64,000 nucleotides of DNA from a virus. The stretch spans positions 1 through 64,000 of the IMG/VR virus record IMGVR_UViG_3300045738_001212; one strand, written 5' to 3'. Below the pieces are notes generated by a model that did no database searches, was not told the DNA's origin, and saw only the letters and a program-made list of their open reading frames with translations. Position numbers and translations under genes: made by a program. Positions 1 to 64,000 of the stretch are shown piece after piece (the stretch's first letter is position 1; every line of letters starts with the position of its first letter).

Positions 1-149
1 ACTCCTTGCTCGTAAACTTTGACAACCTGAGAGAGGTTCGCCTTGTTGCCGGGGCAGGATACATTGTGGTCCTTTATTTTTCCTTCTAGAGCTTGAGCAA
101 GTCTGATCGAAAATTGGATCACCGGGTCTTGTTCTATGTTCTCTCTCAT
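1..149 (-). CDS. hypothetical protein, 5' part only (MRENIEQDPVIQFSIRLAQALEGK...), runs off window
   Basis: ATG at 149 on minus strand, open frame to window edge. Confidence 0.55.
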   Translation of the reverse strand, partial: MRENIEQDPVIQFSIRLAQALEGKIKDHNVSCPGNKANLSQVVKVYEQG

Positions 150-206
150 TTTTGTTATTATTTTCCGCTTAAAAAAAAGTTTTTCTAAATTTTTTTCGTT
201 ATTTTC

Positions 207-256
207 TTGACTTTTACCCCGAACCGTGGTATTCTTTTATAAGAAAGGAACCCAAT
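207..256 (+). promoter_or_regulatory. sigma70-type promoter (TTGACT-N17-TATTCT) and SD (AAAGGA) for the 257 ORF
   Basis: consensus hexamers with 17-bp spacing. Confidence 0.6.
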
Positions 257-844
257 ATGAAAAAAATAGCCTTATTCCTGCTTGGTATTACACAAATTTT
301 ACCCGTTTATTCAGCAGAAAATTTCAAATTTCGAGATGGCACATCCGTCGATGGACGCATCTATGTAGAAAAGGGTTTTGAGCCTGATGGATATGGGATC
401 ATCTTGAACATAGAAAACAGTGTTTATGTTCACCATTACCCAGCGACGGACAGGTCTCTCTCTTGTCCCTTATTCTACTACGGCGGACCCAACCCATTTG
501 GCCCAACGCCAGTTTGTACTCCCTCTAGGATTTCGTTTTTTCATTTTGAAACGTTCACCTTAGCTGGAATAAAAGAAAGCGTAACTAGCATGGACATTCC
601 TAAAGAGAAGAAAAAGAAAGCTCTCGCTTCTATCGACAAAGCTCTCTCGGGTGAAATACCGGAAGTTATGACTAACCCGAAGTTGACAACTCGCTCTGCA
701 AATCAAAAATGGGAAATGTGGGTTGACATATCTCTAGGGAAAGAGTTTAAAAAGGGGACAATGATCTGGGGGAAAGACCTACATCTTCTCAAGAAGTATA
801 ACCCTGAGTATCGTAGTCTTTCCTATTCCAAAAAACGAAGATAA
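257..844 (+). CDS. hypothetical secreted protein (N-terminal signal peptide)
   Basis: MKKIALFLLGITQILPVYSA leader; own promoter and SD; 3' end overlaps the convergent gene by 66 bp. Confidence 0.7.
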   Translation: MKKIALFLLGITQILPVYSAENFKFRDGTSVDGRIYVEKGFEPDGYGIILNIENSVYVHHYPATDRSLSCPLFYYGGPNPFGPTPVCTPSRISFFHFETFTLAGIKESVTSMDIPKEKKKKALASIDKALSGEIPEVMTNPKLTTRSANQKWEMWVDISLGKEFKKGTMIWGKDLHLLKKYNPEYRSLSYSKKRR

Positions 845-1252
845 ATTCGGAGTTACAGGGAAGCAACCCCAATGATAGTTTAACGTCCCCTTGTCGCGAA
901 CCAGAACAATTGCTGTTTTATCAAAGGTTAATTTCTTCAATGATTCTACGGGGAGAATACTTATTTTAATATTTCGTTTGCTTAAGTAGCTTTTTATTTC
1001 TTCAGGGAACGTAATTCCCTTGGCTCGTTTATCGAACATTGACATCACATCTCTAAAAAGAGAGTAGCATTCATGGTTATCTAAAATCTCGCGACTGATG
1101 CTAAACCTCGAAGCGTCGAAATTCATTCTCTCCATCGCGTCATAAAGAGCCTCTGGACCGCAACTGCTATGATGAGGATACGAGCCTTTTTGAAAAACGC
1201 TACACCCCGTACAAAATAAAAAAATTAAAATACAAGTCCATAAGTGCTTCAT
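779..1252 (-). CDS. lipoprotein with peptidase C39-like (papain-fold) domain
   Basis: lipobox-like FCTGC; SCGPEAL catalytic Cys motif and downstream YHW His. Confidence 0.55.
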   Translation of the reverse strand: MKHLWTCILIFLFCTGCSVFQKGSYPHHSSCGPEALYDAMERMNFDASRFSISREILDNHECYSLFRDVMSMFDKRAKGITFPEEIKSYLSKRNIKISILPVESLKKLTFDKTAIVLVRDKGTLNYHWGCFPVTPNLSSFFGIGKTTILRVILLEKM

Positions 1253-1270
1253 CCCACAAGGGGATTACAC

Positions 1271-2203
1271 TTAAATAGATGTTCCGCAATACTCTCGCTC
1301 TGAAATCCCCATGCTTGCAGAGCTTTCATCGTACATGACGGGCTCAGGGCGACGCAAATTTTTTCCTGAAGACGTTAACGCATCTTCGTGTATTACTTTC
1401 AGTTTATCTTCTGAAAGCCACTCTTTGAAGTGTTCGTAAATTGGGCCGGGGTCTGTTCCGAGTTCTACTGCTCCTAAAAAATAATTTCTTATTTTGTTGT
1501 TCAACGTTAGCGGATATTTTACTCCGTCCGGTCTTCCAAACCTATGCACCCATCTTAAGAAAGGGAGACATAAAGTTTTGTGTCCAGCTTTTCTATACTT
1601 CTCATGGATGTATCCTTCTTCTCCTCCAAACCCCCTGAATAAAGGATTGAAACCTAACCAGTTTTCTTTCTTAGCAGAAAAAACCCCTAGTCCCTGCATG
1701 GGAATTTCGAACGGTTCTGCGTCTGGATTTTTTGCTCTATCATCAGTTGCCCAAGTTCCGTACATCTGAGCCCTCCAAACGGGGTCAAAATGAGAAGAGA
1801 TGGTTTTTAAATCATCGTACAAAAGTGGCCCCTGCAATAAGTCTTTTGAGTCTGGATTTTGTTCGTAGTAGTCTATTAGTTTTTTTATGGACCCCGGAAC
1901 AAATAAAATATGGCAATCCATAGAAACAACATATGGAGCAGATGCATGTTCAAAAATTTTATTCCTGACAACTGTGCTTTGGTATTCTGTAAATGGTATG
2001 TATTTTGTCTTAGCCCAGTGCCCCGCAAGATTCTTGGTAATTTTACCATGTGGACCATCAGGGTTATTATCAACAACTAAAATCTCTATATCATCGATAA
2101 CCTCGGGGTGGTACATCCTCAACGCTTGAATAGAAAAGTATACCCCGTGATAATCATCGAAGGTGGCCATACCGATTGTTAGCTTAGGTCTTCTTGGGCT
2201 CAT
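1271..2203 (-). CDS. GT-A glycosyltransferase (GT2/GT27-like; polypeptide GalNAc-transferase-like motifs)
   Basis: EILVVDN, SMDCH (DxH), PMQGLGVFS, GFGGEE, WVHRF motifs. Confidence 0.85.
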   Translation of the reverse strand: MSPRRPKLTIGMATFDDYHGVYFSIQALRMYHPEVIDDIEILVVDNNPDGPHGKITKNLAGHWAKTKYIPFTEYQSTVVRNKIFEHASAPYVVSMDCHILFVPGSIKKLIDYYEQNPDSKDLLQGPLLYDDLKTISSHFDPVWRAQMYGTWATDDRAKNPDAEPFEIPMQGLGVFSAKKENWLGFNPLFRGFGGEEGYIHEKYRKAGHKTLCLPFLRWVHRFGRPDGVKYPLTLNNKIRNYFLGAVELGTDPGPIYEHFKEWLSEDKLKVIHEDALTSSGKNLRRPEPVMYDESSASMGISEREYCGTSI

Positions 2204-2258
2204 GCTGTAAAATCCTTATCAATCATAATATGCTTAAATAGTCGAGTTCGTCAACTTA

Positions 2259-2642
2259 TTAAGGCGCAGCGGTAGTCGTTGTCGTGGGTTGAGCAGTCGT
2301 TGTCGTCGTGGGTTGAGCAGTCGTTGTCGTCGTGGGTTGAGCAGTCGTTGTTGTCGTAGGTTGAGCAGTCGTCGTTGTTGTTGGATCGGGGGTCGTTGAC
2401 GTTGTTGTTGACGTTATTGTTGTCGTTGTCGTTGTTGGTGTTGGCGTGGTCGTACACTCGCAACTTTGCATATAATCGTGCCACGTTATCCAAGTGCCGT
2501 TTATGTTTTTATTCGCAAAACATATCTGTTCCCAAGTGCCGTCGGCTTTAGCGTATACGTCGGTTACGCATTCCCATGCGCCATTATCCCTTACAAACAA
2601 ACCGGGGATGCACGGGCCGGATGTGGTGGTTGTGGTTGGCAT
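2259..2642 (-). CDS. small Thr-rich mucin-like protein (TTTTTAQP repeats), probably virion-associated
   Basis: ATG 3 nt after the fibre gene stop; Cys/Trp N-terminal domain then poly-Thr repeats. Confidence 0.75.
   Translation of the reverse strand: MPTTTTTSGPCIPGLFVRDNGAWECVTDVYAKADGTWEQICFANKNINGTWITWHDYMQSCECTTTPTPTTTTTTITSTTTSTTPDPTTTTTAQPTTTTTAQPTTTTTAQPTTTTTAQPTTTTTAAP
2268..2380. repeat. 24-bp tandem repeat (about 4 copies) encoding TTTTTAQP
   Basis: gtcgttgtcgtcgtgggttgagca-type units. Confidence 0.9.
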
Positions 2643-2645
2643 GGT

Positions 2646-6551
<3,906 letters not shown>

Positions 6552-6567
6552 TTCATCTCTTCACAGC

Positions 6568-8328
6568 TTATGGGTCTACACAGTCTGTCCACGTCTGAGA
6601 GGCACCTTGACAATTGCCTTTAGTTAGGTACTGGTCATCGTCACAGAAGCCAGCTACCCCTCCGCAAGGGGCACTCCAAGTAAGCTTCCAAGTTATGTCC
6701 AGACCATTTTGATTATCAGGATAAGGGTAGTCTTTGGTTGATTCGGTGAATTTGGGTTTATTGGCTATTGTATTATAAGGCCATGTCCCGGTGTTGAAGG
6801 TGGGTAAAAATTCTCCCCCGGCGGGATGATTAGTTGGGTCGTAAGAACCAAACAAGGCGTCGAAGAATGGATATAAGCTATCCATGTTCTCACCTACACC
6901 GTCACCCTTGGCTCCCCCAAAAACTAATGATTTGTAAGGTATATATGTGCCGGGACTGGATGGGTCTTGCTGGGCGTTAATAGCAGTCCACGATAAAGTT
7001 CTGGTCAGGTGTCTGTCTCTATCTGTATCAATTGCCCCCGTGTAAAAAATATCAGAACTATGATTTAGGCTCGTGACACAAAATGGAGGTACCTGCCCGT
7101 TCTGAGCGGTTATACCTGCAAGTTCAATTTCTCCAACGGCATCATCTGGATTGGGACAAATGGAGCCTATTCTTCTATATTTTTTAAATCTTTCCAGCCT
7201 CTTCACGCCTGTTCGTAATTCGTTTGGCGTAGTAGGAGGGGGTGGCTCCCCACCACCTCCCGCTTCATCGGGCTCCTTCGTCAAGGCGTCGGGTAAATCA
7301 TAATAAAAATCCGGGAAACCTGTCGCGACGTATATGCCAGTCGTATTCCAGTGCAATGTATTATCACTAGCTACTCCCTGCATTTTGCCGTGGGTAAGCC
7401 TATAAATATTTGGCTTTGCTTTACCTCCATAATAATAATCATATAAATATTGAGTATCATCTGTAGAAAAATAAGCCCAAAAATTTCCAGTAGAAGAAGG
7501 CTCCAATGGCTCCCCGTAATCCAACATGACCGCATCGCCCGCTACAACTTTTGAATCTTCTCCACCGCCATAACCTCCCTCTTCTCCTTCTTCAAGCTTT
7601 GTCCCTTCACCAGCGACTACTTGAATTCCGGGATGTAGAATTCTTGCTTGTCCGGTCAAATATTGCCACCTGATTGAGTCAACACCCTGAGCGGTCACTA
7701 AACCAACGAAAGGATCAAAATCCCTGACAGAAGAATCGACGGTGAAGGTGAGCTTGTAGGATATAACTCCATAGTCTCCACTAGGGATAGTAAAGTCTTT
7801 TAGAACCCTGCTAAAAGCCGTAATGCCACTTAAGTCATCAGTAAAATGTGGAGGATAGTCCGTTGTTCTCTCCCCTAGTCCCCCTGTCGTGGCGGGGCTA
7901 GTCATGCACTCCCTAACGTGCATGTCTTCATCCATGTATGTCCCATTTAGTTCCGGTAGTCTCCATGCCCTGTGTAGTTCTACTATTCCTCCGTCCGCAG
8001 TATGGTCTGTCGTAAAACCGCATCCTCCCGGAATAAGTCCCGTCATCCACATAAAATTTTCCTTACGATTGGAATCACTGAATGGAGGCAGGGTATATAT
8101 GTAAGGGAACATTGACTTTTCCAAGCCTGTTGTGAACATCGTATTGGCAAGATTTCCAGAACCGACACTAAGGTACTTAAAACAAGCCGCAAAGGGCATC
8201 GTTAACGGGTAATTTAGCCCCGTCATGGTAATAAAATTACCGAAGTAATCCGACCCACTTAACAGTTCGTCTTGCTGGTTATAAATATCGACCTTAAATT
8301 GGCCGTCCAGAGTAATCATGCTAGGCAT
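6568..8328 (-). CDS. virion structural protein, paralogue of 8332-12033
   Basis: shared N-terminus (GQFKVDIYN...DYF.NFIT.TGL.YPL) and C-terminus (WSAPC.GVAG). Confidence 0.65.
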   Translation of the reverse strand: MPSMITLDGQFKVDIYNQQDELLSGSDYFGNFITMTGLNYPLTMPFAACFKYLSVGSGNLANTMFTTGLEKSMFPYIYTLPPFSDSNRKENFMWMTGLIPGGCGFTTDHTADGGIVELHRAWRLPELNGTYMDEDMHVRECMTSPATTGGLGERTTDYPPHFTDDLSGITAFSRVLKDFTIPSGDYGVISYKLTFTVDSSVRDFDPFVGLVTAQGVDSIRWQYLTGQARILHPGIQVVAGEGTKLEEGEEGGYGGGEDSKVVAGDAVMLDYGEPLEPSSTGNFWAYFSTDDTQYLYDYYYGGKAKPNIYRLTHGKMQGVASDNTLHWNTTGIYVATGFPDFYYDLPDALTKEPDEAGGGGEPPPPTTPNELRTGVKRLERFKKYRRIGSICPNPDDAVGEIELAGITAQNGQVPPFCVTSLNHSSDIFYTGAIDTDRDRHLTRTLSWTAINAQQDPSSPGTYIPYKSLVFGGAKGDGVGENMDSLYPFFDALFGSYDPTNHPAGGEFLPTFNTGTWPYNTIANKPKFTESTKDYPYPDNQNGLDITWKLTWSAPCGGVAGFCDDDQYLTKGNCQGASQTWTDCVDP

Positions 8329-8331
8329 TAC

Positions 8332-11300
8332 TTAAGCCTCCTCTTCTATGCAACCAGCAACCCCAGCGCAGGGGGCCGACCACGCGATGTCCATATAAAC
8401 TTCTAGAGTATTTAAATTACTCATGCCGGGGTATACTCCCCCTTGATCAATCTCTTCTCTCTTGAACGAGTCTGCGGTAGCACTTCCTTTCGCAAAATTC
8501 GGCAAAAGCCTTGGAGATTCATAATGAAGGAAATATCCTTCAGGAGGAAGGAAGTCGGTCATCTTAATTGTTCCTTGGAATTCGGTAGTCGGATTCCAAT
8601 CCATGTCAACGCCAACTTCACCGCGACTGGCTAGTACGTAAACCGCATCAGTTCCGTGTCCGTACCATTCATTGGTTGGTGTCCAAGTTTTTCCTGCGTC
8701 TTGGCAAAGAGTCTTGGTAGCGTGGCCCCCGGCACTACAGCTTCCTTCGGTTTCATAACAATCTACTTCAGTAGTAAATTGAGTGTCTGAACAGGTGGGC
8801 GTTTGCTTTGCTGCCGGAGTCATATCGCAACCAGAGAATATAAAGGCCATCGTATTGCCATCTTGAGCGTCCAATCCGTCTCCTGATCTACGAGCTACCA
8901 TGTTGGTTGCTCTATCGGGATAACTTCCGAAGCCATCAAACATGTTTGTTACTACTCCCACGGGGTGTTCGTTTGAAGCTTGTTGAGCCCCGAAATAAGG
9001 ACTCATGCTTTCACCGAAAACACTTTCAGAGGAATCGGCAACGGTAGGAATCTGAACATAACCTGCTGGCGGGAATACAGAAGGATCAGTATCACCCACC
9101 CAAGTCGTATTGGTTATATTGCCGTTTGTTAAGTGAGCGGCGGGAACCAAGTAGCCCGTGACAGCTTGCACAATCCAAGTCTTACCTGCCGTTGTGCACT
9201 GATCTTTAGTTGCGTACTGGACATCATCACAAACGCCAGCGAAGGTCGTCATATTGTCTCTCAGGATACCCATAGCAACACTGGTATTCAACGAGGTTGA
9301 CAGGGCTTCCAACTCAATACCATCGTAAGGAATCGGGAATGAATCATCCAACTGCTTCCATTTACTGGTATCAGTTAAGCTATCCTCGGTGTTGTCGTCT
9401 ACCTTGGACATGTAGAGCAACGAGCCGTCGTTATCAACGATGTCCCCAATTGAGTAAGTCTTTGCCGTGTCATGCGCCCCTAAAGCTTGAGATTGTTGGT
9501 AACGGTCAACAGCGACATAACCAGTAGCTCTCGAAAGGAAGAATCCTACGTGTTGAGTGTTTGATACGTAATTTTCCGTGATGCTGGTAAGGGGTATTTT
9601 TTGTGTTGGATCAAGGGTTTGATTCACAAACGTATCCAAGTCCGTGTTGAAAGTAAGATCGGCAACCATTTGGTCCTGCGCCGAGAAGTAACCCTTCTCT
9701 GTGCTGGCCCAAGCATTAGTTGCTGTCCACTCTGAGGCAGCACTTTCACAATCTGTTTTGTTTGTGTCCGTGCCGTTAAGACAAGTTCCGTCAGTTTCAA
9801 GACAGGTTGCCTCAGTAGTATATTGAGAGTCAGAACAAGTCCATACGTCGGGGTCAGCGATAATTCCCAGCCCTGCGTCATAATAATGTAGGTCAGCTAC
9901 GCTAAAGTTAAGCTTTCCACCGTCTACATTCGGCCAGTATAAATCGTCGGTTGAGAACCACCGTGAGTATGCACCTTCGTCAGTGATTCCGGCGGCGGTA
10001 GGAGGTTCTTGAATTGCTGTTCTTGCTAGGATACCATCTGGATACCAAGTTTTAATATTAGCTTCACATTCAATCTTGGTCTCGTATTGAGTGTCTTCGC
10101 AAATCGGTCCTGTTTGTATTGCGATTCGATGGTCAGCAATTCCATAGTCTAAACTCGTAGGAAATAAATTCCCTTGAATTGCCCCAACTCCATAATAAAG
10201 CTCACCATCAACTACCACTTTCCCGGCGTTAACGTGATCTGGCGCAAAAGTCCCGGTATCGCCGGGGACGAGATAACCAGCGGTTACGTCATGCTCCCAC
10301 TCAAAGTCGAACTTCGCACCGGGTAGGGTATTTGCGGTTAAGGCGGTTGGTCCAGAAATGCGTACCGCAGTAGGATCAAGATTTATAGTCTCGTATGGCC
10401 ACTCAGTGTTAGTTGTTTGTGAACCTTCATAGAAACCGCTATGCCCAGTGATACGGCTTTCCGCAAGGTTGGGATCATAAACAATTGGTCCATGAATAGT
10501 CTCAAGGTTAAATCCACCATTCGTACTCGGTTGCGTGGTGAGTCTGGATTTAATGATACCCCTACCTCTTTCCGTCAGATAGCATCCATCAAACGCACGA
10601 TAATGCTGCATGACAGACCTTCCAGACGTGTCAAAGAACATGCAATCTACGGCTGGCCAATAGTCGTCACCATTTTTCATGGCGTAAACCAAGGAACCAA
10701 ATCTTGAATTATGTCCCAAGGCATTAATTGGCGTAATAAAAGCCTTTCTGACTATGTTCCTTCTTCGCCCCGTGAAGTCTGCAAGACTGACTCCAAGGTT
10801 GCTCATCATGCTTGAGTAAGCAGCCTTGAATCCTCTATCGAATTGATTTCCCTGCAACCGCTCTTTTCCATATGTAGCCATTGAAATTGCCGCGTCAGCA
10901 TCTGAAATATATCCATAATTGCTATCGTTAAGATCAACGCTTTGAGACGTGGATTGTGTATAATCGATTAAGCGAGGAGGCTTCTCATCATTCGGTGGCT
11001 TAAGCCTTATGCTTGGGTGATGTTCGAATGGACTACTGGTATCATCAGGATAGCTAGAAAAGGCCATCTTTGCGTTTTGTTGCGCGAGGATTTGATTATC
11101 TGGAACATTTGCGTTCTTGGCTAAGTCATGGTTGAAACTTAACGCGCATAAACCGTCAGTGGCATAAGCTTTATACACGTCTGTTTGACCTCCCGCGTGA
11201 CGATTGACATCGAATTGACCATTTTCAGGAGAAAAATAAATCGCAAGGTCTGATAGTCGAACCTGACTTGGTTCCATTGGGTCGCCGTACTTGGGAATAA

Positions 11301-12033
11301 AGGTGCGCCCCTGATTGTCAACGCATCTTAATCCGTGGTAACATTGTCTGTAGTAACCTGATAAGTGTCCGAAACTGTCAACTAGATGCTCTTGTTCTGA
11401 TATCTCTGCGTTGTCAGTTTTGAAGGTTCCATCATAAAAGTAACTAACGCCTGTATGTTTAATTTTTACATTCAACATGTAGGTGATAATAGTTTTCGTG
11501 CCAGAGGGAATAAGTACACTTCTCGGTACCCTGCTAAAAGCCCACTTTCCGGTTTCATCCATGCCCGTGCTAGGCGAAACAACAAACTCAGAGATAGGCA
11601 CGATGTCTTCTGTATAAACATTGTCTCCCGTGGGAAGTTTCCATCCCCTATAGAATGAGGGGCCGTCAGCACCAACAATTGTGCCACAGCTTCCTGCGCT
11701 ACTATTCGATTGCTTGTCTAAATGGGCATCGCCCAGATAATCCCACCATTGGATACCAATAACACCATCATCATAGTCCTTAACTTTGGCTGCGACAGGT
11801 GACCCAACAGGCATAAGCCCCGTAACATCCATCGTATTCGCCGAGCCATTCGAGCCAAGAGATAGGTACCTAAAGCAATCAGCAAAGTTATAATAAAGAG
11901 GGTAATGCAGACCTGTTTGAGTGATGAAATTAGAAAAGTAGTCGGTGGAATCTATCAGTTTGTCTTCTCGATTATAGATATCGACTTTGAACTGCCCTTG
12001 TAATCCATATTCTACTTGTTGTTGAATCTTCAT
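8332..12033 (-). CDS. large virion structural protein with Cys-pair repeats and a CBM-like module
   Basis: several C-x9/10-C-x5/6-W repeats; TYSIGDIVD...YMS module; context among fibre genes. Confidence 0.65.
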   Translation of the reverse strand: MKIQQQVEYGLQGQFKVDIYNREDKLIDSTDYFSNFITQTGLHYPLYYNFADCFRYLSLGSNGSANTMDVTGLMPVGSPVAAKVKDYDDGVIGIQWWDYLGDAHLDKQSNSSAGSCGTIVGADGPSFYRGWKLPTGDNVYTEDIVPISEFVVSPSTGMDETGKWAFSRVPRSVLIPSGTKTIITYMLNVKIKHTGVSYFYDGTFKTDNAEISEQEHLVDSFGHLSGYYRQCYHGLRCVDNQGRTFIPKYGDPMEPSQVRLSDLAIYFSPENGQFDVNRHAGGQTDVYKAYATDGLCALSFNHDLAKNANVPDNQILAQQNAKMAFSSYPDDTSSPFEHHPSIRLKPPNDEKPPRLIDYTQSTSQSVDLNDSNYGYISDADAAISMATYGKERLQGNQFDRGFKAAYSSMMSNLGVSLADFTGRRRNIVRKAFITPINALGHNSRFGSLVYAMKNGDDYWPAVDCMFFDTSGRSVMQHYRAFDGCYLTERGRGIIKSRLTTQPSTNGGFNLETIHGPIVYDPNLAESRITGHSGFYEGSQTTNTEWPYETINLDPTAVRISGPTALTANTLPGAKFDFEWEHDVTAGYLVPGDTGTFAPDHVNAGKVVVDGELYYGVGAIQGNLFPTSLDYGIADHRIAIQTGPICEDTQYETKIECEANIKTWYPDGILARTAIQEPPTAAGITDEGAYSRWFSTDDLYWPNVDGGKLNFSVADLHYYDAGLGIIADPDVWTCSDSQYTTEATCLETDGTCLNGTDTNKTDCESAASEWTATNAWASTEKGYFSAQDQMVADLTFNTDLDTFVNQTLDPTQKIPLTSITENYVSNTQHVGFFLSRATGYVAVDRYQQSQALGAHDTAKTYSIGDIVDNDGSLLYMSKVDDNTEDSLTDTSKWKQLDDSFPIPYDGIELEALSTSLNTSVAMGILRDNMTTFAGVCDDVQYATKDQCTTAGKTWIVQAVTGYLVPAAHLTNGNITNTTWVGDTDPSVFPPAGYVQIPTVADSSESVFGESMSPYFGAQQASNEHPVGVVTNMFDGFGSYPDRATNMVARRSGDGLDAQDGNTMAFIFSGCDMTPAAKQTPTCSDTQFTTEVDCYETEGSCSAGGHATKTLCQDAGKTWTPTNEWYGHGTDAVYVLASRGEVGVDMDWNPTTEFQGTIKMTDFLPPEGYFLHYESPRLLPNFAKGSATADSFKREEIDQGGVYPGMSNLNTLEVYMDIAWSAPCAGVAGCIEEEA

Positions 12034-12095
12034 GTTTTTCCTATTATTTTACAATTTAATTTAAAATTTTCAACCTAAATTAATTTAATTTTTAG

Positions 12096-12734
12096 TTACG
12101 CTATTCCGCCTAAATATCTCCCCGTCTTAAAGAAATATTGCGATTTCAATGTCCCCGGCTCTGCTTTGTCTGCACTCCACTTGAGTCTTCCCTTGAAGAA
12201 TTCTCCTGTTTCAAAAGCCATTGTCCCCCCCATGTTATCTTTCTGTATACCAAGCAGATTCCCCTTGGAGGGGACATGTCCCACCACTAGCGGTTCATCC
12301 CAATCAATACCTTTTTGCTCTACCGCTGGTATCGTCCACCTATAGTATCCGACTTCCCTCATTGAGGGTTCATAGTTTCCGCTAACATACCACATAATAG
12401 ATGGCTCATCCCAATCCATTGAGTTTACCAACCCAGTTGGAGTTATCGACAATGAGGGATAATCTACCGATTCTCCCCTAATGAGCCCGGTCTGTTGGGC
12501 GTTAAAATGGAACCTATCGTGTACTAGCGGGATAAAATCCCCCGACGTAATTAAATTAAAATTTTGAAGTGGATAATCAAAATAAATTACATCACAATGT
12601 CCTGTAAAACCCCACCTTAAAGTCGGCCTATCTATTCCGTAGAAGAAGGTCTTCTGGACATCCGTACCAATGTACCTAGCATTGCTAATGCCTAGATGCT
12701 CAATCTGCTGGAGTTGATTGTACGGATGCCCCAT
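12096..12734 (-). CDS. hypothetical protein
   Basis: 212-aa ORF in operon-like spacing. Confidence 0.65.
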   Translation of the reverse strand: MGHPYNQLQQIEHLGISNARYIGTDVQKTFFYGIDRPTLRWGFTGHCDVIYFDYPLQNFNLITSGDFIPLVHDRFHFNAQQTGLIRGESVDYPSLSITPTGLVNSMDWDEPSIMWYVSGNYEPSMREVGYYRWTIPAVEQKGIDWDEPLVVGHVPSKGNLLGIQKDNMGGTMAFETGEFFKGRLKWSADKAEPGTLKSQYFFKTGRYLGGIA

Positions 12735-12744
12735 ACGTTACCGT

Positions 12745-13908
12745 TTACATATCACCCAACTTAGCAAGCTCCTCCAGTTTAAGGCTTGGCCGAGCAAGTC
12801 CTCCAACTGCTGTGAACACTGTCAGGTTTGGTTTGTTTCCACTATAAATTCCACTATGAACAATATTTCCGGGCTTTAACATTCTGGAAAGTTGTTCGAA
12901 TGCCTGATCTAAATCTCTTTGAGGAATGTTATCTAGCTGCTCTTTCCCACCGATAACAACGGCAGCGGCGCAAGTGCCACTTGATAAGTCCAATCCTCCA
13001 GATAATAGATTGTTTTTTAGATTTTCCCTTACTGCTCTCGAAATGCTTACTGCATCTTTCCAGTCTGCTACGGGAGAAGCTCCAAATACAATACACCCCG
13101 AATCAAGAAGTGTTTCGTAATCCTTTTTATCGAAAGCTGAATAACTGCTATCCTTAGAAGCTGTAAGGTTGAATAAGTTAAATAACCCACACATACTCAT
13201 ATTTGCGGTTTGCCAAAAATTGGAAACAACAAGGTTGGGGTAAAGCTTGGTAATTTTTTCATTATCTAAAATGATAAGAGGAGACACAATCCCCTTGTCA
13301 ACAAGATCGAAAGCTTTCTTTAGCGTGTTGTGAGCGTTGGCGTTAACCTTTTTTCCTTCGGAAGCTTTAGGTAAAGCGAGAATAACTCCAACTTGTTTCG
13401 CGGAAGCTTTCACTGTCTCTTGGAGTTCCTTGGCCGCGTAAGCCAACGGCTCCATCATCCCTGCTCCAGAGCCGCCACCAGCACCAAGGCTAATAATGAT
13501 TCTGTCTAATTCTTCCCCGAAAGAGTACTTCATAAAATCGAGTACATCTTCAGACTTCTTGTTGAAAAGCTCCTCCGCTACCCTCGGGTCTTTTCCTGCT
13601 CCACCATCCCCAATACATAGTTTGTTTTCTATTAACTTGAGGGTGTTGAGGTCTTGCATGGCGGTGTTGATTGCCGCAGTTTTCCTGTATCCAAGTTGGT
13701 GAAATGTTTCCGCAATTCTTGATCCACCTTGTCCGGCACCAATGAAGGCGAATTTAAATGCTACATCAATTTCGTCCTTTATCTCTGTTTTTTTCTCCGG
13801 CTCTGGCTCTGGCATGGGAATGTCAGGCAGTGTAATGTCGATGTCTGCTTCCCCATACACGGCTTTAATTTGCTCGTCGTTTTGTTGCTCTTGATTTTCT
13901 TCGCTCAT
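12745..13908 (-). CDS. tubulin/FtsZ-family GTPase (PhuZ/TubZ-like)
   Basis: IGAGQGGSRIA, AINT, GAGKDP, LGAGGGSGAG signature, LDNEK, T7-loop-like FDKKD; SD TAAGGAG. Confidence 0.9.
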   Translation of the reverse strand: MSEENQEQQNDEQIKAVYGEADIDITLPDIPMPEPEPEKKTEIKDEIDVAFKFAFIGAGQGGSRIAETFHQLGYRKTAAINTAMQDLNTLKLIENKLCIGDGGAGKDPRVAEELFNKKSEDVLDFMKYSFGEELDRIIISLGAGGGSGAGMMEPLAYAAKELQETVKASAKQVGVILALPKASEGKKVNANAHNTLKKAFDLVDKGIVSPLIILDNEKITKLYPNLVVSNFWQTANMSMCGLFNLFNLTASKDSSYSAFDKKDYETLLDSGCIVFGASPVADWKDAVSISRAVRENLKNNLLSGGLDLSSGTCAAAVVIGGKEQLDNIPQRDLDQAFEQLSRMLKPGNIVHSGIYSGNKPNLTVFTAVGGLARPSLKLEELAKLGDM

Positions 13909-13910
13909 AG

Positions 13911-15953
13911 TTACTCCTTAATAATTGATTTTGACATATGCAAGATACTTGCGGCTTCAAGGTCCACATCGTGTTCGCAAGCTATGCTTTCTATTTCCTT
14001 AACTCTTTCTTTGTTTTTGTCTGTGGGGTCATCGCAATAATCTTTAGCTTTCTTGACCCAGTTTTTCGGTTTCTCGTTAGCCATTACGATATGGCTGATT
14101 TGTAGGGCTACTTCCTTTTGTTGTTTTGTTAATCTTTTAACGTCGTGCTTTTCTCTTAACACTTTTGAAACTTCTATTTCTAAATTCTGAGCCAAGACAT
14201 ACCCCTCTTTCACCTTTGACATGCAGTAACCTTCCTTACCTCCGATAGGTGTCATTTTTCTATCCGACTTGTAAGGAGCATTTTTCGTGCTGGATGGTCT
14301 TCCTGCTGGCTTGTTTACTTTTTGTCCACTAGGAGGAGGGGGTCCGGCTGGCCCTTGTGGTGCCTTAAGTTTTTCTCGTCCCATTTTTTCTTGAGACTTG
14401 AGGTTTTTATCCTGTAGGTCTTTTTGAACTTCTCCTTGTTTGTCTGCAAGTTCTTTCTGGGTTTCAGGTCCACCAGTGACAGGCTCGTAAAGACCCTTGT
14501 CTCTAAGTTTTTTAAATTCTTTTTGGGATTCTATAGACTCTTCATTAGTTGGTAGACGGTTGGTCTCAAGAGCCTTGATTGCCTCTTCTGGGGTTAAGAC
14601 CCCCAACTCAACGAGCCTTGTGTATATTCTTGAGGTCTCAGAATCAGTTTTTAACTCGAAGTCCTCGAAGTAAGGCACGGGAAAGTTTTTTAAACTGAGG
14701 CTTCTTGCTATGCGCTTGATTTCGGGTAACAAGAACTGATTAATAAAAGCTTGCCTACCTTGAGCTAGTCGAGAAATAAACACATCAACCTTGGCTGACT
14801 GATTTGCAAATTTTTCCCCTCCGACAAAGATATTGTTTAATCCAATATTAATATCACGATCAATGACTTCGTACTTTTTGGAATCCAATAGTGCTCCTAT
14901 TTGAGGAACAACAAATTCAGCCTTGGTGGTGTAGTCGGCAATCAGGACTCTACCCACGGACTCGTTTGAAAACAAATCCTGCATCTTTTTCAAGTTCTCG
15001 TGGTTTATTCCACCCTTCTCGGGCTCAGTGCCCATCGTGACGAGAAGAATCGCTTGTTGCATCGTTCTTGCAATCGCCATGTCCATTTTTTTCATCTCGT
15101 GTTTGAAGTTGATATCTTCAAGTACGGGATATCCCATTGGTACAGCGAACGGCTCGTAATCTTGCTTCTTGTAAAAAACCGCCGCGAGTTTCTTTGACTC
15201 TAGGGGGATGCTAAGGGAAACAGTTGAAGTTTTTCTCTTTAACAGTTTTTTCGATTCTTCATCTAGCGCATTGTAAACTTCCAAGTCCTCATCCGTCTTA
15301 GGGTTTCTAACTCTTTCAAGTTCGTAATCAGTAAGAACCTTGTAGTACTTTGCTTCTGAAAAATTTAAATTGCCGTGCATCTGAATGTCGGCAGGATTCA
15401 TAATTATGTAACGAGAAGGGATTGTCATTTCTTCCACTTCCATTTTTGGGAGATCGTCTTTCCCAAACGTTTGGGTAATTTTCTTTACGTCGTTCGGGGA
15501 AATCTTTGAATCATACCTATAGACAAAAACGTTTCCGCTCCGATAATACTCCCTGAAAAATCTATCCATCAAATCCCAAATATTAATTTTCTTAAAGTAA
15601 GCACTGAAGAAGTCTCTGGATTTTTTTGACCCTCCACGAAAGTATACGTTATTGACGGAGAACTCCGTCATGGTATCTATGATGTTCCTGAAGATAGCAA
15701 AATTATAATAACACTTTTGGCACAAGACGACAGCTTCCCTAATGGAAATGCTTGATTTCCCATACCCCTTGGTCGTCTTAAAGGGAACTAGCCCGTCGTC
15801 GATATTTTTAAATCTATCCGTTCTTTCTATGACCCCGGCGAGATTCCTTCTGGACGTGGTGACATTAGCGGAACCATACGCCATGAGAGGCTCTGATGGC
15901 AGAGCTTTTTTAGTCCCCCTTCTCGTCGTCGTCTTTTTCTTTTGTGCGGCCAT
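13911..15953 (-). CDS. probable portal protein
   Basis: 680 aa, near terminase; FRNIID..TEF, FREYYRSGNVF, NPADI segments resemble large-phage portals. Confidence 0.65.
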   Translation of the reverse strand: MAAQKKKTTTRRGTKKALPSEPLMAYGSANVTTSRRNLAGVIERTDRFKNIDDGLVPFKTTKGYGKSSISIREAVVLCQKCYYNFAIFRNIIDTMTEFSVNNVYFRGGSKKSRDFFSAYFKKINIWDLMDRFFREYYRSGNVFVYRYDSKISPNDVKKITQTFGKDDLPKMEVEEMTIPSRYIIMNPADIQMHGNLNFSEAKYYKVLTDYELERVRNPKTDEDLEVYNALDEESKKLLKRKTSTVSLSIPLESKKLAAVFYKKQDYEPFAVPMGYPVLEDINFKHEMKKMDMAIARTMQQAILLVTMGTEPEKGGINHENLKKMQDLFSNESVGRVLIADYTTKAEFVVPQIGALLDSKKYEVIDRDINIGLNNIFVGGEKFANQSAKVDVFISRLAQGRQAFINQFLLPEIKRIARSLSLKNFPVPYFEDFELKTDSETSRIYTRLVELGVLTPEEAIKALETNRLPTNEESIESQKEFKKLRDKGLYEPVTGGPETQKELADKQGEVQKDLQDKNLKSQEKMGREKLKAPQGPAGPPPPSGQKVNKPAGRPSSTKNAPYKSDRKMTPIGGKEGYCMSKVKEGYVLAQNLEIEVSKVLREKHDVKRLTKQQKEVALQISHIVMANEKPKNWVKKAKDYCDDPTDKNKERVKEIESIACEHDVDLEAASILHMSKSIIKE

Positions 15954-15959
15954 GATTTT

Positions 15960-19136
<3,177 letters not shown>

Positions 19137-19208
19137 GTCCTTCTACTTGTATTTTAATTTAAATTTGTTTTAAATTACACTTTTTATTTTAAAATGCGAC
19201 TAAATAAT

Positions 19209-21044
19209 TCAATTAATCATTATTGGGGTAAAGGTGCTACTCTCTGATTCTCCCCGTTTTGACATCATATCGAAGTAAAGTTTCGTTGACCAAGTTCCCA
19301 GCATTAGCGTCGTATAATTATCTTTTCTTGCCCTTGTGGACGACGTGCTTTTCTTTAAATGTAACGGTAAATCAAAGGTTTGATTGCCTCTAGCGGTAGT
19401 TTTGACCTCTACCAAGGCACATTGCCTTTTCGTCTGATACATTAGGTCATCCTGTGTTTCCGCTAGTTCTAGGAGGGTTTCAGCGTTTAGCAAATTGGTG
19501 TCTACATAGGTACTTATGGCTTTATCGAAAGCTTGTCCGTGAGCCGTGACCCTTGAAGCGAACCAGACCCTCTTATAGTCGATACACGCCTTTAAGTGTT
19601 CGTTTGCTTTCCTGATGAAATTACTTGTGAAGACCTGTTTGATGCACTTTTTCCCTGATTCTCTGTTGTATTGATATCTAGCCTTTCGGAGGGCTTGTTC
19701 GTAGTCTAGTCCTTCTGCGTCTGAATCGAAATCAAAAAACTCTAATTTAATTTTATCCTTTTTAAAATATTTACTTTCATTAGCACTGTCAATAAATTGA
19801 TAACCAGCGTTGTCTATCATTATTAATTCGAAATTAAAAAATTTATTTAAATAATAAAAATATTTGATATGATCCTTTAAATGTCCTCCCGCTACCGCGT
19901 ATCCATGAACCAAGGTGCATTGCTGTTTTTCTTCATCAAGTTCCATGACTGACATAGCAAAGTAGTCAGAGCTTGGGCTATCGCTAAACGAAGGATCAAT
20001 CGCTAAGACGTATTTTAAACCTCTCCTGCCACTGATCCTAGTCGTAGGCTCCTCGCCATCAGGGATGGTGCATTCGTGCATTTTCTTTGCGCTATAATAG
20101 CTATCGCTTCCATCAGTGAAAAGAGCGCAATACTCCCTCTGAAAACTTGAATGACTTTGCCCACCCTCTTGGGCCTCTTCGATAATTGTTCTATCAATCA
20201 TATGCTTGGGCAACGCTTCGTAACCCATTTGAGAAATAAAATAAGTAGCCCCTGCTTTCCCTATTTTTTCTCCGTAAATTTTATCCATCCACTCTTTGTA
20301 GGTTTTAAACAAGTTTTCGAAGGTGTAACTAGCAGAAGAAAGAGCTATCAATTTACTGTCGTTCTCGAAGACCATTCTGTCTTCTTCCCTCATGTCTCCT
20401 CTGTCGATGAGCTTGTCTTCTATCTCTCTAATCTCCAGCCTCTCCTTGATGTTTTGAGGAGCAACCAAGAACGGCATAAGGACAGTCTTAATTATCTCCT
20501 CTGGAAGCAGTAAGTACTCGTCCAATACAAGAACGTTGGCGCGAAAACCCCTAATCTTTTCACCACTAAGCGGAATGGCCGTAATGGACCCACCGTTGAT
20601 AAGCCATTCATACTGGTCGTTACGTTTGGATTTCGCGCCAAAAGCTTGCATGAGAAGTTCCGCGCCTCTACTGTCATAAATTTTTTCAATATTATTAAAT
20701 ATAAAACGAGCGGTACGGAACGTCGGGCCAGCAACTAAGATTTTTGTGTTGGGTTCGAAAATAGTTTGTAAAATAGAAAAGACAGAAGCGATAAAAGTCT
20801 TACCACAACCACGTCCCCATACGCACATGCTGAAATTTCTATTGAATAAGGCTTTCAAGGTGACTTCTTGGTATGGAGCCAACTTAATCCCGGTGAGAAG
20901 CTCGGTAGTAAAATAAACATTCTTCCTCAAAAATTTAGCCAAGCTAATTTTCGCCTCATTATCTTCTAGTTGCCCCTTCAACTTTAGGAGTTCCTCGTTA
21001 AAGTCCGGGATCGTTTTCTCGTATTTTTTGGGGCAATACCACAT
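19209..21044 (-). CDS. terL: terminase large subunit
   Basis: adenine-binding PYQ, Walker A GRGCGKT, IRGFR, Walker B VLVLDE, RNase H-like LAIDPS and KDNY. Confidence 0.9.
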   Translation of the reverse strand: MWYCPKKYEKTIPDFNEELLKLKGQLEDNEAKISLAKFLRKNVYFTTELLTGIKLAPYQEVTLKALFNRNFSMCVWGRGCGKTFIASVFSILQTIFEPNTKILVAGPTFRTARFIFNNIEKIYDSRGAELLMQAFGAKSKRNDQYEWLINGGSITAIPLSGEKIRGFRANVLVLDEYLLLPEEIIKTVLMPFLVAPQNIKERLEIREIEDKLIDRGDMREEDRMVFENDSKLIALSSASYTFENLFKTYKEWMDKIYGEKIGKAGATYFISQMGYEALPKHMIDRTIIEEAQEGGQSHSSFQREYCALFTDGSDSYYSAKKMHECTIPDGEEPTTRISGRRGLKYVLAIDPSFSDSPSSDYFAMSVMELDEEKQQCTLVHGYAVAGGHLKDHIKYFYYLNKFFNFELIMIDNAGYQFIDSANESKYFKKDKIKLEFFDFDSDAEGLDYEQALRKARYQYNRESGKKCIKQVFTSNFIRKANEHLKACIDYKRVWFASRVTAHGQAFDKAISTYVDTNLLNAETLLELAETQDDLMYQTKRQCALVEVKTTARGNQTFDLPLHLKKSTSSTRARKDNYTTLMLGTWSTKLYFDMMSKRGESESSTFTPIMIN

Positions 21045-21045
21045 G

Positions 21046-21987
21046 CTAAAGTTTCTTTAAGTCGTAAGCTAACTGAAGGTCAATCTTCTCGTGGAGACAA
21101 CCAGAGAAAAAAATCTTCTTAATTATTCTAGATGATTCTTCTCGGTTTTTAACAAATAAAAATTGAACATGAGGATACTTCTGGATAAGAGACCTTACGT
21201 TACGAAAGATAAATTCAGGAGTAACTCGTATCTTTTTTGATATGTAAGGAAGATACTTAAACGAAAGAGCGTTGCTCAACGTGTCTTCTACCAAAACAAC
21301 CAAGTAGATTTCCTCTTCTTTGGCTCTTTGAATTTCCCTTTCGAACCTGTCGAAATTTTTAACGCTCAAAGTAGAAATAAAATCGGATAAAGATTTTCTT
21401 TCTATATGGCAATTGCAAGTAACGCTAGGGTCACTCAGTGCGTAGTCTCCAGCCTTTAACGTTTTGGGCTCGCTAGGCCAATCAAAATCCAAGGGAAGCT
21501 GTTCTCTGGTATCGATATAAATTACGTAGTCATCCTTGTTGTAAGCAGCCCCCGTCATAATTTCTCCAAATTTATTATGCTTACTCTTCAGGCCCAGCTT
21601 TTCACATAGCTCATAGTAATCTCCAAACAATGAATCATAATAATAAACAGGCGGGAACATGAGTGTCCTCAGTTCGACCTGTGATGGAGCGTAAACGAGC
21701 TTCTTAGCGACTTTTCTGGCCTTGAGGAGGTTTATACTGTACTTTTTCGCATCGTCCTCTGGAGCCTCCTTGAGCCACATTTTCAAGTTTGTACGAGAAT
21801 TAAAATCAGTAGCAAAATACTGTTCCTTATTTTTAAATTTTATGAACTTACCATCGTAGAGGTCATGCCTTGGGTGGTATTGCTGATAGTATTCAGCTAT
21901 GCGAAGACTGTGAGCCTTCAGGTGTCTGTGAAGGCTCTTGCTGTCTTGGAATTCTTTTTCACAGACCTTACAAGAAACACTATCCAT
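21046..21987 (-). CDS. ERCC4/XPF-family nuclease with N-terminal C2H2 zinc finger
   Basis: CKVC...HLKAH; IDTREQ, GDY, IERKSLSDF motifs. Confidence 0.85.
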   Translation of the reverse strand: MDSVSCKVCEKEFQDSKSLHRHLKAHSLRIAEYYQQYHPRHDLYDGKFIKFKNKEQYFATDFNSRTNLKMWLKEAPEDDAKKYSINLLKARKVAKKLVYAPSQVELRTLMFPPVYYYDSLFGDYYELCEKLGLKSKHNKFGEIMTGAAYNKDDYVIYIDTREQLPLDFDWPSEPKTLKAGDYALSDPSVTCNCHIERKSLSDFISTLSVKNFDRFEREIQRAKEEEIYLVVLVEDTLSNALSFKYLPYISKKIRVTPEFIFRNVRSLIQKYPHVQFLFVKNREESSRIIKKIFFSGCLHEKIDLQLAYDLKKL

Positions 21988-23095
21988 TTAAAGCCTCGTC
22001 CTTACTCAGTCCTAAAATGCGACTTTTCAATTCATCCATTGAGGTTAGGTTGTCAACCTCTTTCTCTAGAGAAGCTTTTTGTAACTGAGCTAACTTAATC
22101 ATCTTATTCCTAGACTCTTCATCTTTCCAAGCTTCTACTAAATTAAGGATACTTGCGCTCGCGTTAATTTTTTTAGCTAACTTGTCGCTACGTTTTTGCT
22201 TAAGGTCTCCTAATAGCTTATGCTGCCTATTGACGCATTGGTTGTATTCGTTTTGGGCGGTATTGATAGCTTCGACCAAGGACATGGAAATACGTGCGCC
22301 TTCAGGGTTATTCGCAACATCGTCTAGGAGCCTTTGCAGATGTTCTACTCGGCGTTGGATATTAGCTGAAATGACAACCTCTCCAGATAGGACAATATAT
22401 TGATCTATCTCTTCTTGAGCTAGGTCGCTTTTGTTGTAGGTGTAACGGACGAAAGAACTCTCAAATAATTCGCGACTAACCTCGTCATCATAACTGTTGA
22501 TTTGATGATTGAACCTAAACACAGACAGATAACTAATCAGGCAGTTTACTTCGTTCTTTTGTTTGGTTGTGATTTTACTTTTGTCTACGCCGTTGAGTAC
22601 GTACTTGTTGATTCTATACAGGGTTTTGTCGAAGGTCTTAGGCGGTTTATAATCCTCTTGAACAACCCCTTGTTCTTCGTTGTAAGAAGCGTCACTAAAA
22701 TCCAATGTTTTAATGTAGTCGTTAATAGTTCTAGCTTCTTGGCTTACGTGAGATAAGGACGGGTCATCAAAAATGATCCTAGCTATCTCAAAGCCTTTCA
22801 TCATCATTGCGTTATTTTCGATGTACTCTTTGTGATCGTCCGTCAGTTCCAGTTTCTTTTTGGGGACGTAATCATGAAGGCTTCGTGGGACTATATCTCT
22901 AGAAGATAAAAAAGCTCTAACCGCTCTCCCTTCTTTCGTTCGGCCATCTGCATTTTTAATGTCAGGGAAAGCTGCTCTAATTAATTCGTTCAGTGATGGG
23001 GGGTTCTTAGAGCCCTCTTGATTCCATGTGTCTAAAATCAAAGACTGCTGCTCGGGAGTAATCACTACGCCCTTATGCTCGAAAGGTTCTTTCAT
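21980..23095 (-). CDS. coiled-coil protein, candidate terminase small subunit/packaging accessory
   Basis: position upstream of nuclease-terminase; HTH-like N-terminus and helical C-terminus. Confidence 0.4.
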   Translation of the reverse strand: MKEPFEHKGVVITPEQQSLILDTWNQEGSKNPPSLNELIRAAFPDIKNADGRTKEGRAVRAFLSSRDIVPRSLHDYVPKKKLELTDDHKEYIENNAMMMKGFEIARIIFDDPSLSHVSQEARTINDYIKTLDFSDASYNEEQGVVQEDYKPPKTFDKTLYRINKYVLNGVDKSKITTKQKNEVNCLISYLSVFRFNHQINSYDDEVSRELFESSFVRYTYNKSDLAQEEIDQYIVLSGEVVISANIQRRVEHLQRLLDDVANNPEGARISMSLVEAINTAQNEYNQCVNRQHKLLGDLKQKRSDKLAKKINASASILNLVEAWKDEESRNKMIKLAQLQKASLEKEVDNLTSMDELKSRILGLSKDEALNG

Positions 23096-23096
23096 C

Positions 23097-23783
23097 TTAA
23101 AGAAATTCTATATCGCCCTTTTCTATTAATTTCTTAATCTTTTTAACGATGGTTTTTTTAATGTTCTGAATTTGTTTGTATCCCGGACTTCTTTTTTTCT
23201 CAGACGTTTTAAAACCTAATTTCTTCGCTACGGTAAGTTCGTTCTCTTTTTCTATAAATAGGGACTCATAAACCAATAATTCAGTTGGCTTTAGTATTTC
23301 CTTCATCTTCTCCGTAAGTTGTTCTATTTTCGCATCGTAGTCAATGTAATCATCGAATATGGTGTTGACCTCTTGGTGGTGGTTCTCTAAAGAGAGGGGC
23401 ATCTTCAAGTTGTAGGCATTCTGTTTTCTTTTTTCCCAATGAGCATACAAAGGGCATTCGTTACATTGAGTGGTGTAAATGCGGCATCCACCATCTCCTT
23501 CCTCCGCTGCACATCGTAAACAGGGACGAGTGTAGTTGGTGTAGTTATTGCGAATTATGTTTTTAAGCTGATTCGATATGACTCTATTCAGCCAAGGCTG
23601 GATCGGTTTGTCGGAGTCATACTTCTCCCATTTTTCATATATATGGATACGAATGATTTGAGCTACATCTTCAAAGTCAATCCAAGATAGAGAAGTTAGA
23701 TTCCATTTCCCTCTTCTCTTGGCGATCTCTTGATCGATGATCCCAATGCAGTCTTCGAAACTAGGTTTTTTCTTCTTTGCCAA
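23097..23783 (-). CDS. phage RNA polymerase sigma-70-like factor with Cys-rich insert
   Basis: region-2-like DFEDVAQ...KWEKYD...WLNRVISNQLKN; region-4-like VAKKLG. Confidence 0.7.
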   Translation of the reverse strand: MAKKKKPSFEDCIGIIDQEIAKRRGKWNLTSLSWIDFEDVAQIIRIHIYEKWEKYDSDKPIQPWLNRVISNQLKNIIRNNYTNYTRPCLRCAAEEGDGGCRIYTTQCNECPLYAHWEKRKQNAYNLKMPLSLENHHQEVNTIFDDYIDYDAKIEQLTEKMKEILKPTELLVYESLFIEKENELTVAKKLGFKTSEKKRSPGYKQIQNIKKTIVKKIKKLIEKGDIEFL

Positions 23784-24129
23784 CTGACTGGCCTCCTCTA
23801 ATAGGGCCAGCTTCTTTACGGAATTGTTCCATAAACGTTTCTTCGTCTATTGTAGGACCACCTCGCATTGTTTCTAATCCGCCAGAAACTGGTCCTTGTT
23901 GAATTAAGCCCCCTACTGTCTCACTAAAGGAGGGGGTATCCATAATTTCGACATCCAGCTTGGTAGCTTGGATATCGGTGATTTCTTCTGCTTCCTCTTC
24001 CTCTTCTTCTCTTTTAGGCAAAGTAGTTTTCTTGACATTTGAGGCTAAAGTCGTAGCATCCCCACAGTGACAACAGAACTTGGAACCGATAGGATTAGCT
24101 TTTCCACAACTGGGGCAGTACTTTTTCAC
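23761..24129 (-). CDS. zinc-ribbon protein
   Basis: YCPSCG...FCCHCG. Confidence 0.75.
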   Translation of the reverse strand: MKKYCPSCGKANPIGSKFCCHCGDATTLASNVKKTTLPKREEEEEEAEEITDIQATKLDVEIMDTPSFSETVGGLIQQGPVSGGLETMRGGPTIDEETFMEQFRKEAGPIRGGQSVGKEEKT

Positions 24130-24176
24130 GTTAACTATTATACATTTTTTTAGATAAAAAGGCCAACATTTTTAAG

Positions 24177-24377
24177 GTGGAGATGAAAAAGAAGATAAGA
24201 GCCATTGTCCTAGACGATTTCGACAAGGTGCTGAACGTGTCCTTTAAGTATTGCAAATTTGAGGAAAACGAGAGGGTTCGAGATTCGGCTAGAAAAATTA
24301 ACGATATAGCTTACGGCACCATTAAATACATAGACAGGTACGTGAAAAAATCCAAAAAGAAAAAAAAGAAGAAGTGA
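24177..24377 (+). CDS. small basic hypothetical protein
   Basis: GTGA overlap with next gene. Confidence 0.55.
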   Translation: MEMKKKIRAIVLDDFDKVLNVSFKYCKFEENERVRDSARKINDIAYGTIKYIDRYVKKSKKKKKKK

Positions 24378-25264
24378 GAAGCATCGCCATACAAAGACCG
24401 GGAGCAATCGGAGACGTACTGATGATCATGAATTGTCTTCCCAAATTAAGAGAGCAATTCGATAGTATTGATTTTTTTTGTCACGAGTCGATTGCGGATG
24501 TCTTACATAACTTTTGTACAACTAGTGGATTGGTAGACGGAATGGGATCGATGGGGTGCTTCTTTGGCCGAGAATCGAGTTATGACAAAATTGTCAATTG
24601 TGTAGGATACCCACTTCGCGAAGGCTACCCCAACGTGAAAATGAAAAAACACCTAGTTTCTTATTTCTCTGACGAGCTAGGGGTGAGTGATTCATTTGAT
24701 AGCGTATCGTTACCTCCGTGCGCTGTCCCAGACAAGATAACGAAAACCCCTTACGTAACCATACAAAATAAAACGGGCTGGTCCGCGTATAAAGAATGGT
24801 GGGGGTGGCAACAACTCGTAGACAAACTAAAAAACGAAAGATCGGACGTGGGCATCTATCAAATCGGCGGGCCTAATGATCCGAGTCTAGAGAACATAGA
24901 TGATTCATTTCTTGGAGACTCGTTCGACGATAACCTAGCGGCGCAAGCTTGGGCGAAAACTCATGTCGGTCTCGATTCCGTATTTAATCATACGTCTAAT
25001 TATCAATGGCGGGATTCAGGAAAAAAGAATTGTGTTATCTTATGGGGATCAACTCAATATAATGCGTCAGGATATAGGCATAACACAAATATTTCCTTGA
25101 ATCTACCGTGCCAGCCCTGCTTCAGAGAAGACCCAGACATCTCCAAGATGTCTAGGGGTGTATGCCCGAACCCCCCAAACCAGACATATCAAAACCCAAA
25201 ACATGAATGCATGGCAGGGATAACGGTAGACACAGTTTACGATGCGGTAACTAACTTGCTATGA
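24374..25264 (+). CDS. glycosyltransferase family 9 (heptosyltransferase-like)
   Basis: RPGAIGDVL, YKEW, VGLDS...H, LWGST, CQPC/CMAGI motifs. Confidence 0.85.
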   Translation: MRSIAIQRPGAIGDVLMIMNCLPKLREQFDSIDFFCHESIADVLHNFCTTSGLVDGMGSMGCFFGRESSYDKIVNCVGYPLREGYPNVKMKKHLVSYFSDELGVSDSFDSVSLPPCAVPDKITKTPYVTIQNKTGWSAYKEWWGWQQLVDKLKNERSDVGIYQIGGPNDPSLENIDDSFLGDSFDDNLAAQAWAKTHVGLDSVFNHTSNYQWRDSGKKNCVILWGSTQYNASGYRHNTNISLNLPCQPCFREDPDISKMSRGVCPNPPNQTYQNPKHECMAGITVDTVYDAVTNLL

Positions 25265-26406
25265 AGAAGATAACCCTATGCATGATCGTCAAGGATGAGG
25301 CTCACATCATAAAAAGATGTCTTGATAGCGTTAAAGACCTAGTGGACGAGGCCGTGATCATTGACACGGGGAGTTCGGACAACACAATAAAAGTAATAAA
25401 CGATTTCCTGAAAAACGAGAATTTGCCGGGGAAAGTCATCAAGGAGCCGTGGCAAGATTTCGCATACAATAGAACCTTCGCTCTAAAAGAGGCAAAAAAA
25501 ACTAATTGTGATTATTCTCTAATGATTGATGCCGATGAGGTGCTTAACTTTAGTGACGGCTTCTCCCCCCGGAAGTTTAAAGAATCCCTGAAGGAAGATT
25601 GCTACAATGTGCCAACGAAGACATCCAGTTCATTCTATTTCCGCCCGACGCTAACATCCAACAATAAGAAATTCATATACAAGGCACCTGTACATGAGTT
25701 CCTTGAAGCTCCTAATGATTGCTCTCGCGGCGTGGTAGACCATGAAACTGAATTTTTCAATACGCCAATTCAAGACAGCACAAGAAATAAAGACCCCCGC
25801 AAATATGAGAAGGATGTCGAGGTATTAACGAAAGCCTTGAGTGAAGAGACAGATGCCTTTCTTAAGTCGAGATATACGTTCTACCTTGCTCAGAGCCATA
25901 GGGACGCCGACCAACCAGAAAAAGCCCTAGAGCACTATCTGGAGCGCGGTAAAATGGGCTTCTGGGAAGAAGAGTGCTACATGTCCTACTATAAAGCTGG
26001 ACAACTCAGGGAACAACTAGGCCACCCGGAAGACTCCATACTGAACACCCTGCTGAAAGCCCAAGAACATAATGGTGACCGAATGGAAGCTCTTCATTGC
26101 GCTGTAAAATACTGTAGGACACACAACAGAAATCAACTCGGCTATATTTTGGGCAAGGAAGGAGTAAATAAAAAGTTTCAAGATCATTTTTTGTTTGCAG
26201 AATTGTGGATATATGATTATGCCATGCTAGACGAATTCTCCATTGTGGCTTATTGGGCAGGGCAATACAAAGAGGCTTATCGTTATTGCGAAGCACTACT
26301 TAAAAATTCCAAATTCCCGAAGAACCAGTTGCCGCGATTAAATGAAAACCTTAATTTTGCAAAAGAAAAGCTATATTCTGGTTATTCCTCACAAAAAAAA
26401 CTATAA
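25261..26406 (+). CDS. glycosyltransferase family 2 with TPR repeats
   Basis: LCMIVKDE, IDTGSSD, DFAYNR, IDADE, VHE, FYLAQS TPR helices. Confidence 0.9.
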   Translation: MKKITLCMIVKDEAHIIKRCLDSVKDLVDEAVIIDTGSSDNTIKVINDFLKNENLPGKVIKEPWQDFAYNRTFALKEAKKTNCDYSLMIDADEVLNFSDGFSPRKFKESLKEDCYNVPTKTSSSFYFRPTLTSNNKKFIYKAPVHEFLEAPNDCSRGVVDHETEFFNTPIQDSTRNKDPRKYEKDVEVLTKALSEETDAFLKSRYTFYLAQSHRDADQPEKALEHYLERGKMGFWEEECYMSYYKAGQLREQLGHPEDSILNTLLKAQEHNGDRMEALHCAVKYCRTHNRNQLGYILGKEGVNKKFQDHFLFAELWIYDYAMLDEFSIVAYWAGQYKEAYRYCEALLKNSKFPKNQLPRLNENLNFAKEKLYSGYSSQKKL

Positions 26407-26412
26407 TAAATC

Positions 26413-26877
26413 ATGCCTCAAATGAAATTATTCGGATCACTCAGCAGAGAAGAAAAAATGGTCTTCTTTCAAAGATGCCAAGACCTTCTAGTTAAAAACC
26501 AACCGGACAGTCCCTACGTGTTAAGGGCTAATGCTCAACGCAAAAGTTTCTTTTTAGATATGTTTTTGAAATATCAGGGTCTTGCTTATGAATCGGACAA
26601 TGTAGCTGTCTTGTTCAACAAGCATAGTTGCCCCGGTGGTATTGATGAAATCCATAACAGATATAGAGAACAATTATTTTCCCCGCCAGATTCGAATCCA
26701 AACTGTTATTCCATTGACTTTATTACCACCAAGATGAACAGTGCGCTGCTTAAGGAATTGAGCCCGCATTTCAACGACGAAGGGATAAAGTACATTTCAT
26801 TCTTGAGGGGCACGAAACTTAGCGTATTCGATTTTCAACGATTCAAGGAGTCCTTGTACGAAAAGTTCCGAGTGTAA
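26413..26877 (+). CDS. hypothetical protein
   Basis: 154-aa ORF continuing the plus-strand island. Confidence 0.65.
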   Translation: MPQMKLFGSLSREEKMVFFQRCQDLLVKNQPDSPYVLRANAQRKSFFLDMFLKYQGLAYESDNVAVLFNKHSCPGGIDEIHNRYREQLFSPPDSNPNCYSIDFITTKMNSALLKELSPHFNDEGIKYISFLRGTKLSVFDFQRFKESLYEKFRV

Positions 26878-26883
26878 CGTCGA

Positions 26884-27448
26884 TTATTCTTCAAGTACAC
26901 TTTCGACCTCATCAAAGTCCAAGAATCCCTCTTCCTTTAGGTAGATCGATATGTTTGCTGCTTTAGCAAAGTCCTTACTGGAATCGTCCTGCCTATTCGG
27001 AAAGACTAGTTCTTTCTTGTAGTAATCGATGATTACGTCTTCTCCATGCACGGTCATTGATAGAAACATTTTCTTCATTACTAAAACTATAGCAGATATC
27101 TGCTTTGAAGTCAAGTATCTATTGACCTTGAACAACTTCTAAAAGTTGCAAATTTTGTCGCTCCAGACTCCTGTTCTCCATGTACCAAAAAACATTTAAA
27201 GCTAAACTCATACCTAGTGCCGCCGACAAGAGGTACAGCGTTGCTGTTTTGCAAAATTCTTTAATTGATCCTAACGGGAAAGCTCCACAGTTCATTTTTT
27301 TAATCCTTTTCTGGGGTTTTGGTGTGATTTTCTGTTTTTTCTTCTTTTTCGGATGCCAATCTCCGTCATGGTACTCGTAGTCACTCGCATCTTCACGAGC
27401 GTTAAGCTGCCATTTGCCATTTACGTAAACCGCTTTGTCTTGCTTCAT
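26884..27448 (-). other. two small hypothetical genes (26884-27135; 27119-27448 with one TM helix)
   Basis: ORF track, co-oriented with phoH. Confidence 0.55.
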
Positions 27449-27449
27449 T

Positions 27450-28235
27450 TCATTCTACGTTTTTAAGTCTTGTGATTAGAAATTTGACAAGTTTTGACCT
27501 CATAATATCTTCTTCTGTGAAAGAGAATGTGTGGATTCCCATTTCTCGACTTTCTTCGTCGCTAAAGGTCTTTGCCATCTTTTCAAATCCGCCTATTAGT
27601 TGATGGCTCTTAATGTCTGTTTGCATTGGGTCTGCTAGGACAAAACATTTGCTGCCTTTCCCAAGCCTAGTTAGAACGGTGGTGATTTCTTTTATGGTGC
27701 TGTTTTGTGCTTCATCTAAAATTATGCACTTGGCAGTCCAATTCATTCCCCGCGCAAAATTAACAGGGAACATGCTTATTCTTTTTTGTTCTTCTAATTT
27801 TTCTATTCGAGTGTTTAGGAGAAGCTCGTCCAATTTGTCCAGAAAAGGTAAATTATAGAATCTTAGTTTGTCTTCTGCGCTTCCGGGTAAGAAGCCTAAA
27901 CTGTGTGCGCCGCTTTCCACGGCAGAGCGAAGGTACATGATATCAGATATGACTTTCATGTTTAGTAATTGAAGAGAGCAATACACCGAGAGCAGAGTTT
28001 TAGAAGAGCCAGCGGGACCGTCAACAAACATGACCTTTGTGTCGGGATGCAAAGCTATCTTAAAGAACTCCTTTTGCCTTTCGGTCCAAGGGAACTGTTT
28101 AATTTTAATAAGTCTTTTTATTGGGTTGGGATTTTTAAAACTATCCGATAGGGAATCTTCCATTTCTTGAACTTCTTGTTGTAATTCCAATTTTCCCGCC
28201 GCTCTGGACCTTTTGCTAGGCATTTTGTCTTTCAC
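27450..28235 (-). CDS. phoH: PhoH-family ATPase
   Basis: GPAGSSKT, LGFLPG, ARGMNW, ILDEAQN, LTRLG, DPMQTD, DIMRS. Confidence 0.92.
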   Translation of the reverse strand: MKDKMPSKRSRAAGKLELQQEVQEMEDSLSDSFKNPNPIKRLIKIKQFPWTERQKEFFKIALHPDTKVMFVDGPAGSSKTLLSVYCSLQLLNMKVISDIMYLRSAVESGAHSLGFLPGSAEDKLRFYNLPFLDKLDELLLNTRIEKLEEQKRISMFPVNFARGMNWTAKCIILDEAQNSTIKEITTVLTRLGKGSKCFVLADPMQTDIKSHQLIGGFEKMAKTFSDEESREMGIHTFSFTEEDIMRSKLVKFLITRLKNVE

Positions 28236-28511
28236 CTTACATAGATATACACTTAGATAGGTAGTCTACGAAAAGCCTTCTTAGTTATGCGAACCAATTG
28301 AAATGCAAATAAAAATTTTAAAAAAGATACCCCGTCGGGATTTTTCGAACCCTAATGCAACTGAAAGGTTTGGTCTCGGGGAGACTGAAAAATAGCACCC
28401 CCCTACCGCCTGACAATTTCCATTTAGAAAAAATTTGCAATATTGGGGCCGGGGGGAATTGCTTTTTTTATTTTTCTTGACGAGTTCCCGTTTCTGTGTT
28501 ATATTGTACCC

Positions 28512-28718
28512 ATGAGCGAGACCTACAATGACCCTTCTGATTCCACCCGTGTGCGCGAGCGTTGTGAAGACGCGCCGTGCTGCGGCTGCTGCGGCCCCGA
28601 TACCGTGGGCGGCTACGACCCCCAACCCTACGGCGGCTTTGAAGGCCAGTGGGCTGGTGACGGCTCCGGTTTGGATGACCTCGCGGACTTTAACGCGATG
28701 GAGGGCATGGATATGTGA
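28512..28718 (+). CDS. small acidic Cys-rich early protein (RCEDAPCCGCC), leaderless; start corrected
   Basis: TTGACG-N17-TATATT-N6-ATG. Confidence 0.75.
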   Translation: MSETYNDPSDSTRVRERCEDAPCCGCCGPDTVGGYDPQPYGGFEGQWAGDGSGLDDLADFNAMEGMDM

Positions 28719-28766
28719 ATAACTTTACCCTTGACAAGGGGACGTTCGTGTGTTAATATTATACCA

Positions 28767-28943
28767 ATGATGAACGAGACGACATTTGAAGTTAGCTGGG
28801 CCTACGGCGAAACCACCTTTATCAACGCCCGTGACGAGGCGCAAGCCGAGCGTATGGCCGCGCAGATGGGCAGAGCCCACGGGTTGGGCAAGGTCAAGTG
28901 GGTGCGTCACGCATCGCTGGACAAGGCAAACAGCGAGTTTTAA
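28767..28943 (+). CDS. small early protein (x-A-x-D/S-E-x-x-A family), leaderless; start corrected
   Basis: TTGACA-N17-TAATAT-N7-ATG. Confidence 0.7.
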   Translation: MMNETTFEVSWAYGETTFINARDEAQAERMAAQMGRAHGLGKVKWVRHASLDKANSEF

Positions 28944-29095
28944 CGACTTACCCCTTTAACTCGCCGCGAAGCGGTGAGTTAAGGAAGCCCCCGCACTTTT
29001 TTCAACTCAGTGCAACAAAAACATCTCAGGACAGATGCGCTTATTTCGTTCCGATTAAAATTTGCTATTTTCTTAATTTAAATTTGCTGAATTTG

Positions 29096-29557
29096 CTATT
29101 TTCTTAATTTGAAAAACTTATGTTTACCAACGATTTTTATAGGTGTGCTTGTGCGCGTCCAATAGTTGTGAGTGTTAACGTGACAGTAGTGGTCGGCATT
29201 GCCAACGTAGCTATGCTGTAAGTTGTTTATGTTTGTTGCAAGCATCTTTGCATAGGCCGCGTGTTGGTGCGTCTTTAATAGCGTGGGTAGTTTCTTTCTA
29301 TTAGGGTCACGCTCATCCCAACAAGAGAATTGCCATATCCTCTTACCCTTTTGCAAGCAGACTTGCTTTGCTGTTTTGTTTCTATTGATTACACGTTGAG
29401 CGATAACACAGGCCACGCCATACATACCGGCTTCGCCCTCGCCACGCGCTTCGCCTAAGATCGTCATGGCTACCACGTCGCGTTCGGTATACTCTTCGGC
29501 ACACAGCCCCATCAGTATAATAAAAAGCATGACAAAAAATATAAATCTAACGAACAT
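29096..29557 (-). CDS. cell-wall hydrolase (SleB/Hydrolase_2 family) with N-terminal hydrophobic segment
   Basis: TILGEARGE, VIAQR, QFSCW, ADHY, VGKHKF. Confidence 0.88.
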   Translation of the reverse strand: MFVRFIFFVMLFIILMGLCAEEYTERDVVAMTILGEARGEGEAGMYGVACVIAQRVINRNKTAKQVCLQKGKRIWQFSCWDERDPNRKKLPTLLKTHQHAAYAKMLATNINNLQHSYVGNADHYCHVNTHNYWTRTSTPIKIVGKHKFFKLRK

Positions 29558-29580
29558 AAATAATCCTTTTGTTGAATGTT

Positions 29581-29626
29581 AAAAGTAGGGTGACGCAAGG
29601 AGAGACCACTAACCTTGCGCCACCCT
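29581..29626 (-). terminator. terminator-like hairpin with 12-nt loop UUAGUGGUCUCU
   Basis: 14-bp stem with G-U on minus strand followed by ACUUUU. Confidence 0.75.
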
Positions 29627-29635
29627 GTTCTATGA

Positions 29636-30019
29636 CTACCACCAGCACGAGTAAACTATCTTCCACCCGCCAGCTAGTGCCTTCCTAGCCTTCTGGATGA
29701 ATTCGATGTCGTCATCCTTGTAGCCGTATTCACCTTCATAATCCTCATAGGAATCATTGCCGAAGAAGAAGCCTCCTGTCTCTGGTAGTTCCTTGTCTAG
29801 GATAGCTTGCTCTAGGCTGTCCAAATCCTCCTCGTCAATAGTTACATCAACAAGATTGAATTCTCCATCGCCACCCTTGCTGCGCCAAAGCTCTTCCATC
29901 CACCCTTGCAAGCGATTATGCTTGCGCCAGTAGTGAAGCTCCGTCTTGGTGATGGTGTCGGTGCGTGTGTCTGAATCGTAGTCAGACTTAACTTGATATG
30001 CTGTTTGGTCGAGTCCCAT
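29636..30019 (-). CDS. conserved phage protein (MGLD...YWRK.N.L..W...YSCWW type)
   Basis: recognisable motif; SD AGGAGA. Confidence 0.75.
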   Translation of the reverse strand: MGLDQTAYQVKSDYDSDTRTDTITKTELHYWRKHNRLQGWMEELWRSKGGDGEFNLVDVTIDEEDLDSLEQAILDKELPETGGFFFGNDSYEDYEGEYGYKDDDIEFIQKARKALAGGWKIVYSCWW

Positions 30020-30028
30020 AGTAATCTC

Positions 30029-30954
30029 CTAGTTAGTGGTTGCGGTTGGTAGTGGTGGTAGTGCCAGCGGTTTAGGTAGCGGTGGCAACGGTGGGAGGCT
30101 GGCCATGTAAGCCAATCTCTCTACTTCAGCGAATGAAATACTGAATTGCTTCTTTAAGATAGGCAGCGCAGCCTTAATCTTGTAGAGGCGATAGGCTTCA
30201 GCCTTTGCCTCCTCGTGGGTTGCGCCTTCCTTCTTTCGGGCTTTGATGTGGTTGGTTACTTCAGCAGCCTTGACTGCGTTGCGAGCTTGGTAGGTTTTGT
30301 ATGTCTTCATTGGTAAGAGTATGCCTGAATTTGGTGTTGGTGTCAAGTTTATTCCTATATGGTTACCGCTGAGAGGCCGTTGGCTAGGATGGGCCGCTTG
30401 TGCAACGGCGCGAACGAATTGATGCGATGCCAGTTGAATCGGCGGATGACGTTTTCATAACCGTCACGGCATACCGTAGCGACAAAGCCCCCGTTGCCCG
30501 AAAAGAAGAATTCGTCGGGCGTGAGGATGAGATAGTTTTCAGTCTTGCCGTTGGCCTTGGTGTAGTTGAGTTCGAATGCTTTCTTGGTGTATGTCATGGT
30601 TATAATATACCATGAAAGAGCCTCGTTGTCAAGCAGTTTCTCACAGTGTTTCAATGTAAATCCCTGTTGCCAGTATCACCACGAATGACACGATGCCAAT
30701 AATGAGAACAAAATAAATATCTCTGAAATCGTCTTTCATAATCCCTCCTTGATATAATTATGCGTTCCCATCTTTTCAATAAAATGAGTTTCAAGCATAT
30801 CAAATTGATGCATCGCCGTGCCTCTGTTGTTGGCCCATTCTAACGCCCTAAAGAGTGAACAAGCTTTTTGATAAGTCTCACACACTTGAGCCGCTGCTAT
30901 GTTTTGATGCACTGACGTTGGCACTACGTTTTGTTCTTTTCCGTTTTTGGTCAT
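30029..30954 (-). other. small early genes 30029-30310, 30355-30597, 30736-30954 (starts corrected by promoter position)
   Basis: leaderless promoters / translational coupling. Confidence 0.7.
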
Positions 30955-31064
30955 AAAGGTTTCTTGTGTTTAGGTTTCCGAGTGTAAGAGCCTTTGCCCT
31001 TCTTAACGCGATGCTCACGGGACGCGCTGCCCATGTAGCCCTCTTTGTTTTTCCGCGCTTTCAT
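30951..31064 (-). CDS. 37-aa ArfA-like ribosome-rescue peptide (not in ORF track): MKARKNKEGYMGSASREHRVKKGKGSYTRKPKHKKPL
   Basis: KKGKGSYxRKxKH motif as in ArfA; own leaderless promoter; ATGA coupling to next gene. Confidence 0.75.
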   Translation of the reverse strand: MKARKNKEGYMGSASREHRVKKGKGSYTRKPKHKKPL

Positions 31065-31082
31065 AGTGATAATATACCACTG

Positions 31083-31189
31083 AAACGTCTCACTGTCAAG
31101 GATAAACCACCCAACCCGCCGCGTAGCGGTGGGTTGTTTTAGCTTGCACTGAGATAAAAAATCTGCGGGCGTTTTTCTGACTCACTGTC
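31083..31189. repeat. about 107-bp exact direct repeat (second copy about 33151-33257) containing promoter -35 box, hairpin and 35-bp dyad
   Basis: aaacgtctcactgtcaaggataaaccacc...ctgactcactgtc identical in both. Confidence 0.92.
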
Positions 31190-31194
31190 AAGCC

Positions 31195-31617
31195 TTAAAC
31201 TACAGCCCAGCACCGATGCCCCACGAAACAATACGCTGATTTGGCGATGGGACGTTTCTCTTTTACCGTCACAAAAGTCTTATGCTTGTAAGGGTCGTAA
31301 GTCACCTCCACCCACTTGCCATCCACAGCCATCGTCTTCGCTTGCTTTAGCATCTCTTGAGGGGAAATCATATTTACAACAGGGCGATGCCCGGTATACG
31401 TAATCCACTTACCGCGCACGTAGGCGTGTACGTTCTTACGCATCTCATCCCGGACGCGATCATTGCCCTTGGCACCAACGACGAATTCAACATCATGCAA
31501 CAGAATACCTCTCACATGTTTGGCCACTAGGCCATCGTGTCGGGTACGCACCGAGTAAACCCGATCCGTCTTGTCTCCCCTGTGCAGGTTCCTGTAAACG
31601 TCTACCTTGCTTTTCAT
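31195..31617 (-). CDS. conserved phage protein (VYRNLH...KNVHAYV.G...YDPY type)
   Basis: recognisable motif. Confidence 0.7.
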   Translation of the reverse strand: MKSKVDVYRNLHRGDKTDRVYSVRTRHDGLVAKHVRGILLHDVEFVVGAKGNDRVRDEMRKNVHAYVRGKWITYTGHRPVVNMISPQEMLKQAKTMAVDGKWVEVTYDPYKHKTFVTVKEKRPIAKSAYCFVGHRCWAVV

Positions 31618-31997
31618 TAGTCTACGTTCTCCATGTCGTCGTGCATCATATTCTCAAGCTTGCCAATCTTGTCATCGCTTAACCCCGCTCGCCAATCATC
31701 ATCATCATATTCATTCTCCTCCTTCTCCCAGCGGTATCCCTCTGGCGGCATGATGTGCCACAAATCATTCGCCCTTGCCTCGCCTATGATGTAAGGCTTA
31801 ATCTCTTCCATTGAAACGTCGCCCCATTCATTCTCAACACCCATAACGTAGCCGAAGGCTATGCCGTTTTCGTCTGGCTCTCCCAGATAATACTCCCACA
31901 TATTCCGAAGGATGATGTGCTGGTGAACGGTGAACGCGCTGATGGGTAAGGTGCGGTTGTTTATGGGGACTATGTTTCTAGGTTTTGTAGGTTTCAT
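31617..31997 (-). CDS. DUF2958-like protein, leaderless
   Basis: WEYY...FGYVMG.E.EWGDVS.EEI. Confidence 0.55.
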   Translation of the reverse strand: MKPTKPRNIVPINNRTLPISAFTVHQHIILRNMWEYYLGEPDENGIAFGYVMGVENEWGDVSMEEIKPYIIGEARANDLWHIMPPEGYRWEKEENEYDDDDWRAGLSDDKIGKLENMMHDDMENVD

Positions 31998-32861
31998 TAG
32001 GTATAATGTAACACTTTAGAGGCCGCTTGTCAAGCGGTTTTTTGAGTTTCGACGCCGAACATCTTCTCACCGCGACCCACCCACGAAGGGCCGTCAACGA
32101 GCCACGACGCTGTGCCAGTATCCGACAAGCAAGCTACCGTCGGGCTTTCAATTTCCCCTTCCGTTAAGCCACAGGCGGCCTTGAAGCGGTCAACGTCAAA
32201 ACGCGGGTTGTCCTTGGCAAACTGGGTTGCGGCTAGTGTAGCCAGCACAGCGGCGGGTGTGCCGTTGTTGGCTGCGTTGATGAGGGCGGCGACGAATTCG
32301 AAGTGTTCTTTTGTTGTTTTCATTAGGTATAGTCTAACGCTTTAGAGGCCGCTTGTCAAGCTTTTTATCTGCATCGTTCAATGTCCTTTTCTCTTTTTAG
32401 CTCCGCCTCTTCTTCGTGGGTGAAAAGTCTGCCGAGGGTGATTGACTCAATCTCAAGGCCGATCTTGCTACCGAAATACATATCCCGCACGTTAGCGAAT
32501 GAGGTTCCGGTTGCGGCCCAGCGTGTGCCATTGGTTGTGGTTACGATAAAATCGGTTGTTTCTTTTATGTCTTTCATTAGGTATAGTCTAACACTTTAGA
32601 GACCGATTGTCAAGGATAAAGTTGTCCCCCCGCGCAAGCGGGGGGGGGTTAGCCTAGACCCCCCTGTGCGCTTCCACACAGGCCACCTCTTTAGGGAAGC
32701 CCTTGCGGAGTAGTTCAAGATTGTTGCTGTCAGCCTTACGAATAAGGCGCAACAGTTTAGCGGTGAACCAACTACCCTCTCCACAGAGGATGTTGCCGAT
32801 GTTGTTTTTGTCGTAGTTACTCATTGGGTATACTGTAACACTTTAGAGGCCGCCTGTCAAG
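31993..32861 (-). repeat. four near-identical promoter+ATG cassettes (CTTGACA.GCGGCCTCTAAAGTGTTA...TATACCTAATG)
   Basis: upstream of ATGs at 31997, 32323, 32577, 32824. Confidence 0.9.
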
Positions 32862-33431
32862 CACCAAGTGCGTCCCACGGGTCTACGGGTGCGTTGGGTT
32901 CCTCGTTCCGTTTCATCCAAGGGGTGCGAAGTAACTCCTCCCATTCGCTTGAGCCAACAGCGTCATGATACGCAGCGCGTACTAGCGCGTGGTGGCCGCT
33001 CATTCTCCAATCCCAATCGTTCATATCCTTTGACTTGATAGTGCTGGTCTTGCCCTCTGGTGAGACATAGGTGAACACATGGTTGTTGGTCTTGCGGTTA
33101 GAGTAGAGTAGAAACTTTTCTTTACCTTCCATACGTATAATGTACCACGCAAACGTCTCACTGTCAAGGATAAACCACCCAACCCGCCGCGTAGCGGTGG
33201 GTTGTTTTAGCTTGCACTGAGATAAAAAATCTGCGGGCGTTTTTCTGACTCACTGTCGCATGGCCACGCTTACCACGCATGGGGCCACACGCCGACTATT
33301 TCGCTATTTGGGTGATCGCCTAAAGCGTGAGTCTTGGCTACCGTAAGGGTCATGCCCCAGTAAGAGGCTTCGTAATAGCTGCCCGATGTGAAATTCCGGG
33401 TTCTGATTGTCCAGTTAGATGTTTCGCTCAT
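32030..33431 (-). other. single-gene leaderless units: 32030-32323 (DNPRFD motif), 32365-32577, 32654-32824 (56 aa, unlisted), 32857-33132, 33270-33431 (53 aa, unlisted)
   Basis: each has its own promoter immediately before ATG. Confidence 0.75.
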
Positions 33432-33691
33432 GGGTATAATGTAACACGAAAAACGCTACCTGTCAAGGAAAAACAGTGAGGCTCAAAAAATGCTGCCGCT
33501 TTTTCAACTCACAATCAATTAGGTCAATTAATCACGTTTATATAGGGTAATTGTTTCGCAAGGCACCCCAGTAAAACAGATATTTAGATGATAAGAATTT
33601 CCTATTTACCCCTGATTTCTCCGATGAGAAATACCCCCTTTTTAAGAAATTATATGTTGACAGATAGGCTATTTGGTGGTATAGTATTCTT

Positions 33692-33818
33692 GTTGGTGGC
33701 AATGGTAGCCCTCGCTGAATAAGTGAGTGCCCTCGCAGGAAAGCCCCTAGTGGAAGCGCGACGAAGCTAGACGGTGATACGATACTGGAGGGGTGAGGTT
33801 CAATCCCTCGCACCAATA
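33692..33818 (+). ncRNA. tRNA-like (tRNA-mimic) structured RNA, about 125 nt
   Basis: promoter TTGACA(33657)-N17-TATAGT; acceptor stem GTTGGTG/CACCAAT; D-loop-like AATGGTA; T arm TGAGG-TTCAATC-CCTCG. Confidence 0.75.
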
Positions 33819-33825
33819 ACAATTT

Positions 33826-34023
33826 ATGATGAACGACAAATGTAAATGTGGAGGTTGTGGTGCGCCCGTAGCGTGGGAGTACGACGCCCCTTATCAGGAG
33901 TACCCCGGCGCGAAGGTGTGGGGCGGGGAATGGTTCGTCGAGTGCGAGAAATGCGGGTGGAGCGATGCCACCAAACAAGACTTGAGCCATTACTCCATAC
34001 GCGAGAACACGCGGGGGTGGTGA
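33826..34023 (+). CDS. small zinc-finger protein
   Basis: CGGC...CEKC; stop codon is the first triplet of a 35-bp dyad. Confidence 0.65.
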   Translation: MMNDKCKCGGCGAPVAWEYDAPYQEYPGAKVWGGEWFVECEKCGWSDATKQDLSHYSIRENTRGW

Positions 34024-34148
34024 GTTAAGAAAGCCCCCGCATTTTTTTCAACTCAGTGCAAGCCTTTTCTTTTGTCGATCACGAGTGATCGTCTAAATAG
34101 TTTGTCAATCATATTTCCACTATTTTGATCGTCTAAATTTGCTAAACG

Positions 34149-34179
34149 AAAAGCCCCCCCGCTTGCGCGGGAGGGCTTT
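34149..34179. terminator. intrinsic terminator after DUF932 gene, possibly bidirectional
   Basis: GC stem with GCAA loop flanked by A/T runs. Confidence 0.8.
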
Positions 34180-34199
34180 GGTTCTTCACCCCTTGGCTT

Positions 34200-35093
34200 T
34201 TAGTTCAGAGCCAGCTTGACCACTTCAGAGGGAACGGCCTTGACCAGCTTGTCAAGCTTGGCGGATTGCTCCGCAGCACCCCGCAGCTTCCGCAGCACCT
34301 TGGTGCTAACGGTGTTGGCGTACTCGAAACGCTCCCTGCTCACGTCATGGGTGAGGTGTTGGGTGGCTGCGTTGTAGAGTGTCCACAGATTGCGGGCTTC
34401 GTCTTCCTCGCGGGCGGGATTCTCCCACACCTTGAGGATGCCGTCCTTGACCACGTTAGACAGCACCTTCGAGCGGTTCAACTGGTCGAGGATGTTGCGC
34501 CCCTGCTCTTGCGTGATGTCACGCTCGCCCAAGATGCTGAAGCCTTGCGCGGCTTCGTTGAAGCTTCCGGTGGCTCTGTCGAGAGCGTCCCCGATAAAGC
34601 TAATCTCTACCGCTGCGGTATGACGGCGATTCATGCCGAACTCATTCTCCAAGGTGGTCATGCCGTTGAGGCAAACCAGCCGCACCATGCCAAGCGCGAA
34701 GGATACGCGCAGGGAACGGTCAAAGGAGTTTTGCAGGGTGAGGCGCATTCCTAATTCCATGCCCTTCACTCTGTCCTCGCGCCGTGTGGCGATGGCCGTC
34801 TCATTCGCGAAGTCGTACTGCGCGAACATCTTCTCGCCGCGACCAGTCACGACAATGTGGCGGCTTGTGGGAACCATCCCGCGAGACTCAAAAGCCTCTT
34901 CGGCATTGGCAATCAAATCACCGTTTTGCACAAAGCCGTACTGCTCCGTGCCCCAACCTAATTCCTCGCCCGTATCGGTACGGACGTGCGCGTATACGCG
35001 GGAGCGGTTGCTGTTGGGAAGGGTAAGGGGGACACGCTCCACGGTGTAATCGAAAGCGGTGGGGTCGGAGGTTTGAATAGTGTTTCTGGCCAT
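34200..35093 (-). CDS. DUF932/DUF945-family protein
   Basis: VRTDT...Y..VQN, NSFD.S, RLVCLNGM, RHT, NLWTLYNAAT. Confidence 0.85.
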   Translation of the reverse strand: MARNTIQTSDPTAFDYTVERVPLTLPNSNRSRVYAHVRTDTGEELGWGTEQYGFVQNGDLIANAEEAFESRGMVPTSRHIVVTGRGEKMFAQYDFANETAIATRREDRVKGMELGMRLTLQNSFDRSLRVSFALGMVRLVCLNGMTTLENEFGMNRRHTAAVEISFIGDALDRATGSFNEAAQGFSILGERDITQEQGRNILDQLNRSKVLSNVVKDGILKVWENPAREEDEARNLWTLYNAATQHLTHDVSRERFEYANTVSTKVLRKLRGAAEQSAKLDKLVKAVPSEVVKLALN

Positions 35094-35315
35094 GATTTGT
35101 AGGTCTTTCTTGGTTAAGGGTTATCTCTCACTCACTACAAAGAGTGTATCACCAATCCACTATCCTGTCAAACCTTTTTTTCTGTCATTGGATACAAACC
35201 CGCCGCGCAGCGGTGGGTTTGGGCTTGCACTGAGTTAAAAAATGTGCGGGCGTTTTTACGACTCATTCCCTCCGTTAACCCATCCCTCCGGGCTGGGTTT
35301 ATATTTACACGCTAT

Positions 35316-37603
35316 TTAACTCTCATTCTTTTGCTTATTGCTAAACGGCGAAATCGACTCGGCTCCGCGCAAGTGATGCCGGATACCTAGTTCCACCTTA
35401 TGTTCAGCAGTATAGTCCCAATCGTCTTGGTCAAGGCTATACTCTGATTGGTATGCTGCCTCCATGTTGAAATTGAAATCACATAGAGTCGTGTCGTCAG
35501 TAAGGTTATGCTTCTGCACATACTCACTCAATGCCTCTGCGATAATCTTTATACGCAAGGGGTCGCCTTCAAGTATCATCTCATGCTCTTGTATCTTCAT
35601 TTATCCTCCAATCTCTCGTGTTCTAAAACATCATACTTATTAGCGTCGTCGAGGGTATAACCGTATTCCAGTTGACAGTCGTCTCCATAGTCTCCCTCCC
35701 CACTCATTGCCGTCTTGATAGCGTCGGCCTCATCCTCTGCCTCTACCACGATGTAGCAGTAGTGAACCTCTGGAACCTTAACTGTGAATGTTTTCATTTA
35801 TCCTCCAATCTCTTAAACTTGTCTACTATGATATCACAAACATCTTCCGTAATGGATTGCTTCTCTTCGTCTGTGAACGTGAATGGTGGGGTGTAGCCCT
35901 CCATGTATGTAATCACATCTTCCTGTAGCTGCTCCTTCACCTCTTTAATGACAAGGGATTGCGTGTGCTGAAATGGTTTGCGTAATGTTCTCATGCTTAA
36001 TCCTCCACTCCGTAAATTTCTTCGTAGTGTTCAATAATCTCATGGTCGTCTATGTTATCCATGCCAACGCAACCTTCCCAAAGGACTTGTTTCAAATCCT
36101 CGTCTGAAAAGCCCTCCCATTCAGATTCAAAAAGACGCTCGCGCATCGCTTGAATTTCTTTATCTGTATATTCTTTTACTGTGTCAGTCATAATTTAATC
36201 CTCCAGTAGATGGTCTTTGGCTGCTTCAATTACCTCTTGGTAATACTCGTTGTCCATTGGCTTAAAGCCTTCGAGACAATCTGAAATGGCGCATAGGCCA
36301 TCGACTATTCTGCTTCTGTCCACCATTCTCCCATTGTGGCTAATTGGGCCTTCATCTTGTTTCATGCTGTGATGTACTCTCCTTCCTCATTGAATACGAG
36401 TTCGAGATGTTTCAACTCCCAAGCGTTAGGTGCGTCCTTGAACCATTGGGTGTCCATGAACTTAATCCATGCGCGAGCGTTAGCGTGGGTGTAGGAAATG
36501 CCATCTGCAAACATCACATAGCTCTCATCCCATGTGTTGTAGAAGGTGGCCGTGTAGGCTTTCATTGTAGGTTTCATTACAAGTAATATACCACACCGGA
36601 GCGTGGTTGTCAAGGACTATTCGCTTAACGAGATTTGGTGGTCGCTCTCGGGAATGTTTACCTTTGAGATGTTTTCCTCCCACCTTTGATTCTCAAACAT
36701 GTTGGCGACGGCTTTTGCTACATCTTCTTTTGAAACGTCAGAGAAATCCCTTTTAGGTGTGCTGCCTAATACCTCACCCCAAGGGACATTGATTCTCCAC
36801 CCGACTGCTAAACACTCATGCCATACACCCTTCACGCAAACGTAATCACCCACCATCATTGAGCGAACTTCGAGCTTCTTAAAGAGGGTACACTCCCGAC
36901 CACTCCCGTTGTTCCAATCCTCCCACACCGCGTCAAGGATGTCTGGGTCTGTGTACTCACGCCCCTTGCTGTCCTCTACTGGGTAGTCCAACCAGAACTT
37001 CTTACATTGCTTCTCGGTCATGTCCCGATATTGAATTTTAACTCTTATCATAATCGTTTGCTCCGTGGGTGTAGGTTTCGCTCATAGATATAATGTAACA
37101 CACAAGGTACTACTTGTCAAGAGGTTTCTTCTTAATCATATCCAGTAACTTCTTATCGCACACGCGGGGGTGCTTTCCCCACTTCTCAACTACGTCTGCC
37201 ACCTGCTCACCCTTCTCATAGTCGGGTAGCTTAACAACGTACATGGAGTCACGGTCTCTTAACGTCTCATTGTATACCACGATCATCGGGTCGTCTGAAA
37301 GACGAGCCGATTGAATAGCCTCCTCCTCGGAGTTGGCATCTACGATATAGGTAGCCGAGTGCATTTCAGTTGTTATGACTTTATACTTCATGCCCAGTCC
37401 CCCTGTGAGTCTCCATCTATACCGTGCCTTTGGCATAGCTCATCCCATTCTGTCTCCTCGTAGCGTGACTGCCTTGATTGAGTGTCAAGTGCTACTTCTT
37501 TTAAGTGATTGGTAAGTTCTCCTACATCCTCGAATTGGATGCGAACGATCTTCTCCATTGCCTTGTCTAGTGCTGCTCCATGTAGGTTTCTTGTAGGTTT
37601 CAT
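35316..37603 (-). other. run of small acidic early genes: 35316-35600, 35597-35797, 35794-35994, 35997-36191, 36362-36577, 36617-37051 (RSMMVGD, YodL-like motif), 37110-37391, 37388-37603
   Basis: coupled stops/starts with GGAGGA embedded in ...ED(K)* C-termini. Confidence 0.7.
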
Positions 37604-37705
37604 TACAAAGACTATACCCTACTTCTACCCCCGTGTCAATATCAAAGTTTTTTAAAGTTTTTAATTGCACTGAGTTAAGAAATGTGCCCCCGCTTTTTTA
37701 ACTCA

Positions 37706-38242
37706 CTACCTTGTGATGGGTTTGCTGCACTGTTGACATCGATATTTGCGCCCACGCCTAATCCTATTATGTATTGTCGTGGATATCATATGAGGTCTAT
37801 CAATACAGCCACAGGTGTATTTCCACCGTCTCTGTTTCTTAGTGGATGAGTTCGTGGTATCATAGTTGTGACACCTATCAGGACGTAAGCCAAGCTTACG
37901 CATTACGTTCTTCCATTCGCGCCCGTGCGCCGTGCCACCGAATAGGCAATCTTTAATTAGGTGCGCGTACTCATGGCCAAGCGTTTGCTTTATAAAATGC
38001 TCGGTGTTTTCTTTTAAGAGAATGTAGTTTATTCGTATTTCGTTTTTATTAGAGTTTGCCGTTCCGGCCACCCTGCCTTTCAAGTTAAAGCGCAGCCTTG
38101 TCTCTGGCATACTATGCTTAAACTTTTTCTCTGTGTACTCGTGCAACTCCCTTATTCTATCCTCACACAAACGCACAAGGTCAGCCGTCCTTGGCGCGGC
38201 CAGCCCTGATTCCGTCTCTGTGAAATGTTCTATGATGATCAT
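37706..38242 (-). CDS. SprT-family zinc metalloprotease
   Basis: AGTA, HEYAH, HGREWK, YTCGC, YRCQQC. Confidence 0.9.
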   Translation of the reverse strand: MIIIEHFTETESGLAAPRTADLVRLCEDRIRELHEYTEKKFKHSMPETRLRFNLKGRVAGTANSNKNEIRINYILLKENTEHFIKQTLGHEYAHLIKDCLFGGTAHGREWKNVMRKLGLRPDRCHNYDTTNSSTKKQRRWKYTCGCIDRPHMISTTIHNRIRRGRKYRCQQCSKPITR

Positions 38243-38300
38243 TGTTTTCTAGATATCCAAATGTAGCCGAGCCAAAGTATAACCGCTATGAGTACCCACA

Positions 38301-39098
38301 TTATACAGCCTCCATTTGTTTGCGCTTGCTGTAGCCGTTCCACCCACGCCGTTTCAGTTCCTGTAGTGCTTGGCTTGCTGCGCTACCCTTTGGCTGTGTG
38401 CCGTGAATGAGTAAGGCAAAGCTCTTTGTGCCGAATGCTGCGTGGTAATCATCGTGGTCAATTTCAAAGTCCATTGCATCAGCTTGTTCCTCGCTGTAAA
38501 CTACCTCCGCGTACTTTAGGCCATGCTCGACAATCAGCGCGTCATGCTTGCCACCGTAGGAGGCGGTAAGCGCAAAGTTTGAAGGGATTGAATCAATACG
38601 CGCCACCCAATACTTTAGGCTTTTCGTGTATGCGTAAAAATGTTTGTCAGGCATACGCCGCGCAACTTCAAGCCATGCGTCAAAATACGCTTGATTGAAA
38701 AAGTCACCGCCAACATGGACACGCATGATATCAAATTTTTTGGGAAGCATCGATTCCAGCAAATCAGCAATGGCTTTCACTTGGTCTTTGTCATAACGCC
38801 ATGCGTCCATCATCACTTCTTTAATTGCCTCAAAATTACGCCACACCATTGCGCGAGTGTTTTTGTACTGTGATTCAGAGCTTGCGGCGAAGCAACGAAA
38901 TTCCGTGTCAGGCCCATCCGTGATTTTACCCGTTTCCCTGTTGGCCTTGGATAAGCATTCTTTGGCGGCGGGACAAGTCCACCCACTAGGCAAAGTGAAG
39001 GATTTAATAGTTTTGCCGAGCCGGTTTGCCATCGCGATAAGCTTGGCGTTGGCTTGTGAGAATGTGAGAGTCAAAGGTTTAGTCGTAGTAGGTTTCAT
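38301..39098 (-). CDS. Gp88-like protein (Cys motif, RVHVGGDF)
   Basis: LPSGWTCP..C...CFA, RVHVGGDFF, FYAYTKS. Confidence 0.8.
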   Translation of the reverse strand: MKPTTTKPLTLTFSQANAKLIAMANRLGKTIKSFTLPSGWTCPAAKECLSKANRETGKITDGPDTEFRCFAASSESQYKNTRAMVWRNFEAIKEVMMDAWRYDKDQVKAIADLLESMLPKKFDIMRVHVGGDFFNQAYFDAWLEVARRMPDKHFYAYTKSLKYWVARIDSIPSNFALTASYGGKHDALIVEHGLKYAEVVYSEEQADAMDFEIDHDDYHAAFGTKSFALLIHGTQPKGSAASQALQELKRRGWNGYSKRKQMEAV

Positions 39099-39135
39099 GG
39101 TTATAATATAGCAGGTTTCGCTGTGTCTGTCAAGG

Positions 39136-40403
39136 TTAAACGCCTATAAAATGCGCTGCGGTTTTCTTCGTCCAAAAGCCGTCGGCATCTATATTCCCAC
39201 CGTTACTCGCTCGCCCACCATTGCCCACGGGAATGGGAGCAACACTATACTCGCCCATGTTTGAATGTTTAATGAAGGGTTCGGAAACTAAACTGTTGAA
39301 CCTTAAACGCGCAAGTAGTCGAGCGTATCGCCTAATCTTTTCCTTGAGCTTGTTTCCGAATTTGCCTAGTAGGTAGGCGAGGGATGAGTTGTAAAGATAC
39401 TTCTTATAGCTTTCCTCTGTCGTCCAGATGTAAGCGAACCTCTCAGACATATGAATCAACTCGCCGTTGTAGGCTCCGTGGTTGTACCAACTGAAATCTT
39501 GTGATTCGATTTCCTTGGGGTCATTAGATTGGATACCAACGGCCCAGCTTGAGCCTTGGGGACAATAGAACAGTGAGGGTTTCTTTCTAGGTTTCATATG
39601 TATAATGTAGCATAAAAAAGTCCCCCTGTCAAGGGGGACTTTCAGTGTTAGGCCGAGGCTAAACCTTTGCCGTAGTCGATTAAGTCGAGGTCGTGCGTTG
39701 CCGCAGCAGTCGCGTCAGTGATGTCCGAGAATTCGAATATCTCAATCGCTGGCAAGTTGTTGCCGTACTTTCCCTCTGGGAGGTCTGAATACTTTGGCAC
39801 TACGGCCTCGCGGAGAAGGGCGATCTTCTTTAGGTCATCTCTGATGAGTTGGGCCTCCATTCCGTCATTGCCGAGATTATGCTCGTCGATTCTTGTCTGT
39901 GCTTCTGCGACATCTTTTTCAAGTCGCACGATATGTTTGCCGAAGGCAATCTCTAGTTTGTTATTCATCTAGAACAATGTACCATCGATTACCCTGTTTG
40001 TCAATTAAAATCGATTAAAACTTTTTAAAATTTTCCGCTTGTAGTGAGTGAAAAAATGTGCCGCCGTTTTCTAAACTCATTGCAAGAAAAAAAGCCCCCC
40101 CGAAGGGGAGCCTCTCATGAACGGTTATTTAACCTTTATTTATTTGCTTATTATTTACGGCTTATTTATTTGCCAATTATTTAATTAATATTTATTTGCT
40201 AATTATTTAATCATTTCATCGCTTACATCGTCCTCTACTATTGCCCAGTCTACTTCCCATGAGCCTTCTACATATGTTCCATTGTCTGGTAAGCCTATGC
40301 CCATGTCCGACTCTGCTATCTCAGCAGCGTGTTGGCGCGTGTCCGACTTAACAGTTACCCAACCATACATCTGCCAAGCTACTGGTACTTTGTATTCTTT
40401 CAT
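39136..40403 (-). other. hypothetical early genes 39136-39597, 39648-39968, 40203-40403
   Basis: ORFs with leaderless promoters or coupling. Confidence 0.7.
40087..40113 (-). terminator. intrinsic terminator (UUCG loop, U7)
   Basis: ggctcccc-ttcg-gggggc-ttttttt on minus strand. Confidence 0.75.
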
Positions 40404-41372
40404 TTAACGCTCCTCCTTTCCGAACATTGCTTCTAGGTATTGCTTGCCTTGCGGCGTGATGTTGCGACCCGCAGTCGTGATTTCCATGAGGTCATTCTTT
40501 TGCAAGTACAACTCATAGTCACGGCGCAGCGATTCAGGCGTCATGCCTGTCTTGGAGCCGAGGCGGGTAAGGGACACGTCCCGACTCACCTGAAGTATCC
40601 GAAGCACTTCAACTTCTTTCGGACGCAACCCAAGAGGACGGATGCCAAGGGTATGGGTGAGGCTATTCCAATCAGCGAAACCGAATGCCTTTCCATTACC
40701 GTTGGCGTCCAAATACATTTGAATCTTTATTGCCATTTTTTGTGCGGCGCGAGCATTGCCACGAAGCACGGATGCGACTTCAGCTACCAAGCCATCCTCG
40801 AACTTAAGGTCAGGAAGATTGATTTGCACGATAGTACCCAATTCAGTATAGGTGTACTCTTCTAGGTCAACCCTATCCAGCCTGTCCATGAGCGCATGAA
40901 ACACTTTGTGTGGTTCACTGGTGGCGAACAGGAAGGTCTGACGACGGAAATCGAAGTCTACCGTGTAGTCATCATAGCTAAAAGAGTTACGATTGCGTGG
41001 GTTGGGATTAAGGATAGTCAGCAATGCCATCTCCACGTCTTGAGGAATCTCGCTTGCTTCATCAAACAAGATAGTGACATCACGGTCATTGAGGTGAGGA
41101 ATAATTAACTCATCAAAGAATTTTTTAACATTTTTAAGAGTAGAACAATTTACTTCTATGTATCTTTTAGGCCCATCATCTCCATCCTTCACCAACTCTT
41201 TTGCGAGAGCAGTTGCCAACATGGTCTTGCCACACCCCTTTGGCGCGGTGAACATTAAGTTGGGGATGAGTCCTGCTTTCTCGTAGGAATCAATGTAGAA
41301 GTTGAGTTTGCGTTTTGCGGTGTCTTGTCCGATGACACCATTGAATCTTGGAAGCTTGTAGGTTTCGCTCAT
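40404..41372 (-). CDS. ruvB: RuvB-like AAA+ ATPase (Holliday-junction branch-migration motor homologue)
   Basis: IGQ, Walker A APKGCGKT, FDE, ALMDR, RGNARAA, E.YL...TTAGR winged-helix C-terminus. Confidence 0.8.
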   Translation of the reverse strand: MSETYKLPRFNGVIGQDTAKRKLNFYIDSYEKAGLIPNLMFTAPKGCGKTMLATALAKELVKDGDDGPKRYIEVNCSTLKNVKKFFDELIIPHLNDRDVTILFDEASEIPQDVEMALLTILNPNPRNRNSFSYDDYTVDFDFRRQTFLFATSEPHKVFHALMDRLDRVDLEEYTYTELGTIVQINLPDLKFEDGLVAEVASVLRGNARAAQKMAIKIQMYLDANGNGKAFGFADWNSLTHTLGIRPLGLRPKEVEVLRILQVSRDVSLTRLGSKTGMTPESLRRDYELYLQKNDLMEITTAGRNITPQGKQYLEAMFGKEER

Positions 41373-41410
41373 GTATAAAGCATACCATTAATCTAGTATG
41401 CTGTCAAGGA

Positions 41411-41915
41411 CTAATTTCCTTTCTCGGCTCGACGAATAACCTCTTCCATAACGTCTCTCATTACGCGCTGGTCGGCTTTACTGTGATAAACGTGATGACC
41501 ACTAACGACATCAAAATTATTAATAATAATATTCTTCTTCCACGGATTGCATTCATCTACCACTTCATTCCATGCGGTTTCATATCTTGCCGCCATGCCT
41601 GTTGGTGGTGGGGGTGGGAGTTTCATCTTATCTTTTATTACACTCATTTTACCACTTCTCCTCTACTTCTACGTGAGTCTTATCGTTCTCTTCGAAGTCG
41701 GTGACTTTCACGTTTACGTTTTCTTTGGTGTTATCTGAAACAGCAGTTATATCAGGAGTGACAACCCCGAGGTCTACGGCCCACTTGCGTGAGACTTTAA
41801 CCACCATGCTGGGGCGAAGAAGCTCGTTCAACTGAGCAAGAGTGATATTGCAAAATGAGTAGGAACCTTTTTTGCGTCCACTACCAACTTTCCTCTTTTT
41901 CTTTTTATCGGCCAT
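41411..41915 (-). other. two small hypothetical genes (41411-41647, 41649-41915)
   Basis: ORF track; leaderless promoter at 41915. Confidence 0.65.
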
Positions 41916-42056
41916 ATAAGAATAATAACCGAAATCTACTCCCCTGTCAAGATTTTTTTAAAGAAAAGAACAAGCATAAAAACAATAATACTAATAAATA
42001 AAAATGAGATGTATGCTATTGTCAACACCCCTATATAGCAGCCCACCACTATCTCT

Positions 42057-42395
42057 TTAAGCGTCCTCATCGAATCTGTATTTCAAGTCATTGTATAGTA
42101 TGCGCGAAAGTGTATTGCCGAACGCTAATACTTGCGTCTCGGTAAGCTCTGGGAAGTAAGCGTGAGCAGTCTCATGGATGACCGTGTTAAGTATCACTTG
42201 ATTGGAGCGATGAGGGTTTATCAAGATGGTCGTAGGCTCTTTTCCTATCACAGGATAGAAGCAGACACCATCGCAATCCTCTCCCCACCTGCGCTTGTCC
42301 GGCTTCCTGAAGACGAATTCATAGGGAACGCCTTTGCAATTTTTAAATTTTAAATAATTTTTCAATTCCACCCCTAAGCTAAAATAGTCTAACAC
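42057..42395 (-). CDS. small HExxH metallopeptidase-like protein
   Basis: NTVIHETAH. Confidence 0.7.
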   Translation of the reverse strand: MLDYFSLGVELKNYLKFKNCKGVPYEFVFRKPDKRRWGEDCDGVCFYPVIGKEPTTILINPHRSNQVILNTVIHETAHAYFPELTETQVLAFGNTLSRILYNDLKYRFDEDA

Positions 42396-42538
42396 GATAC
42401 AGGATAATCCTGAATAAGTCTAATAAGATAGGATATTCCTAAATAACCCCAAAAAAGACTAAAAGAACACGTCTATATTTTACCATATATTTCGCCTTTT
42501 TGCAAGCATTATTTCAGGCGTTTAGAAAAACTTGGAGC

Positions 42539-42659
42539 AAAGAAAGACCCCCCGCTACAAGAACTTAAGCAGCGGGGGGTCGGGATATCCCCCTGAATCC
42601 CGCTGTGAGGCAGGACTCCAACCAGTTGGGTCAGGAGGTGGTCCGGTGAACCAACTGTA
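42539..42659 (-). ncRNA. candidate small RNA B with anti-SD CACCUCC(U) hairpin and terminator
   Basis: TTAGAA-N17-TATAAT promoter; three hairpins; U-tract. Confidence 0.7.
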
Positions 42660-42695
42660 TAAGTATTATACGATAGGAGGTGTTTTGTTCTAATG

Positions 42696-42760
42696 AAAAA
42701 AGCCCCTGACCGAAGTCAGAGGCAGGTGAGATGAATGTCCTAGACTGGAAGTCTTCGGAG
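42696..42760 (-). ncRNA. candidate small RNA A with unpaired CAUUCAUCUCACCU and UUCG terminator
   Basis: TTAGAA-N17-TATAAT promoter; hairpin, linker, terminator. Confidence 0.7.
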
Positions 42761-42834
42761 CGATATTATAATTTTAAATTAAATTTATTCTAATTTTTTT
42801 TACTGCTTGATAGCAGCGGTGAATGAATTAAAGA

Positions 42835-43189
42835 AGTTGTTGTAATCCTTTTAATTAGTCAGCACACCAGTGATGTTTTAATCCTCTATATTTGGAATCA
42901 ATAAATTTGCTATTTTTTCTCCCTTTCAGACCGTGTTTTAATCCTCTAATACTTAAATGGAGTCATGTTGTTGTAATCCTCTCACCCTATTACTCTCTGT
43001 GTTTTAATCCTCTATATTTGGAGTCAATAAATTTGCTGTTTTTTTATCGGCGTTTGGTTATGTGTTTTAATCCTCTAATACTTAAATTAAATGGCTTTCA
43101 GGGCGATGTTTTAATCCTCACAAAATACATTCCCGAGCTTCATGTGTTTTAATCCTCGTGCTTAAAGCGGCGAATGTTGTAATCCACTA
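42835..43189 (-). repeat. array of nine GAGGATTAMAACA-type repeats downstream of a sigma70 promoter (candidate ncRNA)
   Basis: TTGACT(43223)-N17-TATACT; no long ORF on the transcribed strand; internal ~85-bp duplication. Confidence 0.8.
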
Positions 43190-43314
43190 CAAGAAGTATA
43201 CCACCAGCCTTATTTCGAGTCAAGAAGATTTATGGGGAAAAATTAATTAATATATTTAAACTTTTTAAAATTTGCGGGGGCCAGATTTGTTTTGACTTTG
43301 TATCAGATTTATGA

Positions 43315-43569
43315 TTACCTTTTCATACGTCGATAGTTCTTCGCCCAAATGACATTGCACATTTCAGTTGCAGTTTGATCTATTCTGGTTTCAGGCCAAG
43401 CAGGATTATAGATGTGGAGCATTTCATGAATAAGAGTATTTAAATATTGTTTAGATTTTAATCTGCCATCTATTTCAATTTTATTTTCTCCTACCCACGC
43501 TAAACCTAGAGCCTTCTCCCTACCGAGAGGCCGCTCTACTACTTCAATTTTAGTCTTTCTTCTAGGCAT
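43315..43569 (-). CDS. small HExxH metallopeptidase-like protein, related to 42057-42395
   Basis: NTLIHEMLH; GTGTAAT motif upstream. Confidence 0.75.
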   Translation of the reverse strand: MPRRKTKIEVVERPLGREKALGLAWVGENKIEIDGRLKSKQYLNTLIHEMLHIYNPAWPETRIDQTATEMCNVIWAKNYRRMKR

Positions 43570-43993
43570 ATGGGTAATTACACAATGCTACCAACTTTAT
43601 TATAGGTATATTTTGGAGAATATATAAAAAGCGGTCACCCATTTTTTTAAATTTTAATAAACAAATTAACCACTCTCTTCTTTGTATACTATGCCCTTTA
43701 GACCTCTTTTACTAGGTTTTCGGGGGGAAAGTGGGGCAAAGGTGTAGGTTTCTGTGGAGTAGGGGGATTGTAGGCAAGTAGTAGGACAGCGTAAACCAAA
43801 CAAAAGCCTTTTGCAATGCAAATAAACAAAAAAATGCGTTGGACGAAACAATTACAGGCAATGTTGTCTAAATCATCCCTCCTGCTTAACCCCTATCAAG
43901 ACGAGAAGCATCTCAATAGTAACAGGCATTGTTTCTGAGTCCGATGCCAACGCTCACCGTCGATTAGTTAGGGATAATAGTTGCGACAAAAAG

Positions 43994-46900
43994 TTATTTA
44001 ACCAACAAGGCTACTTCCCCCCAATTTACCTTACAAGAACCCTGCACCATCTCATCGACAATGGTATGGCAGTCTCCTATCCCTTCGCATTCACAACCGC
44101 TTTGCTGGACTAGCTCCGCTGCGTATTCGATGTTATTAGCCTTCACGGCTATCGTGCCTTTCACGACCCAAGTAACAGGTACTTCGTATTTCATTTCGTT
44201 TGGCCTAATGTCTTTTATCCTTATCATTAATCTATATGTGGCGCACCTAGTAACGCCCAGCATATTCTAAACCCAAGGAAGCATATCACTATTATAACTA
44301 TATCACCAATCATGTTTATCCTTTCTTTTGTTGTTGTCTTCGTCCGTACTGATGCCATAAATCTCCGATTTTGCGTTTTGCCCATTCGCTCTTGCCAACT
44401 AGTTGTGTTGTAGTCCTCTTAGTCCTCTTTCGCTCGATAAACTCTTTAAACTCTTTAAGGCGTAGCCGCGATGGTACATTAGCATCACCGTTCTTGACGA
44501 TGTTAGCCATGCGATTGTACAGTTCGTCTAGTATCTCTTTATCAGTCATTTCATTATAGGAAGCATTGTTGTAATCCTCATTTTACCGTTTTTTTTGCTG
44601 AGTCCTTCTTTGTTGAGTGCTATGTTCCAAAATGGAACTAACCTCTTCCTCGGCAAGTTGTTTGGGTATGTGTTAGGTGTCGTAATCCTCTTGTCGTGTG
44701 TTGTGCGTGTCAGTGTCTTTTCTTGTTGTAATCCTCTCAAATCCATCGGGTTGGTATGTGCCGCAATCCTCATGTACTCAGGGAGCTTTTTTGTTGTAGT
44801 CCTCTCCCTTGTAATCTTCGGCGGTAACGCTCTTGTACGCAAGGTTATTCGCCTCTTCCCTGTGCAACAGGTCATACATCTTTGGACTCTCACTGGTGGC
44901 GCAGCCGCCAGCAAACAATAATATCAATATAATAATAACTTTCATTTTAATTTAGCTCGGCCTATGGCCTGAATCTGTCTCTTTAAGGTGTTTTCCCCAA
45001 GCTTCCATTTGCTGCTCTTCAGTTAATTCAAAGACGGCGGCGATCATTCGCCTCTCGTCACTCAAGCTCGACTTATCTTTAAAATACTCTTCTCTCCATT
45101 TTAGCCACTCTTCGTAGTTCATTTTCTCACTTGTGCTTTTGTTTTCCACCTGCGGTGAATTCATTTTTCCCCTCCACAATGTCTGGCCTCTCCCTTTCAA
45201 TCATGTCTATGATGTCTTGGCAACGGTCAAAGTATTGGTCTATGCTAAAAGTCGATGACCTTGGCGAATTGGGGCATCTATCGTAGATTGCTTGCAATAG
45301 TTCGTAATTTCTCATCGCTCTATCCTTTCAAAGTGCTTGTCTACAATGTCGAGTAAATCAACCTCTATTCCCCTGACGTACTCAAAATCAGCCATCGGCA
45401 AGTCGCTCAAAAGAGTAGCGAAATACTTTTCAACATCTTCGTGAATGTCTGCCTTAACGTCTAGTATTTTGTATCCCATTATGCGTCCTCCCCGTAAAAG
45501 ACTTTCCATTCGCTGTCGAATACCTCATTGTCGTAGTGGGCTAGACCCTCTTCTATCTTGTCCACCGCGAACTCGTACAGGTCTTTGTCGTCCCATGAGT
45601 CAACCATGTCTCGCGCCAACTTCTCCCTGTTCTCATCATTGTTGGTGATGAGTTGGCCTCCGTTTGGTAATTGTAGTTTCCACATATTGTTATCCTTTCT
45701 TAATTTAGTTCGTGTTGAAAACATTCTAGTTCCCCGCCATTTTTCATCTTGAGTACATAGATTCGGTGCTTACCCCTCCTGCCATGCTTATCAATTACCG
45801 TCCCGTATCCTGAGCATATGCCTTCGTCGGGGTCTTTCCAGTACACTTCGTCTCCAATTTCAAATACCATTAGTCTTCCTCCCTCATTACGTCATTCCTG
45901 TAATCTTGCATTTGGAAAACTGCCTCCATGACTGCATCATGGCATTTTTCATCGTCAGCTTCTAGTGCTTCAGCAGAATAATTTCTCGCTGTTTCCAATA
46001 GTATGCCCATTGCTTCTCTATTAGTCATAATTTTACCTTTCTTTTTTAAATAATTTTTTAATGCTGCTTCCGCCTCATAGAAGGTGGAACTATCCGTGTT
46101 GTTGTGCTTCATTCCTCCCTCATTAGATCATTTGAGTAGTCTTGCAGTTGATCAATCGCTTCGAGAATTTCTTCTTCTTCTTCGTAATCGTCTGCGTGAC
46201 GATTCGCTATCTTCAATACCAACTCCATTGCTTCTTTGTCGCTCATGCTTTTACCTTTCTTTTTGCGCTTCATTCTTCTCGCGCTTTTTTATATCTCTTT
46301 GGTTATATCTTGTCTGCGCTTCGGATGGCATATCTTTTTTGACTGCCGCGACTGCCGCTTCGCCTTCCTCATCTGTCGGCCAAGGGTAACCGCGCCCAAT
46401 TTTTCTTTTACTTTTTTTCTCCACCAAGGCGGGACTTTTGACAGGCGGCAAATCTCCCTCTTCGTAGGTATCAAAGCCCGATATGGCCTCCATATACTCC
46501 TGCTCCGTAAAAAGCTCTCTAATGCGCTTCTGGAGGGCATTAATGACCATCTGCTTCTCGTTCTTAAGGCAGTCGTACCAATCCTCGTACTCACTATTGG
46601 GAACTGCGAACGCTATATCCATTGCGTGATTGTATTTCTTTTCTTTCACTGTTTACCTTTCTTGTTGTTGTCTCCTAGTGTTTTAATCCTCTTATACTTA
46701 TGATCTGCTGTTATGTTTTAATCCTCTGTCTTCGCCTGTTAAAACCCATCGTATGTACTCATACATTAGCTTGCTAAAGCTGATGCCGTTACAACTTACT
46801 CGGCTTACTCGATTTTTAAAAAATTTAAATTCACCGTGCTTCATTATACATCCCACTCATTCATTGCCTCTTCCAACACTTGCTCAAAGCTTTTACTATG

Positions 46901-49104
46901 CGCGTTTGCTTCTGCTGCTGCGTTTAGCGCACTCCACATCACCTCCGCTTCAAGCCCCCAAGGACGAGCCGCTGCAAGAGCCTGTTCGACTAATTGAATC
47001 TTTGATGGCCTTGGGTTGGTTGAGTCTATGTCTTTGAGTTTCATGTTTATTCTGCCGCCCATCCTGCGAAAAGATAAAGGTCATCTCCATCTATGTCGCC
47101 GCATTTAGCGGCCCAAACTTTTTCCCACTTCTCGGTATTGTCCCACGCTTCTTCTTCCCAATCCGCGACACATTTTTTACACCATTCGTCCTCAGTCATA
47201 TCCTTAAAGTGCTTATCAATTTGCTTGAAACCGAAACCATTCCCTACGTTGACTGTAAACTTGACAGACCCTTCGCGCTCGCGAGCAAGAAGTCCCTCAA
47301 GCTCTTTAGTCCTATCCAAATAGCCGCTGGTAGTTGAAATGGTTCCGTTATAGCCATTACTCCCGTGCTGGCTCGTAGCGTAAGTTACAGCGGTGTCATA
47401 AGCTTCTCTCATCGTTTCTCCTACTGCTCTGTCTGATAGGTTATGCGCTCCCATTTTATTCTCTTTCTTCTAAGGGTTGACTGTTTTTAATTCTCTCCGC
47501 TTGTAGTTGTAGCCACAACTTTGCTTCTTCACCGGACTTGAAAGGCCCGAAATCATCTATGTACCAAGTGGTGTTGTCTTCAGCACTAGTGAACTTACTA
47601 AATGTAAGGTCGTCGGTACTCATTCTTTTGGTTCCAGCATCATTGCCATATCCTTAATCCACTTCATCGCTTCGTCTCTTGACTCGAAATTGGCAGGAAA
47701 GATATATTGTACCTCATTATCTCCCCACACCCATTGGCCCACCACCCACTTCTCTTTGCCATTGGGCCACTTGCCAAACTTGAATGCTTTAACATATTTT
47801 TCTAATACTTCCATAATGCTCCCTCCTTTAATCCTTCCATTAGGTGATCTTCCTTTACCCGCATCTGTTCAGTTGAATCATACTCATTCTCAAAATCATC
47901 TGACTCATTGACAACTTCCCAACTGTCCTTGTCCTTCTCATAGTAGATTGCTATGTTCTGGTGAAGGAATCCTCGTTGAAGGTAGCCCTCGAAATGTTCC
48001 ATGCCATCTGACCCAATATCGGCTAACTCTTTTAAGTGTTCGATAGATTTTACTTTTAATCCTCTCATAATTTATCCTTGCGCTAATAATACCATTGATT
48101 TAATCCATACCAGTCCAAACAATGAGGTAATGAGATATTGTGTGCGTAGTTTCATTTAATCCTCCTAGCTTTCACTTCAAGGATTTCGTACCCCATTGCC
48201 GCCGCTTGGTGTTTATAAGCCTCGTAGACTGCCTCTACGCTCCTAAACGCCCCCTTCGTTAACGTCCACAAGGGGTTGTCACACCTTACGGGTTCGCTAT
48301 ACTTAATGTGCATCCAATACTGTTTCATAATCTAATCCTCCATTTGTGATTTTGTTTTCCATTTTAGGAGAGGACAACAATTTTAATCTGCGGTTCGGAC
48401 AGGCCAACTTTCTTTTCTAGTTTGGCAAGACCCTTGCGATACTGTTCTTCGTCCATCCATGTGAAATGTGTAAACTCGGTCGGAATTTTTGATTTTGTTT
48501 TGTTTTCTAGTTTTGCTTTCATTTTGCACCTCCTATGACTACTGGAGGTCTTTCCCGAAATTCATCTATGTAAACGTCGAGTCCTTCTGAACAAAATTCG
48601 TGGACGTAACTCCAATCCATCTTGTCGTTTATGCGCCGTGCAGCCCACTCCCACTCTTCGTCTGTCCATTCAGACTTGCCAGTGTCCTCGTTAGGTTGAC
48701 CGTGGCCAAACATATCCTTTGTCCACCAAGCAATGACTATGCTTTCTTCTGGGTCTAGGTCGCTGAGATATTTAATTGCTTCTTTCGCTGTCACGCGGAT
48801 TTACCTTTCTTCTCTTGGGATTAAAAAAATTACCTTTCTTATCCCTGTGGGTTTATTACCTTGTTCGCCAAACCCGACTAGTCTCATCATTTACCTTGCG
48901 GATGGTGACGCCGAACTCGTCTAAGGTTTTGGACTGTTGATACTTTGCAGCGGAGTAACAGTTCCCTCTTAACTCCGAGTCAAACTCAAACGATTCTCCG
49001 ACTTGTAAAGCCGAAACCGCTTTCGCTATGCTGCTAGTATGTGTTTCTGGCATTGGTATGCCCCTCTGTACTTGGTACTTGTCTAGTTGTTTCATAACAT
49101 TCAT
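43994..49104 (-). other. long run of small hypothetical genes (43994-44194, 44316-44549, 44778-44945 lipoprotein unlisted, 45127-45315, 45312-45479, 45479-45724, 45870-46112, 46251-46649, 46844-47062, 47047-47454, 47620-47814, 47802-48068, 48519-48794, 48856-49104)
   Basis: tightly packed co-oriented ORFs with SD-like leaders. Confidence 0.65.
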
Positions 49105-49130
49105 AATAATTTTTTAAAATTTTAAGTTGT

Positions 49131-49174
49131 AGAGGACACCGAGAGAAGGAGGTAGAAGACTCTCGATGTCCTCT
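49131..49174 (-). terminator. 3' hairpin of rIIB-like gene with anti-SD loop UCUUCUACCUCCUU
   Basis: 15-bp stem with G-U on minus strand. Confidence 0.75.
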
Positions 49175-49185
49175 GTTGGGCAACC

Positions 49186-49971
49186 CTATTCTTGGGCTGA
49201 AATCTCTCCCGTCTCGTAATCGTACTCGCCTTCAAAGTAGGTATCTACCACTGGCTCATCCAAAGCCCTTGAGAACACTCCTACGACCTTGTAAGTAGTT
49301 GTCCTGAGTTTCTGACAATCGCAATCCTTCGGGACGCTCACAACGTCAGCGGGATCAATCTCAACTATCACAACATTACTTTGATCGCCACCGAAACTTT
49401 GTGCGTACTCCAAGCTACCCGCATGGAATCCATAAGAACAACCAATGTCGGAATCATCGCAAACAGCGTTGCGAGTCATGGAGTTTACGTCTCCGACCTT
49501 GTTGGAGAATTTACCAGAGTAATGGTCAGTCCAACTACGATTAACGCTCTTGTAGGCAAGGAACTTGCCGTCTGGCGTGAAGGGCATATTCTTGTGCTTC
49601 AAGAATGTGTACAACTCGTTTACCGAGCGGCGTGATGGGTTCACCATCAGACGGTCAAGGAAACGCATGAGTGGTTTGAAATTGCCCTGTATTTGAACGA
49701 GGTCAAGAATACGCTTTGCAATCACGTTGTCGATTTTCTCATCCTTATAACGTAGGATACCAGCGATAAAGTGAATGTTTCCTTCGGAGTGTTTGAGAAT
49801 TGTTGCGGGTATGTCCATAGCCCTGCGAACATTCTCCCAATCTTCCGCCGCAATCGCAGCGCGAGCGGCTTTCCAGTTTGGGTGGTCACTGTTTATCACA
49901 AACATACGATCATCTAGATGTACCGTGAGTGAGTCAGGGGTAAGCACATATTGTTTATCGGCCATTAACAT
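49186..49971 (-). CDS. rIIB: rIIB-like protein
   Basis: NPS...ELY.FL, TPDGKFLAYK, CSYGFH, IDPADVVSVP.D. Confidence 0.88.
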   Translation of the reverse strand: MLMADKQYVLTPDSLTVHLDDRMFVINSDHPNWKAARAAIAAEDWENVRRAMDIPATILKHSEGNIHFIAGILRYKDEKIDNVIAKRILDLVQIQGNFKPLMRFLDRLMVNPSRRSVNELYTFLKHKNMPFTPDGKFLAYKSVNRSWTDHYSGKFSNKVGDVNSMTRNAVCDDSDIGCSYGFHAGSLEYAQSFGGDQSNVVIVEIDPADVVSVPKDCDCQKLRTTTYKVVGVFSRALDEPVVDTYFEGEYDYETGEISAQE

Positions 49972-49974
49972 AAT

Positions 49975-50238
49975 TTAATCCTCCTTGATTTCCCAATTTT
50001 TGAGTTCTGGTTTTAGTTTAATATCGGTTCCAACTTTGCCGTCAAAACTGTCATACACGACCCAACCGATATGCTTTCTGTTTATCTCAGTTCCGTGAGC
50101 GAGAACCTCGCCAAAACTTTCGATATCAAAGTCGCTTGAATCCTTTTCGTTATTCCCCCATGCGAGTCCCACTAGAGTGCAATCATCTCCGATTGGCTTA
50201 GTGAAGCAAATCTCAGCGGTTGGGGGTTTAACTTTCAT
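49975..50238 (-). CDS. hypothetical protein, leaderless, co-transcribed with rIIB
   Basis: TTGACT-N17-TATACT-N8-ATG. Confidence 0.7.
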   Translation of the reverse strand: MKVKPPTAEICFTKPIGDDCTLVGLAWGNNEKDSSDFDIESFGEVLAHGTEINRKHIGWVVYDSFDGKVGTDIKLKPELKNWEIKED

Positions 50239-50308
50239 CTATAAGAAGTATAACTCTAATCCATTCTGAAGTCAAGGATTTTTTTTAACTTTCTGAGAGT
50301 CGTACTCG

Positions 50309-51085
50309 TCAGAACCCCAAGACGCTGAAGAACCCCTCACAATATGGATTTCTCTTCTTCTCTTCTTCCACGTACAACTTGGACAGATCATTGACAGAAA
50401 CCGAACTCTCTCCCCCGCATTGGAAAAGTGTTAGATTTTTATATCGCCGCATAAAATCTAAGATTCTTTCAAAGCCCCCTCTCTTTTGAGAAAGCCAAGG
50501 CGTATGAATCTCTACGTAGATTGGAACCTGCAAGTCTCCAGCGTTCTCGATGATGACATCCTCCATGCCTTCCACGTCAATTTTTAAAAAATTTAAATCG
50601 TTAATTCTTTCGCTCTCGATAAGGGAAGGTAAGGAAATTGATTCGGCCTCGAAAGAGTTTGCTTCGTCAGCGAAAAAAGCAGCAGTCCTACTTGAACCCA
50701 AGGCTGGACAAGTGTTCGGGCAACCTAGTTTAATGCTCTCAGAATCGCCTCCTAGAGCCTTTGGTAGCAGCTTGACATTTGATATGCCATTTATGTGGAT
50801 GTTCTTGCCTGTGATCCTCAGAGCTTCTGAATCCGGCTCAACTGCGTAAACTGTCTTCGCAAGTTCCGCTCCGTACAAAACAGTCTGCCCCAAGTGGACA
50901 CCCGCATCTATGTAAGAGTGATCCTTATCCAGAAAAGACTCTAACACTTTATAAGTATGGCTCTCCCAATCATCCCAAGCCCAGAAGTTTGGGATAGATG
51001 GAGTCTCGTTCTCGTAAACAAAAAAACGAACGCCCCTGCGTTTTACTTCTGTCAGGGAGTTCGTTCTGTATGGGTCTTCACTCAC
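50309..51085 (-). CDS. FkbM-family SAM methyltransferase (likely GTG start at 51085)
   Basis: IDAGVHLG, VYAVEP, LKIDVEG.E, VEIH. Confidence 0.88.
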   Translation of the reverse strand: MSEDPYRTNSLTEVKRRGVRFFVYENETPSIPNFWAWDDWESHTYKVLESFLDKDHSYIDAGVHLGQTVLYGAELAKTVYAVEPDSEALRITGKNIHINGISNVKLLPKALGGDSESIKLGCPNTCPALGSSRTAAFFADEANSFEAESISLPSLIESERINDLNFLKIDVEGMEDVIIENAGDLQVPIYVEIHTPWLSQKRGGFERILDFMRRYKNLTLFQCGGESSVSVNDLSKLYVEEEKKRNPYCEGFFSVLGF

Positions 51086-51617
51086 TTTTTCTTTTTGGTT
51101 TTCTTCGCCTCCTTGGCGGCTGTTTCGTACTTTATATTCTCTCGCAGTTCTGACTTGGGGCAGTATGCCCAACCATCGCTAAGTAAATTTCTTAATTGCT
51201 TAAATGATTCTTGGTACTTGCCTTCTGAGTCTGCCTCTTTGGCGATTTCTCTCATGGTGAACCATTGGTTTGGCAGCGGTGATATTTTGGTATACTTTTT
51301 TCCTTTTTTTAGTGTTTTCATAAAGCCTCTAAATACTCTAACTCCTTTTCTACGTCTTCTGGTTTAAGCCATCCCTTCACTTGGTCATGCCAAGCTTCAA
51401 TTTCCATCATCTTTTCACCGCCAGCATAGAACGCCCCCATTTCAAACAACCCTTTTTCGTGACCATAAGATGATCCATGCCTCACCACTGATACTTCAAT
51501 CCCATTGGAAAGAGCCGTGTACGCTTGGCAGGGATCAGCAAGCCATCCACCCTCTACCTTGTAGGACTTCCCGTATGCCTCGTCCATCGCTTCAAATTCT
51601 AGATTGTCAAATTTCAT
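51082..51617 (-). other. two small hypothetical genes (51082-51321, 51318-51617)
   Basis: coupled ORFs; SVVRH..SYG...GLFE motif in the second. Confidence 0.65.
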
Positions 51618-51651
51618 ATTTTTTTTAAAATTTTAATTGCGTCATCCAACT

Positions 51652-51733
51652 AAAAGAAGGAGACGGGGGAAGCAACCTACTCGCTCCCCCCGCCTCTAGA
51701 ATGCCCCACCGGAAACCTACTAACGATGAGGCA
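51652..51733 (-). terminator. tandem 3' hairpins of rIIA-like gene with AGUAGGUU loops; second is a terminator
   Basis: 10- and 14-bp stems with G-U pairs on minus strand, U-rich tail. Confidence 0.8.
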
Positions 51734-51739
51734 GATTGT

Positions 51740-53923
51740 TTACTCATCGCACTCATCCAACTTTTTCATATAGTCGCAGAGCGCATTTAAAGCGTCTTTC
51801 CCTTTGTCTTGACGCGCATTGTAGCTGCTAGTGTCAACATGAATTACCAGAGGATAATCCTTTTCCACTTCGTCTGCAAGCTTTTTTAAGGACGTATCCT
51901 GCTTGCCCTTTGCTTTAGGAATTTCAAATCCCCAATCTCTAGCGTTCATTCTGATCTGCTCCACCTTTGTACGAATCTCTTGAGATTCGCCGTACTGTCG
52001 CTGAACAGAAACGTAAGGATGCTCACTTCCGAGAAGTTTTTCAGCCAAATCTAACTCTTCAATTCTGTGATTCCATTCGTGGAGGAACCAGTCTCTTTTC
52101 CCTTCGCTAGATTGGGATGAAATACGATCCAGTTCGGAAAGATTTTCTTCTTCGACAACCTCCGAAAGGTTATCAGCTACCCACTCATGCAACTCCACCC
52201 AATTAGGATTGTCCTTGAGCTTCTTGGATTCTGCTTTTGTGAAACCGTGCAAGGTGTCGGGCATTTCGATTTTATGCTCTTTCAAATACTTTTCGACTCT
52301 CTCGTAAGGCTCGTCAAATTTAACAGGCTCGTCGTAGGGGTAGTCCTGTTCTGGACGCTGAACCTTGTAGCGGTTAATCACCACGTACACGCCTTCATCC
52401 TCATCCACGTCAACCTCTGCCGCCACCCAACGATCACGCCACTTGCCCCATCTGTATCCAGATTTATCCCAAGTGAATGTCTTGTGAGTAGTCCGACCAT
52501 ACGATACTCCGTTGCCAACCCTCTTCGGAGGTTTCGGTAAACCGTCCAAAGAAATCGTTTCCACGTCGAAACCCATCTCTTTGCAAATTTGCTTTTCGGT
52601 TTTGGGTTTGTCGCCGCCGTTAGTCACGCTGAGTACCTTGTCAAAAGTGACGAGGTAAACTTTACGCCCCTCTTCCTCCTGTTGCAGGGTAACGATCTTA
52701 CCCAACGCAAGACGGAAATGTCCAACGTCATTCTTTACCACTACAACTTTGTCGCGGCATTCTATATTGGTTGTCTCCCTAAAGCGTAAATTACCAGCGC
52801 GAGTTTTCTTTAGACAACGAATGTTTACGTTGTTGTACTTGTAGAAGTTGTACTTACCATCATCAATCTTCTTACCGTTGAACGTGATGTTCTCCCGCGC
52901 CCAAGTTGACAACTCGTAGAGACTGCTACCATAGTCGCAAATCTCACCGAGCAAACTCTTGGCGTCAAACATGGTGTTGCAACCGTTGAATTTTTTCTCG
53001 ACTTCATCCTTCAACTCCTTGCTCACTTTTTTGATTTTAGTGATGAGAGCTTTCTTGGTGATGTCGGTAAGTTCAAGAGCTTCACGACTTGCCGTGATGT
53101 TCAACTCACCAATTTCAAACTCTAGAATAAGATGATCGTTTACGATTGACCTTGCTGGATCATCCCTGTCCAAATCCAAGTCATAAGCATCCCACTCGTA
53201 AGGAATCCCGCCCATGACCGCAACAGGATTGTTACCGCTCTCTTTAAGATACTTCCAATCGCTACCCTCAAACAGCGTCTCAACCTTAAGCCCATCAAGT
53301 TCGTGGTCTTCAAGACCATGAATAACTGGCTTCACCTTGAAATGTTTGAACAGGTTAATCGACTTACTGATAAACTTATCTATGTCTGCCTCTCTGACGG
53401 GAATGATAATCTCCAAACCGTCCTTCTCATCAGTTGGGCTTGCGACGAGCTTGGCAATCTGTCCGATTTTGGTTTCATCAATATAAGCGGTGTAACTATG
53501 CCTCTCACCGTCAATGTAAGAATTGATTACAAAACTGTCACCGTAAGCAAATCCTGACTTGGAACCGAGTCCGAGCATACCAATCTGTGCATTGGAATTG
53601 CGCTTCGTTGACTCCCCATACATCGCGTAAACTTCCGCAATCTCTTCCTCGTTAAGTGCGGGGCCAAAATCACGGACAATAAAAGACGGATCAAAAACGC
53701 TAGGCATGGTGACTTCAATCGGTAAGTCTTCTTTCCCTACTTCCCTGTTAGCGTCGATGGCGTTCGCCGTGTACTCTCTAACTACTGCTAAGATTTTGTC
53801 AGAGTAAAGTTGGTTGCGGAGAACATTTAGAATGTGAGCGAGTCCAGTTTGTTTGATTCCAAAGGAGACGGCCTTGGTTATGCCTTGGCTCTGGATTTCG
53901 ATGGGGTCTTCAAGAATTTTCAT
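51740..53923 (-). CDS. rIIA: rIIA-like protein (GHKL ATPase N-terminal domain)
   Basis: LYSDKILAVVREY..NA.DA, VRDFG, YGESTK, GMLGLGSKS.FAY. Confidence 0.9.
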   Translation of the reverse strand: MKILEDPIEIQSQGITKAVSFGIKQTGLAHILNVLRNQLYSDKILAVVREYTANAIDANREVGKEDLPIEVTMPSVFDPSFIVRDFGPALNEEEIAEVYAMYGESTKRNSNAQIGMLGLGSKSGFAYGDSFVINSYIDGERHSYTAYIDETKIGQIAKLVASPTDEKDGLEIIIPVREADIDKFISKSINLFKHFKVKPVIHGLEDHELDGLKVETLFEGSDWKYLKESGNNPVAVMGGIPYEWDAYDLDLDRDDPARSIVNDHLILEFEIGELNITASREALELTDITKKALITKIKKVSKELKDEVEKKFNGCNTMFDAKSLLGEICDYGSSLYELSTWARENITFNGKKIDDGKYNFYKYNNVNIRCLKKTRAGNLRFRETTNIECRDKVVVVKNDVGHFRLALGKIVTLQQEEEGRKVYLVTFDKVLSVTNGGDKPKTEKQICKEMGFDVETISLDGLPKPPKRVGNGVSYGRTTHKTFTWDKSGYRWGKWRDRWVAAEVDVDEDEGVYVVINRYKVQRPEQDYPYDEPVKFDEPYERVEKYLKEHKIEMPDTLHGFTKAESKKLKDNPNWVELHEWVADNLSEVVEEENLSELDRISSQSSEGKRDWFLHEWNHRIEELDLAEKLLGSEHPYVSVQRQYGESQEIRTKVEQIRMNARDWGFEIPKAKGKQDTSLKKLADEVEKDYPLVIHVDTSSYNARQDKGKDALNALCDYMKKLDECDE

Positions 53924-54053
53924 AGGTTTCAGTTTCTTTTGTTGGTAGGTTAATCTCTAATGCTATTAAGAGTATACTCTCGTTCTCTTTTCGAGTCAAG
54001 AGTTTTTTTTCATTTTAAAGTTTTTATGAGTGTTCATAAGTGTAATTCTTTGT

Positions 54054-54383
54054 ATGCACACCATTGAAGACCTTCATTTGCTACTGCAAAGCCTACGAGA
54101 GGAAGCGATGGAGAACGGGTTTGAGTTGAATGTAGAACATACAGCAGACGATAATCTATTCGTGATTGCTAACCTTAAAACCGAAAAGGTTGCTTGCCTT
54201 GCCCTCACTGAAATTAGTGGTACGGATGTAATAGTATCTTATATGATTTCCCTGCGTAAATGGAAATGGTATGATGATGAAGGCTTTAGTAGGGAACAAG
54301 TAGTCGATAAAAGGGACATCAGAGAAGACATCTTTAATTTCATCCCCGCTGATAAAATTATAAAACACCTAAAAGAAAAATGA
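54054..54383 (+). CDS. hypothetical protein (start corrected)
   Basis: AAGTGTAAT motif 7 nt upstream. Confidence 0.65.
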   Translation: MHTIEDLHLLLQSLREEAMENGFELNVEHTADDNLFVIANLKTEKVACLALTEISGTDVIVSYMISLRKWKWYDDEGFSREQVVDKRDIREDIFNFIPADKIIKHLKEK

Positions 54384-54889
54384 TCGAGGCGAAAAATATC
54401 AAAACCAGAACCAACCTAGCTCAATTTGTAGGGAAAATAGGTGCTGAACTGGGAGTCCAAACAGGCAACTTTTCCCGACACCTCATTCGACACTCAAGCT
54501 GCGATAAGTTTTACTCGATAGATAAATGGAGCGGAGACAGAGGTCATGACGGAACAGAGTACGCAGCGACAGTAAGTAACCTCAAAAAGTTCGGAGGGAG
54601 AAGCAAAATTATAAGATCATCTTTTTCTGACGCTCTCCCCATGTTTAAAAACGAATACTTCGATTTTGTCTACATAGATGGATATGCTCACACAGGGCAA
54701 GAGGGAGGAGAAACAATAAACTCATGGTGGAGGAAGGTGAAGTCAGGAGGTTGCTTCGCGGGGCATGACTACCACCCTCAATTTCCATTAACCTGCAAGC
54801 ACGTTGATGAATTTGTAAAAAATCATTCTCTTGAACTTCACCTTACTAAAGAAAAATACTATCCTTCTTGGTTCGTCTTCAAGCCCTGA
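54380..54889 (+). CDS. class I SAM methyltransferase (Methyltransf_24-like)
   Basis: AELGVQTG, IDKW, DFVYIDG, VKSGG.FAGHDY. Confidence 0.88.
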   Translation: MIEAKNIKTRTNLAQFVGKIGAELGVQTGNFSRHLIRHSSCDKFYSIDKWSGDRGHDGTEYAATVSNLKKFGGRSKIIRSSFSDALPMFKNEYFDFVYIDGYAHTGQEGGETINSWWRKVKSGGCFAGHDYHPQFPLTCKHVDEFVKNHSLELHLTKEKYYPSWFVFKP

Positions 54890-55005
54890 GCCAAATTTTT
54901 TAAAATTTTTATAAGACTGAAAAGGCTAAAGAAGCTAAAGTCTAAGACTTATTCATTGATGCCGCCGCGCACCCACCCGTAATTAAAGTTCGCGTGTACG
55001 CTATA

Positions 55006-55196
55006 TTTATTTGGCGATTTTGAAATTTGCGTGGACTTTTCGAGTTCGCTCTCGCGTGATATACGTTTATTTGGCGATTTTGAAATTTGCGTGGACTTTT
55101 CGAGTTCACTCTCGCGTGATATACGTTTATTTGGCGATTTTGAAATTTGCGTAGACTTCTTACGTATACGTTTATTTGGATTTTTTATTATTTGCG
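55006..55196. repeat. 60-bp tandem repeat (about 2.5 copies plus degenerate partial)
   Basis: tttatttggcgattttgaaatttgcgtggacttttcgagttc.ctctcgcgtgatatacg. Confidence 0.92.
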
Positions 55197-55199
55197 GGG

Positions 55200-56880
55200 T
55201 CATTTATAGACCTTCTTTGTCCTCTTGGGCATGGGAACACCGTTCTTGGTCTTCTCCTTTTTGCTCCATTTTATTTTCTTGTAATTTGCACTAAACTTTG
55301 CGCCGACACTTCTCGGCCAATCACCTTTCCCTGCGTCTCTGTATTGTCCTCTTCTCACTCTTTGAACTTCCTTATAATCGTAACCACACGCTGGCCCTTC
55401 GAGTTCGTAATGATTTTTTACGTAATGTCCACCGGAGGTTACGTCTTCGCACATTCTTGAGGTCTTCACGACCCCTTTGCCTTTGGTTTTATCTATCGTC
55501 TTCTTTTCCTGCAAGACCTTGTACTTGCCCTCTAGAAGCTTAGTCTTATTTTTTTTCCTTTTTCTTGCCATGCTTATTATAAATAAATCACAGGAAAAAT
55601 TCCAGAATTTGATCGTCTTTTACTTTAAAGCTAAAAAATTTGATTATCTCTGATGTTGAGGGCACTGATCCGTCTTGAATTTCCCCTACAGCCATCATTT
55701 CCCCATATTTTGCCTCAAACTCTGTTTCTCCTTTGCTTATGTACAGGGTACATTTTTCATATATTATTAATAATATGTGGTTTTTGGAGTGGCATTCCCA
55801 TCTAGCTTTCCCCTCGGGAGAGAAAGAGCCCGTTATACACTCAATCTTCCGGTTACCGTATTCCCAAAGGTCTATCTTGGGAACTGTACGTTGAAGACTA
55901 ATTGCTTCACTAAGGTCCATCTTTCTCTTGGTATTTTTCCGCCCAAAGAAACAGCTTATAGCCAGCTAGGGTGGCTTCTTTATTGTCTGGCGAATCAACA
56001 TGTTGCAGAAACAGCAAAATGTTATCCGACAACTCCCTTTCGTCCATTTGGGCTACGACCTGTTTGACCCAGAGTTTTTCGTGAGGTTCCACCACATCTA
56101 ATCTTTCCAAAAATAACTTGAGCCGAGTATAAGCTCAAACTCTTCAATAAGCGTGTCCTCTTCCATGTTTTTATATCCGTCACTTCCCGCATATAGAAGC
56201 TCACACAACTGTGCGCCAGCTAAATTTTCAGCCCAATGCTCCGCTAACGCAGTACGCATCTGTTCTATTTGGTCACTCGCGTAGGCGGTTTTCATGCTTA
56301 GTAAGCTCTCGCGATGTCTAGCCTTGCCGCTTCATCTTGAGCGTGTTTCATGGTTGCCCACACGTCATGATAGGCGACCAACCTGCTCGTGTCCTTAACT
56401 GAATTTTTATAATTGCTATAGTTTAATTCAGACTCAAGATATTTTTGGAGCCGCACGGCTACCACTTCTTTTGGAAGATATGTTCGATACTTGTAATCAG
56501 TACCCGCGTCCACCTCTATGTCCGCATCGGGAAAATGGGCTTCTATATCGCCTTTATATCGCCCACGGACAAGAAACTCACTCTTTTCGTGAAAATTCTC
56601 CACTACGCTAAGAAAACCCTTGTTTGTGTATAACCACATGTTGTTACCCTTTCTTTTTTTTTGGTTTAGTTGGTTTAGTTGGTTTAGTTGATTCACCGAG
56701 AATCTTTTTTTCTTCTCGACGTTGTTTGTCTTGCTTGGTCTTTTTATTTGGCCAAAAGTTCTTTGCTCCGTGAGCTTTGCATAGGTCATCCCACCAATCT
56801 TTATCCGATTTCACTTCTGGATTATCTATGGCTACGGGTGTTCTATGTACGATTTTTCCTGTGCTGTGTGTAGAATTCAT
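55200..56880 (-). other. small genes 55200-55571 (basic, GKGD.PR motif), 55588-55920, 55910-56110, 56098-56295, 56298-56639, 56644-56880 (TKP x3 from a 9-bp repeat)
   Basis: ORF track with corrected start at 56639; promoter TTGACC-N17-TAAACT near 56900. Confidence 0.65.
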
Positions 56881-57003
56881 AACTTTACTAAAAAAAGTTT
56901 AACATACTCCTGCTTTAAGGTCAAGAAGAAAAGCCTTTATTTTTTAAAAAAAATTAAAAAAAACTCAATTAGGATTTTCCCCTTTATAAGTGTAATTACT
57001 AAC

Positions 57004-57438
57004 GTGCCTATCGAACTAATAACAATGATCGGCGGCGGCGTTACGGGCTTCATCTTTCGCTATATGGCTGAAAGGGCAAAGGAAAGATCAAGGCTCTGGG
57101 AAATGGCTCTCGGCAATAAGGAAGCTGAAGATACTAGCGCAGACAAAGCCGCCAAGAGAGTACCCGTAGACGTTGGGAAATGGGTCAGAAGACTGATCGT
57201 TGTTTGTGTTTTATTTGGCGTGATACTCGCTCCGTTTATTCTAACCCTCTTAGGATACTCTACAATCGTAGAAATAGAAGAGACTGACCCTACTTGGTTT
57301 TTTGGGCTGTTCGGTGGTGGAACTGAAATCTCGTTCATCGAGCTTCCCGCCTATTTAATGGTGAATGAAGTAAGACAAACGCTAACCGCAATCATAGGTT
57401 TCTATTTTGGAAACGCAACAGCAGCATGTAAAACATAA
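57004..57438 (+). CDS. membrane protein, holin-like (GTG start)
   Basis: hydrophobic helices, WVRRLI and IIGFYFG motifs; AAGTGTAAT upstream. Confidence 0.6.
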   Translation: MPIELITMIGGGVTGFIFRYMAERAKERSRLWEMALGNKEAEDTSADKAAKRVPVDVGKWVRRLIVVCVLFGVILAPFILTLLGYSTIVEIEETDPTWFFGLFGGGTEISFIELPAYLMVNEVRQTLTAIIGFYFGNATAACKT

Positions 57439-57584
57439 TGGCAGTAAGAAAAAAAGCGTTCACATACGAACATAAAAAAGTTAAGAAGAAAACTCGTCAA
57501 GGCTGTGGCCAATACAGCAAGGGTATGAAAAAATACAGAGGCCAAGGTGGGCCACGTAAAAGATGTAAACTACAAAAGAAATGA
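57438..57584 (+). CDS. 48-aa basic protein (KKTRQG...KKYRGQG), unlisted
   Basis: TAATG coupling; motif common in small phage proteins. Confidence 0.65.
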   Translation: MAVRKKAFTYEHKKVKKKTRQGCGQYSKGMKKYRGQGGPRKRCKLQKK

Positions 57585-57763
57585 GCTCGTGGTACTTAAC
57601 GTTATTGTGGCTGCCGTTTTTTTGCTTAATGCTTTGGCTATTGCACATAACTAAAAAGAAAAAGTGAAAGACTCTTACCCCAGATTAATTCCCATGTGGG
57701 CTTTGCCCATACCTATACTGATAGCCCTTTGGGCGTCTACATGTCAGTAACCAAGGATAAAAA

Positions 57764-58540
57764 ATGAAATTTAAACAGAAATCTAAATGCTCTAGCAACA
57801 AGGTTAATAAAACCCTACTTCTTCAACTCTTTGTTGTTATTGGCGTGGGTATGCTCATTACCTGCGCTTCTGGATGTAAAACAGGAGGGAAACGGTTGAA
57901 CCCAAATTCTGCCGGAACGATTATTCGGACAAGTGATCCTCGCTCCAACTTTCAACCTCTACCACCAATACCCATTACTCCGCCAAAATCAACACCAGCA
58001 ACGACAAGTGACGCCGTAAGGTCTAGACCCGTCTTACCAGAGCCCAAGTCTGCCGAAGCTAATCCCGTCGTAATTACCCCAGAACCAGCGGGAGAAACAG
58101 AACCATTTACGCCAACGATTAGCACTCCACCAGTAAAACTTCCGCCAGTAAAACTTCCGCCAGTAAAACTTCCGCCAGTAAAACTTCCGCCAATAAAAGC
58201 AGAAGTTAAGTTGCCCGCAAAGCTAATCAAAGGCGACAGTGGGAGCGTTGTTATCACCGATGACGATGGAGCAGCGGGTAAAGACCCACAAATCGCTGGC
58301 TCACATGAGGCTGCTCCAGTAAAAGAATCAACGAATAACTGGCTAGGATTATTTAGTTTTTATATAATTTGCCTTCTTGGCTTAATCATTCTCTGGGTTG
58401 TGTATGACATCATTAAGGATGCCATCCAAATGAAAAAACAAGGCTCCCCAATCAATGACCACCTAGAGAATCTAAAAAAGCCAGCTAAAGGCACAAGAAA
58501 AAGTAGAAAAAAAGCAATCACAAGGAAAAATAAAAAATGA
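57764..58540 (+). CDS. Pro-rich lipoprotein-like protein with C-terminal TM helix and PPVKL repeats
   Basis: ASGC lipobox-like; 15-bp repeat ccgccagtaaaactt at about 58127-58196. Confidence 0.7.
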   Translation: MKFKQKSKCSSNKVNKTLLLQLFVVIGVGMLITCASGCKTGGKRLNPNSAGTIIRTSDPRSNFQPLPPIPITPPKSTPATTSDAVRSRPVLPEPKSAEANPVVITPEPAGETEPFTPTISTPPVKLPPVKLPPVKLPPVKLPPIKAEVKLPAKLIKGDSGSVVITDDDGAAGKDPQIAGSHEAAPVKESTNNWLGLFSFYIICLLGLIILWVVYDIIKDAIQMKKQGSPINDHLENLKKPAKGTRKSRKKAITRKNKK

Positions 58541-58803
58541 AAAAAAGACTCAAGAAAATCTGGAACAAATTCGTACACTGGTGTTGTAAAGTGGGTCTAT
58601 GTAACTTAGACAAGTGCGCTTGCGACTGTCACGGACACCCCAAGGGGCGTAGCAAGGCTTTCTATCCCACCACTCTAAAAGAAGCGAAAGTCACAGTGAA
58701 AGCTGATACGACTGAACTCAAAAAGGTAGTCGAAAAACATAACGCACCCAGCATTGAAAAAGAAAAAACAACATCAAGAGGCAACATGTCCTTTGGCGAT
58801 TAA
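58537..58803 (+). CDS. small Cys-rich protein
   Basis: WCC...C...CACDCH. Confidence 0.65.
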   Translation: MKKRLKKIWNKFVHWCCKVGLCNLDKCACDCHGHPKGRSKAFYPTTLKEAKVTVKADTTELKKVVEKHNAPSIEKEKTTSRGNMSFGD

Positions 58804-58810
58804 GCCCCAG

Positions 58811-59485
58811 TCACGGGCGATAACTGTTTTTATTACAGTGAGGAAACTTTGACGAAGGGGAAGGTACATTTAAGAACGGGCATAGCTTTTCGTATCCATC
58901 ACCCTTGGTGATGTCCATTTCAAGAATATTTTCAAGTGGATTATCAAACTTATAGTTTTCGACTCTCTCGTAAAAATTTAAATAAATTTTTATAAAAGCC
59001 TCTCTCTCAAAAAAAAGTCGCCCGAATCTATATTTTCTATTCACAACCATTCGGTCCGATAAATTTCTTCTTCCACCTTTCGGGCCAAACTCTCCGAACT
59101 GTCTCGCGCATGACATTAGCCACGGCTCTAAGTCTCTTTTAGTCCAGACCAGCCTAGCGTTAGGATACTGTTCTTTTATTTTTTCAAAATCAATCAACCC
59201 ATAAATCTCGGCAATGGAATCCTTTCTTTCCAGAACCTTGTACCAATAGTCTTCATCAAACCAGTCGCAAGGGAAGCTGAAAGTGGAGGCACCTTCTCGG
59301 CATTGCCGGACGAGCAGTTCCCGAAATAATTCGTCTTTCTTTCTAGAGCTTGCCAGTAGTCTCCGATGACGTTGCTCTTTGACCACTAAAGAGTGGCGAG
59401 CAGAGAAACCTAATTTTCTAAGAGCTTTGCAAAAGCTTACCGTACCAGTTTTTGGTAAACCTATGCATATGATCTTTTGTTTCAC
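58811..59485 (-). CDS. sulfotransferase-family protein
   Basis: IGLPKTGT.S (5'-PSB loop), YPNA.L..T.R...W..S, GDGYEKLCPFL...FPH.N. Confidence 0.85.
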   Translation of the reverse strand: MKQKIICIGLPKTGTVSFCKALRKLGFSARHSLVVKEQRHRRLLASSRKKDELFRELLVRQCREGASTFSFPCDWFDEDYWYKVLERKDSIAEIYGLIDFEKIKEQYPNARLVWTKRDLEPWLMSCARQFGEFGPKGGRRNLSDRMVVNRKYRFGRLFFEREAFIKIYLNFYERVENYKFDNPLENILEMDITKGDGYEKLCPFLNVPSPSSKFPHCNKNSYRP

Positions 59486-60609
59486 TAAGCCTCGATCCCA
59501 AGCCGACTCAATCTCTTACCGAACTTGCCGTAAGGGACATGATTGTAAGACAAGTTTCTAGGGAAAGGCTCCCAATAGCCTCTGCGCTGCGCCATGTCCT
59601 TGTCAAAAAACCCTTCCGCCATCAAACTCGCCACACTTGCGGCGGGAAACGCGGTAGCTTTTTGCATTGCTGAAAACTCACTTAAGCCGCCAAAGACTGC
59701 CAATTCCTTTTTCCATTCAACGTCACCTCCATCCACAAATACCTTCATCAAGACGACATCTCCTACTCCCCCCTCGTCCCTGCACCCCCTCTCAAAAGCT
59801 TCTCTCACGCAATCTTCACTCTGATATTCCATTAAGAAGCGAACTACGTCTCGGTGTCCTTTATATCTAAGAGTTTTATAAACGCAGTTTTTAACGCCTT
59901 TTTCTTTCATAGAATGCACCGTATGAGACGCTCCCCCGCTTGTATAAAACGCCTCTAGGTTGCCTAATATCCCACAATCTACGCTCTCCAAACCGTCCAT
60001 CCCCTTCACTAACTTTATTTTGCCATCTTGCAGTATTTCGCAATTATCTTTATACTCGTTTATAAGCCCATCTATAGACCACGTAACGATATAATCTAGG
60101 GGGTGATTTACTTTTACTGTCGGTAAACCACCAACCAGCATCTTAACGGAGTCCACCTGCGTATGAATTTGTTTACACCCATGCTCCGCTAGAATATTCA
60201 CCCATCCCGGAGCTAAACCAAGGTCAGTAAACACTGGCTTGGACGCTTTCTCTTTGGCGTATTCATTAATCCTATGTGATACATCAATTCTGCCCCCCAA
60301 ATCACAGTAACGAAATCCTTTATCAATACACCACGACGCAAGCTTTTCGGTTTGGTGATACGGCAAACTGCTGATTACAACATCAGGTTTTTCAAAAGAC
60401 AGAGCCCTGTCCCAACCTTTCTTTTCATCCGTAAGGTAAAACACCCCGCCAATTCCATCTACGTATTTCCTAAAAGGCTCTACCGCGTCCTTGTTGGAGT
60501 CTACACCAATCACATAGAAACCAAGCTTATTCATGGCGTAACATATTGCTTGGCCCATTCTTCCTACGCCAAGAACTGCTGCTTTTTTACCATCAATGAG
60601 GGCTTTCAT
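59485..60609 (-). CDS. saccharopine dehydrogenase-family NAD(P) oxidoreductase
   Basis: VLGVGRMG, SSLPY, YCDLGG, DLGLAPG, VGGLP, TWSIDGLINEY, EAFYTSGG, YKTLRY.GH. Confidence 0.88.
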   Translation of the reverse strand: MKALIDGKKAAVLGVGRMGQAICYAMNKLGFYVIGVDSNKDAVEPFRKYVDGIGGVFYLTDEKKGWDRALSFEKPDVVISSLPYHQTEKLASWCIDKGFRYCDLGGRIDVSHRINEYAKEKASKPVFTDLGLAPGWVNILAEHGCKQIHTQVDSVKMLVGGLPTVKVNHPLDYIVTWSIDGLINEYKDNCEILQDGKIKLVKGMDGLESVDCGILGNLEAFYTSGGASHTVHSMKEKGVKNCVYKTLRYKGHRDVVRFLMEYQSEDCVREAFERGCRDEGGVGDVVLMKVFVDGGDVEWKKELAVFGGLSEFSAMQKATAFPAASVASLMAEGFFDKDMAQRRGYWEPFPRNLSYNHVPYGKFGKRLSRLGIEA

Positions 60610-60963
60610 CTACTCTCTCCAAGATAACTTTATCAAATTGTCGCCTAAGAACTCTTGCGTGTACCTAACTGCATCCATAGGATCAAAAGCCTTACAGGTA
60701 TAAATATCGACAGAAAAGAACTTAGGAATCCTGTCGTCCCAAGTATAAATGTGCATCCCGCTTTCTTTCCAATGGACAAAGGCGCACCATCCATATTTGG
60801 GTTCATGATTCAAAACGGGAGAAGTAATTGGCTCCATGTCTAATACCGCACTGATTTCCTTGGCGTATTGAGTCATAGCCTCGGGCAAGAAGAGATTATG
60901 CAGCGTCCCTTCTATAATCAAACGCTGCCTACAGATATCAGGAGCTAAGTCTTCCCAAGGCAT
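60610..60963 (-). CDS. speD: S-adenosylmethionine decarboxylase-like pyruvoyl enzyme
   Basis: KES cleavage site, HIYTW, SVDIYTC. Confidence 0.8.
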   Translation of the reverse strand: MPWEDLAPDICRQRLIIEGTLHNLFLPEAMTQYAKEISAVLDMEPITSPVLNHEPKYGWCAFVHWKESGMHIYTWDDRIPKFFSVDIYTCKAFDPMDAVRYTQEFLGDNLIKLSWRE

Positions 60964-60987
60964 TACGTTTATTATATGGCCTTATGC

Positions 60988-61356
60988 TCATTTCTTCCAC
61001 CCTTCCTCGGGCTGGCCAACTTCTTTGTGTTTTCTATAGTCCACCAGTAGTTCTTCGCCCCTCTTTATGTCCTTAGATGAATATAAATAATTAAAATTAT
61101 CAACATAGACGATCTTACAGTTGGGAGATTCTGAATGGTTGAATAAGTGATTCGGCTTTATGTTGACCCACCCGTGGTCGGGATGTAATACGTGAATCTG
61201 CTGGAGGTCAAAGTCCTCCTCAATGTCGTATTTGGCAAATAAACCTTTGCCATGTATCTCACTGGGTTTAAGCTCAATCATGTCCCCCAGACAACCATCC
61301 ACCGATTTGGTAAGCACAATGGGAATCTCTTTGTCTAGTTTCATATCTTCGTCCAT
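60988..61356 (-). CDS. SET-domain protein
   Basis: SEIHGKGLFA..DI, FNHSESPNC, DIKRGEELLVDY. Confidence 0.88.
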   Translation of the reverse strand: MDEDMKLDKEIPIVLTKSVDGCLGDMIELKPSEIHGKGLFAKYDIEEDFDLQQIHVLHPDHGWVNIKPNHLFNHSESPNCKIVYVDNFNYLYSSKDIKRGEELLVDYRKHKEVGQPEEGWKK

Positions 61357-61496
61357 CCTTCAACTGAGTAACCACCATAAGGTCATTACTCCTATAAAAA
61401 TGCCTATTTCAATTGTGTACATGGCGTTAAACCACAAGCACATAGACGCCACAATCATAGATATCCCTATCAACAAATCTCTCCAACTCCTCTGAT

Positions 61497-62075
61497 TCAT
61501 CTCTCTGGTTTCCTGTGTATTTCTGAGGGAAGCAGTTCGTGAAAGTGCCATTCTTGATTTTGGGATTCGCTTCCGTCGCCCTTACCTGACGACTTTCCTA
61601 CGCTAAAGCCAAGCCTTGGTAGACCCTTGCCTTTAGCCAACCTTCCAACCACTGGCTGCCCACTCTTGAGCCTTGGCATGATTCCTTTTTGCAATTGCTC
61701 ATGAAGCCCCCTACTGTATTCTAACCCATATAGGCGTGGCTCAATCTTTTCTTTCCTGTAACCAAAAAACCTCGCAAAGAGATTAGACTCAGGTTCGCCT
61801 ACTGATTCCAATAAGACATAGATTCTGCCCTTGGATTTTGTAAATTTATTTGGCTCCTTAATAATGACCCAATGAATTAACACTTTTTCAGGCACATCAT
61901 CTTCTAGTGCTGGCCACCCCAAGAATGAGCTAATAGACGACCAAAAAATGATAGTAAAGACGCAAAACGCAGAAATACAAGCAGTTTTAAAATACCACCT
62001 CAACTTCGACTCTGTTAGCACCCAAAAAGTTAAGCCTCCGAATACTAGCAATAAAATTGGTAACGCTACATTCAT
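61497..62075 (-). CDS. membrane-anchored hypothetical protein
   Basis: two N-terminal TM helices then GWP motif. Confidence 0.7.
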   Translation of the reverse strand: MNVALPILLLVFGGLTFWVLTESKLRWYFKTACISAFCVFTIIFWSSISSFLGWPALEDDVPEKVLIHWVIIKEPNKFTKSKGRIYVLLESVGEPESNLFARFFGYRKEKIEPRLYGLEYSRGLHEQLQKGIMPRLKSGQPVVGRLAKGKGLPRLGFSVGKSSGKGDGSESQNQEWHFHELLPSEIHRKPER

Positions 62076-63984
62076 GGTATCAAGTCATCTTTCAGGTACA
62101 TTTCATAAAATTTTTCCAACTCATTTTCTATATCAAAGTCCAGTTCCCTGTCCATGCCCGTCTCGGCAAAATAAATATTACACTCGTCTTCGTTCAGATC
62201 AAGCCACTCTTCAAAAGTCATTTTTGTTTTTTGCTCAATTTGCTTTTTGGAGGGCATTTTAATAATATTTTTCATTACACGTTTATCTCATCGACATATT
62301 ACTTGGACATGTCCTTTAAGGCTTTAAAAAGGTACTTGTCTTATCCATTTTGCATCCTTCCATTATCTTTTCGATAAGCCATTTTTCCATGCCCCTTTTT
62401 GTGGCCCTCTTTTTGCCCGTCGCCTTCTTGTAGGCTTGCTTCCACTCTTCATCGAACTCACATTCAAGGAGTAAGCTCCCATCTTTTTGCGGTTTTTCTG
62501 ATAATATTTTGAACATCATATTAAAATGTTATTTTGCGCTCCAGCTTCCACAAGCTACCGGAAATTTTGCGTGTCCAGTTAAGTGATCTAGTTAAAAGCC
62601 TAAACTTAAATCTTACTAGCTTATTCCAATACTTGAAGCAATATTTGTATCTCCATTTCTCTTCATATTCTTTTCGGTCTTTTGCTTCTTCTTTCCATTT
62701 TATCTGATTGGCTTTGATCTCTGTGTTGTCATCAAGCCTGTATTGTGCTAGTTCCACGTCTCCTTGCACTTCTCCACTCTTTACATGGACGCGGTAATCT
62801 ATCCAAGCATCATGCGTACTGTCTACATCATGAAGAATATCGTAGAACGTAATATAGCCTGTAAAGTTGTCCCTTACCCACTCATGGCTCTTTTCTTCCA
62901 TAGACCACATAGGACTCCAAAACCCCCCGCTATCTCTATCCTTCTTCTCCTTTTCAGTTAGCTCCCTGTCCTCGTACTCCACCTTCTTCTCGTAAAGAAT
63001 TTTATCTTTGCCAATCTTGTACTCCATGAGGCAGTTAGCCAAATCCTTGGTTTGGAATACGTGGTCGTACCTAAAAGTAGGGACAGTATTCGCCCCGCCT
63101 CGTGGTAGCGGCATTTCGCAACTTATATTATCAAACATCCCCATAATTAATATCCATTCTGTCTTGTTATTGTCGTCCCAAATCCTAAAATTCTCAAAGT
63201 AAAATACCAATAAAACTCATCTTCTCTATGCAAAAAACACTCAGTAGGAAAACTAAAGCCATATGCGTAATACGGCTCATCGGGAGCCACCCAGCCCAAT
63301 TTCTTTCTTCTCCCTACCCACGGGAAATTGACATCGACTTCCCAATAGTCGCTCCAGTGTTTTTCTTTTCTATAAAGTTTCATTTTTTTAAAATTCTAAT
63401 TAGCAAAAGAACAGCTATCACCATTAAAGTCCATTTAATCCAAAGCAAAGCGTCGGTTATTTCCGGTGGCGTTACTATTTGTATGTCTGGGTTAACCTCT
63501 ATATTTATAGGGGGGCCAAGGATACCGTCAATTATTCCTTTCTTGTTCACAATAAAGCTTCTTCTATATTAATTTTATTTTTATTTTCACCCAAGGTGTG
63601 TGAGAAAAGGTCGTCGTATCTTTCTTGATAATAATTTAAATACTTGAGCATACCGTATTTCCTGATTTTGTCTTGAAAATTGGTGTCAAATTCTGGAAAG
63701 TCGGCAGTGTAATAATCTTCATTGTCTTTTATTTTTTCGTATTCTTCTTTGTATAGGTCTACATGATCCAAAAGGCCAATTATCCTATAGAGGTCTTTTA
63801 GCACTTTTACAATAATGACACCAAGCTCCTTGCTCGTCTCCTCGAAAGTTTTATTTAATTTCTCCGCTTCTTCAGGGTCTTCGAGGAACAAAACAAGTTC
63901 TTCGTTGGATATTCTATGATGCTCCTTAAGGTAAAACCCCAAAGAGTCATAGTTCATCATGTAATCATCAAAAAAATCTTTCAT
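62072..63984 (-). other. hypothetical genes 62072-62275, 62316-62519, 62521-63210 (likely start MGMFD), 63147-63383, 63547-63984
   Basis: co-oriented ORFs. Confidence 0.6.
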
Positions 63985-64000
63985 AATTTAAATTTAGAGG

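What the first reader, a model, noticed from the sequence alone, without database searches (positions are those of the whole stretch)
51652..53960. rIIA 3' double hairpin displays the antisense of the AAACCUAC tag
Seen: right after the rIIA stop, two hairpins that fold on the mRNA strand (G-U pairs) have loops UUAGUAGGUUUC and GAGUAGGUU. These are complementary to the two motifs in rIIA's own leader and to the 5' tag of about ten leaderless genes, with 11 contiguous pairs to the Gp88-like start (GAAACCUACUA). Inference: either 5'-3' kissing that closes or silences the mRNA, or a 3'UTR-derived seed sRNA that switches off the early regulon. This is my best candidate for an undescribed regulatory system.
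Basis: partly seen in the sequence, partly recalled or inferred. Interest (0 to 1): 0.87.

Follow-up and report, generated by a model that had tools for sequence, protein, structure and literature searches.

The report
rIIA mRNA tail mirrors its start
In this uncultured marine phage and about twenty related lineages, the RNA just after the rIIA gene carries sequences complementary to the gene's own start region. Where the start sequence differs between relatives, the tail differs to match, so the two ends of the message very probably pair to control rIIA translation, which has been shown in bacteria but which I did not find reported for phages.

Summary
After the rIIA stop (minus strand) two hairpins fold on the mRNA strand. 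The second is an intrinsic terminator. Their loops carry UAGUAGGUUUC and GUAGGUU, which complement AACCUAC and GAAACCUA(UG) in rIIA's leader, a leader with no Shine-Dalgarno (SD) sequence.

The same loops also complement a tag placed right after the AUG of about eight leaderless early genes. One of these pairs over 11 nt.

In 66 non-redundant metagenomic loci, AACCTAC clusters at the rIIA start and GTAGGTT just after the rIIA stop. The 3' copies sit in large terminator loops or over the stop codon, while the stems differ completely between lineages.

Several lineages replaced both partners together: L015 (11 nt), L064 (12 nt, two 3' copies), L026/G002 (12 nt) and G001 (9 nt). A gene's own 5' and 3' ends match better than ends from different lineages (permutation p about 1e-5).

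My reading is 5'-3' pairing of the rIIA mRNA of the icaR type, probably limiting initiation. Action in trans on the tagged genes is plausible but confined to the window's clade. No transcript or effect data could be obtained.

This scan noted similar 3'-loop/start-site mirrors in other phage genomes. This one is not based on an SD sequence. I class it as a new variant of a known kind.

The parts
53971..53999 (-). rIIA early promoter, TTGACT-17-TATACT, preceded by an A-rich tract
   Evidence: Conserved in relatives.
53945..53951 (-). 5' tag 1, AACCUAC, in the SD-less rIIA leader. Complementary to GUAGGUU of loop 2.
   Evidence: duplex -9.8 kcal/mol, opening cost 0.6. Conserved in L003, L008 and others.
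53923..53930 (-). 5' tag 2, GAAACCUA, abutting or overlapping the AUG. Eight Watson-Crick pairs with UAGGUUUC of loop 1.
   Evidence: (-10.4 kcal/mol).
51740..53923 (-). rIIA coding sequence, 727 aa
   Evidence: PHROG 612, E 5.5e-113. Relatives.
51702..51733 (-). Hairpin 1: 10-bp stem with two G-U pairs; loop UUAGUAGGUUUC at 51712-51723
   Evidence: In ten relatives 100% of stem cells pair, 6 of 10 pairs show changes on both sides, and the loop TTAGTAGGT is invariant.
51660..51696 (-). Hairpin 2, an intrinsic-terminator stem-loop. Loop GAGUAGGUU at 51674-51682 (GUAGG at 51676-51680 in the best fold).
   Evidence: A GUAGGU-bearing large loop is kept in 18 lineages with unrelated stems.
51650..51659 (-). 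U-rich tail of the terminator, CUUCUUUUAG
41358..41365 (-). Tag AAACCUAC at +8 of a leaderless 322-aa gene for a clamp-loader-like P-loop protein (41372..40404). Candidate trans target.
   Evidence: -13.0. Tag kept in L086/L088/L089. The G002 ortholog carries the variant AAUCCUAC, which matches that phage's variant loop.
39086..39096 (-). GAAACCUACUA at the start of a leaderless 265-aa gene (39098..38301, phrog_1392). Eleven contiguous pairs with loop 1.
   Evidence: -14.8 kcal/mol. Tag kept in L088/L089, lost in L090.
39587..39594 (-). Variant tag AAACCUAG at +4 of a leaderless 153-aa gene (39597..39136)
   Evidence: -9.3.
37582..37600 (-). Two tags (AAACCUAC twice) at +4 and +15 of a leaderless 71-aa gene (37603..37388)
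37071..37078 (-). Tag in a short leader (AUGAGCGAAACCUAC) behind the promoter at 37120. A 15-codon frame follows, then GGAG and a second ATG.
36567..36574 (-). Tag at +4 of a leaderless 71-aa gene (36577..36362)
31987..31994 (-). Tag at +4 of a leaderless 126-aa gene (31997..31617)
30290..30297 (-). Tag at +14 of a leaderless 93-aa gene (30310..30029). It may be kept at the protein level, because the G002 ortholog has the same residues.

Best explanation
The 3' end of the rIIA transcript base-pairs with rIIA's own translation initiation region. The 3' partners are a site at or near the stop codon (in this phage, the loop of hairpin 1) and the large loop of the terminator hairpin. The 5' partners are one to three AACCUAC-type boxes within about 25 nt of the AUG, in a leader that has no Shine-Dalgarno sequence. 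The pairing may form within one molecule or between copies.

Once the 3' end has been transcribed and is free of terminating ribosomes, it covers the start region. The most likely effect is to limit new initiation, capping rIIA synthesis per transcript, as shown for icaR.

Shown here: the structures, the complementarity, its conservation, and the joint replacement of both partners in several lineages.

Inferred: that the RNAs pair in the cell, and that the effect is repression.
For: (1) Both hairpins fold on the mRNA strand only, through G-U pairs. Covariation in ten relatives supports them: 98.5% of cells pair, 10 pairs changed on both sides, and 0 of 500 shuffles reached this. The loop letters TTAGTAGGT are invariant.

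(2) In 66 non-redundant loci (453.5 kb), 44 of 84 sense AACCTAC copies lie within -60..+40 of the rIIA ATG. Of 75 sense GTAGGTT copies, 52 lie within 130 nt after the rIIA stop. Elsewhere the counts are near background.

(3) The 3' copies sit in 9-15-nt loops of hairpins whose stems are unrelated between lineages (18 lineages), or over the stop codon (9 lineages).

(4) Both partners were replaced together in several lineages.
- L015: AAACCCGUUAA with loop UUAACGGGUUU (11 nt).
- L064: ACGACUAUGAAA with loop UUUCAUAGUCGU (12 nt), plus a second copy over its stop codon.
- L026/G002: AAGAAAUCCUAC with loop GUAGGAUUUCUU (12 nt).
- L022: GAACUGAA with loop UUCAGUUC.
- G001: AGUCCAUUA with UAAUGGACU over the stop codon.
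- L021 and L023: CCUACCACAA(A) with loop UUUGUGGUAGG.

(5) The longest Watson-Crick run between a gene's own 5' and 3' ends is 8.27 nt, against 6.86 for ends from different lineages (30 lineages, p 5e-5). Among the 20 lineages with the feature it is 9.4 against 7.5 (p about 1e-5).

(6) Lineages without a 3' hairpin also lack the 5' box.

(7) Inside the coding region the box is kept at the nucleotide level. At the conserved N-terminal proline, CCT is used in almost all box-bearing lineages, against 35% of proline codons in the body of the ORF. The next residue varies but always starts with A.

(8) The sites are accessible. Duplex energies are -10 to -15 kcal/mol and opening costs are mostly 0.1-2.5 kcal/mol.

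(9) The mechanism has precedent: in icaR, 3'UTR/SD pairing blocks initiation (PMC3868564).
Against: No transcript ends, abundance or effect data were available.

For lineages with the standard AACCUAC box, ends from other lineages pair as well as a lineage's own ends. The covariation signal therefore rests mainly on a handful of lineages with altered motifs: 3 unique maxima, and 9 of 20 at the row maximum.

The box is far more conserved than pairing alone requires, which hints at a further partner or further targets.

In the best fold of hairpin 2 of this window only GUAGG is unpaired, and opening GUAGGUU costs about 3 kcal/mol.

The direction of the effect is not addressed by any result here. 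In hbs, 5'/3' pairing stabilises the mRNA (PMC5737220).
Confidence: 0.55

Rival explanations
1. The main job of the two hairpins is in trans. The rIIA 3' end, as part of the mRNA or as a processed ~80-nt fragment, pairs through its loops with the AAACCUAC tag next to the 5'-terminal AUG of the leaderless early mRNAs and shuts off their translation. rIIA's own leader would then be one target among several. This does not exclude cis pairing.
For: Seven or eight early transcripts carry the tag at +4 to +14, in two reading frames. They have no complementary 3' element of their own, and the only GUAGGU loops in the genome are those after rIIA.

Predicted duplexes with loop 1 (-12.7 to -14.8 kcal/mol) are stronger than with rIIA's own leader (-10.4). 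Untagged leaderless genes give only -4 to -6.6.

The tags are the most conserved letters of these N-termini in relatives at 84-93% identity.

In G002 the variant AAUCCUAC occurs on the sense strand only at the rIIA start and at +9 of the leaderless P-loop gene, and it matches the variant loop.

A set of shared targets would explain why the box is frozen in most lineages but drifts where only rIIA carries it, as in G001, L015 and L064.
Against: The tagged leaderless cassette is confined to the window's close clade. It is lost in L090 at 76% identity, and only 7 IMG/VR contigs match the cassette pattern, two of them close relatives.

Across relatives the motif pair is concentrated at rIIA itself.

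I found no internal promoter or processing site, and there are no transcript data.

The tags could instead belong to mobile promoter cassettes (near-identical promoter-plus-ATG units). At least one may be a protein-level feature (30310).
Confidence: 0.2
2. The pairing is real but acts positively. By holding the stop and start regions together and tying up both ends, it either stabilises the mRNA against end-dependent RNases or hands terminating ribosomes back to an AUG that has no SD sequence.
For: rIIA lacks an SD-like 4-mer in 29 of 30 lineages.

In 9 lineages the 3' site overlaps the stop codon, and in 6 the 5' site overlaps the AUG. In L037, L054, L064 and G001 the stop and start codons lie in or next to the same short helix.

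In B. subtilis hbs, a 5'/3' UTR interaction stabilises the mRNA (PMC5737220).
Against: Pairing over a start region normally blocks initiation, as in icaR (PMC3868564). I found no precedent for ribosome hand-over through a 5'-3' helix in bacteria. In the window itself the nearest 3' site is 17 nt past the stop, in a hairpin loop, not over the stop codon.
Confidence: 0.17
3. The feature acts at the DNA level. AACCTAC/GTAGGTT would be inverted binding sites for a DNA-binding protein (looping or a roadblock), or inverted repeats of a mobile or recombining cassette around rIIA.
For: The motif occurs in opposite orientations at the two ends of one gene. Ends that change together would also be expected for sites read by one co-evolving protein.
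Against: This does not explain why the 3' copies are always in loops of strand-specific hairpins rich in G-U pairs, or over the stop codon. It does not explain why the 5' copies track the AUG on either side. It would also need a protein to change specificity completely in four or more lineages. rIIA is syntenic next to rIIB with no transposase nearby.
Confidence: 0.04
4. It is chance. The region is an ordinary double hairpin and terminator whose loops happen to match a common motif.
For: Seven- to eight-nucleotide matches are short. Shuffled 3' ends still give runs of about 6.3 nt.
Against: The motif is enriched roughly 100-fold at both rIIA ends in 66 loci. Loop letters are invariant while stems vary. 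Private 11-12-nt pairs occur in L015, L026 and L064. Permutation p is about 1e-5.
Confidence: 0.02

Closest known systems
icaR mRNA of Staphylococcus aureus: 3'UTR motif UCCCCUG pairs with the SD region of the same mRNA (Ruiz de los Mozos et al. 2013, PMC3868564)
   Same: A sequence in the 3' UTR is complementary to the translation initiation region of its own mRNA. Pairing may be within one molecule or between copies. The expected result is control of initiation.
   Different: The target here is not an SD sequence but an AACCUAC-type box, or the AUG itself, in an SD-less leader. There are two 3' sites, one in the terminator loop and one near or over the stop codon, and one to three 5' boxes. 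The 3' UTR is short (~90 nt) rather than long. The host is a phage, and the pairing is kept across about 20 lineages with both partners replaced together in some. RNase III cleavage and a block of initiation are untested.
hbs mRNA of Bacillus subtilis: 5'/3'-UTR interaction that controls RNase access (Braun et al. 2017, PMC5737220)
   Same: Base pairing between the two untranslated ends of one bacterial mRNA, linked to translation status.
   Different: There the effect is protection from RNase Y/J1 in a strongly SD-driven mRNA. Here neither the RNases nor the direction of the effect is known.
3'UTR-derived small RNAs that share the terminator of the parent mRNA (enterobacterial type; review of regulatory 3'UTRs, PMC5502269), and regulation through terminator loops of sRNAs (PMC11979758)
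   Same: A terminator-proximal 3' segment of an mRNA carries sequence complementary to the start regions of several other mRNAs (about 8 in this phage). The terminator loop is the functional part.
   Different: No processed fragment, internal promoter or chaperone dependence is shown here. In PMC11979758 the authors conclude that the loops act 'likely without base-pairing' (section heading), whereas here complementarity is the conserved feature.
Phage antisense and translational shut-off systems: P1/P7 c4 RNA, T4 RegA protein acting on early start regions including rIIB (from my own knowledge, not checked here)
   Same: Early-gene start regions of a phage are occluded by a phage-made factor.
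   Different: c4 is a separate processed RNA gene and RegA is a protein. Here the candidate factor is the 3' end of the rIIA mRNA itself.

Membership tests
5'-3' UTR pairing of one mRNA (icaR type) | The 3' UTR contains sequence complementary to the translation initiation region of the same mRNA | tested here: met
   8 and 7 Watson-Crick pairs in the window. 7-12 nt in 20 of 30 lineages.
5'-3' UTR pairing of one mRNA (icaR type) | Complementarity is maintained in evolution (both partners change together) | tested here: met
   Private pairs in L015, L022, L026/G002, L064 and G001. Own-versus-cross permutation p 5e-5 and about 1e-5.
5'-3' UTR pairing of one mRNA (icaR type) | The 3' motif is an anti-SD (C-rich UCCCC) that pairs with the SD | tested here: not met
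   The motif is GUAGGUU pairing with AACCUAC. 29 of 30 rIIA leaders have no SD-like 4-mer.
5'-3' UTR pairing of one mRNA (icaR type) | Pairing blocks the initiation complex and/or creates an RNase III substrate | not testable with these tools
   Needs toeprinting, RNase assays or reporters.
3'UTR-derived trans-acting sRNA | A stable RNA species covering the 3' end, made by processing or from an internal promoter | not testable with these tools
I saw no convincing internal promoter in the last 60 nt of rIIA.
3'UTR-derived trans-acting sRNA | An accessible seed complementary to several target start regions | tested here: met
   About 8 tagged early transcripts at -9 to -15 kcal/mol, against -4 to -6.6 for untagged controls. 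True only in the window's own clade.
Intrinsic (Rho-independent) terminator | GC-rich stem-loop followed by a U-rich tract on the transcribed strand | tested here: met
   Hairpin 2 has 16 pairs, 10 of them G-C, with tail CTTCTTTTAG. The same build is seen in relatives. The loop is unusually large compared with the tetraloop terminators elsewhere in the genome.
rIIA (PHROG 612) | Full-length match to the family profile | tested here: met
   E 5.5e-113, residues 1-707 on profile positions 1-713 of 725.
Any Rfam family | Covariance-model match | tested here: not met
   Nothing relevant at E up to 10 in 51500-54100.

The most novel reading that the evidence does not exclude
The helix between the rIIA start and stop regions acts as a bacterial 'closed loop'. 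A ribosome terminating at the stop codon melts the stop-proximal site and is handed directly to the adjacent AUG, which has no SD sequence. The terminator-loop contact keeps the two ends together meanwhile. The message is then read in rounds by recycled ribosomes, while fresh initiation is blocked.
Probability: 0.1. Interest if true: 0.9.

Novelty: new variant of a known kind. Interest (0 to 1): 0.72.

Why it matters
Pairing between the 5' and 3' UTRs of one mRNA is known from very few bacterial genes, and I found no report of it for a phage.

Here it is tied to one conserved early gene, rIIA, across about twenty deep lineages of abundant uncultured marine phages, and both partners were replaced together in several of them. 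Comparative support of that kind is rare for long-range mRNA pairing.

It suggests a protein-free way for phages to meter or time early-gene translation, and in this clade possibly to shut off a set of leaderless early genes.

It also gives a defined pair of short elements, a box next to the AUG and a terminator loop, that can be tested and reused in reporters. Similar notes from other phage genomes in this scan suggest the principle may be widespread.

Tried and rejected
- **Rfam.** No relevant family matched.
- **DNA and protein searches of cultured phages.** There was no DNA match. The best rIIA hits are only 27-34% identical. Two that I inspected, Phaeobacter phage MD18 and Yersinia phage P778, lack the feature. 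The DnaE-type polymerase also has no close cultured relative, so the host stays unknown.
- **A plus-strand promoter-like site** (TTGTCA-16-TAAAAT, 51604-51631) that could make an antisense RNA carrying the tags. Its -35 box is not conserved in nine relatives, so I rejected it.
- **RNAduplex energies for the own-versus-cross test.** The method allows long interior loops and gave unrealistic duplexes, so I used contiguous Watson-Crick runs instead.
In this genome it holds only for rIIA and gene 30019..29636, and weakly for rIIB.
- **Ribosomal RNA as the partner of AACCUAC.** I considered this from memory of 16S sequences and saw no accessible GUAGGUU. The box works on either side of the AUG and is replaceable, which argues against a fixed ribosomal site. 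I did not test it.
- **The 43-codon ORF 51756..51625 across the hairpins.** Gaps whose lengths are not multiples of three occur in relatives, so it is not conserved.
- **Whole-record searches of long metagenome contigs for tags.** These records are not held.
- **An IMG/VR pattern scan for the tagged leaderless cassette.** It found 7 contigs, two of them close relatives.
Full report
**What is there.** The window is part of a 157,997-bp single-contig virus record with 43% G+C. The 727-aa gene at 53923..51740 on the minus strand is rIIA (PHROG 612, E 5.5e-113). A TTGACT-17-TATACT promoter precedes it (53999-53971). Its roughly 45-nt leader has no Shine-Dalgarno (SD) sequence but holds AACCUAC (53951-53945) and GAAACCUA, which runs into the AUG (53930-53923).

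Right after the stop codon the mRNA strand folds into two hairpins at -46 kcal/mol (z -4.1). The opposite strand reaches only -29.5 kcal/mol, because several pairs are G-U.
- Hairpin 1 (51733-51702) has the 12-nt loop UUAGUAGGUUUC.
- Hairpin 2 (51696-51660) has the loop GAGUAGGUU (GUAGG in the best fold) and a U-rich tail, so it scores as an intrinsic terminator.

**The tag in this genome.** AAACCTAC occurs 12 times in the window against 2.25 expected. Eleven copies are on the minus strand. Most sit just after an ATG that lies 6-7 nt behind the -10 box of strong TTGACA-17-TAnnnT promoters between 27 and 44 kb, so these are leaderless early transcripts. The tag occurs in two reading frames (ATG-AAA-CCT-AC and ATG-AGC-GAA-ACC-TAC). 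It therefore acts at the nucleotide level.

Hairpin loops with GUAGGU occur in the whole genome essentially only after rIIA. Predicted loop-tag duplexes are -9 to -15 kcal/mol with small opening costs. Untagged leaderless starts give only -4 to -6.6 kcal/mol.

**Relatives.** The cultured-phage collection has no DNA match, and its rIIA hits are at most about 34% identical. Metagenomes hold many relatives. I fetched 4 close loci (74-83% identity) and 80 more (32-59%).

In ten relatives at 57-83% identity both hairpins are kept. Of all stem cells, 98.5% pair and 10 pairs changed on both sides, which no shuffle out of 500 reached. The loop letters TTAGTAGGT are invariant.

In 66 non-redundant loci (453.5 kb) the motif pair is concentrated at the two ends of rIIA.
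- 44 of 84 sense AACCTAC copies lie within -60..+40 of the rIIA ATG.
- 52 of 75 sense GTAGGTT copies lie within 130 nt after the rIIA stop.
- Counts elsewhere are near the roughly 28 expected per strand.

The 5' boxes lie just before the AUG, where an SD would be, or a few codons inside the gene. The 3' copies lie in unusually large (9-15 nt) loops of terminator hairpins whose stems are unrelated between lineages, or directly over the stop codon, as in UAG-UAGGUUU.

**Both partners change together.** I grouped the loci into 30 lineages at below 65% rIIA identity. Twenty of them show 7-12 contiguous Watson-Crick pairs between the gene's own start region and its own 3' end. The site is in a hairpin loop in 18 lineages, over the stop codon in 9, and over the AUG in 6. 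The ten lineages without a 3' hairpin, where rIIB follows directly, also lack the 5' box.

Several lineages replaced both partners:

| Lineage | Start-region sequence | 3' partner | Pairs |
|---|---|---|---|
| L015 | AAACCCGUUAA | loop UUAACGGGUUU | 11 |
| L064 | ACGACUAUGAAA (across the AUG) | loop UUUCAUAGUCGU, plus UUUCAUAG over the stop codon | 12 |
| L026/G002 | AAGAAAUCCUAC | loop GUAGGAUUUCUU | 12 |
| L022 | GAACUGAA | loop UUCAGUUC | 8 |
| G001 | AGUCCAUUA | UAAUGGACU over the stop codon | 9 |
| L021, L023 | CCUACCACAA(A) | loop UUUGUGGUAGG | 9-11 |

A gene's own ends match better than ends from different lineages. The mean longest run is 8.27 against 6.86 nt over 30 lineages (permutation p 5e-5). 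Among the 20 lineages with the feature it is 9.4 against 7.5 nt (p about 1e-5). Lineages that share the standard box cross-match equally well, so the signal comes mainly from the altered lineages.

Inside the coding region the box is kept at the nucleotide level. The N-terminal proline is almost always CCT where the box is present, against 35% CCT in the body of the ORF, and the following residue varies but keeps its first A. rIIA leaders lack an SD-like 4-mer in 29 of 30 lineages.

**Interpretation.** A third factor could read only one of two complementary sequences, so direct RNA-RNA pairing between the rIIA start region and the rIIA 3' end is the economical reading. The strand-specific hairpins and the loop placement argue against a DNA-level explanation.

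The closest established case is icaR of S. aureus, where a 3'UTR motif pairs with the SD region, blocks the initiation complex and creates an RNase III substrate (PMC3868564). In hbs of B. subtilis a 5'/3' interaction instead stabilises the message (PMC5737220). By analogy, and because the paired segment lies within a ribosome's footprint around the AUG, I favour a brake on new initiation once the 3' end exists. The direction of the effect is inference.

The frequent overlap with the stop codon suggests a link to termination. Terminating ribosomes would keep that site open. It also leaves room for a more unusual hand-over of ribosomes from the stop to the start.

**Action on other genes.** The tagged leaderless genes have no 3' partner of their own. 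Their tags are the best-conserved letters of their N-termini in relatives at 84-93% identity (L086, L088, L089) but are lost at 76% (L090). In G002 the variant AAUCCUAC occurs on the sense strand only at the rIIA start and at +9 of the ortholog of the tagged P-loop gene, matching that phage's variant loop.

That fits a small set of genes read by the rIIA 3' end. It would also explain why the box is frozen in most lineages yet free to change where only rIIA carries it. However, the tagged leaderless cassette is restricted to the window's clade, and no separate RNA species can be shown. I rate action in trans as plausible, not established.

**What I could not do, and context.** No expression data could be obtained. 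Rfam has no such family, and no cultured relative carries the feature. A plus-strand promoter-like site next to the hairpins is not conserved. The 'general rule' noted for this genome holds for only two or three genes.

Earlier notes of this scan describe 3' hairpin loops mirroring early ribosome-binding sites in several other uncultured phages, also compared with icaR. I did not test those. They are not independent evidence, but they suggest the principle recurs. This case differs in being tied to rIIA, in not using an SD sequence, and in the stop-codon site.

**Verdict.** The pairing reading is supported by comparative data, while its effect and any regulon are untested. It is a new variant of a known kind of control, of clear interest for phage gene regulation.

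Noticed in passing
window 29587-30040 (minus strand): Gene 30019..29636 (127 aa) is followed by a hairpin (29626-29587) whose large loop has 9 nt complementary to the gene's own start region. Only 0.4% of other start regions in the genome match as well. This is a second case of the same design in this genome.
   Followed up: partly
window 49131-49174 (minus strand): The hairpin after rIIB has the loop UCUUCUACCUCCUU. It contains ACCUCCUU, the letters of the 16S anti-SD sequence, and matches rIIB's own SD over 7 nt. It would match any SD equally well.
   Followed up: partly
window 27000-44000 (minus strand): About 20 strong TTGACA-17-TAnnnT promoters have an ATG 6-7 nt after the -10 box (leaderless early genes). 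Four promoter-plus-ATG units at 32033-32860 are nearly identical, like mobile regulatory cassettes.
   Followed up: partly
window 37040-37120 (minus strand): One tagged transcript is not leaderless for its main gene. AUGAGCGAAACCUAC opens a 15-codon frame, followed by GGAG and a second ATG.
   Followed up: no
whole genome G000; rIIA leaders in L001-L085: Only 33% of 133 crudely called ORFs have an SD-like 4-mer upstream (12% background), and rIIA has none in 29 of 30 lineages. The host probably relies little on SD sequences. Its identity is unknown.
   Followed up: partly
window 51618-51650 and the same place in L002-L014: A conserved A/T-only stretch (AATTAAAATTTTAAAAAAA) lies between the rIIA terminator and the ATG of the next gene, which has neither an SD nor an obvious promoter. 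That gene is probably expressed by read-through of the terminator.
   Followed up: no
L064, L066, L067, about 60 nt after the rIIA terminator: A tRNA-like gene with a CAU anticodon follows the rIIA terminator in this lineage. Its T arm reads GUAGG-UUCAAGU-CCUAC, a chance resemblance to the motif.
   Followed up: no
G000 123552-126128 (plus strand): The replicative polymerase is of the DnaE (Pol III alpha) type (phrog_405, E 4e-152). Its best hits in the cultured-phage collection are below about 32% identity, so the phage belongs to a lineage without cultured members.
   Followed up: partly
L053, L060, L061, L070, upstream of rIIA: In this lineage the small gene before rIIA also starts with AACCUAC-C-AUG. 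Its box shares the ACAACCUAC extension that matches the loop GUAGGUUGU, so more than one gene carries the box in some distant lineages too.
   Followed up: no
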